Positions 1 to 64,000 of a stretch of 64,000 nt of DNA are shown here, in pieces; the first letter of the stretch is position 1; each line of letters opens with the position of its first letter. This DNA is from Mobula hypostoma (lineage: Eukaryota): contig NC_086108.1 of the NCBI RefSeq assembly GCF_963921235.1, positions 8,742,001 through 8,806,000 of the forward strand, given 5' to 3'. Below the pieces are notes generated by a model, which saw nothing but the letters and a program-made list of their open reading frames with translations, ran no database searches and had not been told where the DNA came from. The translations under genes and the position numbers were made by a program.

Positions 1-964
1 CACTTTCAAGGCCTCTTCATCTCATGTTCTTGGTATTTATTGCTTATTTATTTATTATTATTGTTCCTTCTTTTTGCATTTGCACTGTTTGTTGTCTTCT
101 GCACTCTAGTTGAACACCCTAGTTGTGTAGATCCTGTTATAGCTAGTATTCTATAGATTTATTGAGTATGTCTACAAGGAAATGAATCTCAGGGTTGTAA
201 ATGGTGACAGACACGTACGTTGATAACAAAAGTTACTTGACTTTGAATGAAATGAGTTGTTTGTGCTAACAACCAACACACCCTAGGGATGTGCTGGGGG
301 GCAGCCTGCAAGGGTTGCCACTCATTTCGGTGCCAACATATTTGGGGACCTTGCTTATCACTGGTGACTATGGGACTGAGATAAATAGTCATGAGAAACA
401 GGGAGAAGATAGAAATAGGACATTTCAGTTCATGCGTAGGGGGTAAAGGTTAGACAACTGATGGAACCTTCAGGCTGGTTTTTGCTGGAGATGGTTTACT
501 GGGGACAATGAAGACCAAGAGAAAGCATCTAAAAACCATAGCAACGTAGAGCACTGAGGATCAGTCAGAAGTCAAGGCACTGAAGGCCGCAACTGAGGGT
601 CTGTGAGGTCATGAGGAATGTTGATATCTGGCAGTCTGTGAATTCACTGCCAGCTGGCAGCCTCTACTTTATTAGAAGTTTGTGTAGATTTGGCATGTCA
701 TTTAAACCTTTGACAAACTTCTATAAGTACACAGTGCACTCACAATACACGACCTGATACAGAAACGCCTATAGCCGGGAATGCAAAAATCTCCAGGAAA
801 TGGTGGATAAAGCCCAGTCCATCACAGGCAAAGCCCTCCCCACCATTGAGCATATCTACAAGGAGCACTGCAACGGGAAAGCAGCATCCATCATCAAGGA
901 CTCCCACCATCCGTACCATGCTCTCTCCTCACTACTACCACTGGAAAGGAGGTACAGGAGCCTT

Positions 965-1330
965 AGGTCCCACAATACCAGCTTCAGGAACAGTTATTAC
1001 CCTACAACCATCAGGCTCCTGAACCAGAGGGGATAACTTCACTCACCACAATGAGCCTCAGGTCCCACACCACCAGGTTCAGGAACAGTTATCACCCCAC
1101 AACCATCAGGCTCCTGAACCAGTGTGGATAACTTCACTCACCACAATGAGCCTCAGGTCCCACACCACCAGGTTCAGGAACAGTTATTACCCCACAACCA
1201 TCAGGCTCCTGAACCAGTGTGGATAACTTCACTCCCCACAATGAGCCTCAGGTCCCACACCACCAGGTTCAGGAACAGTTATTACCCCTCAACCATCAGG
1301 CTCCTGAATCAGATAACTTCACTCACCACA
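965..1330 (+). repeat. 95-bp tandem array (~4 units) derived from a Rex1/Babar LINE 3' end
   Basis: AGGTCCCACA recurs at 965, 1060, 1155 and 1250. Confidence 0.9.
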
Positions 1331-3032
1331 ACTCTGAACTGATTCCATAACCTACAGGCTCACTTTCAGGAACTCTACAAGTCATGCTCTCAATATTATT
1401 TATTTATTTAAAATTTGCATAAATTCTCTTCTTTTGCACATTTATTGTTTGTTGGTTGTGTTATCTATAGTTTTTCATAAATTCTAATATATTTCTTTAT
1501 TTTCCTGGAAGGTAGTATATGACTTTATATTCTTTTTTTTTATAATACTTTAATCAAAGTATTCTGACTTTGATGAAGATGCGAGAAGCTTCAAAAGTAA
1601 CTACAGTACTGTAGAAAAGTCTGAGGATTGTTCAGAATCAGATGACCTTGCCTGGTGTCTCAGGGCTGGCTGTGTCTGCATCTCCCCTACCCCTCTGCCC
1701 CAGCACTCCTTCTCTGCCACCTGTCCCACACCCCCCTCACCATTCCTAACATCCTTTGCTCCCACCAGATTTACAAACTCACTGCACTCCACGTTGACAA
1801 ATTACGGTCCTCTGCAAAAGTCTCAGGCACCCTGGCTGTACACATGTACCTAAGACTTTTGTGCAATACCTGTAGACCGACTGAAAACACAACATTCGGT
1901 AGGAAAAACAGAGCTAGCTCAAGGTCAGGTCTATTGTTGTCACAGGAATACACGCACAGGGTATAAATCCCACGAATATTAGCATTTAACAGCCACAACA
2001 GGGTGCATTATGCAGTACGACACAATCATAACATTCACATAACATTCAAAGTAAATTTTATTATCAAAGTACATATCTGTCACCACATACAACCCTGCGA
2101 TTCATTTTCCTGCGGGATACTCAGCAAATCTATAGAACAGGATCGATAACAGGATCAATGAAGGATCAGCCAGAGTGCAGAAGACAACAAACTGTTGTGA
2201 ACTTTGAGGTGAGGGTCTTCAGGCTCCCGTATCTCCTGCCTGACGGCAGCATCGAGGAGGGGGCATGTCCCAGATGGTGGGGTTCTTGATAATAGATGTC
2301 ACCTTCTGGAGACATTGCCTCTTGATGGGGGAAATAGCTGTGTGCATGATGGAACTTCCTGTTTAAGATGAATCTCCGCGACTTCTGATGAAACAACGAA
2401 GATCACTAAATACTTCGTTAATCATTCTTTTTCTGGAAAACAATTATCGCAAACAATAGTCTGTATCTTCCCTTTGGACTAGTAGGTAATTTAGTGTGGC
2501 CGAACTGAGGCAAGGCGAGGCAGAGGGCCTGATGCCGAGAGTGAGGAAGGGGCTGGGATTTGATCGATTTAAGCCTGGGGCCAAATCGGGAAGTTTAGGG
2601 CAGTGGGGTCCAGGCCCCAGAGCATGTTGAAGCGACTGAACCCAATGTTTGATCTAGGATTTGAGCGCCAGGTCAGATTGGAAAGGCCCATAAGACATAG
2701 CAGCAGAGTTAGGCCATTCAGCCCATTGAGCCTGTTCCACCATTGCATCATGGCTGATCGCGGATCCCATTCACCAGGTGAGGGTAGAGAAGTTCAGCTC
2801 GTTGCTCTGCTCTGCACTGAACTAAGGGTCTGGGGACGGACTCTCTTCCTGGATTTTGCTATTTACTTGCAGTTATTGTTTGCACGATTTTTTTTTCTCT
2901 GCACATTGGGTGTTTGACATTTTTATTAATGGGCTCTTTTGGGTTTCTTTGTTTTCTGGCTGCCTGTTAGGATATGAATGTCAAGCTTGTATAATGTAAA
3001 TATACTTTGATATTTACATTGTACGTGACCTT

Positions 3033-3340
3033 CAGTCTGCTGATATCAGGGCGGACACTTGGGAAGAGACAGCTGCAGATCGCTGCACCCGGCGACAGGC
3101 TGTACGTACAGGCATTACCAATGCAGAGGAAAAACCAACGCGACTGTGGTCGGACAGAAGGGAGAGAAGGAAAGCTGAGGCAGTGACGACCCAGCCGCAG
3201 CCATCGGCCTTTGTGTGCAGCAGCTGTGCCAAGGACTGCTGCCCAAGGATCGGCTTATTCAGCCTCAGGCGACGCTGTTCCACACCCAACTAAGTCCTAA
3301 ACCGGGCACGTCCATTGTCTGCTTAGACAGACGGAGCCAT
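3033..3340 (+). mobile_element. RTE-clade LINE 3' fragment
   Basis: Degenerate C-terminal zinc finger FVCSSCAKDCCPRIGLFS followed by a TCCATTGTCT...GACAGACGGAGCC end. Confidence 0.6.
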
Positions 3341-3796
3341 TAAAATTAAAACCTTGATAATAAATGTACTTTGAACTGGCTAGGTTTCTGTAGCCTCTTC
3401 TGCACATTGGCATTCCCCTTCCTGTCCACGATGCATCCAGTCAGAATGTTAAGAGTGTCACGGTCCCAACTGAACCACGGCAGACATCCAAGTCATGGCG
3501 TTCCAATTCCCTGGAGTACGGTTAGCTGCCATGGTCCGTTTAAAACGCAGACTGCCGATCATTGCCTGCCACATTCTCTCATGGGAAGTCTGTGCTTAAA
3601 GGCCTCATGCTCAGTACTTCTTAAGACCATAAGCTACAGGAGCACAATTAGGCCATTTGGCCCATCGAGTCTGCTCCGCCATTTCGTCATGGCTGATCCA
3701 ATTTCCCTCTCAGCCCCAGTCTCCTGCCTTCTCCCTGTACCCCTTCATGCTCTGACTAATCAAGAATCTATCAACCTCTGCCTTAAATATACCCAA

Positions 3797-4033
3797 ACAA
3801 CAGGAATTCTGCAGATGCTGGAAATTCAAGCAACACACATCAAAGTTGCTGGTGAACGCAGCAGGCCAAGCAGCATCTATAGGAAGAGGCGCAGTCAACG
3901 TTTCAGGCCGAGACCCTTCGTCAGGACCCTTCGTTAGTCCTGACGAAGGGTCTCGGCCTGAAACGTCGACTGCGCCTCTTCCTATAGATGCTGCTTGGCC
4001 TGCTGCGTTCACCAGCAACTTTGATGTGTGTTG
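3797..4033. mobile_element. Penelope-like inverted-terminus (hairpin) insertion
   Basis: ~100-bp inverted arms meeting at 3928-3936; flanked by direct repeat CTTAAATATACCCAA (3782-3796 and 4034-4048). Confidence 0.8.
3936..3971 (+). ncRNA. Minimal type-I hammerhead ribozyme motif (Penelope-type)
   Basis: AGTC-CTGACGA-A-GGGT CTCG GCCT-GAAA-CG-TC-GACT: catalytic cores, stem I AGTC/GACT, GUC cleavage triplet, palindromic ACGT stem III. Confidence 0.7.
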
Positions 4034-7000
4034 CTTAAATATACCCAATGACTTGGCCTCCACTGCTGTCTCTGACAACAAACTCCACAGATTCACCACT
4101 CTCTGGCTAAAGAAGCTACTCCTCATCTACGTTCTAAATGGATGCCTCTCTATTCTGAGGCTGTGTCCTCTGGCCTCAGACTCCACAACCATAGGAAACA
4201 TCCTTTCCACATCCACTCTATTGAGGCCTTTCAAGATTCAAAAGGTTTCAGTGAGATTCCCCCCTCATCCTTCTAAATTCAAGCAAATACGGACCCAGAG
4301 CTGTCAAGCATTCCTTGTATGATAAGCCTTTAATTCCCAGAATCATCCTTGCGAACCTCCTCTGAATCCTCTCCAACACCAGCACATCTTTTCTTAGATG
4401 AGGAACCCAAAACTGTTCACAATACTCAAGGTGAGGCCTCACCAGGGCCTTAAAAAGCCTCAGCATCACATCCTTGCTCTTGTATTCTAGACCTCCTGAA
4501 ATGAATGCTAACATTGCATTTGCCTTCCTCACCACCGACTCAACCTGCAAGTTAACCTTCAGGGTGTTCTGCACAAGTTCCCTTTGCATCTCAGATTTTT
4601 GGATTTTCTCCCCATTTAGAAAATAGTCTGCACATTTATTTCATGGTGAATGACCATGCATTATCCAACATCGTATTTCATTTGCCACTTTCTTGCAAAT
4701 CCTCCTAATCTGTTTAAGTCCTTCTGCAGCCTACCTGTTTCCTCAACACTACCTGTCCGTCCACCAATCTTTGCATCAACTGCAAACTAGGCAACAAAGC
4801 CATGTGTTCTATCATCTAAATCATTTATATGCAGCATAAAAAGAAGTGGTTCCAACACCGACCCATATGGGACACCACTAGTCACTGGCAGCCCACCAGA
4901 AAATGATCCTTTTTTTCCCACTTGCTGCCTCTTACCAATTAGCAAATGTTCTAACCATGTTAGTAACTTTCCTGTAATACCATGGGCTCTTAGCTTGGTA
5001 AGCAGCCTCGTGTGGCACCTTGTCAAAGGCCTTCCGAAAGTCCAAATATACAACATCCACTGCATCCCCTTTATCTATCCTACCTGTAATCTCCTCAAAG
5101 AATTCTAACAAGTTTGTCAAGCAAGATTTTCCCCAAAGGAAACCATGCTGACTTTGTCCTACCTTGTCCTGTCTTGTCCTGTGTCACCAAGTACTCCATA
5201 ACCTCATCCTGAACTACTGACTCCAACATCTTCCCAACCACTGAGGTCACTCTATAACTTCCTTTCTGCTGCCTTCCTCCTTTCTTAAAGAGTGGAGTGA
5301 CACCATGCCAGGGCCCAATGACTTTTGAAAGATCATTACTAATGCCTCCACAATCTCTACCACTACCTGTTTCAGAGCTCTAGGGTGCAGCTCATCTGGT
5401 CCAGGTGACTTATGTACTTTTAGGTGTTTCAGCTTTTTGAGCATCTTCTCCCTTCTAATAGTAACTGCACCCACTTCTCTTCCTTCACAACCTTCAACAT
5501 CTGACACATTACTAGTGTCTTCCACGGTGAAGACTGATGCAAAATACTCATTTAGTTCATCTGCCATCTCCCTGTCCCCCATTATTATTTCTCCAGCTTT
5601 GTTTTCTAGCGGTCCTATATTCACTCTCATCTCTCCTTTATTTTTTACAAACTTGAAAAGCTTTTACTATCCAGTTTGATGTTATTTGCTAGCTTGCTTT
5701 CGTATTTCATCTTTGCCCTCCAAATGATTCTTTCAGTTGCTGTCTGTAAGTTTTAAAAGCTTCCCAATCCTCTGTCTTTCCAATAATTTTTGCTTTGTGT
5801 TATACCCTCTCTTTTGTTTTTACATTCGCTTTGACTTCCCTTGTAATCTATGGTTGTACTATTTTGCCATTTGACTATTTCTTCATTTTGGGAATACATC
5901 TATCCTGCACCTTCCTCATTTTTCCCAGAAACTCACACCATTGCTGCTCTGCTGTCATCCCTGCCAGCATTCCTTCCAATTTAATTTAGCTCATTCCTCT
6001 CTCATACCACTGTAATTTCCTTTACTCCACTGAAATACCACTACGTCAGACTTTACTTTCTTTTACCTTAAGCTCCCTAATCAGCTCTGGTTCGTTATGT
6101 AACACCCAATCCAGTATAGCTGATCCCCTAGTGGGCTCAATCGACCTGCATGTAGAAATCTCCCCATGAATTCTTAACATTGCTCTTTTGACACACCTTT
6201 TCTATTTCCTGCTGTAAGCTGTGGTCCACATCCCAGCTACTGTTGGGAGACCTGTATGTAACTGCCATTAGGGTCCTTTTACCCTTGCAGTTTCTTAACT
6301 CAACCCACAGGGATTCAACATCTTCCAATCCTACATCACATCTTTCTAATGATTTGATTCCATTCTTTACCAGCAGAGCCACACCTCTGCCAACCTTTCC
6401 ATCCTCTGATGCAATGTGTAACCTTGGACATTCAGCTCCCAACTACAACCATCCTTCAGCCACGATTCAGTGATGGCCACAACATCATACCTGACAATCT
6501 GTAATAGTGCAACAAGATCATCCACCTTATTTCTTACACTCTGTGCATTTTGAGATTTAACACTTTGAGTTCTGTATTTGCTCCCCTTTTTGATTCTGCA
6601 TCCCTAATGCTCTGATACTCACCCTGCTGGTTGCAATCTTGTCCTATCATCTGCCTGCCCTTCCTGACAGTCTGACTGCAGGCTATCTTTGCTTTTTTAC
6701 CATCCGTCCTATCCCGAGTCCCTTCACTCTGGTTCACACCCCCTGCCAAATTAGTTTAAACCCTCCCCAACAGCTCTAACAAACCTGTCCATGAGAATAT
6801 TGGTCCCCCTTGGGTTCAGGTGCAACCCGTCACTTTTAAACAGGTCATACCTCCCCCAGAAGAGAACCCAATGATCCAAGAACCTGAAGCCCTGCCCCCT
6901 GCACCAGCCTCTCAGCCACGCATTAATTCACCAGATCATCCTGTTTCTACCCTCACTGGCACGTGGCACAGGTAGCAATCCAAAAATTACTACCCTGGAG

Positions 7001-9924
7001 GTCCTGCTTCTCAGCTTGCTACCTAGCTCTCTAAGTTCTCTTTTCAGGACCTCTTTGCTTTTCCTCCCTATGTCATTGGTACCAATATGTACCAAGACAA
7101 CTGGCTACTCTCCCTCTCTCTCCAAAATGCCGTGGACACAGTCCAAGACGTCCCTGACCCTGGCACCAGGGAGGCAACGTACCACCCAGGTGTCCTGTTC
7201 ACGTCCACAGAATCTCCTGTCTGTTCCCCTGATTACTGAGTCGCCCATCACTAACATCCCCTCTTCTCCCTCTTTCCCTTCTGCACCACAGACCCATGCT
7301 CAGGGCCAGTACCCAGTCACCGTGGCATTCCCCGGGAGATCAGCCTGCAGAATAGTATCCAAAGCGGTATACTTATTATTGAGAGGATTGGCCACAGGGG
7401 TGCTCTGCTCTAACTGCCTATTTACATTTCCATTTCTCCTGACAGTCACCCAGCTACTCGCCTCCTGCAACTTTGCGGTGACTACTTCCCTGCAACTCCA
7501 ATCAGTGATCTCCTTACTCTCCCGCACAAGCCGAAGGTCACCTGGCTGCTGGTCTTCAAGCTTTCAGAACGGAGATGAGGATGAATTTCTTTAGCCAGAG
7601 AGTGGCGAATCTGTAGAATTCTTTGCCACAGTCAGCTGTGGAGGCAGTCTTCATGTATATTTAAGGCAGTGGTTGAGAGGACAATTGGATCAGCCATATT
7701 GAAATGCTGGAGCAATTCAGCCTAATTCTGCTCCTGTACCTTATGGTCTTATGGTTACAAAGAACAGCCATGGAACCAACCCTTCCGAAGGAAAACATCA
7801 AACATCAAACTGCCCTCACCCCACGCACGAAAAAAAACAGGCAAAACACAGAATATAAAACACAAAATCAAAAGCATGTTTAGCCTGCAGGCAGCCCTGC
7901 CCGTCTTTTAAAGATATTATTACTTTTCCTGCCTCAGCCACTTCTTCGGACGGCTCGTTCCAGATGCCCTTTCACCTCAGCGTGCTGAAGTCACCCCCCC
8001 CCCCACAGGTACCTTTGAAATCTTTCCCCCTCTCACATTCAACCTCTGCCCTCTCGTTGTTGATTCCCCAAAGGCTGCGTGCAATCACCACACGTTTACA
8101 TGTTTGACATGTTTACTTTTGAGACAGGTCTGGGTGTGCCAATGCACAAATCGCTGAAAGTGGACAGACCGAACGAGCACGTATTTGCATAACCAATAGC
8201 ATGTTGCCATTTATTACAAGAAATTAAAAACACCTCACTATAATTATAGAGTGTTTCATAGACAACACCCAGAATAATGTATGTAGTTTTTGTCTCTTTA
8301 CCTAAGGGAGAGGTTGGCATGGCGGAGGTGTGTCTCCACCGAAGGAGATGTAACTCCAAGAGCACCACAATCTTGCCGTGGTTCGGAGGCTTGCATGCCT
8401 CAGTGACCCAGACAGCAAAGTCGGTTGGAGTCAGGGCTTTGCGCTTTGGCTAGGTCAGGTCACCCTTACTGAGAGAGGCCAGACTAAAAGTGGTCCTCCA
8501 GGACTAACAACCCTGACTGATCAAACACAATTGTTAGATTAGATTATGAGGACACGCAGTCCTCTTTTATTGTCATTTAGTAATGCATGCATTAAGAAAT
8601 GATACAATATTCCTCCGGTGTGATATCACAGAAACGCAGGACAGACCAAGACTGAAACACTAACAAAAACCATATAATTATAACATATAGTTACAACAGT
8701 GCAACAATACCATAACTTGATGAAGAACAGGCCATGGCACAGTAAAAAAGTTGAAAGTCTCTCAAATGTCCCACATCTCACGCAGACGGGAGAAGGAAGA
8801 AAACTCTCCCTGCCATGCCCAACCACAGTCTGACTCTGAGTCGTCCGAAAACTTCGAGCCTCCGATCAGCCCTCTGACACCGAGTACCGAGCACCATCTC
8901 TATCTGAACACTTTGACCTCGGCCTTGGTCGCCAGCAGCAGGCAAAGCCGGGGATTTTGGGGCCTTCCCTCCGGAGATTCTCGATCGCACAGTAGCAGTG
9001 GCAGCGGACCAGCGTTTCAGAAATTTCTCCAGATGTTCCTCTCTGTGCTTTCACGTCTGTCTCCATCAAATCAGAATTGTCCACAGCCCCTATTTAACAG
9101 ATATAATATCATTTCACCAGAGAGCTGCGGTGGAAACAGCAATGAAGAATCCTCCTACATCTGGGTGTGACGGTATTCCTGAGTCTCCACCCGGGATTTG
9201 CATGGCTGACAGTAGTGAAAACTGACAGGAAGCTACTGACATGATGAAGGAAGCCCTGATCACCGCCAGAGATGGAGGACATTCACTGCTGTCCTAAACG
9301 CCAGCGGTGTAATGGGCAGTAAGAAAGGAGGTGTAAGGTGCTCCTTCCCTCCGCTAGCCTGCAGGTCACCCTTGGGCAAGGTGTAGCACCTGCTTAGTCT
9401 CCCCACCCCCCCGATCAGGGTCACGTGAAGCCATGGGAGCGGGTGGTAGATGGTCGTACGAGCAGCCGTTGCAGATCACGAGTCCTGGTCATGTGACCGC
9501 TGACATCAGGCAATCTCCAAAGAATATAGATAATGGCTGGGGTCACCTGATTGTAAGGACACTGCCCGGAAGAAGGCAATGACAAACCATTTCTGTAGAA
9601 AAATTTACCAAGAACAAACATGGTGATGGATAGACCACGTTCGCCCACGTCACACGACATGGCACATAAAGGTGATGTCATACAACACGGCACATAAAGA
9701 TGATGTCATATGACATGGCACATGACAACGATGATGATGATGGTGACCTAAGGAAGGATGTACCTAATAAAGTGGTCACTGAGCGAATGTTAAACACAAG
9801 AAAATCTGAGGATGCTGGAAATCCAAAGCCACACACGTAAAATGCTGGAGGAACTCAGCAGGCCGGGCAGCATCTATGGAAAAGAGTAAACAGTTGACAA
9901 TTTGGGCCGAGTGTTCATCAGAAC

Positions 9925-10185
9925 ACTGAGTGTATGTTTGTGGTCTTCTGCTGCTGTAGCTCATCCAGTTCAGGGTTCAGTGTGTCGTGCATTCAGAGAT
10001 GCTCTTCTGCACACCACCGTCGTAAAATATGGCTATCTGAGTTGCTGTCGCCTTCCTGTCAGCTTGAACCAGTCTGGCCATTCTCCTCTGACCTCTCTCA
10101 TTAACCAGGTGTTTTCGCCCACAGAGCTGCTGCTCACTGGATGTTTTTTGTTTGTCACACCATTCTCCGTAAACTCTAGAGACTG
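9925..10185 (-). mobile_element. Tc1-like transposon fragment (same family as 45485-45842)
   Basis: VSRVYGEW...CGRKHLVNERGQRRMARLVQADRKAT. Confidence 0.75.
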
Positions 10186-10447
10186 CCCACGTCACATGAT
10201 GATGATGATGATGATGATGATGAGATTTAATTTGTTGAGATAATTTATGGACACATCTGGACACAAGCTGGGGTCTGATCAGCCCCGGCTGGGTCACCTG
10301 GAGGAGGTTGTATGATGTTGAAAGACCCGAAACAACCAATGATTCCAGGAACATCACTGAAGATGTGTCCGGAAGCATCAGTAGATGGATGTACACAGCA
10401 TGAAGGGCAAGGTCCCACATATCCGAGCTCCGTGGAGTGTCATTTTA

Positions 10448-13400
10448 GATCATCATCATAGCTTGTCACACCAGACAGCCAGCCACTCTAGTGTTGTCTG
10501 GCTGGTGTTGAGCAGGTCAGTGTCAGCTAAATCAGGTGAGAGTGGGCAGTTGCGCAGAACGTGTTCGATGTTCTGCCCCCTTTCGCCACACTCACAGGAT
10601 TCGCTGGTCTTTAAACCCCACTTCACCATATTGTCTCCTGTCCTACAAACTCCCGCTCTCGCTCTGTTGAGAGTACACCACTTCCGTCTGTCAAGCAGTG
10701 CCCCGTCTGGTAACATTTCTGTGGGGTCTTGCACTGTATTGTCTGGTGGGGTTGCAGGCATTGCTCCCCTGGAGATCCGAAGACACACTACAACAAAAAT
10801 TGAAAAAGGTAAACAGAACTCTGTGGGGTCTGTTTGTTGCCAGAGGTCAATCCTGTATGTTCGGCGGGATGTTCCGTGTGGTAGTTCCTCCACTGTAGCA
10901 AAGCTTTTCCTCGATTTTAGGCGGTTGGAAACTGACACATGATGGTGTAGTGGGTGCCGTGGATCCGAGTTCTGTTTACCTTTTTCAATTTTTGTTGTAG
11001 TGTGTCTTCGGATCTCCGGGGGAGCAATGCCTGCAAGTCTGTAAATGATGTTAGTGGGTGTGGGGCGCAGTGTGCCCGTGATTATTCGGCAGGCTTCGTT
11101 AAGCAACGGGTCTATTTTCTTCGCATGGGCTGATCTGCCCCACACAGGTGCACAGTATTCTGCAGGTGCATAGCAGAGTGCTAGGGCAGTTCATCTAAGT
11201 TTGTGAGCATTAGCTCCCCATTTCGTGCCTGCTAATTTTTTCAAGACAGAATTGCGAGAGCCAACTTTCCCTCAGAGTTTTTGGATGTGGGTGGCAAATG
11301 AGAGCGTCCTATCCAGTGTCACGCCCAGGTAAATTGGAGTCGGATGGTGTTCGAGCTCCTTCCCACACCAGAAGATCTTGAGTTTCTGAGCTGCTTCTCG
11401 ATTCCTCAGGTGGAACGCACACACTTGAGTTTTTAATGGATTTAGGTTCAGAGACGATTTTTCATAATACTGCTTCATTGCTTCGAGGACTGCTGTAAGT
11501 CGTACTTCAACTTCTTGGAAGGAGTTAGCTTGTGTTGCTATGCATAGGTCGTCTGCATAGATCAACCTGCGTGTGTTAGGAAAGGTTGGTTGATCGTTTG
11601 TGTAAGCATTAAATAGTAGAGGTGCCAGGACTGATCCCTGTGGTAGTCCGTTCTTTTGTGGACACCACCTACTCTTAATTCCATTCATTTCTACATAAAA
11701 CCTGCAATTTTCTAGGAGGCTGTGGTTTCGTTCTTTAACATTTTAGATAATTTCAGTAGAAGGCCTCTGTAATTCACAGTGTCGTATGCTGCTAAGTCAA
11801 CAAATACTGCCCTGTAATTTGTCACATTTCAAAGCCATCCTCAATACACTGGGTTAAGTTCAGGACTTGACCGCAGCAAGAGCGGCCTGGCCTGAACCCA
11901 GCTTGGTCTGGTTTTAGAAGATCTTCGACTAAGGGGGATATTCTTTTCAGTATAAGTCTCTCGTAGAGTTTATAGAGGGTGCAGAGCAAGGAAATGGGTC
12001 TGTAATTTTTCGGAATGTTTGGGGTCTTTATTGGTTTTTAGGAGAGCAACAACTTTGGCTCTTCTCCACTTTTTAGGTATTTTAATGATCTTAGGCAACA
12101 GTTAAAAAGGGACAGAAGCCAGTGGAGTGCTTTAGGTCCAAGATGCTTAAGGAATTCATTAAGAATCCCATCTATGCCAGCAGCTTTGTTGGATTTCAGC
12201 TGTGATACTTCATCCTTTAATTCTTCTAGGGTGAGAGGTGGGAAGTTGTTATTCCTGTTTGAGAGAGCTGACACCATCTCCTGAGTTTGCTTTTTCTTTT
12301 GCCTCCGTTCCTTGTTATTTGGTCGACCATTTAGTATCAGTTGGTGGGCAACCTGATTGGGTGTTACGGCAGCAATTCTGTGTGGTGGTCTATTGTCTGA
12401 GTTGAGTTTCCGAACAGTTGCCCATGCCTCCTTACTGTTCTTGGTCATGTCTATGTTTTCTATCAGTTCCTGGCAACACTGTTGTCTCTCTTGGCTCAGT
12501 AGGGACAGAACTGACTCTCCCATTTCAATTGTGTTGACCAAACGGGTCTTGGTCGAATAAGTTGACATACTCATCATAGCTTTGCTTGATATCACTAGTC
12601 AATCCCTGAATATATTTGGTTCTGCAGCCTCTAGGTATGTTCTGCTGTGCTACTTTCCAGATTTGTCGGACAAATTCATCATAATGATCAGGTTCTGGTG
12701 GTATGGTATCGATAAGTTGATCAAGGGATTCTGCAAAAGATGTCCAATTTGTTTTTCTCAGGTTAAATCTCGGTAGGTACTTTGATGGTACAGGTCTCGG
12801 AACTGGAAGGGGTTCTACCTGGACTGGATGGTGTTGAGATTTGGATATATGCTGGAGGGCTGTTCGTATAGAGAGGTTGGAGCTTGCCAAGGTAACAAAG
12901 GCAAGGTCTATGTCATGGTCCATGTCATGGTCCGGTCCGTGAAGTCCGCATTCTGATTCACAGTCCAGTCCATCAATCTGTATTCCAGGTTTTCCGGTTT
13001 TCCCTTGTCCTGTTGTGTGCCTTAATTGAGGCACATGATTCTGACTTTGGGCTGGCTACATAAATAGCTCCTGGTTCAGCTTCATTTGCTGAACTGTTCC
13101 TTCCGCCTTCCGCCATCCGCCATCTGCCATCTGCCATCTGCCATCTGCCATCTGCCATCTGCCATCTGCCATCTGCCATCTGCCATCTGCCATCCGCCAT
13201 CCGCCATCCGCCTTCCGCCTTCCGCTTTGCCTGCATCCTTGCCTGTATTGCTGTCAAGTTCTACTGCTGGAGCAAGACCGCAGCCTTGCTGTGTCTAGAT
13301 AAGGAACTGTCTATCGTTGTTGGGAACCATCTCTGTATCCACGCCTTCGCTAGGTAGGTCTGGCTGTTTGCTGCTACCTTGTGTTGGGAACCATCTCTGT

Positions 13401-14790
13401 GTCCACGCCTTCGCTAGGTAGATCTGGCTGTTTGCTGCTACCTTGTGTTGGGAACCATCTCTGTGTCCATGCCTTCACTAGGTAGGTCTGGCTGTTTGCT
13501 GCTATCTTGTGTTGGGAACTGTCTCTCTGTGTTCTGTGTCTGAGTCCCGGCCCTATGTCCTGTTCCCAAGGAGGGGTCCTGGCTCTGTGTTCTGCATTCC
13601 TGTCTCCCAAGACCAAGGCTCTGTGTTCTGTATTCCTGTCTCCCAAGACCAAGGATCTGTGTTCTGCGTTCCTGTCTCCCAAGACCAAGTCAAGGCTTCG
13701 GGGTCTCATCCTGTTCTTGTGCCTCTCCCAGCCCAGGAGCACCTCGTCCTGTCCAAGCCGCATCGAACAACCTCGTCCTGTCCAAGCCAAGGCTTTGTGT
13801 TCTCATCCTGTCCATGCGCCGTGTCCTGTCCTTGCCAAGATCCTAGTCCTGAGTCCTAGCCTAGACCTGAGTTCCAGTTCCAAGTCAAGACCCAGGTTCT
13901 GGGTCCTTGACCAGGCTCTGGTTCCGAAGATCTGTGTCACTAGTCCAGGCTCCTTGTTCCTAGTTCCTTGTCCGGGTTCCATGTTTCTTATCCATGTTCT
14001 AGCCCAGGCCCTGCATCCTAGTCTCGTCCAGGGTCTGTGTCAATGTCCAGCAGCCTTCCTTCCCCACTTCCCTTGCTTTCTTGACACTCCGAGTCCTGTT
14101 CCTGGTACTTCAGTGTCCGTGTCTTGCATTTGGGTCTGCCACCAGTGTCCCCGTTATGACGGTCTGGGTTGTATCCTTTTCTCCAACTGGCACTTGTGAA
14201 GGTAGGGGTGTCCTTTGACTCGTATAATAGCTCAAGACTGTTGGTTAGAGCCCATGATACAACTTCTTCTCCAATTACATTGTCATCTTCGTATCCCCAG
14301 TTGGTGCTATGGCTATTAAAGTCACCAATAATGAGGTACATTTTGTCCTGGAGATCTAGGTTAAGTGGCCACATGAATGGTTCATTAGGGGGTTTGTAGA
14401 CCGAGATGATATTTATGTGTTTCGTTTCAACTTTCAGAAGTTCCATTGATCCAGCTTGGATGTTTGCTGTGCTCATTACTATAGATTTATCTTTAACAAG
14501 GATTGCACTTCCATAAGCTTGGCTTGGGGTGTCAATAGCCAAGTGCATTCCTGGTACATAGGGTTGGCTGTTCAGCCTATGAGTTTCTTGTATGCACAAG
14601 ATGTCTGGTTTTAAGTTTTCCAGGATTTCTGGTTTAGCGTACTGTAGCTGAAGCCTTCGATATTAGGGTTAACGATTTTCATGATTTCCATTTGGCCAGG
14701 GGTTTATCCTTTTACCACCCACTGGATCACTTGGTCATTGGTAACTGTAGTCCAGTCACCTGAATATCCACCAACTTCATTCAAATTTAT
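10448..14790 (-). mobile_element. Ingi/Vingi-like (I-group) LINE, fragmented EN-RT ORF, interrupted by a solo LTR
   Basis: CIQETH, SVYKPP, GDFNSH, WRKGYNPD|LAFV; NGLPQGSVLAP, IYADD, YLGVTLDRTL; C-terminal CECG...H...C; (TGA)n tail after the stop. Clade is inferred from motifs. Confidence 0.75.
12911..14161. mobile_element. Solo LTR-like insertion (~1.25 kb) with internal tandem repeats
   Basis: Starts TGTCAT, ends ATGAC(G); flanked by GTCTA/GTCTG; splits the host motif GYNPD|LAFV; contains a (GCCATCT)n array ~13100-13222, ~62-bp repeats ~13316-13520 and 30-bp repeats ~13583-13690. Confidence 0.75.
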
Positions 14791-16022
14791 ACTTACAAAA
14801 TTATGAGCCATATAGATAAGATAAATGCAAGCAAGCTCCTTCCACTGAGGTTGGGTGGGACTAGAAACAGAGGTCGTGGATTAAGGGTGAAAGGGAAATC
14901 ATTTAACGGGAACCTGAGGGGGAACCTCTTCTCTCAAAGGGTGGTGAGAGTGTGGAATGAGTTGCCAGTGGAAGTGATGGATGAGGGTTCAATTGCAACA
15001 TTTAAGAGAAATTTGGACAGGTACATGGCTGTGAGGGGTTTGGAGAACTATGGTCTGGGTGCAGGTCGATGGGTCTTAATAGTTTGGCATGGACAAGACA
15101 GCCCAAATGGCCTGAGTCTGTGACGCAGTGCTCCATGACTCTATGGGGCTGAGGGAGGAGGGCCAACAGAATGTCTCTGATTCCAAAAATCAGGTCATTC
15201 TAAGGTTCGGTCAAGTTTATTGTCACATGCACAAGTAGACTTTCCCACTGCTGCCTGTAGGGAGTTTGTACATTCTCCCCGTTGGCCACAGGGTTTTCCT
15301 CCCAGTCCAAAGACTGACTGGTTGGTAGGTTAACCTTTTTTTTAACACCACTGGAGGACCGATGGACCACTCTCAGTCTGTCCTCTACTCTTCAACCTGT
15401 TTGGCATGGGTGACCCTACGAGAGCCAAAGCACACAATCCTGACTCCAGCCAACAGAGTTCTCCAGGTCGTTGAGGCACGCAAGCCTCCAAACCCTTCTC
15501 AGAATCGGAATCAGGTTTAATATCACCGGCACATGTCATGAAATTTGTTGCCTTTGCAGCAGCTGTACATCGCAATACCATAAGAACATCAGGTATTGGA
15601 GCAGAATATGGCCCATTGAGTTTGCTCCATCATTTCATCACAGTTGATCCGTTTTCCCTCTCAGTCACAATTTCCTGCCTTCTCTCTGTATCCCTTCATG
15701 CCCAGACTAATCAAGAATCTATCAACCTCTGCCTTAAATATACCCAGTGATTTGGCCTCCATGTGGCAATGAATTCCACAGATTCACCACTCACTAGTTA
15801 AAGAAATTCCTCCTCATCTCTGTTCTAAAAGGACACCCCCTTTATCCCAAGGATGTATCCGCTAGTTTTAGGCGCTCCCAAAATAGGCAACGTCCTCTCC
15901 ACATGCACTCAATCAAGGCCTTTCACTATTCAATAGATTTCAATGAGGTCACCCCTCATTCTTCTAAATTCCAGTAAGCACAGGCCTGGAGCCATCAAAT
16001 GCTCTTCATATGACAAGTCATT

Positions 16023-17997
16023 TAGCAATCATGTAGAAATGAAATTTAACTCACTAAAGGATGCGTTGGTAGAATCAGCAAAGTCAGTGATTCCTAAAAA
16101 AGAAAAAAGCACAAAGAATAAATGGATGACAGATGAAATCAAAAATCTAATGGAAGAAGGAGATGAAAGAAAGCAAATCCTATAGAATATAAATCCTTAG
16201 ATTAAAAAAGTTAAAAGCTTATGTCAAAAAGCCAAAGAAGAGTGGTTAAACCAAGAATGTGAGCAAATAAAAAGAATCCCTATTACTGATCCAAAAACAT
16301 TATATCAACAAATCAAGAATATCACTGGTAAAAAGCTCCTCTGTTCTTCAAGTGGATGTTTGAAAACAAAGGACAGTACCATTATCATGGAAAATGATGA
16401 GATTATGAACAGATGGACTGAGTATATTCAGGAATTGTTTGAAGACAATTGAGGCAAAAAACCAGAAATTAAGAAAAACATTGAAGGTCCAAGTATTTTA
16501 AAATCTGAAGTTCGTAATGCAATAAATAAGGTGAAGAAAGGAAAGGCAGCAAGTTCTGGTGAATTAGTAATAGAACAAATCAAATTATTGCCCTTGAAGA
16601 TTACAGAATTGAAAAACTTACTGATTTAATCAATGACATTTATGAGACTGGAATAATACCAGAAGAGATGAAAAAAATCAGTATTTACTGTATCACTCTT
16701 CCTAAGAAAGCTGGATCAATAGAATGTGAATTACATAGGACCATAAATTTAATGAGTCATATCACCAAGATACTTCTAAGAATTTTGATGACAAGAGCTA
16801 AAAGTAAGATACAAGCTGAAATAGGTAAAGAACAATGTGGTTTTGTGAAAGATAAAGGTACAAGAAACACAATATTGATGTTAAGGATACTATCAGAACG
16901 AGCTAGTCAAGTGCAAAAAGATTTGTTTGTTTGTTTTATTGACTACACAAAAGCATTTGATAAAGTGAAGCACAATAAGTTATTTGAAATATTACAGAGA
17001 ACTCTAGATCTAGATTCGAAAGACCTCCGCCTAATCAGAAATCTGTACTGGGAACAAACTGCCACTGTAAGAATAGATGGAGAAGTGAGTCAGTTTATGA
17101 AAATCAAGAGAGGCGTTAGACAAGGGTGTGTTTTCTCCCCGATTTATTTAATGAGTACAGTGAAACAATATTACAAAAAATAAGAGACATCTTGGGAATC
17201 AAATTTGGTGGTGAAAACATCAATAATTTCAAATATGCAGATGACACTGTGTTAATTGCAAGTACGGAAAAAGAACTACAAAACTTAATTGATATAATTG
17301 TTGAAGAAAGTGCAAAAATGGGTCTATCTATCAAATGCAAAAAGACAGAATGTATGGTGATATCCAAAAAGAAGGAGAATCCTATCTGCAGGCTGAGAAT
17401 AAATGGAGAAGACATAAAACAAGTAAAGAACTTTTGCTACTTAGGAAGCTGGGTGACATCAGATGGCAGGTGCGACTTGGACATCAAAAGAAGAATAGGG
17501 ATGGCAAAAGACACCTTTACAAGAATGAAGAGTATACTGACCAACACTAAACTAGGCATGACAACCCGCCTCAGAGTACGTTTATCCAGTTATGTTATAT
17601 AGCTCAGAATATTGGACAATATCTAGTAACATGAGGAAACGAATTGTAGCAGCAGAGATGTGGTTTTTGAGGAGGGTGCAAAGAATATCATGGACGAAGC
17701 GAATATCTAACGAGGATGTCATGAACAGAGCAAACACAAAAAAAGAGAAATAATGTATGAGATCATGAAAAGGCAAGGTAAATTCACTGGACATGTGGTT
17801 AGGAAAGAGGGGTTAGAATGCACAGTAATTATGGGTAAGATTGAGGGGAAGAAAGCAAGAGGAAGACAAATGATGATGGAGACAGCAGCCAGAGAATTGG
17901 AAATGAATACCAATGAATTGATCCACTTGTCCCGAAACAGGAGTGTGTAGGCCAAGGCAGTCAAAGCTCAAACTGAGCATGGCACCTGAAGATGATG
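16023..17997 (+). mobile_element. 5'-truncated RTE-clade LINE
   Basis: HRTINLMSH, QCGF, FIDYTKAFDKV, GVRQGC, YADD; (GAT)n tail; 13-bp TSD ATGACAAGTCATT (16010-16022 and 17998-18010). Confidence 0.92.
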
Positions 17998-20074
17998 ATG
18001 ACAAGTCATTCAACCCTGGAATCATTTTTGTGAACCTCCTTTGAACCTTCTGCAGATTCAGCACATCCTTTCTAAGAGAAGGGGCTTGAAACTACTCACA
18101 ATACTTCAAGTGAGGCCTCACCCAATGCTTTATAAAGTCTCAACATTACAGCCTTGTTTTTATGATCTAGTCCTCTTGAAATGAATGCTAACATTGCATT
18201 TGCCGTCCTCACCACAGACTCAACCTACAAATTAACCTTTAGGGAATCTTGCACAAGGACTTCCAAGTCCCTTTGCACCTCAGTTTTTAGTACTTTCTCT
18301 CCATTTAGAAAATAGTCAGTCTTTTCATTTCTTCTACCAAAGTGCATCATCACAAAATTCCCAAAACTGTATTCCATCTGCCATTTCTTTGCCCTTTCTC
18401 CTAATCTGTCTACGTTCTTCTGTAGCCACTCTACTTCCTCAAAACTACCTGCCCTTCCACCTATCTTTGTATCATCTGCAAACTTAGCAACAAAGCCATC
18501 AATTCCATCTTCCAAATCATTGACATATAATGTAAAAAGAATTTGTCCCAACACAGACTCCTGTGGAACACCACTAGTCACTGCAGCCAACCCAGAAAAG
18601 GCTCCTTTCATTCCCACCCTTTGCCTCCTGCCAATCAGCCACTGCTTTATCCATGCTAGAATCTTTCCTGTAATACCATGGGCTTGTAGCTAGTTAAGCA
18701 GCCTCATGTGTGGCACCTTATCGAAGGCCTTCTGAAAATCCAAGTACACAAAATGAACCTTTGTCTATCCTGCTTCTTATTTCTTCAGAATTCCAACAGA
18801 TTTGCCAGGCAAGATTTTCCCTTGAGGAAATCACGATGACTATTGCTTATTTTATAATGTGCCTTCAAGTATCCTGACACCTCATCCTTAATAATCGACT
18901 TCAACATCTTCCCAACCCCTGAGGTTAGACTAAATGGCTTATAGCTTCCTTTCTTCTGCGTCTTTCCCTTCTTGAAGAGTGCAGTGACACTTGCAATTTT
19001 CCAGTCTTCTGGAACCATTCCAGAATCAAGTGATTCCTGAAAGATCAGTACTAATGCCTCCACAATCTCTTCAACCACCTCTTTCACAACCCTGGGGTGT
19101 ACACCTTCTGGTCCAGGTGACTTATCTACTTTAAGATCTTTCAGTTTCCCAAGAACCTTCTGTCTAGTTATGGTAAATTCACACACTTCATGCCCCTGAC
19201 ACATGGAACTTCCACCATACAGCTAGTGTCTTCCACAGTGAAGACTGATGCAAAATACTTATTCAGTGTATCTGCCATTTCCTTGTCCCCCATTACTACC
19301 TCTCCAGCATCATCTTTCAATGATCTGATATCCACTTTCACCTCTCTTTTACACTGTATGTATCTGCAAAAACTTTTAGTATCCTCTTTAATATTATTGT
19401 TTAGCTTACTTTCATTTTCCATCTTTACCTTCTTAATGGCTTATTAATTGCCTTTGGTTGGTTTTTATAAGCTTCCCAATCCTCTGACTTCCCATCAATT
19501 TTTGCTCTATAATATGCCCTCTCTTTGGTGTTTGTGTTGGCTTTGACTTCTCTTGTTAACCATAGTTGTGTCATCTTTCCTTTAGAATACTTCTTCCTCT
19601 TTCGGATGTATATATCTTGTGCCTTTTGAATTGCTTCCAGAAATTCCAACTATTGCTGCTCTGTCGTCATCACCGCCAGTGTTCTTTTCCAATCACTTCT
19701 GGCCAACTCCTCTCTCATGCCTCTGTAATTCCCTTTACTCCACTGTAATACTGATGCATCTGGCTTTAGCTTTGCCTTCTCCAATTTCAAGATGAATTCG
19801 ATCATGTTATGATCACTTTCTCGTAAGGGTTCCTTTACCTGAAGCTCTCTAATCAATTCTGGTTCATTGCACAACACCCAACCCAGAACAGCTGATCTTA
19901 TGTGTATTAATACCTCTTGTAAATTTATATTGCAACAGTGTATTAGTGTTTACATGGTTTACCTTTTGTGTACTAATTCAATAAAAAGATTTAAAAAGAA
20001 AGAATAGCTGATCTTCTAACAAACAAGAGAAAATCTGCAGATGCTGGAAATCTGAGCAACATACACAAAATATA

Positions 20075-23000
20075 AGAAGGGTGGGAGGCAGCCGAAAGGA
20101 AACTATAGACCTGTTCGCCTGACATCAGTGGTTGGGAAGTTGTTGGAATCGATTGTTAGGGATGAGATTACGGAATACCTGGAGGCACATGACAAGATAG
20201 GCTAAAGCCATCATAGTTTCCTGAAAGGAAAATCCTGCCTGACTAACCTTCTGCAATTTTTTTGAGGAAATTACAAGCAGGGTAGACAAAGGAGATGCAG
20301 TAGATGTGCTGTACTTGAATTTTCCGAAGGCCTTTGACAAGGTGCCACACATGAGGCTGCTTAACAAGATTAGAGCCCATGGAATTACAGGGGAGTTACT
20401 AGCATGGGTGGAGCATTAGCTGATCGGCAGAACACAGAGAGTGGGAATAAAGGGATCCTATTCTGGCTGGCTGCCGGTTACCAGTTGAGTTCCACAGGTG
20501 TTGGTGTTGGGACCACTGCTTTTTACAATGTATGGCAATGATTGGACTATGGGATTAATGATTTGTGGCTAAATTTGCTGATGATACAAAGATAGGTGGA
20601 TGAGCGGGTAGTGTTGAGGAAACAGAGAGCCTGCAGAGTGACTTAGATAGTTTAGGGTAGTGGTCACCAACCTTTTTAAGCCCAGGATCCCCTACCTCAA
20701 CCTTAGTGAAAGGCAAGATCTACCTACTAAATCGTTTAGAGAAAAAACAGCTCAGATTGTACTTCCAATTTGAGGCCTTTTATTTGGGCTAATTATATTT
20801 GAATTACACAAAATACTTATGTCAAACTTTCAAATTAATTCAAACAAGAAAACACTGTAACTAGCATATCAAACAGGCCATAGCTGTCTACTTCACACCT
20901 TTAATTCTAAGTTTCATTATTTCATTTTATTTCAACATGAAAAATAAATGAAAAAAAATTGACTGTTGCACTCAGTATGATGCCTGAGGCTGAATACTTT
21001 CTGCTAGTTCCCTGAAATTTGGCTCATAACTACAGACAGCCAGTTTAAGACAGTCTGTGAGGTGTCTGTCAGTAAGGCAGCTCCTGTACTTAGATTTAAT
21101 AATTTTTATCCGTGAAAATGCAATTTCGCATAGAGAAGTTGACCCGAAGTAGGCTCTGACTTTTAGTGCTACAAAACCAATGCGCACACCACACATTGCT
21201 AGGGCCCCATCAGTAGTAATTGCCACCAGTTTATGAATGGGGATGTCATTTTCATGGAAATTTTTTAAAACTCATTTTAAATATCCTCACCTCGCGTTCT
21301 CTCCTTTAATTGCAAAAGAGTGAGGAAGTCCTCCTTTGTTGTAAGATCCTGGAAAGCCATTCTGACAAAATACAACAAGCTGAGCTGTTTGCGTTACATC
21401 CAGGGATTCATCGAATTGTAGTGAAAAATATGCACGTCCTCTGACAGTGACTCTACCCTCCTTGTTACTGTTGCAGGGCCAAGCGGAATATTATGTATTG
21501 CGGTTGTGATGTCGTTTTTGTTTTTAAAGTCATTAAAAACAGTCTCTGTGGTAATGGCCATTGCTTCCTTGAATAAATCGCCAGCTGTAAAAGGCTTCTT
21601 GTGTTTAGCCAAAAGGTGACTTACACTAAATGACGCTTCGATAGCAGCCTTATTTTGAGCAGCATGTTTTGTGAAAAACAATTACTGGGCCTTCAACTCC
21701 GATTTCAGCTCCTCAACTTTCCTGGCATGAATTGCACTCTTTGGGAGGGGTAGGTGTCTTTAAATTTCTGGTGGTTGGTGTTGTGGTGCTGCTCCAGATT
21801 CCCTCTTTTAGTCAGTGCTTGTGTTTGGTGGCACAACATACATACACACTTGTCTTTCACCAAGGTAAATAGAAATTCCTCTTCCCATTCTGGATGGAAT
21901 TTGTACGTTTTCGCCTTCTTTCGTGGCGCCTCTGCCATGCTATTAGGATATCATGAGCGATTGCTAATTACATCGCCTCTGACCTGGGCTGACATTTACG
22001 TGCCGGGCAGCACCTAATTAATTAGCTGGTTTAATTCAGCTTTTTTCTTAAAGGTGTGCTGGGTGCGTTCCGACTACCACTGCACCGCTGCGTTCTTCAT
22101 GGTAATGTATCGGTCCGCAGCCCGGAGGTTGGAGACCACTGCCGTATATTGATGTTTGCGACAGTCTGTACTCTTATCTAACCTAATTGGTCATTTTGAT
22201 GCAGCACACGCTACGCTGAAAACGAAGTTCATGACGGGGGGCTACACACATGCACACTGGGCAGAAAGAACGGAACCAAAACCCCGCAACCCAGAAACAA
22301 TCTCTCCTTACAAACAGCTTTCAGTAGCGAAAGTACTGCTATATTACTATCATCCGAATCAGTATTACTTAATTTTATAATACTTGCATTACAACAGTAT
22401 TTGTGTATTTATTTTTGATATTTTTCGGGATCCACTGGGAAAGTCTCAAAGATCGACTGGTCGATCGTGATTGACGGGTTGGCGACCACTAGTTTAGGGG
22501 AATGGGCTAAGAAGTGACAAATGAAATACAATGTTGGAAACTGTATGGTCATGCACTTCGGTGGAAGAAATAAATGGGCAGACTATTATTTAGATGGGGA
22601 GAGAATTCAAAATGCAGAGTTGCAAAGGGACTTGGAGGTCCTTGTGCAGGATACCCTAAAAGTTAACCTCCAGGTTGGGTCAGTGGTGAAGAAGGCGAAT
22701 GCAATGTTGGCATTCATTTCTAAAGGTATAGAATATAAGGGCAGGGATGTGATGTTGAGGCTCTATAAGGCACTAGTGAAACCACACTTGGAGTATTGTG
22801 TGCAGTTTTGGGTTCCTTATTTTAGAAAGGATATACTGACATTGGAGAGGGTTCAGAGAAGACTTATGAGAATGATTCCAGGAATGAAAGGGTTACCATA
22901 TGGGGAACGTCTGGCAGCTCTTGGGCTGTAGTCCCTGGAGTTCAGGAGAATGAGGGGGGATCTCAGAAACATTCAGAATGTTAAAAGACCTGAACAGATT

Positions 23001-23347
23001 AGATATGGCAAAGTTACTTCCCATGGTAGGGGAGTCTAGGACAAGAGGACATGACTTCAGGATTGAAGAACGTCCATTTAGAACAGAGATGCAGAGAAAT
23101 TACTTTAGTCAGAGGGTGGTAAATCTGTGGAATTTGTTGCCACAAGAGGCTGTGGAGGCCAAGTCTTTGGGTGCATTTAAGGCAGAGTTAGATATGTTCT
23201 TGATTAGCCAGGGCATTAAAGAGTATGGGGTGAAAGCAGGAGAGTGAGGATGACTGGAAGAATTGGATCAGCCCGTGATTAAATGGCAGAGCAGACTCAA
23301 TGAGCCAAATGGCCTACTTCTGCTCCTATATCTTATGGTCTTATGAT
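20075..23347 (+). mobile_element. 5'-truncated CR1 (RT + 3' end), interrupted by hAT
   Basis: RT remnants, KPHLEYCVQFW, FSQRVVNLWN; TATGGTCT tail. Confidence 0.88.
20658..22491 (-). mobile_element. hAT DNA transposon (Charlie/SPIN-like), internally deleted
   Basis: 15-bp TIRs TAGTGGTC(A/G)CCAACC; 8-bp TSD GTTTAGGG (20650-20657, 22492-22499); transposase fragments FHPEWEEEF...CMLC, ITTDGA, FGSTSLCEIAFS...KSKYRS. Confidence 0.93.
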
Positions 23348-26300
23348 CTAAAATGCTGGAGGAACTCAGCAGGCCAGCCAGCATCTACAGAAAAGAGTAT
23401 AGTTGATGTTTCAGGCGAAAACATCAACTGTACTTTTTTCCCACAGATGCTGCCTGGCCTGCTGAGTTCCTCCAGCATTTTGTGTGTGTAGCTAATCCTC
23501 TCGTGGGCTCAACCATGAGCTGTTCTAAAAATCCATCTTGTAGGAACTCTAGAAAATCCCCTTCCTATAATCCAGCACCAACTATTGTAACATTGCCCTT
23601 TTAGCATGTTTTTTCTATCTTCCGTTGTAACCTGTAGGCCACATCCTTAATACTGTTTGGGGGTCTTTATACAATTCCCATGCCGTTCCTTAGCCCTATC
23701 TACAATGATTCAACATGCAATGATTTAGCCAGAGAGTAGTGAACCTGTGGAATGCTCTGCCACAGATTGCGGTGGAGGCCAAGTCTGTGGGTATATTTAA
23801 AGTGTAAGTTGATAGTTTCCTGATTGGTCAGGACTTCAAAGAATATGGGGAGAAGGCAATGTAGTGGCTTAAGTGAGATCTGGGATGGTGGAGCAGACTC
23901 AATGGGCTGAATGGCCTAATTCTGCTTCTTGGTCTTATGGTCTTATGGTCTAACACCTTCCGACCCTATGTCACCTCTTTCTAATGATTTAATTTCATTT
24001 TTTGCCAACAGAGCAATGCCACCCCCTCTGCCTATCCTTTCGATACAATGTGTATCCCTGGACGTTAAGCTCCCGGCTATTATCTTTCAGCCATGATTCA
24101 GTGATGCCTACAGCATCGTACCTGCCAATCTGCAACTGTGCTGCAAGTTCATCGACCTTATTCCGTATACTGCACGCATTCAAATGCAACACCTTCAGTC
24201 CTGTATTCACCCTTTTCTATGTGGTTGCGCCATGCTCAACCTTTTTCCTAGCTTTGTCTGAGGTCTTACCAACATCTGTCTCCACAACCTCTCCACTAAC
24301 TGTACTGGCACTCTGGTTCCCACCCTCCCCACCCCTGAAACTCCAATTTAAACCCCACTGTGCAGCATTAACAAACCTCCCCGCTAGGATGTTAGTCCCC
24401 CTCCAGTTCAGGTGCAAACCATCCCTTCTATACAGGTTCCACCTTCCCTGGAAGAGAACCCAATGATCCATAAATCTTCCTCCTATAGCACATGGCACAA
24501 GTTGCAATCCTGAGATTACAACCTGGGAGGTCCTGCCCTTTAATTTAGCACTTAACGCCCAATGCAGAACCTCACCAGTTGTCCTACCCATGTCATTGGT
24601 ACTTTCATGGACTACGACTTCTGGCTGTTCACCCTCCCACTTAAGAATGCTGAGGACTTGATCCGAAATATCCCAGACCCTGGCCCCCAGGAGGCAACAT
24701 GCCATCTGGGAATCTTGTTCTCTCCCACAGAACCTCCTGTCGGTTCCCCTAACCAATAAATCTTCTTTCCCCTTCCCTTCTGAGTCACAGAGGCAGACTC
24801 AGTGCCAGAGATCCAACCACTGTGACTTTCCTCCGTTAGATCATCCACCCCACCCCCCACCCAAAGTGATATACCTGTTGTCCTGTTGTTGAGGGGATGG
24901 CCACAGGGGTACTCTACACTGGCTCCTTAACCCCTTTCCCCTTCCTGACTGTCACCCAGTTTCCTGTGTCCCGCACCTTGGGTGTTACCACCTCTCTATA
25001 TGTCCTATCTATCACCTTTCAGCATCCCGCATGATCCGGAGCTCATCCAGTTTCAGCTGCAGCTCCTGGATGCAGTTTGTTAGAAGCTCACAGTTGTGGT
25101 CAGAGATACTGGAGGTTTCCCTGCATATCCTGCAAGAAGAGCATTGCACTACCCTGCCTGATGTCTCTCCTGTCCTAGCAGAGCGGATATAATGAAGAGA
25201 AGGAAAAAAAACCTTTACCTTTTCTTTCCTTTGCCTTCTCTGAGTGAAGCCACTCTTCACCAAAGCCTCGAAGAACTAAAGCCTTCAGATCACCACTCCA
25301 TGTCTGCTGCAACAATAATAATAGAGAAAAAATGTGAATTACAATAAGTGTATATATATATATATATATAATTAAATAGTTAAATTAAAAAACTAGTAGT
25401 GCAAGAAAAGAAATAAAAAAAGTCATGAGGTCGTGTTCCCAGGTTCAATGTCCATTCAGAAACCTGACAGAGGGGAAGAAGCTGTTCCTGAATCATTGAG
25501 TGTGTGTCTTCAAGCTCCTGTACCTCCTCCCTGATGGTAGCTATGAGATCAAAGCATGTCCTGGGTGATGGGAGTCCTTTATGATAGATGCCGCCTTTTT
25601 GAGGCATCGCTCCTTGAAGCTATTTTGGTCACTACGGAAGCTAAGGTAGGTTAATTGGTCATTGTAAATTGTCCTGTGATTAGGCTTGGGTTAAATTGGG
25701 GATTGTTAGGCGGTGCGGCTCGAAGAGGCAATTAGGCCTATTTCACACTTATCTGTATTTATTTAATTTATTAAGATACAATAAAAAACACACCAGCATC
25801 ACAGACAACAGAAAGTATGTAAATTATATGTTAATTATACCACACAGAGATATAAAAGACTGTGCAAACCCTTAGTGCTAAAAAACTACAAAGACACAAT
25901 CAAAGATCAGTCCATAGTTGTGCAGGAGGTTATTGGTAGTGTTCATTGCTGAGGACATGATTCGGGACATGTCGGTCGGTTCACAACACTAATGGTTGAA
26001 GGGAAGTAGCTGTTCCTGGACTTGGTGGTGTGGAGGTTCAGGCTTCTGTACCTCCTGCCCGATGGGAGCTGTGAGAAGGCAACATGGCCTGGATGGGGCG
26101 TTCCCGGATAATGGATGTTGCCTTCTGGAGACATTCCCTGCTGTAGGCGTCCTCGATGGAGAAGAGAACCGTCCTCGTGGCCTCTTGCGCACACTATAGT
26201 TCACATCCCAGGCTGTGATGTATCCAGTCAGATTCAACATTCAATGATTTAGCCAGAGAGAGTAGTGAACCTGTGCAATGATTCAGTGATGGCTACAACA

Positions 26301-26360
26301 TCATACCTGCCAATCTGCAACTGTGCAGCAAGTTCATCTACCTTATTCCGTATACAGCCC

Positions 26361-26717
26361 GGGGTGGAGATACGTCTCTACCAAAGGAGGTGCAAGGCGC
26401 TCCTTCCCTCCGCTAGTCTGCGGGTCACCCTTGGGCGAGATGTAGCACCTGCTTAGACCCACCTCCCCGCTCTCCTCAATTGGGATAGTGGGAGCAGCTG
26501 GGTGTTCTTATGAGCAGCCGGTGCAGATCACAAGTCCTGGTTGTGCAACCATTGGACGCCAGGCAGACAATCCCTGAAGAGTATTGATAATGGCTGGGGT
26601 CACCCATCTTGTAAAGACACTGCCCAGGAGACTGCAATGGCAAACCATTTCTGTACAAAAACTTGTCAAGAGACCACGATCACCCATGTCATACGACACA
26701 GCACGTAATGACGATGA
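26361..26717 (+). mobile_element. SINE-like retroposon (family B) with RTE-type GAT tail; other copies ~9324-9745, ~45940-46300, fragment ~8317-8355
   Basis: Shared core CCTTCCCTCCGCTAG...GGTCACCCTTGGGC...GCACCTGCTTAG; tail GCAC..AATGA(C/T)GATGA resembles the RTE end near 17980-18000. Confidence 0.75.
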
Positions 26718-27371
26718 CCTCCTGTCCGATGGTAGCAGCGAGAAGAAGGCATGAAGCAGATGGTGGAGGTCCTGGCTGATAAACGCTGCCCCCTTGAGCC
26801 AGAGACTCCTGTGGATGTTGTCAGCGGTGGGGAGGGATGTGCCCATGTTGTGTTCACTACCCTCTGCGGCCCCTTGCATTCCTGTGCATTGTCATAGTGA
26901 AAATAAATTCATTATCAAAGTGTGTACACAGTATGTCACCATACACTACCTTGAGATCCAATTTCTTCCAAGAAAATAAAGAAATACAATAGAATTTATG
27001 TAAAAACTATAAATTACAAAGACTGACAAACAACCAATGTGCAAAAGAAGACAAGTTCAAAGTTCTACATAAATTTATTATCAAAGTACAGATATGTTAC
27101 TATATACAAGCCTGAGAATAGTTTTCTTGCAGGCATTCACTGTAAATCCAAGAATCAGAATAGAATCAATGAAAAACCGCACCTGATATGGTGGATAAAC
27201 AACCTATGCAAAAGGCAACAAAATCTGCAAATACAATAATAATAATAATAATAAATAAGCAATAAACATCAAGAACATGAGATGAAGAGTTCTTGGAAGT
27301 GAGTCTATAGGTTGTGGGAACATTTCAGTGATGGGGTGAGTGGTGGTGAGTGAAGTTATCCCCCAGTTCAA

Positions 27372-27900
27372 GAGCCTGATGGTTGAGGGGGTAATAACTG
27401 TTCCTGAACCTGGTGGTGTGGGACCTGAGGCTCATTGTGGTGAGTGAAGTTATCCCCCCTGGTTCAGGAGCCTGATGGTTGTGGGGTAATAACTGTTCCT
27501 GAACCTAGTGGTGTGGGACCTGAGGCTCATTGTGGTGAGTGAAGTTATCCACACTGGTTCAGGAGCCTGAAGATTGAAGGGTAATAACTGTTCCTGAACC
27601 TGGTGGTGTGGGACCTGAGGCTCATTGTGGTGACTGAAGTTATCCACACTGGTTCAGGAGCCTGATGGTTGTGGGGTAATAACTGTTCCTGAACCTGGTG
27701 GTGTGGGACCTGAGGCTCATTGTGGTGAGTGAAGTTATCCACACTGGTTCAGGAGCCTGATGGTTGTGGGGTAATAACTGTTCCTGAACCTGGTGGTGTG
27801 GGACCTGAGGCTCATTGTGGTGACTGAAGTTATCCACACTGGTTCAGGAGCCTGAAGATTGAAGGGTAATAACTTTTCCTGACCCAGGTGGTGTGGAGCC
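27372..27900 (-). repeat. 95-bp tandem array (~5.5 units), same unit as 965-1330, inverted
   Basis: Repeated ORFs at 27450, 27545 and 27640 give a 95-bp period. Confidence 0.9.
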
Positions 27901-28240
27901 TAGGGCTCCTGTACCCAGGTTGTTGCTGCATGGAGGTCCGTGATGGGATAACAAAGTGGAGCTGTACTCTGTGCTTAACTCCTACCTCCTCTCCCTGGCT
28001 GAGAGCTGGCTCTTTTGGAATGTCGTAAATTGCAGGAATTTTTACTCTGCGCAGAGTGCGGAGATGGCTAAATCCAAAATTTCTCAGGTGTATCGTTGAC
28101 ACCTGGGTGTTAAGTGAATCACAAATAAACAATCAGGAACAAGATAGACTCCCGAGTGACATGGTGACATGACATCAACCTTTCTGTCATCGTCAACAGA
28201 AGAGCAGGTTGTGGTCATCAGGAAACGGGAGTGGGGAGAG

Positions 28241-31200
28241 GGACCTCTTCTGGGGCAGGTGGGACCTGTACAAGAGAGACGGGTTACACTTGAACCACAG
28301 GGGGACCAATATCCTTTCAGGGAGGTTTGTTAGTGCTGTTGGGGAGGCTTTAAACTAGATTTGCAGGGGGATGGGAACCAGAGTGCCAGAGCTGACAGTG
28401 TGGCTGGGGTGAAAATAAATGATGTTAAAAGTTCAAGCAAATCCGCTAATAGAAAGGTTGTGAATGGTGGTAAAAATCTTCTGAGGTGTATATATTTCAA
28501 TGCTAGGAGTATTGCAGGGAAGGCGGATGAGTTGAGGGCATGGATTGACACGTGGAATTATGACGTTATAGCAATTAGTGAAACTTGGCTACAGGAGGGG
28601 CAGGACTGGCAGCTTAATATTCCAGGGTTCCGATGTTTCAGATGTGATCGAGGCAGAGGAATGAAAGGTGGGGGAGTAGCATTGCTTGTTAGGGAAAATA
28701 TTACAGCAGTGCTCAGGCAGGACAGATTAGAGGGCTTGCCTACTGAGTCCTTATGGGTGGAGCTGAGAAACAGGAAAAGTATGGCCACATTAGTGGGATT
28801 GTATTACAGACCACCCAATAGTCAACGAGACTTGGAAGAGCAAATCTGCAGAGAGATAGCAGGCAACTGCAGGAAACATAAAGTTGTGGTGGTAGGGGAT
28901 TTTAATTTTCCATACATTGATTGGGACTCCCATACTGTTAGGGGTCTAGATGGTTTAGAGTTTGTAAAATGTGTTCAGGAAAGTTTTCTAAATCAGTATA
29001 TAGAGGGACCAACTAGAGGGGATGCAATATTGGATCTCCTGTTAGGAAACGAATTAGGGCAAGTGACGGAAGTCTGTGTAGGGGAGCACTTTGGTTCCAG
29101 TAATCATAACGCCATTAGTTTCAATTTGATCATGGGCAAGGATAGATCTGGTCCTAGCGTTGAGGTTCTGAACTGGAAGAAGGCCAAATTTGAAGAAATG
29201 AGAAAGGATCTAAAAAGCGTGGATTGGGACAGGTTGTTCTCTGGCAAAGATGTGATTGGTAGGTGGGAAGCCTTCAAAGGGGAAATTTTGAGAGTGCAGA
29301 GTTTGTATGTTCCTGTCAGGATTAAAGGCAAATTGAATAGGAATAAGGAACCTTGGTTCTCAAGGGATATTGCAACTCTGATAAAGAAGAAGGGGGAGTT
29401 GTATGAAATGTATAGGAAACAGAGGGTAAATCAGGTGCTTGAGGAGTATAAGAAGTGCAAGAATATACTTAAAAAAGAAATCAGGAGGGCAAAAAGAAAA
29501 CATGAGGTTGCCTTGGCAGTCAAAGTGAAGGATAATCCAAAGAGCTTTTACAAGTATATTAAGAGCAAAAGGATTGTAAGGGATAAAATTGGTCCTCTTG
29601 AAGATCAGAGTGGTCGGCTTTGTGCGGAACCAAAGGAAATGGGGGAGATCTTAAATAGGTTTTTGCGTCTGTATTTACTAAGGAAGCTGGCATGAAATCT
29701 ATGGAATTGAGGGAAACAAGTAGTGAGACCATGGCAACTGTACAGATTGAAAAGAAGGAGGTGCTTGCTGTCTTGAGGAAAATTAAAGTGGATAAATCCC
29801 CGGGACCTGACAGGGTGTTCCCTTGGACCTTGAAGGAGACTAGTGTTGAAATTGCGGGGGCCCTGGCAGAAATATTTAAAATGTCGCTGTCTACGGTTGA
29901 AGTGCCAGAGGATTGGAGAGTGGCTCATGTTGTTCCGTTGTTTAAAAAAGGATCGAAAAGTAATCCGGGAAATTATAGGCCGGTGAGTTTAACGTCAGTA
30001 GTAGGTAAATTATTGGAGGGAGTACTAAGAGACAGAATCTACAAGCATTTGGATAGACAGGGGCTTATTAGGGAGAGTCAACATGGCTTTGTGCGTGGTA
30101 GGTCATGTTTGACCAATCTGTTGGAGTTTTTCGAGGAGGTTACCAGGAAAGTGGATGAAGGGAAGGCAGTGGATATTGTCTACATGGACTTCAGTAAGGT
30201 CTTTGACAAGGTCCCGCATGGGAGGTTAGTTAGGAAAATTCAGTCGCTAGGTATACATGGAGAGGTAGTAAATTGGATTGGACATTGGCTCGAAGGAAGA
30301 AGCCAGAGAGTGGTGGTAGAAAATTGCTTCTCTGAGTGGAGGCCTGTGACTAGTGGTGTGCCACAGGGATCAGTGCTGGGTCCATTGTTATTTGTCATCT
30401 ATATCAATGATCTGGATGATAATGTGGTAAATTGGATCAGCAAGTTTGCTGATGATACAAAGATTGGAGGTGTAGTAGACAGTGAGGAAGGTTTTCAGAG
30501 CCTGCAGAGGGACTTGGACCAGCTGGAAAAATGGGCTGAAAAACGGCAGATGGAGTTTAATACTGACAAGTGTGAGGTATTGCACGTTGGAAGGACAAAC
30601 CAACGTAGAACATACAGGGTTAATGGTAAGGCACTGAGGAGTGCAGTGGAACAGAGGGAACTGGGAATACAGATACAAAATTCCCTAAAAGTGTCGTCAC
30701 AGGTAGATAGGGTCGTAAAGAGACCTTTTGGTACATTGGCCTTTATTAATCGTAGTATTGAGTATAAGAGCTGGAATGTTATGATGAGGTTGTATAAGGC
30801 ATTGGTGAGGTCGAATCTGGAGTATTGTGTTCAGTTTTGGTCACCAAATTACAGGAAGGATATAAATAAGGTTGAAAGAGTGCAGAGAAGGTTTACAAGG
30901 ATGTTGCCTGGACTTGAGAAACTCAGTTACAGAGAAAGGTTGAATAGGTTAGGACTTTATTCCCTGGAGCGTAGAAGAATGAGGGGAGATTTGATAGAGG
31001 TATATAAAATTATGATGGGTATAGACAGAGTGAATGCAAGCAGGCTTTTTCCACTGAGGCAAAGGGAGAAAAAAACCAGAGGACATGGGTTAAGGGTGAG
31101 GGGGGAAAATTTAAAGGGAACATTAGCGGGGGCTTCTTCACACAGAGAGTGGTGGGAGTATGGAATGAGCTGCCAGACGAGGTGGTAAATGCAGGTTCTT

Positions 31201-31360
31201 TTTTAACATTTAAGAATAAATTGGACAGATACATGGATGGGAGGTGTATGGAGGGATATGGTCCGTGTGCAGGTCAGTGGGACTAGGCAGAAAATGGTTT
31301 GGCACAGCCAAGAAGGGCCAAAGGGCCTGTTTCTGTGCTGTAGTTTCTATGGTTCTATGG
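28241..31360 (+). mobile_element. CR1 LINE, 5'-truncated in ORF1
   Basis: ORF1 esterase tail (FWGRWDLYKRDGLHLN) followed by ORF2; ends in a TTCTATGG octamer tail. Confidence 0.92.
28361..31250 (+). pseudogene. CR1 ORF2 (endonuclease + RT) with frameshifts near 29660 and 31105
   Basis: YFNARS, SETW, GDFN; GVPQGSVLGP, KFADD; LEYCVQFWSP. Confidence 0.9.
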
Positions 31361-31912
31361 TTTTTTTTTATTTTATTTTTATTTGGATAAGGAGTTCACA
31401 ATTATCATGTACTTTTTTTCACACATATAACCTTTTCCATTTTTTATATGTATAAAACTACAATTATTTATACATTCTTAAGTACACATTGAGATGATAT
31501 AAAAGCAAAATAAACATTTAAATAGATAATTATGTACTGTGGTAAATCTAACCTATTAGGCTAAGTAATGAAATTAGTTGTTAAGAAAAATGGTAATAAT
31601 AGTTTCCATACAACCCTTCTGGACCATTTCCACTGGTCCAAAATGTTGCATACAAGCCTATACACCAACCATTGTAGATGTTTATATCCCAATTTGTTCG
31701 TGCTTGTTCCTGCCCGCAGACATAATTATCCAATCCCTATGTACTTATTTACTTAATTTTTTCATTTTTTTTTATCCCTTTCCCAAATCTTTCCCTTTAC
31801 TTGTGTTAATTCTCTATTTTCCAAAAAAAAACAACAAACATTTAGACTAGGGGTGCTTACGTTAGCAATATTACTGTGTTGATGAGAAGAGCAATATAAA
31901 TCATTAGGAGAG

Positions 31913-34900
31913 TCATCTAAAGTCTGCTCGCATTGGGGTTATATATTCAATCCATTTATTCCAGATTTGATAAAATGTTTCTTTTTGAGTTCTCAGGGAG
32001 TAGGTCAACTTTTCCATTTTAAATATTTCCAAGATAATTTCGTACCAATCTTCTAATGTAGGTGGTATTGGATTTAGCCATTTTCTAGTGATTGATTTCT
32101 TACTTGCCGCTAAGAGGGCCTGCAGCAACTTTATATCTTCCTTCTGTTCAAGGAACAATACATGCCCCAAATAGAGCGTCTCAAAGTTCAGAGGTATCTG
32201 GGACCTAAGTACCTTAACTAATGTTCTATGAATACCTTCCCAAAATAGACTTAATTTAGGGCAATCCCAGAAAATATGAAAATGATTTGCCTCCTTAGAG
32301 CCGCACCTTCTCCAACACATCACATTTGTATCTTTATATTTTTCCTGATATGGGGTCTTGAAGTACCTTATAATGTTTTTCCAACAATGTTCTCTCCAAG
32401 TCAAAGAATTAGTCGAGGACCATTGAAAGCTGCAGATTTTCCCCCAAGCCTCCTCTGAAAGTACCAACCCCGCTTCGTTCTCCCACTTCTCTTTAATATA
32501 CAGTGTATTTACATTTTTAGCATGGGAGAGTGCATTATATAGGCGAGAAACTGATTTACTAGGTATTGAACTGCAAGCCGAATTCAGAATCTTGAAAAAT
32601 TCTAATTCTACTGTTGACAGGTCTGTATATCTACAACTCTGGTTAACATAGTTTCGTATTTGAAGGTACCTAAAGAAGTCATTATGTTCTAGGCCATGTT
32701 TGTCCTGCAGGATTTGGAAACTTTGTAATACTCTTTTATCTATAAATGAGAGGTAGGTTGTAAGACCTTTCTTTATCCATAGCTCAAATCTTTTATCTCC
32801 TCTGTTGGGAAGGAATTCGGTATCATATGCACACCATCTAAAGAGTTTTAGCATGTTATTAATTCCACATGAATTAACCACCTTCTGCCATACTTTTAAT
32901 GTAAGATTTATCCAAGCATTATTAAATTTTTCCAACTGGGCCATCAATCCTTTGTCAGCTATTGAGGCCTGAAGAGGAAAACTGTCAACTAATCCTAATT
33001 CTATTTCCTTCCATCTAGCCTTATATTCCCTATTACACCAATATAACAGAGGGGTTATCTGTGAGGCATAAAAATAATTTCTCAGGCAAGGAAGAACCAT
33101 ACCTCCTCTTTCCTTCCCTAACTGTAAGGTGTTATATCGAATTCTAGGTTTCCTTCCTTGCCAAATGAAGCAGGAAATCCATTTGTCCCATTCCCTGAAT
33201 TGATTATCATCCACCTCCACTGGTAAAGTACGGAAAAGATATAATAACCGAGGAAGAATATTCATTTTTATAGTATTTATCCTTGAATTTAAACTTAAAA
33301 AGGGGATAAGATTCCATCTATGCATATCTGCTTTTATCTCTGAGATTAATGGCCCATAATTTACCTGTGACAGTGTTGAAAGATCCTTCGGCAGGGTTAT
33401 TCCTAAATATTTTAATGATTTAGCTTCCCACTTAAGATCGTATGTATCCTGCAATTTTTTGGATGGTGTATAATTTAGGGTCATAACCTGCGTTTTCTTT
33501 ACATTTATTTTATAACCTGATATTTTCCCAAAGTCATCCAACAGTGTAAACAATCCTATAAATGATTTTTCTGGTTCACTCAGATAGACCAAAACATCAT
33601 CTGCGAATAACGCCACTTTCTGTTCAATCCCTGCCACCTTGATACCTTTTACGATTTCGCTCTGTCTTATTAGTTGGGCAAGTGGTTCAATATATAGCGC
33701 AAAAAGGAGAGGAGAAATTGGGCATCCCTGTCTAGTGCCTCTCTCTAAAATGAAGGAGTCAGAGAGGTCCCCATTTATCTTAATTCGGGCTGTTGGGCTG
33801 TCATACAGCGTTTGAATTACTTTAATAAACCTTTCTTGAAAGCCGAATCTTCCTAACACTCTGTATAGGAATGCCCAACTAACCAAATCAAAAGCTTTCT
33901 CAGCGTCCAATCCTACTACCATTGTCTCTGTCTCGTTCTTATTAACCTGTTCTAATATGTGTAGAGTTCTCCTTATGTTGTCCTGTGTTTGTCTTTGTTG
34001 AATAAATCCAGTCTGGTCTAAATGGATTAGGCCAGGTAAAAGCTTTTCCAATCTGCGCGCTAATATAGATGTAAATAGTTTGTAATCTAAATTAAGAACA
34101 CTAATTGGCCGATAATTGCCACATTCTGGTTTATCTTTACCCTCTTTAGGAATAACTGAAATAATCGCTTCTCTCCAGGAAGGTGGAGTTTCTCCTCTCT
34201 GCAAGATCTAATTAAAGGTGTTAAGTAGTAATGGGGCTAACTGTGTCTTCAGGGACTTGTACCACTCTGAGGTAAACCCATCAGAACCCGGGGACTTTCC
34301 AGCCTTTAACCTAGAGATGGCCACGTTCAGTTCTTTGACAGTTACTGGTTCTAATAAACTTTCATTTTGTAAATCTGTAAGTTTAGGTAGATCTAAAAAA
34401 TTCAATACACTGTCTATATAGGGCTCATTGGGGGCCCGGGGTTGGGAGTACAGCTCTCGATAATACGTTTCAAAACTCTCTTGAATTTTCCCTATTGTAC
34501 TCTCCACAAGCTTTGTCTTTGGATTCTTTATTTTATGAATTGTATTGTCTTGTTGTTGTTTTCGTAATTTATATGCTAATAATCTAGCTGATTTACCTCC
34601 TACTTCATAATTCTTTTGTCTCAGGTAAAGAAAATTTCTTTGAGTTTCCAACGTATAAATATCATCAATTTCACTTTGCAATTTCCTAATTTCCTGTTTT
34701 CGATTTGAATTACTTTTGTTGCTATCTCCAACTTGAAGTTGTTTTAATTTTCCTTGAAGGTCTGCTAATTTTTGTGCATTGATTTTTTTCATGTGAGTAG
34801 TAATGGAAATAATTTTCCCTCTCAGTACAGCTTTCAATGTATCCCATAAAATCACTGGTGATGTTTCTCCCGTGTCATTAAGGTCTAGATATTCTTTGAT

Positions 34901-35701
34901 TTCTCCCCTTAATCTCTCCATTACTTTTGGGTTATTAAGTATATGTGAGTTTAGCCTCCATAGTGTTTTCCTCATTTTCCTTTTCAGGATTAGAGACATA
35001 GAGACTGGGCTATGATCCGACAGATCAATTGTTGCAATATTACAGTTTTTTATCCTGAGTCTATCTGTATTAAAGATAAAGAAATAGTCTATCCTTGAAT
35101 AGGCTGAATGAGGGAAAGAGTAATATGTATGATCTTTACTAGTAGGGTGTAATTCCCTCCAGACATCTATAATTCCCAACTCCTCCATCAATGAATTCAC
35201 TTTCCGAGTCAGAGGTTTATTCTGAGTAACTATTCTTGAAGAATCTAATATAGGATTTAATCTAATATTAAAATCCCCTCCACAAATTACTACCCCTCGA
35301 GAACTGACCATTAGGTCAAAAATGTGTCTATAAAATGACCATTCACTACCTGGAGGAGCATAAACATTCAGCAATGTTATTTCTGTACCTTCTATTCTTC
35401 CTGTGATTTTTACAAACCGTCCTTCTTTGTCTCTAGTCTCTGAAATATGTTCATAATTAAGAGTACTTGATATTAAAGTAGCTACCCCTCTTTTGTGACT
35501 CAATTTATATGATGAATAAAATACATGCTTAAAGCCCATTCTTTTTAATTTTCCATGTTCAGATTGGCTCATATGTGTTTCCTGGAGGAAAGCTATTTGT
35601 GCCCTCTCTTTTTTCAATTTAGACATAATCTTATTTCTTTTAATTGGATTCAAAACCCCATTAACATTATAGGAAATTATTTTTACCAATTCAGTTTGCA
35701 T
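31913..35701 (-). pseudogene. L1 ORF2p (APE endonuclease, RT, C-terminal CCHC) with a single in-frame TAG
   Basis: SYNVNG, LQETH, GGDFN, SDH; RQGCPISP, LFADD; CWRRC...HIFWDC. The 497-aa and 763-aa ORFs are in the same frame, separated by TAG at 34208-34210. Confidence 0.93.
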
Positions 35702-36063
35702 TTTTCTCTAGTAGAAAAAAAGCACTCTCCTTTTCTAACCAAACAGTAAGCAATCCCTTCTCAACAGTAAACCAAGACATATAACCACACCCTAGACATT
35801 TCTGAACGTATAACATTTGAAAATTTTCCCCGACTTCCCACAGTGAGGCCTGAGCACCGACCCGCCTCAGTTCAGAGGGATAACCTCTATCTTCACCCTG
35901 TGTTAGAGGGCCCTCAGCAGTTTGAATAATCATAGAGAATTTTCTCCTATTTATGTCTCGACCATATTACTATCATTCAAGTTATTCCGCCTAGATTATT
36001 TTCAGTTACCAGTTTTCATTTTACTTTTAAGTCCGATTTACTCTTTTCAGTCATTTCTCTTAA

Positions 36064-37050
36064 TTAATCTGTATTCTCTGTACATTCGCGTCTGAATATT
36101 TGCAGCTTTTCCTTGTAGTTTGACACTCTGGTTCGTGTGGAGCGTCCTCGCCCCACTAACTGCCACGACTTCTGCCGAATCCTCTCCAGTAGCGACTCCG
36201 GTTGGGTGATAACTTTAATAGGTAGTCCCCGGTCTGCCAGGTCCGACGTTGCCTCCTCCACCGTAGCGTAAGTTTTTGTCCCTTCGTCGTGAAAGACTCT
36301 CAGCCGAGCTGGATACAGGGTCTGGAATCTGATGTTGTTTTCCTTCAGGACTCTCCGTGTTTCCGTATATTCCTTCCGTCTGGCAAGGATCCCTGGTGCG
36401 TAGTCGTGGTCTAAACTGATTTTACAGTTGTTCCACATGAAACCTTTCTTTTGCCATGCTCTTTTAAGCACCTCTTCCTTCGTTCTGTAACTGAGAAATC
36501 TGACCAGAATCGATCTGGGCTGGGCGCCTGCTGGAGGCTGTGGTGCCAACGCGCGGTGAGCCCTTTCTATCTGTAGGTCTTTTGCGGCCGGTATATCAAG
36601 GTTCTCTCTAAGCAGCTTCTCCACGAAGGGAATCATCAATCCGGGTTTACCTTCAGTTCCTTCAGGAACTCCGTAGATCCTCACATTTTCCCTTCTCAAG
36701 CGGCCTTCTTGATCTATTAGTTTCCACTGGAGCTGCTCTTGCAGCTTTAGCATTTCTGCTATCACTTGCTCTGTGTTTTGTAGCTTCTCTTCAATTCCAA
36801 CAGTCCTCGCTTCGGCTTCATCTATCCGCGAGTTAGTTTTTACTATTTCTCCTTTAATATCTTCCAGCTGTTTGCTGTTATCTTGTCGGAACTCGCGAAT
36901 CTCTCCGAGAATCAAAGACAGAGTCACCGATTCCTCCTCATTATCTCTGTCCTGGCTTGCCGTGGGGGAGCTAGGCCCGTCGCCTTGCTGCATCTCTTTA
37001 TGTTTATCAGCCTTCGAAGCGGACTTTTTATTCTTGTTCTTAGACATCAT
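36064..37050 (-). CDS. L1 ORF1p (coiled coil, RRM, CTD), 328 aa, intact
   Basis: Motifs RRENVRIYGVPE, IERAHR, PRSILVRF, LYPARLRV. Confidence 0.92.
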   Translation of the reverse strand: MMSKNKNKKSASKADKHKEMQQGDGPSSPTASQDRDNEEESVTLSLILGEIREFRQDNSKQLEDIKGEIVKTNSRIDEAEARTVGIEEKLQNTEQVIAEMLKLQEQLQWKLIDQEGRLRRENVRIYGVPEGTEGKPGLMIPFVEKLLRENLDIPAAKDLQIERAHRALAPQPPAGAQPRSILVRFLSYRTKEEVLKRAWQKKGFMWNNCKISLDHDYAPGILARRKEYTETRRVLKENNIRFQTLYPARLRVFHDEGTKTYATVEEATSDLADRGLPIKVITQPESLLERIRQKSWQLVGRGRSTRTRVSNYKEKLQIFRRECTENTD

Positions 37051-39858
37051 CCTTGCCCCTTTTATTAATATAGTTATGCAATATTAAGTATTTGTCTAAA
37101 TTCGATTTTGGGGCAGTTTACCTTCTTTTTTGTCGAGAGACCTTTTCCTTACGCCGCCATTCCCTTGATGACCCGGAAGTCCCCCGGTTCTAAGGTTCTA
37201 TGGGTGGGCACAGGCCGCTGTCTAAATGGTGCTGAGGTCAAAGGGGTCGAAAGCCTCAGGTTCCTGGGATGGAAAAATCACACAGCCTGTCCTGGTCCAA
37301 CCACCAGTACCTCTGCAACACACACAAAATGCTGTAGGAACTCAGCAGGTCAGGCAGGATCCATGGAAAACAGCAAACAGTCAACGTTTCAGGCCAAGTC
37401 CCTTCATCGGGACTGGAAAAACAGAGGAGAAGGTGAGGGGAGGAGAGGAAGAAGTACAAGGTGAAACCAGGAGAGGGGGAGGGGAGTAAAGTGAAGAGCT
37501 GGGAAGTAGATTGGTGAAAGAGATAAAGGACTGGAGAAGGGGGTATCTGATAGGAGAGGATAGAAAGGGAAGGGGGAGGAGCACCAGAGGGAGGTGATGG
37601 GCAGGTAAGGAGATAGGGTTAGAGGGGAAACAGGAATGGCACGTGGTGAAGGAGTGGAGGACCAGTTACTGGAAGTTCAGGAAATCAATGTTCAGTGCCT
37701 TTACTTTCTCAGAATGCTAAAACAAATTCAACAACTTTTATAGACCTGTCTGGCTGCATAGCATTTGGCAGCTTAAAGTTGTGCTCAATACCACAAGAAA
37801 CTGCAGAGTTGTGGTGACAGCACAGCACATCAAAGAAACCAGCATGTATATTCTTCTCACTGCCTCAGTAAAGCAGTCAGCTTAATCAAAGACCCACCTA
37901 CTCCTCCTATCAAGCAGAAGATATAACAATTTAAAATTTGTTTTATTTGTCGCACAGGTATTGAAAATTACAGTGGAATGTGTTGTTTGCATCAACAACC
38001 AAGACAGGCCAAGGATGGACTTGGGGGCAGCCCATTGGTGACACTATGCTTCCAGTGCCAGCTTACTAACCCTAACCCATACATCCCTGGAATCTGAGAG
38101 GAACCCGGAGCACCCAGAGGAAACTCACACCTTCCGAGAGAGAAGGTACAAACTCCATACAGATGTGGTGGGATTTGAACCCAGATCACAGCTACAAAGC
38201 ATTCCACTAACCATATGAAAGCCTGAAAGCACATGCAACCCTGCTCAAGCACAACCCCTACCTTCCTGTAAAAAGACTGTTGAACGGCTCCTAGTATGTC
38301 AAGATCATAATCAGAATCAGGTTTAATACCACCAGCATATATGGTGAAATTTGTTATCTTTGCAGCAGCAGTACTATGCAATACATAATAATAGAGAGAA
38401 GAGGGTGGATTACAGTAACTATATGGGGAAGAAGCTGTTTCTGAATCATTGAGTGTGTGTCTTCAGGTTCCTGTACCTCCTCCCTGATGGTAACAATGAG
38501 AGGAGAGCATGTCCTGGGTGATGGGGGTTCTTAATGATACGTTTGTAGATGCATTGCTCCTTGAAGATGTTCTGGATACTACAAGGGCTAGTGCCCATGA
38601 TGGAGCTGACTGAGTTTACAACTTTCTGCAGCTTATTTCGATCATGTGCAGTGGTCACCCGCGTGCCCCCCCCCACCCCCACCCCATACCAGACGGTGAT
38701 GCAGCCAGTTAGAATCCTCCCCTTGGTACATCTGTAGAAATTTACGAGTGTCTTTGGTGACGTACCAAATCTCCTCAGACTCCTAATGAAATATACCCAC
38801 TGTTTTCTACCTACTTCTTTGTAGCTGCATCGATGTGTTGGGCCCAGGATAGATCCTCAGAGTTGTTGACACCCAGGAAATTGAAATTGCTCACCCTTTC
38901 CACTTCTGATCCCTCTATGAGGACTGGTGTGTGTTCCCTCATCTCACCCTTTCTGAAGCCCACAGTCAGTTCTTTGGTCTTATTGATGTTGAGTGCAAGA
39001 TTGTTGCTGTGATGCCAATTGACTAGCTGGTATATCTCGCTCCTGTACGCCACCTCATCAACATCCAAGATTCTGCCAATAGTTGTGTCATTAGCAAATA
39101 TGTGGACTCTTGACCTCACAGTCTACCTTGTTATGGCTGTACTCTCTCTGTAAGAGGATCTCTCATGGTGATAGGAGCAAGATGTACCAGCTAAATAAGT
39201 GGTGTCACAACAAAAAACCTTGCACGCAATGTCAGTGAGATCAAAGAACTGATGGTGGACTTCAGGAAGGGTAAGACAAGGGAACACACACCAGTCATAA
39301 TAGAGGGGTCAGAAGTGGAAAGAGTAGACAATGTCAAATTCTTGGAGAGTCAGTATCTCTGAGGATATCAATGCAGCTACAAAGAAGGCTAGACAGTGGC
39401 TACTTTATATTAGGAGTTTGAGGAGATTTGGTTTGTAACACTTGCAAGTTTCTACAGATGTACCATGGAGAGCATTCTATCTGGCTGCACAGGATCGAAG
39501 TAAGCTGCAGAGAGTTGTAAACTTAGTCATCTCCATCACAGGCACTAGCCTCTGTAGTATCCAGGACATCTTCAAGGAGCGATGCCTCAAAAAGGTGGCA
39601 TCCATCAATAAGGACCACCATCACCCAAGTCAAACCCTGTTCTCACTGCTACCATCAGGAAGGAGGTATAGAACCTGAAGACACACATTCAATAAAACAG
39701 GAACAACTTCTTCCCCTCTGCCATCTGATTTCTGAATAAACATTGAACCCATGTACAGTACCTCAGGACTTTTTTATTTTTACAGTTTGCATGACATATT
39801 TAACTATTTTATTTATTATATATACAATTGTACAGTTAATAAAATATATAAATATATA

Positions 39859-40422
39859 CTGTTGTTCGTCCATCATTGACGTCGATGAGGACCTCGACAC
39901 CATTATGATGGTGTCAAGACTAGCGCGTGATTTGGATTTAAGTGAGGGAGAGTTGCGCAGCGTCAGCCTCACTCTCTCTTCCCAATTCCCATCTGGATCC
40001 AGTGGCAAGACAGAGTCTAGACAGCTGGAGATGGGACTAGGCGCAGTGGATGACCAGGACATCTTCTGTGTCTTGTCCTGCTCTACACGTTCTATGACGC
40101 TTGCAGAGACCGCCTTCTTGACCGTTGGACCTTCCATTGGTCTCGTCCGCTCAATCCGCCGGAGTCTGTCTTCACATGCTGGGATAGACAACTCCCTATC
40201 TCACCGAGGGTTTGAGACCCGTCGGCTACCCTCACCTGGTTTAGCCGGCTTGTCGAAGCCGTTGCCCGGGGTGTGGCTGCTGTCGCATGCAAACAGCTAC
40301 GGGGAGCCACAGGTGAGAGCTGAGTGCCAGGTGGGGACCAAAGGTGGACTAACCGCCCTGAAAAGGACGCGACATGTTCCCTCACCAAAGGTGCTACCCC
40401 TCCCTGACACCCCATACACCCC
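39859..40422 (-). mobile_element. Short non-autonomous retroposon (family A) with 5' HDV-like ribozyme fold, copy 1
   Basis: Near-identical to 55884-56445; inserted in a TA run of a Rex1 tail; starts GGGGTGTATGGGGTGT, ends GACGAACAA. Confidence 0.8.
40229..40413 (-). ncRNA. HDV-like self-cleaving ribozyme (predicted)
   Basis: Same pairing elements as 56252-56436. Confidence 0.65.
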
Positions 40423-42129
40423 ATATATATATATATATATTTATTGTAATTCGGTTTTTTTCTCTATTGCAATGTACTGCTGTTGTAAAGTTAACAAAGT
40501 TCACATTATGTGCTGGTGATATTAAATCTGATTCTGGTTCTATTCTGCATTCCTTTATTGTTTTTCTTTGTTCGTCAAGGCGCTGAGGTGTTGAAATGAT
40601 CCGCATGGATAGCATTCAAAGCATTTTTTCACTGTACTTCGTAGTACATTGTTGATCTCATTCCTCTCGGCCTTGTGGCGTAACTTGCCACTTCTTTAGC
40701 ATTTGTCTGTTTTTTATGAGGTGAGTTGCTAGCTCGACGCTCAACACAGCACGGTTGGAAAGTGTTCCAGGAGCCGGCCAGATTTGAACCAGGGAACACT
40801 CACCTCGAAGTCCGGTGCTGATGTCACTGCACCACCAGCTGGCTTCATGGTAAACCAAGTTACCAGGATGCCACCTCAGGGCTGTTAACAGGTGGTTAAC
40901 ATAGAACACAAATCATTACAGCACACTAAAGGACCCATGAAGTTGTGTTGGTAAGAGAGCGCAACTATTATCCAGTAGCACTCACATCTATGACAATGAA
41001 GTGCACTGAGAGCTTGGTTATAACTAGGATCGACCGCTGCCTCACAAGGACCTGTAATTTGCCTCCTATCGCCACAATAGCTCTACGGCAGATGTGATCT
41101 CACTGGCTCTCCACGTGGCCTTGGGTCACTTGGACAACACAAATACCTATGTCAAGATGCTGTTTATTGACTACAGTTCAGTGTTTAACACAATCATTCC
41201 GACAGTCCTGATCAAAAAGCTGCAGAACCTAGGCCTCTGTACCTCCCTCTGCAACTTCCTCATCAGGAGACCACCGTCAGTGCGGATTGGAAGTAATACC
41301 TCCTTCCCGCTGACAATCAACACTGTCGCACCTCAGGGATGTGTGCCTAGCCCACTGCTCTACTCTCTCCACACACATGACTGTGTGGCTAGACACAGCT
41401 CAATTGCCATCTATAAATTTGCTGATGATACAACTAATGTTGGCGGAATTTCAGATGGTGACAAGAGGGCATATTGGAGCGGGATATATAAGCTAGTTAC
41501 TAATTTAACAAGATGCTGCCTCAGCGCTGTCAGATGGTAAACACAGAATACAGAGCATTACAGCACACTACACGCCCTTTGGCCCACAAAATTGTGTAGT
41601 TGGGAGAGTACAGTCAGAGAATGTTCCAAGGAGCCCTAAACACCTGAACTACAGTACTATGCAGAAGTCATAGACACATATACAAAAGTTTGTATATAGC
41701 TAGGATTGTACTACTGTAGTTATTTTATGTATTGCACCATACTGCTACCGCCAAAAAAAAAAATCATGACATATGTGAGTGATGATAAATCTGATTCTGA
41801 CATGGGTCTCTGTGGACAGGGACTGAGAGTGGGAAAGGGGCAGGGAGAGGGGAATCATGGTTGGGAAAAGGGAAAAGGAGAGGGGAAGGAGCAGGAAGCA
41901 TTCTGTGTGTGTGCGTGCGTGCATCGAAGACTTTTGTACAGTACTGTATGATGAAGCAGTGCTCTGCTCTGAGAGGGGCCTCTTAACTGCAAGGTGTGTA
42001 GATGGACGTGTGTGATCCCTAGATCTTAGACCATAAGACACAGGATCAGAATTAGGCCATTCAGCCCACTATTCCATCATGGCTGATTTATTACCCCAGT
42101 CTCCTGCCTTCTCCCGTAAACTTTGACAT

Positions 42130-42823
42130 TAGATTAGATTAGATTATGAGGACACTCAGTCCTCGTTTATTGTCATTTAGAAATGCATGCATTAAAAAAT
42201 GATACAACGTTCCTTCAGAATGATATCACAAGAAAACATAGGACAAACCAAGACTAAAACTGACAAAACCACATAATTATAACATATAGTTACAACAGTG
42301 CAAAGCACTACCATAATTTGATAACGAGCAGACCATGGGCACGGTAAAAAGAAGTCTCAAATTCCCGATAGACTCATTATCTCATGCAGGCGGCAGAAGG
42401 GAGAAACTCTCCCTGCCATGAACCTCCAAGCACCGCCAACTTACCGACGCAGCACCATTGGAAGCACCCGACCACAGCGGACTCTATGAATCCGTCCGAA
42501 AACTTCGAGCCTCCGACCAGCCCCTCCAACACAGCCTCTCCGAGCACCATCCTCTGCCGAGCACTTCAACCCTTCCCCGGCCACCGAGCAACAAGCAAAG
42601 CCAAGGACTCTTGGCCTTCTCCTCCAGAGATTCTGGACCACACAGTAGCAGCAGCAGCGAAGCAGGCATTTCAGAAGTTTCACCAGATGATCCTCCGTGC
42701 TTTCACGTCCGTCTCCATTAAATGAGGATTGTGCACGGCACTCTACTTGACAAATAACAGACATCACCACTGGAGTGGCCGCTGCAAGCTGCGTCGCGCT
42801 GCCATCTTCGCCTCCCGCCTCCC
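42130..42823 (-). mobile_element. Non-autonomous LINE-derived element with (TCTAA)n tail; related copy ~8535-9125
   Basis: Two similar copies; 5' GGCGAAGATGGC, 3' GAGGAC...GTCCTC hairpin then AATCTAATCT. Confidence 0.65.
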
Positions 42824-45484
42824 GATCAGACATCTTGACTGATCAAGAACCTATCAATCTACACTTTAGATATACTGAACGACTGGGCCTCCAGAGTTGT
42901 CCATGGCAATTAATTCCGTGGATTCACCACCTTGTGCCTCAAGAAATTCTTCATCTTCCTTTTAGCTTGGCTAATAACAACTCAGTCATCATCATAGGTA
43001 AAATATTTAGTCATCACGTGACTATTGTGCCATCTTTCTGACCATGTGTTGGAACACTTGCTTTTTTTTCAGCCTTTGCCAATGCTTGACCAGTGAAATG
43101 AGGAGGTTTTGGAGAAGGGTCGGTGAAACCGAGTTCACTGAAAGCAAAAACAACCCCAAAGACGATGAGAAAAAATGTGCTCTTTCTGCCCACAGGAGGA
43201 AATGAGGTAAGGTTTGTTTGTGTAGGCCGGGCTGCTGGTACAGAATGTGCTGACTCGCTGGGATAATTATTTCAATCCATTCACGGAACACTATTAATTT
43301 ACTCTGTACACAAGATCAGTCCCACTGGTTCAGTGACACCCACAGCACCCTTCAACTGTTGCTACATGGGAAGGGAGGGTAATTTTAGACAACTAGAAAT
43401 GTTTTTTAACCAGTTATGTTCTGTTTCAATCACATTAAAATATTTTACATGCACCTTTACCACCCACAGGCAGAACCAAAGGCTAAAAACTGTTTTATAC
43501 ACACCATCTGGGTTTCCTGAAGAATAATGAAGTGGATCGATCCCCAGGGTCTGATGGGATCCATCACAGGTTGTTGAAATAAATTCAAAGTTAACTCATT
43601 ATTATCATTACTGCCTGTTATCCCTCTGGTGTTTAGGGCAGCAATGAAGGACCTCCATCTCTTGTGGTGTTCAGGGCTTCCTTCATTGTGTCAGTAACTT
43701 CCTCTTGGCTATCACTACTGTCAGTCATGCAAGTCCCAGGTGGAGACTCAGGAATACCATCACACTCAGATGTAGAAGGATTCTTCTTTGCTGTTTCTGT
43801 ATCAAATTTGCTTTACCAGTCAGAGCTGTTAGCCCTGATCTGAACCTGTGGACCACTGTGAGCCTATCCTCTCCCCTTTGACCTGTCTGGCATGGGATAA
43901 CTCTACCAAGAGCCAAAGCACAAGGCCCTGACTCTAGTCAACATAGCTCTCTGGGTCTCCAAACAATGTCAAGGTTGTGATCCTCTCGGAGGGAATATAT
44001 ATCAAAGTACACATAGAGTCAATGAGAAGTACAGCACAGAAAAAGGCCCTTTGGCCCATCTAGTCACAGGCCTCCAGTCAGAGAGGCAACCCTTTACTAG
44101 CACTCTTTGGTTTCTCCCATAATGACAATGTCTAATTCAATTTACTACCTCATCCTGAATGCTGAGTGACTCAACCTTCTTGACTACCCTCCCATGTGGG
44201 ACCTTGCTAAAGTCCATGTAGACATCTACTTTCCTGGTAACTTCTGGAAAAACTCTCTAAGGTTGGTTAGACACGACCTACCACACACAAACCCATGCTG
44301 GCTATCCCTAATCAGTCCATGTCCATGTGAAATTATCCACACAGGTTGAAGAGGTGGAGCGGAGTGATGATGGCGCTAAACGGCGACTCCTTTGCTTGCA
44401 TCTTTGTAATCAGCTTTATTTCTATCTTTGTTATCTCTTTTTATCCCTTTCAAACTTCTTTTAAAGACCCTGACCTGGAGTTACACTCTGAATTCGGTTC
44501 TTTGCGGAAATGGGACCCGCTGTCAGGGCCTCACGACTGGCCACTTTTCAATATGCCAAGGATGTGGCCCGGAAGACTAGCACGCCTCCAGGGTGCCAGA
44601 TTTTCATGGCTCTGGAGGTGGGCGGATTCAAGGCTGGTGCTGCTGCCGCCGCCACCCGCTAATGCATCGCGGGAGAACAAGGAAGATCGGAAGCAGCAGG
44701 CTTGTTGCTAGCTGTGTGCCCAGAGGCAGAAAAAGCAACACAACAGACTTTTAACACCATAAATCAGCAAGTTGTTTTGTTATGTCTCCCCTCTCGCTGT
44801 GAAACAGGAACAGCTCTTTTTTCCCCTATTAGGAAGAGAGAGAGAGCCTGCGGTAAATGAAATATCAGGTAAATGAGTAGTCTTTGGGTTATGCAAGTCT
44901 GTGTCTTTATTGATGCTTTGCTGCATGTTTGAGTGCTCCATGGGAGACATAGATGCTTTTTTGCCGATGGGGGTGCTTGTTGCCTTGCTGCTGCTTGTGT
45001 GTGGGAGGAGGGAGCTGGGGGGGGCTGTGGGATTCTAACATTTAACTGTCATTCATTCTTTGGGGCACTCCTCTGTTTTTGTGGATAATTGCGAAGAAAA
45101 AGAATTTCAGGGTGTACTTTCTGTGACATTAAATATATCTATTGAAACCTATTGACTGGTTTGTGACCCTGATGGTTGTGGGGTAATAACTGTTCTTGAA
45201 CCTGGTGGTGTGGGACCTAAGGCTCTTGTACCTCATCCCCACTGGTACTAGTGAAAACAGAGTCCTTTAGCCACAGGTGAGGTTCCAGAGGACTGGACAA
45301 GAGCCAACATGTTCCTTTGTTTATGAAGTGCAATAAATAAAAACAGGAAATTACACAGCGGAGAGCCTGATGTCAGTGGTAAGGAAATTATTGGAGAAGA
45401 TCCTTAGGGATAAGATTTAATCACGTCTGGAAAAACATGAACTTATTTGCGATGGTTAGCATGGCCTTGTGTGGAGAAGATCAT

Positions 45485-45842
45485 TGATTGTTATGATTGT
45501 TGGTGCCAGATGGGGTGGTTTAAGTATTTCAGAAACTGCTGCTTTCCTGGGGTTTTCACATCCAACGGTCTCTAGATGTTACAGAAAATGGTGTGAAAAA
45601 CAAAAAAGCATCCAGAGAGCAGCAGTTCTGTGGGCAAAATCACCTTATTAATGAGAGAGGTCAGCGGAGAATAGCCAGACTGGTTCAAGCTGACAGGAAG
45701 GTGACAGCAACTCAAATAACCATGTGTTACAATAGTAGTATGCAGAAGAGCATCTTTGAATGTACAACACATCAAATCTTGAAGAGGATAGGCTGCAACA
45801 GAAGAACACAGGAGGTAACTAATAAAGTGGTCATTGAGTGCA
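45485..45842 (+). mobile_element. Tc1-like transposon fragment
   Basis: IVGARWGGLSISETA, ERGQRRIARLVQADRK; terminal TAATAAAGTGGTCATTGAGTG. Confidence 0.75.
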
Positions 45843-46505
45843 TGTCTCCATATACTACCCTGAGGTTCATTTCTCACAGGTATTTACAGGAAAATAAAGA
45901 ACTGCTATATCACTTATGAAAAGCTATACCTAAGCAGGATGGCAGAGTGGAGGTACGTCTCTACCAAAGGAAACTCCCCCACCTAGCCTGCGTATCACCC
46001 TTGGGCAAGGTGTGGCAAATGCTTAGCACCACCTCCCCGATCAGGATCATGTGAAGCCATGGGATCAGATGGTAGGTGGTCATATGAGCAGCTGGTTCTT
46101 ATCACAATTCTCGTTTATGCAACCACTGACACCAGGCAGACAATCGTTGAAGAACACTGATAATGGCTGGGGACATCCGTTTTTTAAAGACACGGCAGCG
46201 AAGAAGGCAATGGCAAACCACTTCTGTAGAAAAATTTGCCAACAGTCATGATCATGGAAAGACCAGGATCGCCCACGTCATACGACACGGCACATAATGA
46301 ACAAACAAACAACAGAGGTGATTTATGAGGGTAGGGTACTGGACTTTAGTAAAGCTTTCGACAGTGTTCCTCATGGTAACCTGATTCAGAAGATAGTGGC
46401 GCAATTGGACTCAAATTTGTCTTGGCCATAACAGACAGAGGATGGTGAGGGAGAGGAGTTATTCTGATTAGAGGTCATTGACCAGAATCAGAATCTGGTT
46501 TATTA

Positions 46506-47257
46506 CACTGGACCACAAATATTTTGCTTCCTGAATACTTTTGGGTGTATCTTATTGATTTTGGGCTACTGATCATGAAAATCACCATGAAATTTCCCCA
46601 TCACGCACCTTTTTAAAAAAACCACATATTTATTATTTCAATTTATAATTGAAGTGAGAATAACTGACGCCAAGATTAAGGAAGGCGTTTTTGTGGTTCT
46701 CAAATCAAACAGGTCATCAATGACAGGCAATTCGAAGAACTTCTAGTGGGACCGGAGAAAATTGCATAGAAGGCATTCAAGGATGTTGAAAATTTTCTTG
46801 GTAACTACAGAGCACCAAACTACATGCAGCTGGTTGACAAGATGCTTCAAGCATACAAAACCATGAAGTGCAACATGTCACTAAAGATTCATTTTCTGCA
46901 TTCCCATTTAGACTTCTTCACTGCAATCTTAGCGCTGTCAGTGACAAGCATGCTGAAAGATTTCACCAGGAATTGCAGTCATGGAGAAACGGTATCAGGG
47001 CAACTGGAATCCATTAACGCTGGCTGATTATTGATGGACACATAAGCCAGAAGGCTCAGACACTGAGTACAAACGAAAATCAGCAAAACATTTTAGCTTA
47101 GTTGAACTATTGCAAAGCGAGAGAACCATTAAACATTATATTCAATAAAAGTTCATTTCTTGTTTCTCTAAACTCGTGCGTGATACAAGTAGTCAATAAT
47201 TATATTTATGTTCAGCTTCAAGTAGCCTATCATAAACAAAAAAACTGTCGTCCAGTG
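46506..47257 (+). mobile_element. Non-autonomous Chapaev3-like (CMC) DNA transposon
   Basis: TIRs CACTGGAC(C/G)ACA; 3-bp TSD TTA; transposase C-terminal remnant MSLKIHFLHSHLDFF and (frameshifted) ERFHQ...MEKRYQG. Confidence 0.8.
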
Positions 47258-47311
47258 TTATCCCTGATAAATGTCGTGAAATTTGTTGTTTTGTGGCAGC
47301 AGTGCAGAGCT

Positions 47312-47532
47312 GGGATATCCAGGGAGGGGGAGCACCTCTGGTGAAGGGCCTTATTGTGTCCATTCTAGTACAGCTCACTCAACTTTGGCCCCCACCGGTC
47401 ACTCAACTCTCACCTGTGGCTCCAAGTGGCCGTTTGCATGCGACAGTGACTTCGACAGGCGGGCTAAACCAGGTGAGGGAAGCTGGCGGGCCTCATACTA
47501 CAGTGAGATAGGGACATGCCTGACCCAGCATG
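47312..47532 (+). mobile_element. Degenerate 5' fragment of family A retroposon
   Basis: Retains CTCTCACCTGTGGCTCC and GGCTAAACCAGGTGAGGG but lacks the ACACCCCGGGCAAC segment. Confidence 0.65.
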
Positions 47533-50445
47533 GGATTCAATGTCCATTCAGAAATCTGATGCAGAGGGGAAGAAGATGTTCCTGAATCACTGAGTGTGAG
47601 TCTTCAGAATTCTGTACCTCCTTCCTTGAAGGTAACAATAAGAGGGCACGTCTTGGGTGAGACGGGGGGGGGGGGGTCCTTAATAACGGATGCTGCCTTT
47701 TTGAGGCATTGCTCCTTGAAGATGTCCTGGATACTAGAGGCGCTCATACCCATGATGGAGCTGACTAAGTTTACAACTCTCTGCAACTTACTACGATTCT
47801 GTACAGCAGCCTCCACTCCCATAACGAGACAGTGATGCAGCCAGTTAGAATGCTCTCCATGATATATCTCTAGAAATTTGTGAGTGACTTTGGGTGACAT
47901 GCCAAATCTCCTCAAATTCCTAGTGAAACATAGCCACTGTTGTGCCTTCTTTGTAGCTGCATCAAAGTGCTGGGTCCATATTAGATCCTCAGAGGTATTG
48001 ACTCCCTCACCTGGAGTGTGTTCCCTCACCTTACCCTTTCTGAAGTCCCCAATCAGTTCTTTGGTCTTACTGATGTTTGGTCTTAATGACGACGGACAAC
48101 CACCACCACAATGCAACTTCTAAGAAATTAGGATAAACTACAAAAATAAACAAATAGTGCAAAGGCAGAACATTTTTCATGGGTTCATGTACCATTCAGA
48201 AAGTTGATGGCAGAGAGGTGTTCTTAAAACATCGAGTGTGGGTCTTTGGGCTCCTGTACACCCCTGAGAAGAGCAGAGCGAGCTGCATCAGTGACTATTG
48301 TCCAGTAACACTGACATCTACTGTGATGGAGTGCTTTGAGACGTTGATCATGGGTCAAATTAACTCTGGCCTGAGCAAAGATCTGGTCCTGTTGTAACTT
48401 GCGTACCACTACAATAGGTCTACAATCTCACCGGCTCTCCACTCAGCTTTGAACTACCAGGTCAACAGGAATGCCAACTGTTTATTGATTACAGCTCAGT
48501 ATACAACACTGTCATTCCCAGAGAACTAATCAATAAGCTTCAAATCCTAGGCTTCTGTACTTCCCCCTGGAACTGGACCTTCAACTTCCTCATCAGGAGA
48601 CCACCATTAGTGCAGATCAGAAATAACATCTCCTCCTTATTGTCAATCAGTACAGGCACACCCCAAGGATGTGTGCTTAGCCCACTGCTCTTCTCTCTCT
48701 ACACCCATGGTCGTGTGGCTAGGCACAGCTCAAATGCCACCTATTAATTTGCTGATGACACAAGTGTTGTTGACATACTCTCTGATGGTGTCGAGGAGGT
48801 CGCCACCCTGGGATAAAGACTGTGCATTCACTCTCTGTGCCACTCATGGTTTAATGCCTCTGTATGATCGCTCTCTGTCCCCTACACCGCAAGAAAGTCC
48901 TAGCCTGTCCACTCTTCTCCATAACTCAGTCCCTTAAGTCCTCACAAGATTCTTGTAAATCTTTTCTGCACTCTTTCCAGTTTAATGACGTCTTTCCTAC
49001 AGCAGGTGACCACAAACTTACACAGTACTCCAAGTACAGCCTCACTGATGCCTTGTGCAACTGCAAGGTAATGACCTAAACTGACCATTGCTGGGCTAGC
49101 TATTTCAATGACTTTGTGGTTTGACTGAGATTGAAACATCGAGGCAGCAGGCAGTGTGCCCTGCTGTCGAAAGGAGGCCCTGCATCTGAGGGGCCTTCTC
49201 TTTCCCTTGATGGTGAGTGAGAATCTGCTGGTCCTCAAGTCAGGGAACTCGGACAAGCAATGCAGCAGAATGTAACATCCAAACAGTTGTTCCAGGAGTG
49301 ATCTCTTTCCCTCCCTCACCAGTTGTTCTTTTCTCTTTAAAGAGGTTCTGTGATTTTTTTTATGCTGCCTGCAGAAAGATGAACCTCAGGACTGTATACT
49401 GGACACCTACTTATATAATAAATGTACTTTGAATCCCAACTTCTACACTCAGTGCCCTGACTAAAGGCCAGCATACCAATCACCTTCTTCACCACCCTGT
49501 CCACCTGTGACACTACCTTCAGGGAACAACGTACTTGTACTCCCAGGTCCTGAGTTTAATCTGAACAAGATCCTGCAAAACAACACACACAAAATGCTGG
49601 AGGAACTCAGCAGGTCAGGCAGCATCTATGGAAATGAATAGACAGCCAAGGTTTCAGGCCGGCACTTCTTCAGGATGGAAAGGGGAGGGTGAAGATGCCA
49701 GAATAAAAAGATGGGGGAAGGGTTGGGGAAGGGGGATAGCTAGAAGGTGAAACATGAAGCCAGGTGGGTAGGAGAGATAAAGGGCTAGAGAGGAAGGAAT
49801 CTGATAGGAGAGGAGAGAGGACCAGAGGAAAAAGGGAAGGAGGAGGGGACACAGGGAAATAATAGGCAAGTGAGAAGAGCTAAGCGGCCAGAGTGAAGAA
49901 CAGAAGAGGGAGGGGGAAGAAAAAAATATTACGAGAAGGAGACATCGATATTCACGTCTCAGGTACCCAGATAGAACATGAGATGCTGCTCCTCCACTCT
50001 GATGGTGGCCTCATTTTGGCACAAGAGGAGGCCATGGACCGACCTGTCGGAATGGGAACTGGAATTAACGTGTGGTAACTGGGAAGTTCTGCTTTTGGTG
50101 GATGGAGCAGAGATGCTCAACCAAGTGGCCCCCCAGAGTTGCTGCACAAATTGATAGGGTGGTTAAGAAGGCATGTGATGTGTTGGCTTCATCAGGGGAT
50201 TGAGTACACGAGCCGTGAGGTAATGTAAAAACCCTGGTTAGACCACATTTGGAGTATTGTGTTCAGTCCTGGTCGCCTCATTATAGGAAGGATGTGGAAG
50301 CTTTCAAGAGAGAGTGCAGAGGAGATTTACCAGGATGCTGCCTGGATTAGAGAGAATATCTTATGAGGGTAGGCTGAGTGAGCTAGGGCTTTTCTCTGGA
50401 GTGAAAGACAATGAGAGGTAACTCAATACAGGTGTACAAGATGAT

Positions 50446-50535
50446 AAAGAGGACGTTGGCCAACTCGCTTTGGCAATGCGACAACAGGGAATCATAGCGC
50501 TCATTCATGTTGATGTCATTGAAATGAACCTTGCC
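50446..50535 (-). pseudogene. Retinol dehydrogenase-type SDR pseudo-exon B (truncated)
   Basis: GKVHFNDINMNERYDSLLSHCQSELANVLF; the YxxSK catalytic motif reads HCQSE; no AG acceptor (TCTGCATG|GGC); 3' side fused to a CR1 fragment. Confidence 0.8.
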
Positions 50536-50544
50536 CATGCAGAA

Positions 50545-51065
50545 TAGAAGAGAGAGGGAAGGGAATGGAGGGAGGGGGGAAGGAACAGAGGGAGAGAGGG
50601 GAAGGGAACAGAGGGAGAAAAAGCGATAGGGAACAGAGAGAGAGCGGAAGGGAACAGAGGGAGAGAGCGCGATAGGGAACGGAGGGAGACGGGGAAGGGA
50701 ATGGAGGGAGAGAGAGCAAAAGGGAACCGAGGGAAAGAGAGTGATAGAGAACAGAGGGAGAGAGAGCAGAAGGGAACAGAGGGAGAGAGAGCGGAAGGGA
50801 ACAGAGGGAGAGAAAGAGAGCGCACAGAAAGGAACAGAGGGAGAGGGAGTGGAAGGAAACAGAGAGAGAGAGTGTGGAAGGGAACAGAGGGAGAGAGAGC
50901 GGAAGGGAACAGAGAGAGAGGGAGTGGAAGGGAACAGAGAGAGAGAGAGCAGAAGGAAACAGAGAGAGAGAGCGCGGAAGGGAACAGAGGGAGAGAGAGC
51001 GGAAGGGAACAGACGGAGAGTGGGGAAGGAAAAGGAGAGAGAAAGGGGAAGGGAATGGAGGGAGA
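50545..51065. repeat. GA-rich minisatellite (~25-27-bp unit) in the SDR pseudo-intron
   Basis: GGGAACAGAGGGAGAGAGAGCGGAA-like units. Confidence 0.85.
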
Positions 51066-51427
51066 ATGGGGAGGTCAGAGGGAAGGGCTGCCGCACTCCC
51101 TCCTCACTGCACTTCCCACATTGTGGAGCTCCCTCCTCACTGCCCCACCAGCAGTGCAGCACTCCCTCCACACTGCCTCTCCCATACTGCAGAGCTCCCT
51201 CCCACAGCACGGCACTAACACGCTGATGTCCTCCTCCCTACATATCCCACCCCTACTTTCCCCCGTCACCTTTCCACCCACCTGCCACCTTACCCCACCC
51301 TCTCACTGATGCAGTTGGTCCAGCTGGCAATGTTGATGTGGCTTGGCATGCTGCCTTCGCCACACTCACTGCCCAGGCTCTCCCGACCTTACGCCACCCC
51401 TGCCCATCACAGAAACCCTCCTCTCAC

Positions 51428-51584
51428 TCGATGCACCCGGCTGGCAACGTCGCTGATGCGGCTCAGCCGCCATGTTTCAGCTGATCCAAGAGCAGGATGG
51501 TCAGCAGGATGTGGCCAAAGTGGTTAACACCGATCTGCAGTTCAAAGTTGTCCTCTGTCACCTGTCTGAGGCCAATGGGAGCCC
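51428..51584 (-). pseudogene. Retinol dehydrogenase-type SDR (RDH11-14/DHRS13-like) pseudo-exon A
   Basis: Acceptor TTCCCAG| and donor |GTGAGA; GAPIGLRQVTEDNFELQIGVNHFGHILLTILLLDQLKHG, then a 1-nt frameshift (TGA at 51463-51465) before LSRISDVASRVHR. Confidence 0.8.
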
Positions 51585-51649
51585 CTGGGAAGGAGAAAAG
51601 GAGATTGAGGGGGCGCAGAGAGACAGAGGGAGGGTTAGGTGCAGTGTGG

Positions 51650-52470
51650 TGAGAGAGAGGTGGTGAGGGGAAGAGTAAGAGCAGGGAGTGTGAAAGAGAG
51701 AGAATAAGGTGGCGAGGGGAGGAGTGTGAAAGAGAGAGGTGGCGAGGGGAGGAGTGAGAGAGTGTGAAAGAGAGAGGTGGCAAGGGGAGTGAGAGAGTGT
51801 GAAAGAGAGAGGTGGCGAGGGTAGGAGTGAGAGAGTGTGAAAGAGAGAGGAGCGAGGGGAGGAGTGAGAGAGTGTGAAAGAGAGAGGTGGCAAGGGGAGT
51901 GAGAGAGTGTGAAAGAGAGAGGTGGCGAGGGTAGGAGTGAGAGAGTGTGAAAGAGAGAGATGGCGAGGGGAGGAGTGAGGAAGTGTGAAAGAGAGAGGTG
52001 GCGAGGGGAGGAGTGAGAGAGTGTGAAAGAGAGAGGTGGCGAAGGGAGGAGTGAGAGAGTGTGAAAGAGAGAGGAGCGAGGGGAGGGGTGAGAGAGTGTG
52101 AAAGAGAGAGGTGGCGAGGGGAGGAGTGAGAGAGTGTGAAAGAGAGAGGTGGCGAAGGGAGGAGTGAGAGAGTGTGAAAGAGAGAGGAGCGAGGGGAGGA
52201 GTGAGAGAGTGTGAAAGAGAGAGGTGGCGAAGGGAGGAGTGAGAGAGTGTGAAAGAGAGAGGAGCGAGGGGAGGAGTGAGAGAGTGTGAAAGAGAGAGGT
52301 GGCGAGGGGAGGAGTGAGAGAGTGTGAAAGAGAGAGGAGCGAGGGGAGGAGTGAGAGAGTGTGAAAGAGAGAGATGGCGAGGGGAGGAGTGAGAGAGTGT
52401 GAAAGAGAGAGATGGCGAGGGGAGGAGTGAGAGAGTGTGAAAGAGAGAGGTGGCGAGGGGAGGAGTGAGA
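51650..52470. repeat. GA-rich minisatellite, 37-38-bp unit, ~20 copies
   Basis: Unit GAGAGAGTGTGAAAGAGAGAGGTGGCGAGGGGAGGAGT. Confidence 0.9.
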
Positions 52471-52569
52471 GGGCGGTGTGTGTGGGGGTAAGGGAGGAGT
52501 GTAAAGGAGGGAAGGGTGTAGGAGAGGGAGGGGTGTAGAGAGAGAGGAGTAAAAGAGAGGGGGGTGAAA

Positions 52570-53148
52570 GAGGCGGAGAGTGGAGCGTACGGGAGGACGG
52601 GGATTCTGTGCGGCCTCCGGGCAGCCGAGGGTTAAAGACGGCGCGGTCGTCAGACAGGGGGCGGATCGGATTTCGTGTTTTGTTTTCCTCGCTGGGACGG
52701 GACGTGAGAGGGAGGAGGTGGTGGTGGTGGTGGTGGTGGTGGTTTATTCGAGCTCGGAGCGTCGAGCCGATATTGGGATCAGGGAGCAGGCCTGTGGATC
52801 CGAGCGTTTAAATAACCCGAGTCCCAGGGCTTGAAGGCCTTTCCGCCGGTCCGGACCGGACCGAGGGGGGCGGGCGGTTTGTCCCACGACTCGCCGGAGC
52901 GGGCTGTGAGGAGGAGGCTGCGGGGATGGGGGAGATGGGCGGGGAGGCCGAGGACCAGGCCCCGACCCAGCAGCGCCGCGAACGGTCCCGGGACGCGGCC
53001 CGTAGCCGCCGCGGACGGGAGACCGAGGTGATGTACCAACTGGCCCAGCAGCTACCGCTGCCCCGCGGCGCCGCCTCCCACCTGGACAAAGCCTCCGTCA
53101 TGCGGGTGGCCATCAGCTACCTGCGGCTCCGGACCCTCCTCCGGTCCG
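52570..53148 (+). promoter_or_regulatory. CpG island / probable promoter and 5'UTR of the HIF-alpha gene
   Basis: Abrupt GC- and CpG-rich stretch in an otherwise CpG-poor window; GC-box-like GGGGCGG motifs near 52657 and 52866; (GGT)n run 52717-52743. Confidence 0.7.
52926..53148 (+). CDS. hif3a: HIF-alpha (HIF-3alpha-like) first coding exon, bHLH domain
   Basis: Translates [74 protein letters not shown], containing the HIF-alpha SRDAARSRR and HLDKAS motifs. Phase-1 donor G|GTAAGT at 53149. Paralog call (HIF3A) is less certain than the family call. Confidence 0.85.
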
Positions 53149-53169
53149 GTAAGTGGCAGCTTCTTTCTT

Positions 53170-53712
53170 GTTCTCTCCCTCTCCTCCTCTCTCTCTCTCT
53201 CTGTGTCTCTCTCTCTCTCTCTGCCTCTCTCCCCCCCGTGTGTGTGTGTCTCTCTCTCTCTCTCTGCCTCTCTCCCCCCCGTGTGTGTGTGTCTCTACCC
53301 CCCCGTGTGTGTCTCTCTCTGCCTCTCTCCCCCCCCGTGTGTGTGTGTGTGTCTCTACCCCCCCGTGTGCGTCTCTCTCTGCCTCTCTCTCCCCCTCCGC
53401 CTCTCTCTCTCTTTCTCTCTCTTCCCCTTCTCTGTGTGTGTGTGTCTCTCTCTCCCTCTCTCTCTCCCTCCCCCTTCTGTGTGTGTGTGTCTCTCTCTTT
53501 CTCGCTCTTCCCCCCTGTGTGTGTGTGTCTCTCTCTCTGCCTCTCCCCCCCCCGTGTATGTGTCTCTCTCTCTCCCCCTCCCCCTCTGTGTGTGTGTGTG
53601 TCTCTTCCTCTCTCCCCCTCTGCCTGCCTCTCTCTTTCTTTCTTTCTCTCCCCCCCCATGTGTTTATGTGTGTCTCTATCTCTCTGTCTCACACCGTCTC
53701 TCTCTCTCTGTC
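53170..53712. repeat. CT/GT compound low-complexity repeat in first HIF-alpha intron
   Basis: Alternating (CT)n, C runs and (GT)n. Confidence 0.9.
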
Positions 53713-54325
53713 TGTTCTGCATTGTGCCATGATATGGGAATATAGAGGAGCTGACAGGCAGATGGTCTGTCCCGCGGGGACCAGTTCCAAGTACCGACTC
53801 CCCACCACCACCTTTGTCTTCAGAAACTACCCTGCTTGTCAAACAGTGGGGGCACCTTTTTGCCCTCTCCCCTCCATGTGCCCTCATCCCCTTTACTGAA
53901 TCTTTTCCTTCTCTGCCAATTTGCCTTGGCTGTTTGTTAACCTTGGAACCACCCCCCAAACAAAAAAAATTCTCGCACGTCCAACAAACGATCTGTTGGA
54001 CTCTGCCTTCAATGTAATCAGTGCACTCGGGCAGAGTATCTCCCAATGGCTCACCAGCGCCAAGCAGGGACCTTCTCCCTCTGTCTGCAGCCCCTAGGTG
54101 CTTCTAAATTGGTTCAGCTTCTGTGAATTGTTTCTCCCCCCAGCTTCTCAGATGCCTGCCTATAGCTGAAGGAGTACCTTCCACCTGTTTACAGTGCTCC
54201 GTGAGTGATCAGAATCAGCGCTAGCTGGCTGGCTTGGGAGCCCAGACTTGGCTGGGGTCCATCTGAAGGCAGCTGAACTAGTCTTTTCCCTACTGTCACT
54301 GACGGTCTGTTACTCTGTCATACAG

Positions 54326-54465
54326 TGCCAGCGGAGAGTGGTTTGGCCGTGCACTTGAACGCCTTTTACCTCCGAGCGGTCGATGGCTTCTTCATGGTGC
54401 TGACGGAAGAAGGTGACATCGTATACCTGTCGGAGAACGTGAACAGATATCTCGGGCTGACCCAG
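54326..54465 (+). CDS. hif3a: HIF-alpha exon, start of PAS-A
   Basis: Acceptor TACAG| and donor CAG|GTGATC; 140 nt, phase 1 to 0; (V)[46 protein letters not shown]. Confidence 0.9.
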
Positions 54466-55883
54466 GTGATCAAAGGGTTAATGCATGGCAGAGGCCCGGG
54501 TTATGTAATTCGAATTCAGATTTGTTCATTTATCACATGTACAATGGAAACATACCATGGAGTATATCCATTGTGTCAACAACGGATGTACAACTGTTGC
54601 CACACATTCTGGCGCCATCAGACTTGCTGCCCGTTACGTCCCTTGCTGGCAGTGAAGGTCCTCCGTCCGTGGCGCTGTTCAGGGCTCCCTTCACTGTGCC
54701 AGGAGCTTGCTCTCTGTTTCCACTACTGTCAGTTAGGCAAGACCCGGGAATCCTGTTGCACACCGATGTAGAAGGACTCTTCATTGCTGTTTCCCTAACA
54801 ATTTTGTTTGACCAGTCAAGGTTGTTAGCCCTGAGCTGAACCCCCGAACCTGTGGGCCACTCTTAGTCTGGCCTCTACCCTTTGGCCTGTTTGGCATGGG
54901 TGACCCTCCCAAGAGCCAAAACGCAAAGCCCTGACTCCAGCCAGCATAGCTCACCTGGTCATTGAGGCACACAAGCCCCCAAATCCTTCGATAAGGTTGT
55001 GGTCCTCTTTAAGGCACCAATATAGTATGCCCCCAAAGTCCAGCAGAACAAGACAGGTAACGACAACAGCTAAGCAAGCCCCTTTCCTCCCACCCATCCA
55101 ACTCCACACCACACTCACACTTCCAACCCAAGGTCCGGCCTTCAGCCTCCAGTGGACTTGTGGACTCGCGTGTGTCGCAGCCTCTAACGCTCCCAGTGGA
55201 TTCACTGTCCCAGGGCTTCGTTGGCCATGGCAGCTGGGATGCATGGACTGTGATGTCGGGGTCTCATCGCATTGGAGGTCTTCTAGGTGTAGAGAATTGG
55301 GGATCATGAGACTGTAATAACAGAGGCCTGTGACTGTTATAATTCTGGCTTTTGATCTTCAGTTTTGGACATCTAGACACAGTACAGCACAGGAACAGGC
55401 CCTTCAGCAATGATGGCTGTGCTGAGTAGGATGCCAAATTTAAACGAATTCCTTCTGCCTGCACATGGTCTACGTCCCTGCATTCCCTATTTTGTGAGAT
55501 TGGGATTTTGATATGACATGTCTTCAGCCTGCGACATTGGTGATCTTAGAAACGCTCAAAATGCCAGGGTTCCCCCAGCCTCAGATCCACGGACCCCTTG
55601 GTTGATGGTAGGGGCTCCACGGCATTAAAAAAAAGGTTGGGAACTCCAAACTCAGCAGGGCTGGCAGCATCTATGGAGTCAACATTGTGGGCCAAGACCT
55701 GTCATCAGGACTGGAGAGGAAGGGGACAGAAGGCAGAATAAGAAGTTGGGCGGAGGTGAAAGAGTACAAGCTGGCAGGTGATAGGTGAGGGGGAAAGTGG
55801 GTGAGGGGATGGAAGAAGCAAAGCTGGGACGTGATGGGTGGAAGAGGTAAAGGGCGGAAGAAGAAGGAATCTGATAAGAGAGT

Positions 55884-56445
55884 CCTTGTTCGTCCATCAT
55901 TGGCATCGATGAGAACCTTGACACCATTATGATGGTGTCGAGACTAGCGCGTGATTTGGATTTAAGTGAGGGAGAGTTGCGCAGCGTCAGCCTCACTCTC
56001 TCTTCCCAATTCCCATCTGGATCCAGTGGCAAGACAGAGTCTAGACGGTTGGCGATGGGACTAGGCGCAGTGCATGACCAGGACGTCTTCTGTGTCTTGT
56101 CCTGCTCTACACGTTCCACAACGCTTGCAGAGACTGCCTTCTTGACCGTTGGACCTTCCATTGGTCTCGTCCGTTCAATCCGCCGGAGTCTGTCTTCACA
56201 TGCTGGGATAGACAACTCCCTATCTCACCGAGGGTTGAGACCCGTCGGCTACCCTCACCTGGTTTAGCCGGCTTGTCGAAGCCGTTGCCCGGGGTGTGGC
56301 CGCTGTCGCATGCAAACAGCTATGGGGAGCCACAGGTGAGAGCTGAGTGCCAGGTGGGGACCAAAGGTGGACTAACCGCCCTGAAAAGGATGCAACATGC
56401 TCCCCCACCAGAGGTGCTACCCCTCCCTGACACCCCATACACCCC
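55884..56445 (-). mobile_element. Short non-autonomous retroposon (family A), copy 2, in HIF-alpha intron
   Basis: 8-bp TSD AAGAGAGT (55876-55883, 56446-56453); interrupts a Penelope fragment. Confidence 0.85.
56252..56436 (-). ncRNA. HDV-like self-cleaving ribozyme (predicted)
   Basis: P1 GGGGTGT/ACACCCC, P2 CTCTCACCTG/CAGGTGAGGG, P3 GGC/GCC, L3 begins TCC, GG-GCAAC, P4 CGGCTT-CGAC-AAGCCG, J4/2 GCTAA. Confidence 0.65.
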
Positions 56446-57288
56446 AAGAGAGTAGACAATGGGAGACAGGGAAGGAGGAGGGGAAGCAGGGGAAGTGATG
56501 GGCAGGTCATGAGGGCAAGGGAAGAGATGAAAAGGGATGAGAGGTCCTCCAGAATGAGGGAAAACAAAGCGGAGGGAGGAGCAGAGGGGAGTGGTCACCA
56601 GAAGTTAAAGAAATCGATGCTTATGCCCTCAGATTCGAGGCTAGCCAGATAGAATACAAGGTGTTGCTCCTCCAGCCTGCCTCTGGCCTCATTGTGGCCG
56701 CAGAGAAGACCATCATCAGACACATCAGTTTAGGAATGGGTAGCCACAGGGATTGACATATGGGAAGTCCAAAGGCTGTAATATTGGGCATCGGATTTAT
56801 AATATTGGGATCGGGATTAATGCTGAGATCACTGCCTATGGTGGGAGTGTCTAAGATCAGAGGAGAAACCGTCAGAATAGAGAGGTGTCCTTTTCGAAAG
56901 GAGATGAGGAGGAATTTCTTTAGCCAGAGAGTGGTGAAACTGTGAAATTTGTTGCCAAGTCTGTGGGTATATTTAAGGCAGAGATTCTTGATTAGTCAGG
57001 GCATGAAAGGATTTGGGGAGAAGACAGGGAGAGTGGAGCTGAGAGGGAAATAGATCAGCTGATGAACTGGTGGAACGGACTCGATGGGCCACATGGCCTA
57101 ATTCTGCTGCTACGTCTTATGGAGCAAATACTATTAAATTCAAACAAGAACCAGTAGTGGGGGTGGGGGGGTGGTGGAGAGAACTTCTTTATATGTAATC
57201 TCCCCACAGTAATCACACACCATTGTTAGAACACAGACTGACAGTTTCACTGCTGGAGTAAATCTCTTACTATCTCTTCTTTCAGTTT

Positions 57289-57322
57289 GTCCTGACGAAG
57301 GGTCTCGGCCCGAAACGTCGAC
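57289..57322 (+). ncRNA. Minimal hammerhead ribozyme motif in a HIF-alpha intron (within Penelope terminus ~57268-57416)
   Basis: GTC-CTGACGA-A-GGGT CTCG GCCC-GAAA-CG-TC-GAC. Confidence 0.7.
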
Positions 57323-57721
57323 TGTACCTCTTCCAATAGATGCTGCCTGGCCTGCTGCGTTCACCAGCATGTTGTGTGTGTTGCTTGAACTTCCAGCATC
57401 TGCAGACTTCCTCATGTCAATCTCCACTCTAAGTGTACCGAATGACTTGGCCTCCACAGCCACCTGCGGCAGTGAATTCCACAGAACATTTTGTCAACTT
57501 CTAAACCAGGGGTTCCCAACCTCAGGCCCACTGACCCCTCAGTTAACTGTATTGGCCCATGGCATAAAAACGGTTGGGGCTCCTGTTCCAGACAAAATCA
57601 AATGGATGTCCATAAATCCATAAACTTGTTTGTTACCCAGTTTTGGTCTGTATGAGAGCTGGGTGTCTTTTATCGGTTAAGCAGTTCGAGACTTACGGTT
57701 CCCCACTCTCTACTCCCACAG

Positions 57722-57806
57722 CTTGCTCTGATCGGCCACAGCATCTTTGAGTTCATCCACCCATGTGATGAGGAGGAAGTGAAGGACCTACTGATGGCAC
57801 GTCAAG
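57722..57806 (+). CDS. hif3a: HIF-alpha exon, PAS-A
   Basis: Acceptor CCCACAG| and donor AG|GTGAGG; 85 nt, phase 0 to 1; LALIGHSIFEFIHPCDEEEVKDLLMARQ. Too short to appear in the ORF track. Confidence 0.9.
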
Positions 57807-58275
57807 GTGAGGGTCTCTCACCCACTTCCCTCCCCCAACACACATCCATTGGTGGGGAGCGGGTGCACGGGGAGAGTAAAGGGTTCAGAGGGGAGTAGGG
57901 TGCCAGAACAATGTAGACAACAAAATGCACAATGTGGTTCTGCAGGGGAGATCCTTTTATTCTCTGTTGCTATTTTGGGTGATTTTGAATCAGGGTGGTC
58001 TGCAAATAACAAACACTGAACTGAATATGCCTGGACTCTTTTGACTTCGTGTTTTATATTGTGTCTTTTTCACTTGTGTATATTTTTGTTGCTGTTGGCA
58101 TGATTTGTCTTTTTTTTTGCACATGGGGCAGGGGTTTTATGATTTTCTTTAAATGGGTTCCATGATTTTCTTTGTTCAGAGGGAAGATGGATTCCAGGGT
58201 TATACACTGTATATAGTAATAAATATACTTTGAATCTTTGAGCAAAGTGGGTGGTGGGGTGGCAGTTCGTAGTTG

Positions 58276-58450
58276 GGCAGCGCAGTAGCATAGCAGTTAG
58301 TGTAACGCTGTTACAGCACCAGCAACAAGCTGGGTTCAAATCCCACTGCAGTCTGTGAGGAGTTTGTACATTTTCCCCGTGACCACGTGGGTTTCCTCCT
58401 GGCGCTCTGGTTTCCTCCCACATTCCTAAGACATACAGGTTAGTTGTGGG
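58276..58450 (+). mobile_element. tRNA-derived SINE (HE1/V-SINE-like); related copy ~38060-38200(-)
   Basis: A-box-like TAGCATAGCAG, B-box GGTTCAAATCC, then GGAGTTTGTACATTTTCCCCGTG...GTGGGTTTCCTCC core. Confidence 0.7.
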
Positions 58451-59597
58451 CGTGCTACGCTGGGGCTGGAAGCGTTGTGACACTTGTGGGCTGCCCCCAG
58501 CACAGACTTGGACTGTGATGGTTGTTGGCGCAAACGACACATTTCACTGTGTGTTTTGATGTACACCTGATTAATAATTCTTAAGTGATTCTGTCAAGGG
58601 TTGAGGTGCTCTCCCTGGTCCATGGAGTGTGCTGTCCGTTGGGAATGTGGGGGGATCAGGCACACACACGAGTATTTAGGGGGCTGATCACTGTAATCAG
58701 AGTGGAAATACTGCCACGGTTCCTTAAGGTTATAGTCAGGAGGATGTAATGGGGACAAGCTCCCACTACCTATCAAATGCTCCCAATGACATGTGTCTCA
58801 AATAGCCTCTGACAACCAAGTCCAGTTCCTGGCCTTCACATGTGGCTTAGCTACTCAGCCTGGCAGAACAGTTTCTACTGACTGGGGAAGGAGTAAAAGT
58901 GGGTTTCTGGTGCCTTAAAACCAGTCACTTTGTGCAGATGGGGCTTGTCAGCCGTGGTTGGCAGTTCATCTATGAAAGGGAAATCTCTGATATCTAACCT
59001 CCACTACCCACTCATGGGGGAGGCTTCGGCAGTAAACCCCGAGGGTTGAACCCAGAGCTGGAGTCCTTAAGGCACTCCTACATTGAGTTCAACGCTGACT
59101 GGCAACGCCTGCGATGCCGCTGTTGCCATACAGTATCGGTGCCTGCAGTTCTTTCGGATTCATCAGCTGCACGGAGAGGCGGTGGCTGCTGCATGGGCAA
59201 CAGCTTACTGTCCGTGTCGTACTGCCCTAGCAGTGTCACGCAGGCAGCTGGGAGGCAACATCCGTGGTCGGCCCAGACCAATGAAGGACCTCAATATTGC
59301 CACCCAGAGTTGTGATGTCAGAATGTCAGAACTGTAATGTCGATGGTCTGGGGCTCGTAATGTCAGGGGCTCATGCGCTGGAGTACTGGTGGGCCTTTGA
59401 GCACTAATATTGGAGGGGACTATTAATACTAGTGGGCTTGGCAGTGTCACATGGAGGTGGTAATATTGGGGGAGTGATTAAGCTAGTCAGTTTAATCAAA
59501 GTGGACTAATTCACTTATTGACAAAATTAACTGTCTAACTCCATCTATTGTTTAATCAACTGACTGGCTGATTTGTTTCTTCCTGTGGATTCGTCAG

Positions 59598-59713
59598 TGC
59601 AAGGCCTCACAGCGAAGCGGGAGGCCCAGGCCCAGAGGGACTTCTTCATGAGGATGAAATCTACGCTGGTGAACGGGAAACGGGCCGTCACCATCAAATC
59701 AGCAACGTGGAGA
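59598..59713 (+). CDS. hif3a: HIF-alpha exon, PAS-A C-terminal part (alternative acceptor would start at 59604)
   Basis: (V)QGLTAKREAQAQRDFFMRMKSTLVNGKRAVTIKSATWR; donor AGA|GTAAGT; phase 1 to 0. Confidence 0.88.
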
Positions 59714-59785
59714 GTAAGTAACATGCCCATGCAGTCCGAATCTTGTGGTTGCACCAAGCAGCGCGGCTAAACCAGCTGCAGCTGC

Positions 59786-60218
59786 CACGCACAAAATGCT
59801 GGAGGGACTCAGCAGGTCAGGCAGCATCTATGGAAATGAGTAAGCAGTTGATGTTTCGGGCCAAGACCCTTCTTCAGGATTGAGAAGGAAGGGGAAGATA
59901 CCAGAAAAAGGAGGGGGAGGAGAAGGAGGACAAGATAATAGGTAATAGGTAAAGCCATGTGGATGGGAAAGATAAAGATAAAGGGCAGGAGAGGAAGGAA
60001 TCTGATAGGAGAGGAGAGTGTTCCATAGGAGAAAGGGAAGGAGGAGGGGCAGCAGGGAGGGGTGAGAGGCAGGCCAGAGTGGGGAATAGAAGAAGAGGAA
60101 GAAGGAATTTCTTTTTACTGGAAAGAGAATTTGATATTCTTGCCATCAGGTCGTGGCTGCCCAGATGGAATATGAGGTGCTGGTCCTCCACCCTGAGGGT
60201 GGCCTCATCTTGGAACAA
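59786..60218 (-). mobile_element. Penelope-like element 3' fragment; related at ~37317-37695, 49581-50135, 55648-56735, 63675-64000, 9790-9924
   Basis: C-terminal peptide EATLRVEDQHLIFHLGS, CT-rich tail, degenerate hammerhead motif and GATGCTGCCTGACCTGCTGAG terminus. Confidence 0.7.
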
Positions 60219-60999
60219 GCTGCCTTCCCATGTCTAAACACTGACTTGTGCAGGGACAGCTGACCTTGAACTTCTCCCTCCCTGGTGAAGTCGCTCCTGC
60301 AGTCGAGGAGGGAGCTCGTTGAGTTTAAGGACCGACGATGCACTTCCAGTTCGGGATGGTGTGGGAGTTGCCAGGGAATCTCTGGGTGGGGTGGTGGGAC
60401 ATAAAAGTATGTGAGGGCTAGATAGATACAGGCAGGAAAAGTTGTGAGATTAGAGCAGGGGAACAGAGCTGTTCGGGGGAATAGATTTAGAATGGAGATG
60501 AGGAGAAACTGCTTTTCCTAGAGCGGTGAATCTGTGGAATTCACTGCCCAGGGAAGCAGTGGAGGCTACCTCATTAAATATATTTAGAACAGTTTGTTTA
60601 TATATAGCAGGGAAATTAAGGGTGTTGGGGAGAAGACAGGTAATTAGCGCTGACTCCACAGCCAGATCAGCTGACAGGCCAGACAGCCGACTCCTGCTCC
60701 TAGTTCTTATGTACTTACGGTGATGTTCCTTGAACCCTGTTGTCTTTCTCCTTTCTGGGTGAAGTGGCAGGTTTGGGACGTGGTCCTGGGAGGCTTCATG
60801 GCAATTAAAGACAGAGCAGTTGTAGGTGGTCCGGGATATAGACACGGTTCATGGAACACTGACCCACAATGGGATACAGGTGACGAGCTTTCTATTCTCT
60901 CATCCTGGATGGAGATGCCCAGTGAATGGAGGGTCCAAGGACCGAATGAACTGCTCCCCTTCATAGCATCGTACAAGCCCTATCGAGTGGCGCTGAACT

Positions 61000-61475
61000 A
61001 TTAATTTGCCCGGTCCCGTTAGACCATAGCCCTCCATACCTCTCTCATCCATGTACCTATCCAAACTTGCATGCACCACTTGCACTGGCAGCTCATTCCA
61101 CACTCTCACCACCCTCTGAGTGAAGATGTTTCCCCTCAGGTTCCCCTTAAATATTTCACCTTACACCTATGACCTCCAGTACTAGTCTCACAACTTGAGG
61201 GGAAAATGTTTGCATTCACCTGAACTAAACACCTCATAATTTTGTATACGTCTGTCAACTCTTCCCTCATTCTCCTAGGCTCCAGGGAATAATGTAGTAA
61301 CCTATTCAACCTTTCCCTATAACTCAGATCCTCAAGACCCGACAACAGCCTTGTAAAGTTTTTCTGCACTCTTTCAGTCTTATTGACATCTTTCCTGTAG
61401 GTAGGTGACCAAAACTGCACACAATACTCCAAATTAGACCTCGCCAGTATCTTGTACAACTTCAATATAACATCC
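61000..61475 (-). mobile_element. CR1 3' fragment; similar short pieces ~7545-7755, 14795-15145, 50143-50448, 56820-57125, 60400-60720
   Basis: LEYCVQFWSP, VRVWNELP. Confidence 0.8.
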
Positions 61476-61875
61476 CGACAGGAACTACTTACAGATTTGG
61501 TGTGTCTTGGTCATGTGGCCAGAATGGTAGAATTCATCGGCAGTGTCTGAGCAGCAAGTTTGGGTGATGACTACTGAGAGGAGCGGAGTCAGGCGGGGCA
61601 GCGGTTCCCACCACCTCACAGCAGTTCTCTATCTCCCTCGTCAGCCATCATTCCTGCCTCATTCAGCGCCTCCCACCCACCTCCATCTACCTGCTGCCAC
61701 AACCCTCATTGGTGCCTCCGTAATGCCAGGCTTATCCATTTCACCCCCCCCCCCATCAGCCCGACAGGTTGGTGTCTGAACTCTCAGCAACTCCCATTTA
61801 CCCTTCACTCCCACACTCGCTGACCCACTGAGTGCTGGGATTCACTGTGTTTCTGACTGCGCTTTCTCTGCCTAG

Positions 61876-62072
61876 GTGCTGCACTGCACGGGACACATAC
61901 AACAATGCGAGGTGAACCCCAAATCTCCTTCAAACAGCGCCATCCCGATGTCCTTCCTGCTGATGATCTGCGAGCCCATCCCTGACCCCACCAGCATCGA
62001 GGTTCGGCTGGACAGCAAGTCCTTCCTGAGTCGGCACGGCATGGACATGAAGTTCACCTACTGCGATGCACG
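61876..62072 (+). CDS. hif3a: HIF-alpha exon, PAS-A/PAS-B linker and start of PAS-B; gene continues beyond window
   Basis: Acceptor CCTAG| and donor CG|GTAGGC; 197 nt, phase 0 to 2; VLHCTGH...[11 protein letters not shown]...[15 protein letters not shown]. Confidence 0.9.
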
Positions 62073-62519
62073 GTAGGCAGACGGGGTGAGGGTGGGGGGG
62101 GGCAGCTTGAGAAACTCTCACCACTCGCTGCGGGCTGAAGCCACAGATTCTCAGCTGAGCTCATTATTGTGGTGTGGGCGGTGGGAGTGAGAGTGAATCA
62201 CTGACTGACACTGGATACCGTGCTGTCTCGGTGAATGCTGGTTGCTTTGCCTCACCGCAGACACAGGCACAGCTAATGGTGGTGATGCTTCACAGCTGCA
62301 GTGACCCTGTTTCAATCCTGACCTTCCTTTGTGTGCCGTCTGCACGAGCTGACGTCCCCAGGAATAAATGCCACATGGGTTCCCCCTGCACCTGGGGCTA
62401 CAGTTTCTTCCCACATCCCATCAAATCCACAGCTTTTTGGGATGTCTGGACTGACTACTATAAGTGGTGGAACCTGGAGGAAGGTGGTTGGAACGCTGAG
62501 GCAACGGTTGACTGGAACC

Positions 62520-63490
62520 GCTGACGATCAACACTGGCGCACCTCAGGGGTGTGTGCTTAGCCCACTGCTCTACTCTATATCTACACATGACTGTGTGGC
62601 TAGGCATAGCTCAAATACCATCCATAAATTTGCTGACGATACAAGCATTGTTGATAGAATCTCAGGTGGTGACGAGAGGGAGTACAGGAGTGAGGTATGC
62701 CAACTAGTGGAATGGTGTCGCAGCAACAACCTGGCACTCAATGTCAGTAAGACGGAAGAGCTGATTGTGGACTTCAGGAAGGGTAAGATGAAGGAACACA
62801 TACCAATCCTCATAAAGGGATCAGAAGTGGAGAGAGTGAGCAGCTTCAAGTTCCTGGGTGTCAAGATCTCTGAGGATCTAACCTGGTCCCAACATATTGA
62901 TGTAGTTATAAAGAAGGCAAGACTTTATTAGGAGTTTGAAGAGATTTGGCATGTCAACAAATACACTCAAAAACTTCTATAGATGTACTGTGGAGAGCAC
63001 TCTGACAGGCTGCATCACTGTCTGGTATGGGAGGGCTACTGCACAGGACCGAAAGAAGCTGCAGGAAGTTGTAAATCTAGTCAGCTCCATCTTGGGTACT
63101 CGCCTACAAAGTACCCAGGACATCTTCAGGGAGCGGTGTCTCAGAAAGGCAGCGTCCATTATTAAGGACCTCCAGCACCCAGGACATGCCCTTTTCTCAC
63201 TGTTACCATCAGGTAGGAGGTACAGAAGCCTGAAGGCACACACTCAGCGATTCAGGAACAGCTTCTTCCCCTCTGACATCTGATTCCTAAATGGACATTG
63301 AGTCTTTGGACACTACCTCACTTTTTTTTAATTTACTGTATTTCTGTTTTTGCACGTTTTTTAAATATTCAATATATGTAATTGATTTACTTATTTTTAT
63401 TTTATTTTTTTGTCTGCTATATTATATATTGCATTGAACTGCTGCTGCTAAATTAACAAATTTCACGTCACATGCCGGTGATAATGAAAT
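62520..63490 (+). mobile_element. Rex1/Babar-like LINE 3' fragment; related fragments ~660-1500, 38310-39110(-), 39170-40540, 40960-41500, 47530-48075(-), 48280-48800
   Basis: LSPLLYSISTHDC, KFADDT, NVSKTEELIVDFRK, FYRCTVES, LLPSGRRYRS. Confidence 0.8.
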
Positions 63491-64000
63491 TGTGAGAGAG
63501 AATGGGATTTCTCTGTGAGCTAGTATTGGCCGATGGGCCAAAACCTCCTCAAAACCAAAGGTGGAAAGATGAGAAATTCCATTCCAATGCAGATCCTCCC
63601 GTCGTGCTACAGGCTCTGTGGTGGTCTGTCAGTGAACACGATCCCACAAGCAGGAATAAGCGAATGACGAGGCAGCAACACACAAAATGCTCTGGGGGTG
63701 GGGGGGGGGGAAGCTCAGCAGGCCAGGCAGAATCTGTGGAGATGAATAAACAGTCGACGTTTCCGGCCAAGATCCTCCTTCTGGACTGGAAAGGAAAGGG
63801 GAAGACACCAGAATAAAAAGGTTGGGGGAGAGGAAGGAGGATTGCTAGAAGGTGATAGGTGAAGCCAGGTAGGTAGAAAAGATTAAGGGCTGGAGAAGGA
63901 GGAATCTGATAGGAGAGGAGAGTGGACCATAGGAGAAAGGGCAGGGAGAGATGAGAAGAGGCCAGAGTGGGGATTAGAAGAACAAGGAAGGATTTTTTTT

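What the first reader, a model, noticed from the sequence alone, without database searches (positions are those of the whole stretch)
55884..56445. Non-autonomous ~560-bp retroposon whose 5' end is an HDV-like ribozyme with an expanded L3
Seen: two near-identical copies (39859-40422 and 55884-56445, the latter with an 8-bp TSD) plus a decayed third (47312-47532). On the minus strand the order is P1 GGGGUGU, long J1/2, P2 CUCUCACCUG, P3 GGC, L3 starting UCC, P3 GCC, P1 ACACCCC, GG-GCAAC, P4 hairpin CGGCUU-CGAC-AAGCCG, GCUAA, P2 CAGGUGAGGG. Known: this is the HDV double-pseudoknot order, GGGCAAC and GGCUAA resemble the HDV ribozyme cores, and such ribozymes process 5' ends of R2, RTE and Ingi-type retrotransposons. 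Unusual: L3 is ~28 nt with an inserted hairpin (GCUGU...ACAGC) instead of ~7-8 nt, and the P1 5' strand is tandemly duplicated at the element boundary (GGGGTGT-AT-GGGGTGT) in both copies. Inference: a SINE-like family with no pol III promoter that cuts itself out of host transcripts and is mobilised in trans.
Basis: partly seen in the sequence, partly recalled or inferred. Interest (0 to 1): 0.8.

Follow-up and report, generated by a model that had tools for sequence, protein, structure and literature searches.

The report
Retroposon family with HDV-like ribozyme head
This is one copy of a very abundant, roughly 560-base non-coding jumping element whose first 194 bases can fold like the self-cutting RNA of hepatitis delta virus, which would let it trim itself out of host transcripts, though the cutting has not been tested.

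Summary
Two about 560-bp copies lie on the minus strand (56445-55886 and 40422-39862). A third, decayed relative lies on the plus strand (47311-47535). All belong to a retroposon superfamily with thousands of copies in this 3.5-Gb genome. There is a young family (1-3% from its majority) and an older one of about 527 bp.

Copies have target-site duplications and 5' ends clustered on the first G of GGGGTGT. Their 3' end is a stem-loop followed by variable (CAA)n, (CCAA)n or (ACC)n repeats.

Positions 1-194 fit the HDV-like double-pseudoknot order, with every helix in place. Between the two families the core helices and J4/2 are unchanged, while flanking parts differ by about 22%. P4 and the helix closing J1/2 show compensatory changes.

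L3 begins U-C-C-N-N-G in both families, which is the canonical spacing. The extra hairpin sits just after that G.

Points against:
- P1, P2 and P3 never vary, so they give no covariation.
- The fold scores only slightly above shuffled sequence.
- Rfam gives only a sub-threshold HDV match.
- G1 pairs with C, not U.
- No LINE partner was found, and there is no RNA-end evidence.

Verdict: the retroposon family is certain. A functional HDV-like ribozyme head is plausible (about 0.6). It would be a new variant of a known kind.

The parts
55886..56445 (-). Copy B of the young retroposon family (560 nt; G1 at 56445, last A of GACGAACAA at 55886)
56446..56453 (-). 5' target-site duplication ACTCTCTT of copy B. 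Its partner lies at 55876-55883, after two extra bases GG at 55884-55885.
56252..56445 (-). Proposed HDV-like ribozyme of copy B (element positions 1-194).
56439..56445 (-). P1 5' strand GGGGTGT. The predicted cleavage site is just 5' of 56445.
56430..56436 (-). Second GGGGTGT copy. Most of it forms the 5' strand of the helix that closes J1/2 (P1.2, 56426-56435).
56345..56435 (-). J1/2 peripheral hairpin domain. The closing helix pairs 56426-56435 with 56345-56354. RNAalifold predicts 29 pairs, with compensatory changes between the families.
56333..56342 (-). P2 5' strand CTCTCACCTG
56329..56331 (-). P3 5' strand GGC
56301..56328 (-). L3, 28 nt. It starts U-C-C-N-N-G in the family majority (copy B has A at the sixth position). 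The inserted hairpin lies at 56302-56320.
56298..56300 (-). P3 3' strand GCC
56291..56297 (-). P1 3' strand ACACCCC
56289..56290 (-). GG of P1.1, which pairs with CC at L3 positions 2-3
56269..56284 (-). P4 hairpin CGGCTT-CGAC-AAGCCG. It has one fully compensatory pair change against the older family.
56262..56268 (-). J4/2 GCTAAAC, carrying the candidate catalytic C
56252..56261 (-). P2 3' strand CAGGTGAGGG
55886..55911 (-). 3' stem-loop (CATCG...CGATG type) followed by the GGACGAACAA tail. This is the presumed recognition and priming site for a LINE reverse transcriptase.
39862..40422 (-). Copy A of the young family (561 nt). Its ribozyme part is 40229-40422. The last L3 base is A instead of G.
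47311..47535 (+). Decayed and truncated copy of the older related family. It lacks 18 nt covering P3', P1' and P1.1.

Best explanation
The element is a high-copy, non-coding, LINE-dependent retroposon: SINE-like, but without a Pol III-type head. Its first 194 nt form an HDV-like self-cleaving ribozyme.

Proposed mechanism:
1. Inferred: a source copy is transcribed as part of a longer host transcript.
2. Shown as conserved, compensated pairing: the J1/2 hairpin domain closes and brings P1 and P2 together. The activating role is inferred from Webb et al. 2016.
3. Inferred: the double pseudoknot forms (P1, P1.1, P2, P3, P4) and cuts just 5' of G1. This leaves an RNA that starts with GGGGUGU.
4. 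Shown as a conserved 3' stem-loop plus tail; partner not found: a partner LINE's reverse transcriptase recognises the 3' end. It slips on the CAA, CCAA or ACC repeats and copies the RNA to its 5' end.
5. Shown: the new copies have TSDs of 6-15 bp in the script's calls and begin at G1.

L3 keeps the canonical U-C-C-N-N-G start. It carries an extra 19-nt hairpin just 3' of that G. In HDV that place holds a bulged-out, non-conserved base.
For: Family and ends:
- At least 3374 first-look candidates; 40 of 40 scored at 96-100% identity, and 37 of 40 start at query position 3 or earlier.
- A script found a TSD in 24 of 30 young copies. In 20 of those 24 the TSD ends within 3 nt of G1.
- The repeat number in the tail varies between copies.
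- An older family of about 527 bp has the same head and a homologous 3' stem-loop and tail.

Fold:
- All helices are present with junctions of 0-1 nt. P1 is 7 of 7 Watson-Crick, P2 is 10 bp, P3 is 3 bp, P1.1 is 2 bp and P4 is 6 bp.
- 89.9% of 3488 cells pair across 88 copies, against 35-47% when the partners are slid.

Selection, from comparing the two family majorities:
- P1 5' strand: 0 of 7 columns differ.
- P2, both strands: 0 of 20.
- J4/2: 0 of 7.
- The block from J2/3 through P1.1 (P3, L3, P3', P1'): 3 of 44.
- J1/2 interior: 16 of 71.
- Downstream: 10 of 46.

Signature bases:
- L3 first U: 88 of 88 copies.
- CC of P1.1: 87 and 84 of 88.
- L3 G at position 6: 24 of 30 young and 53 of 58 old. 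This matches the four-base spacing of the conserved U...G pair, U20/G25 and U23/G28 (PMC3386971, passages read).
- J4/2 C: 30 of 30 young and 45 of 52 old.

Compensation:
- P4 pair 2 is C-G in the old family and G-C in the young (GC:27, CG:20). Pair 5 is U.G in the old and U-A in the young.
- The J1/2 domain has 29 predicted pairs. Three carry double changes at family level. At its base an indel is balanced by a substitution in the opposite strand.

Other:
- MFE folds of one young and one old copy each recover the J1/2 hairpin and P4. The young copy also recovers P2, and the old copy P1.
- The best sense-strand Rfam hit on the 97-nt core is an HDV ribozyme model, aligned colinearly over J1.1/4, P4 and J4/2.

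Precedents:
- P1-P1' distances of 23 to over 700 nt, and duplicated P1 strands at R2 5' ends (PMC3774820, sections 12, 16 and 18 read).
- A J1/2 helix that 'pinches' P1 and P2 together (PMC4908430, passages).
Against: - No cleavage data. The one RNA-labelled run was only a guess at RNA and is kept as contigs, so it shows no ends.
- P1, P2, P3 and P1.1 never vary between the two families, so there is no covariation for the pseudoknot helices.
- The fold scores 27.5, against a best of 27.0 among 12 shuffles. MFE z-scores are only -0.58 and -0.52.
- Rfam gives nothing at gathering thresholds. The HDV hit is 13.2 bits against a cutoff of 44, E 1.6, and is absent for an old-family copy.
- The pair next to the cut is G-C in both majorities, not the G.U wobble described beside the scissile bond. 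The T variants fit CpG decay.
- At 28 nt, L3 is far outside the 8 nt I recall for HDV.
- A young subfamily (6 of 30) has A at P1 position 6, with no compensating change.
- No LINE partner was found.
- Follow-ups of ribozyme-in-repeat claims (pseudoknotted, hammerhead-like and other folds) in other genomes found no ribozyme. That lowers the prior.
Confidence: 0.6

Rival explanations
1. The head is a structured but non-catalytic RNA. The precise 5' end comes from transcription starting at G1, driven by an internal promoter (Pol II type, or an atypical Pol III). The conserved helices serve RNA stability, or binding of the LINE proteins. The HDV-like drawing is then a coincidence of a G-rich 5' end and C-rich partners.
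For: - A precise 5' end is expected from an internal promoter just as much as from cleavage.
- The fold is barely above shuffles and the MFE z-score is about -0.5.
- P1 and P2 give no covariation.
- G1 pairs with C rather than U.
- L3 is oversized.
- The A6 subfamily spread despite a P1 mismatch.
- Follow-ups of ribozyme-in-repeat claims in other genomes found no ribozyme.
- The trypanosome Pr77 region is both promoter and ribozyme, so a promoter role is not exotic (abstracts in the listing).
Against: - No tRNA, 5S or 7SL-like head was found. No A/B boxes have normal spacing. A TTTT run lies at position 59 in 30 of 30 young copies.
- This reading does not explain why the 7 nt right after P3' complement the terminal 7 nt exactly.
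- It does not explain why the L3 U-C-C-N-N-G, the P1.1 GG and the J4/2 GCUAA are kept while their neighbours drift.
- It does not explain why the best Rfam match is an HDV model.
Confidence: 0.25
2. The head is a relic. A ribozyme was inherited from the 5' UTR of an ancestral LINE (as in R2 SIDEs or NARTc). It no longer cleaves because of the G1-C pair and the L3 insertion. It is retained for another role, for example protein binding or translation-independent RNP assembly.
For: - The architecture is HDV-like but departs from the canonical form at two points that matter for catalysis.
- The R2 protein is reported to bind the pseudoknot in the 5' UTR of its ribozyme (PMC6765202, passages).
- Some natural R2 ribozymes with P1 mismatches or without the L3 G are inactive in vitro (PMC3774820, section 12).
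Against: - The two families keep the catalytic-core positions unchanged, including the J4/2 C and the L3 U and G, while other parts differ by about 22%.
- The young family spread recently: copies lie 1-3% from the majority.
- No LINE with this head was seen. But the search was limited to 364 kb.
Confidence: 0.12

Closest known systems
HDV-like ribozymes at the 5' ends of non-LTR retrotransposons (R2, and by published report RTE, baggins and L1Tc)
   Same: - Same nested double-pseudoknot order.
[quoted passage not shown]
- The P1-P1' distance is long and variable.
- P1 strands duplicated at the 5' end are described for R2.
- The proposed role is to free the element from a co-transcript.
   Different: - This element is non-coding, about 560 bp, and dispersed with TSDs rather than specific to rDNA.
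- L3 is 28 nt, with an inserted hairpin.
- G1 pairs with C.
- No Rfam model reaches its threshold.
Non-autonomous derivatives that keep the LINE's ribozyme head: NARTc and SIDER (trypanosomatid Pr77/L1TcRz) and R2 SIDEs of Drosophila
   Same: These are short, LINE-dependent elements whose 5' end is an HDV-like ribozyme rather than a Pol III gene-derived head. This rests on the abstracts and listing; those papers were not read further.
   Different: - Those elements share head and tail with a known autonomous partner. Here no partner was found.
- The host here is an animal with a 3.5-Gb genome, and copy number is in the thousands.
- The ribozyme is about 194 nt, against 77 nt in L1Tc.
Large HDV-like ribozymes with a structured J1/2 (P1.2) domain, for example the mosquito Agam-2 family
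   Same: A helix in J1/2 starts a few bases after P1 and ends a few bases before P2. This is the arrangement shown to speed cleavage by 'pinching' P1 and P2 together (PMC4908430, passages). Here the helix is 10 bp, conserved and compensated.
   Different: The activity of this one is untested. The second half of its 5' strand is a repeat of the P1 strand.
SINEs with stringent LINE-type tails (a stem-loop plus short tandem repeats, as recalled for L2, CR1 and RTE partners)
   Same: - Length, TSDs and high copy number.
- Subfamily turnover with a shared head and a replaced body.
- A 3' stem-loop followed by a slipped short repeat.
   Different: There is no tRNA, 7SL or 5S head and no usable A/B boxes. 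By the strict definition it is SINE-like, not a SINE.

Membership tests
HDV-like self-cleaving ribozymes | Nested double pseudoknot in the order P1, P2, P3, L3, P3', P1', P1.1, P4, J4/2, P2' | tested here: met
   All strands are complementary and in that order, with junctions of 0-1 nt. 89.9% of cells pair over 88 copies.
HDV-like self-cleaving ribozymes | Cleavage site at the first base of a P1 of about 7 bp | tested here: inconclusive
   P1 is 7 of 7 and starts at the insertion-defined 5' end: 20 of the 24 TSDs found end within 3 nt of G1. That fits cleavage, but it fits a transcription start equally well.
HDV-like self-cleaving ribozymes | Conserved U and G in L3 (trans G.U pair), with the two bases after the U forming P1.1 | tested here: met
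   L3 starts U-C-C-N-N-G. U is present in 88 of 88 copies. G is present in 24 of 30 young and 53 of 58 old copies. The CC faces the GG that follows P1'. The spacing matches U20/G25 and U23/G28.
HDV-like self-cleaving ribozymes | Short L3 (8 nt in HDV as I recall; no held source gives the range) | tested here: not met
   L3 is 28 nt in both families. A 19-nt hairpin is inserted after the conserved G.
HDV-like self-cleaving ribozymes | G.U wobble pair next to the scissile bond | tested here: not met
   The majority pair is G1-C in both families: GC 42, GU 8, AU 3 and other 15 among the 68 cells with letters on both sides. The T variants fit CpG decay. [quoted passage not shown]
   J4/2 is GCUAAAC. 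The C is present in 30 of 30 young and 45 of 52 old copies. It aligns to the GGCUAA of the Rfam HDV model. Its catalytic role cannot be tested here.
HDV-like self-cleaving ribozymes | Covariation supporting the helices | tested here: inconclusive
   P4 and the J1/2 helix show compensatory changes. P1, P2, P3 and P1.1 are invariant between the only two lineages available.
HDV-like self-cleaving ribozymes | Match to a curated Rfam HDV-type model | tested here: not met
   Nothing reaches gathering thresholds. The best match is RF02682 at 13.2 bits against a cutoff of 44, E 1.6, on the 97-nt core. An old-family copy gives none.
HDV-like self-cleaving ribozymes | Mg2+-dependent self-scission | not testable with these tools
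   This needs an in vitro transcription and cleavage assay.
SINEs (strict sense) | Head derived from a Pol III gene (tRNA, 7SL or 5S) with an internal promoter | tested here: not met
   There is no Rfam match to any small-RNA gene and no ARAGORN hit. A/B-box words appear only at 2 mismatches and more than 180 nt apart. A TTTT run lies at position 59.
LINE-dependent non-autonomous retroposons | Short, non-coding, dispersed, flanked by TSDs, with a LINE-type 3' end | tested here: met
LINE-dependent non-autonomous retroposons | An autonomous partner that shares the 3' tail (or the head) | tested here: inconclusive
   No tail or head homolog lies outside the SINE copies in the 364 kb held. The two LINEs in the window have other tails.

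The most novel reading that the evidence does not exclude
A class of vertebrate-type high-copy retroposons replaces the Pol III head of a SINE with a working HDV-like ribozyme. The element is therefore parasitic on host read-through transcription.

Its ribozyme tolerates a whole hairpin inserted in L3, at the site of the bulged base, and a G-C pair at the cut site. Standard HDV descriptors and Rfam models miss this architecture. If so, many more such heads may be hidden in animal repeat libraries.
Probability: 0.45. Interest if true: 0.7.

Novelty: new variant of a known kind. Interest (0 to 1): 0.6.

Why it matters
If the head cleaves, this would be a thousand-copy, recently active retroposon in a large animal genome whose 5' end is made by a ribozyme rather than a promoter. 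The element is also held in sequencing runs of at least six coded organisms.

It would extend a strategy known from R2, RTE, L1Tc/NARTc and R2 SIDEs. It would also show that the HDV fold accepts a structured insertion in L3.

That would change how HDV-like ribozymes are searched for, because current descriptors fix a short L3. It would also give repeat annotators a new 'head' type. If the head does not cleave, the element is still a clean example of a non-Pol III retroposon head under RNA-structure selection.

Tried and rejected
- Rfam, whole window at gathering thresholds and 721 nt at E up to 10: nothing relevant.
- Raw DNA reads of three further organisms (X21-X23): no read laid. This is no test of anything.
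- The RNA-labelled run X16: contigs only, and 'RNA' is a guess. It gives no information on ends or strand.
- Protein-coding readings:
  - The sense frame is open from position 223 to the 3' end (113 aa) in most young copies.
  - The antisense frame is open over the whole element (186 aa) in most young copies.
  - Pfam gave nothing above E 0.03.
  - A search for longer proteins gave no hit.
  - 13 of 2000 shuffles also have a fully open frame.
  - The old-family majority has 3-7 stops in every frame.
  - I therefore rejected a coding role.
- The idea that an old subfamily spread after losing the core. 21 of 30 copies have deletions in P1' to P1.1. But the deletion ends differ, no substitution goes with them, and 0 of 28 copies sampled by the 5' 131 nt have one. 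The query itself carried the deletion, so this is sampling bias.
- The idea that truncated old copies are a second family, or a LINE, sharing the head. The five cases are interrupted by unrelated repeats.
- The LINE partner:
  - Searches with the 180-nt and 194-nt tails found nothing in the 364 kb held, and an nhmmer search with the head found nothing beyond the known copies.
  - The RT family search returned one L1-type family in all 150 scored hits.
  - The window's L1-like and CR1-like LINEs have poly-A-type and TTCTATGG-type tails.
- Earlier findings of this scan: none for this genome or this sequence.
- Papers PMC3308841 and PMC3256349 are not held. What Ruminski 2011 and the Webb and Luptak review say about SINEs, L3 length and the G.U pair could therefore not be checked.
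- Literature: searches found no description of this element or of an HDV-like ribozyme in a fish retroposon. One search was badly posed and is uninformative. Repbase and Dfam cannot be searched here.

Full report
**What is there.** The minus strand carries two near-identical elements. Copy B runs from 56445 to 55886 and copy A from 40422 to 39862.

Copy B is flanked by the 8-bp repeat ACTCTCTT. Two extra bases lie between its tail and the downstream repeat.

A third, roughly 72%-identical stretch lies on the plus strand at 47311-47535. One search gives their coordinates.

**It is a large retroposon superfamily.** The window comes from a 3.48-Gb, 200-contig genome.

- A search with copy B found at least 3374 first-look candidates. 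All 40 scored hits were 96-100% identical, and 37 of 40 began at query position 3 or earlier.
- The 30 copies fetched differ from their majority by 6-18 of 561 positions, mostly at CpG sites.
- A script found a direct repeat of 6-15 nt flanking 24 of 30 copies. In 20 of those 24 the repeat ends within 3 nt of the first G of GGGGTGT. The other four end at -6, +4, +7 and +8.
- The 3' end is a short stem-loop, then GGACGAACAA, then a variable number of CAA or CCAA units.

The plus-strand relic belongs to an older family of about 527 bp. Its copies are about 75-83% alike. It shares positions 1-379 with the young family. It also shares a homologous 3' stem-loop and tail, ending in ACC repeats.

In the 30-nt flanks displayed, neither family shows homology upstream of position 1.

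The element's words are held in sequencing runs of at least six coded organisms.

**No sign of a Pol III head.**
- Rfam gives nothing at gathering thresholds. On the element strand it gives only microRNA noise at E up to 10.
- ARAGORN finds no tRNA.
- A-box and B-box words occur only with 2 mismatches and more than 180 nt apart.
- A TTTT run sits at position 59 in all 30 young copies.
- Both long open frames are best read as chance.

**The proposed ribozyme occupies positions 1-194.**

| Element | Positions |
|---|---|
| P1 | 1-7 with 149-155 |
| J1/2 | 8-103 |
| P2 | 104-113 with 185-194 |
| P3 | 115-117 with 146-148 |
| L3 | 118-145 |
| P1.1 | 119-120 with 156-157 |
| P4 | 162-177 |
| J4/2 | 178-184 |

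This is the HDV-like order. P3' abuts P1', and P1' abuts P1.1.

**Evidence that this is more than a drawing.**

*Position.* The 7 nt that follow P3' are the exact complement of the 7 nt at the insertion-defined 5' terminus. In HDV-like ribozymes the cut is at the first base of P1 (PMC4908430, passage).

*Conservation.* Comparing the majorities of the young copies (30) and the old copies (58) gives the figures below.

| Region | Columns that differ |
|---|---|
| P1 5' strand | 0 of 7 |
| P2, both strands | 0 of 20 |
| J4/2 | 0 of 7 |
| Block from J2/3 through P1.1 (P3, L3, P3', P1') | 3 of 44 |
| J1/2 interior | 16 of 71 |
| Downstream | 10 of 46 |

*Signature bases.*
- L3 begins U-C-C-N-N-G in both families.
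- The U is present in 88 of 88 copies. It is one of only five invariant columns in the alignment.
- The two C's are present in 87 and 84 of 88 copies.
- The N-N pair differs between families: CC in the young, AA in the old.
- The G is present in 24 of 30 young and 53 of 58 old copies.

[quoted passage not shown] They lie four bases apart, as U20/G25 and U23/G28. The base after the G is described as bulged out and least conserved (PMC3386971, passages).

So the 'expanded L3' is a canonical start with a 19-nt hairpin inserted where HDV has a dispensable bulged base. This refinement makes the oddity less damaging than it first looked.

*Compensation.*
- P4 pair 2 is C-G in the old family and G-C in the young (GC:27, CG:20). 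Pair 5 is U.G in the old and U-A in the young.
- For J1/2, I ran RNAalifold on 15 representative copies: 5 of the 30 young and 10 of the 58 old, chosen as the least mutated.
- It gives a closed hairpin of 29 pairs. Three pairs carry double changes at family level.
- At the base of that hairpin, the old family's extra C and its partner G are replaced in the young family by an A-U pair.

*Published precedents.*
- R2 ribozymes have P1-P1' distances of 23 to over 700 nt.
- Duplicated P1 strands at the R2 5' end are discussed there, with a model of cleavage at either copy (PMC3774820, section 18).
- Here, most of the second GGGGTGT is sequestered in the closing helix. This may be why the outer copy defines the end. 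That is my inference.

*Rfam.* On the 97-nt core alone, the only sense-strand match among 4227 families is an HDV ribozyme model, RF02682. It aligns colinearly over J1.1/4, P4 and J4/2.

**Evidence against, in full.**
- The hit is 13.2 bits against a cutoff of 44, with E 1.6. An old-family copy gives no such hit.
- My loose descriptor scores the two copies 27.5. That is the best in the window. But one of 12 shuffled 64-kb strands reached 27.0.
- MFE energies are ordinary, with z of -0.58 and -0.52.
- Across 88 copies the pairing is far better than in the slid controls: 89.9% against 35-47%. That control favours a structure derived from these same sequences. Dead copies also mutate freely.
- The only informative comparison is between two lineages, and between them P1, P2, P3 and P1.1 do not vary at all.
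- G1 pairs with C in both majorities, not with U. A G.U wobble beside the scissile bond is described as a metal site in HDV.
- Six of 30 young copies form a loose subfamily with A at P1 position 6 and no compensating change. R2 ribozymes often carry mismatches at the top of P1 (section 16). P1 mismatches can still abolish activity in vitro (section 12).
- There is no RNA-end evidence. The only RNA-labelled run was a guess and is kept as contigs.
- No LINE partner was found.
- Follow-ups of ribozyme-in-repeat claims (pseudoknotted, hammerhead-like and other folds) in other genomes found no ribozyme. That tempers the prior.

**Both window copies may be dead as ribozymes.** This applies only if the fold is real. 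Copy B has A at the conserved L3 G. In Nasonia R2 the same change abolished cleavage. Copy A has A at the last L3 base.

**Comparison with what is known.**
- HDV-like ribozymes at the 5' ends of R2, RTE, baggins and L1Tc are established.
- So are non-autonomous derivatives: NARTc and SIDER, and R2 SIDEs.
- The principle is therefore not new.

What would be new is the combination below:
- a dispersed, thousand-copy, recently active element in a large animal genome;
- a head of about 194 nt with a compensated P1.2 domain;
- a hairpin inserted in L3;
- a G-C pair at the cut site.

I found no description of it in six literature searches. Repbase and Dfam, and two key papers, could not be consulted.

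**Verdict.**
- The retroposon family is certain.
- RNA-level selection on its 5' 200 nt is well supported.
- That this RNA is a working HDV-like ribozyme is the best single explanation, at about 0.6. It needs a cleavage assay.

Noticed in passing
window 31355-37400 (minus strand): A near full-length L1-type LINE.
- ORF1 has a weak Transposase_22 match (36067-37083).
- ORF2 carries the endonuclease and RT in two open pieces of 499 and 764 aa, adjoining at 34207/34208 with a single stop between them.
- The 3' end is A-rich.
- In the genome-wide RT search all 150 scored hits scored 156-160 bits, and several have an open frame of 1264 aa. This suggests a very abundant, recently active LINE that the window copy resembles in size and score. 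Its identity to those hits was not tested.
   Followed up: partly
window 28334-31350 (plus strand): A second LINE with endonuclease (Exo_endo_phos and Exo_endo_phos_2) and RT domains. On this LINE's own (plus) strand the sequence downstream of its ORF, about 31350-31370, reads as TTCTATGG-type repeats. It abuts the 3' end of the L1-type element. Its tail is unrelated to the retroposon's.
   Followed up: partly
window 39863-40420 (plus strand, antisense to copy A); loci L001-L030: The antisense frame is open across the whole young element (186 codons) in most of the 30 copies. Only 13 of 2000 dinucleotide shuffles are as open. The older family's majority has stops in every frame, and Pfam finds nothing. 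This is probably chance, but it is unexplained.
   Followed up: partly
window 39862-40200 and 55886-56224 (minus strand): The sense frame is open from element position 223 to the very 3' end (113 codons), with no stop before the tail repeats. It has no Pfam family and no longer homolog. It might be a remnant of a LINE ORF C-terminus.
   Followed up: partly
loci L004, L006, L016, L024, L026, L027: A loose young subfamily has GGGGTAT instead of GGGGTGT at the 5' terminus. It partly shares four other variants. It spread despite the mismatch this puts in P1.
   Followed up: partly
loci L032, L033, L034, L040, L041, L046, L049, L055: The same 10-nt deletion recurs between two ACACC direct repeats in the P1' to J1.1/4 region of old-family copies. 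L041 and L055 look like a segmental duplicate of each other. It could be slippage or a small subfamily.
   Followed up: partly
window 50540-53710; 27293-28003; 958-1312; 13085-13245: There are several tandem arrays. A large block has units of 25 nt and about 38 nt, with CT/GT-rich simple repeats. Two arrays have a 95-bp period. One array has a 14-bp period (two copies of a CCATCTG-like 7-mer).
   Followed up: no
window 7561-7628, 23075-23142, 56890-56957 and others (repeat family D18): A dispersed repeat contains TTTAGCCAGAGAGTGGTGAA.CTGTGGAAT-type words. From memory this resembles a common repeat of cartilaginous fishes. That is recall only and was not tested.
   Followed up: no
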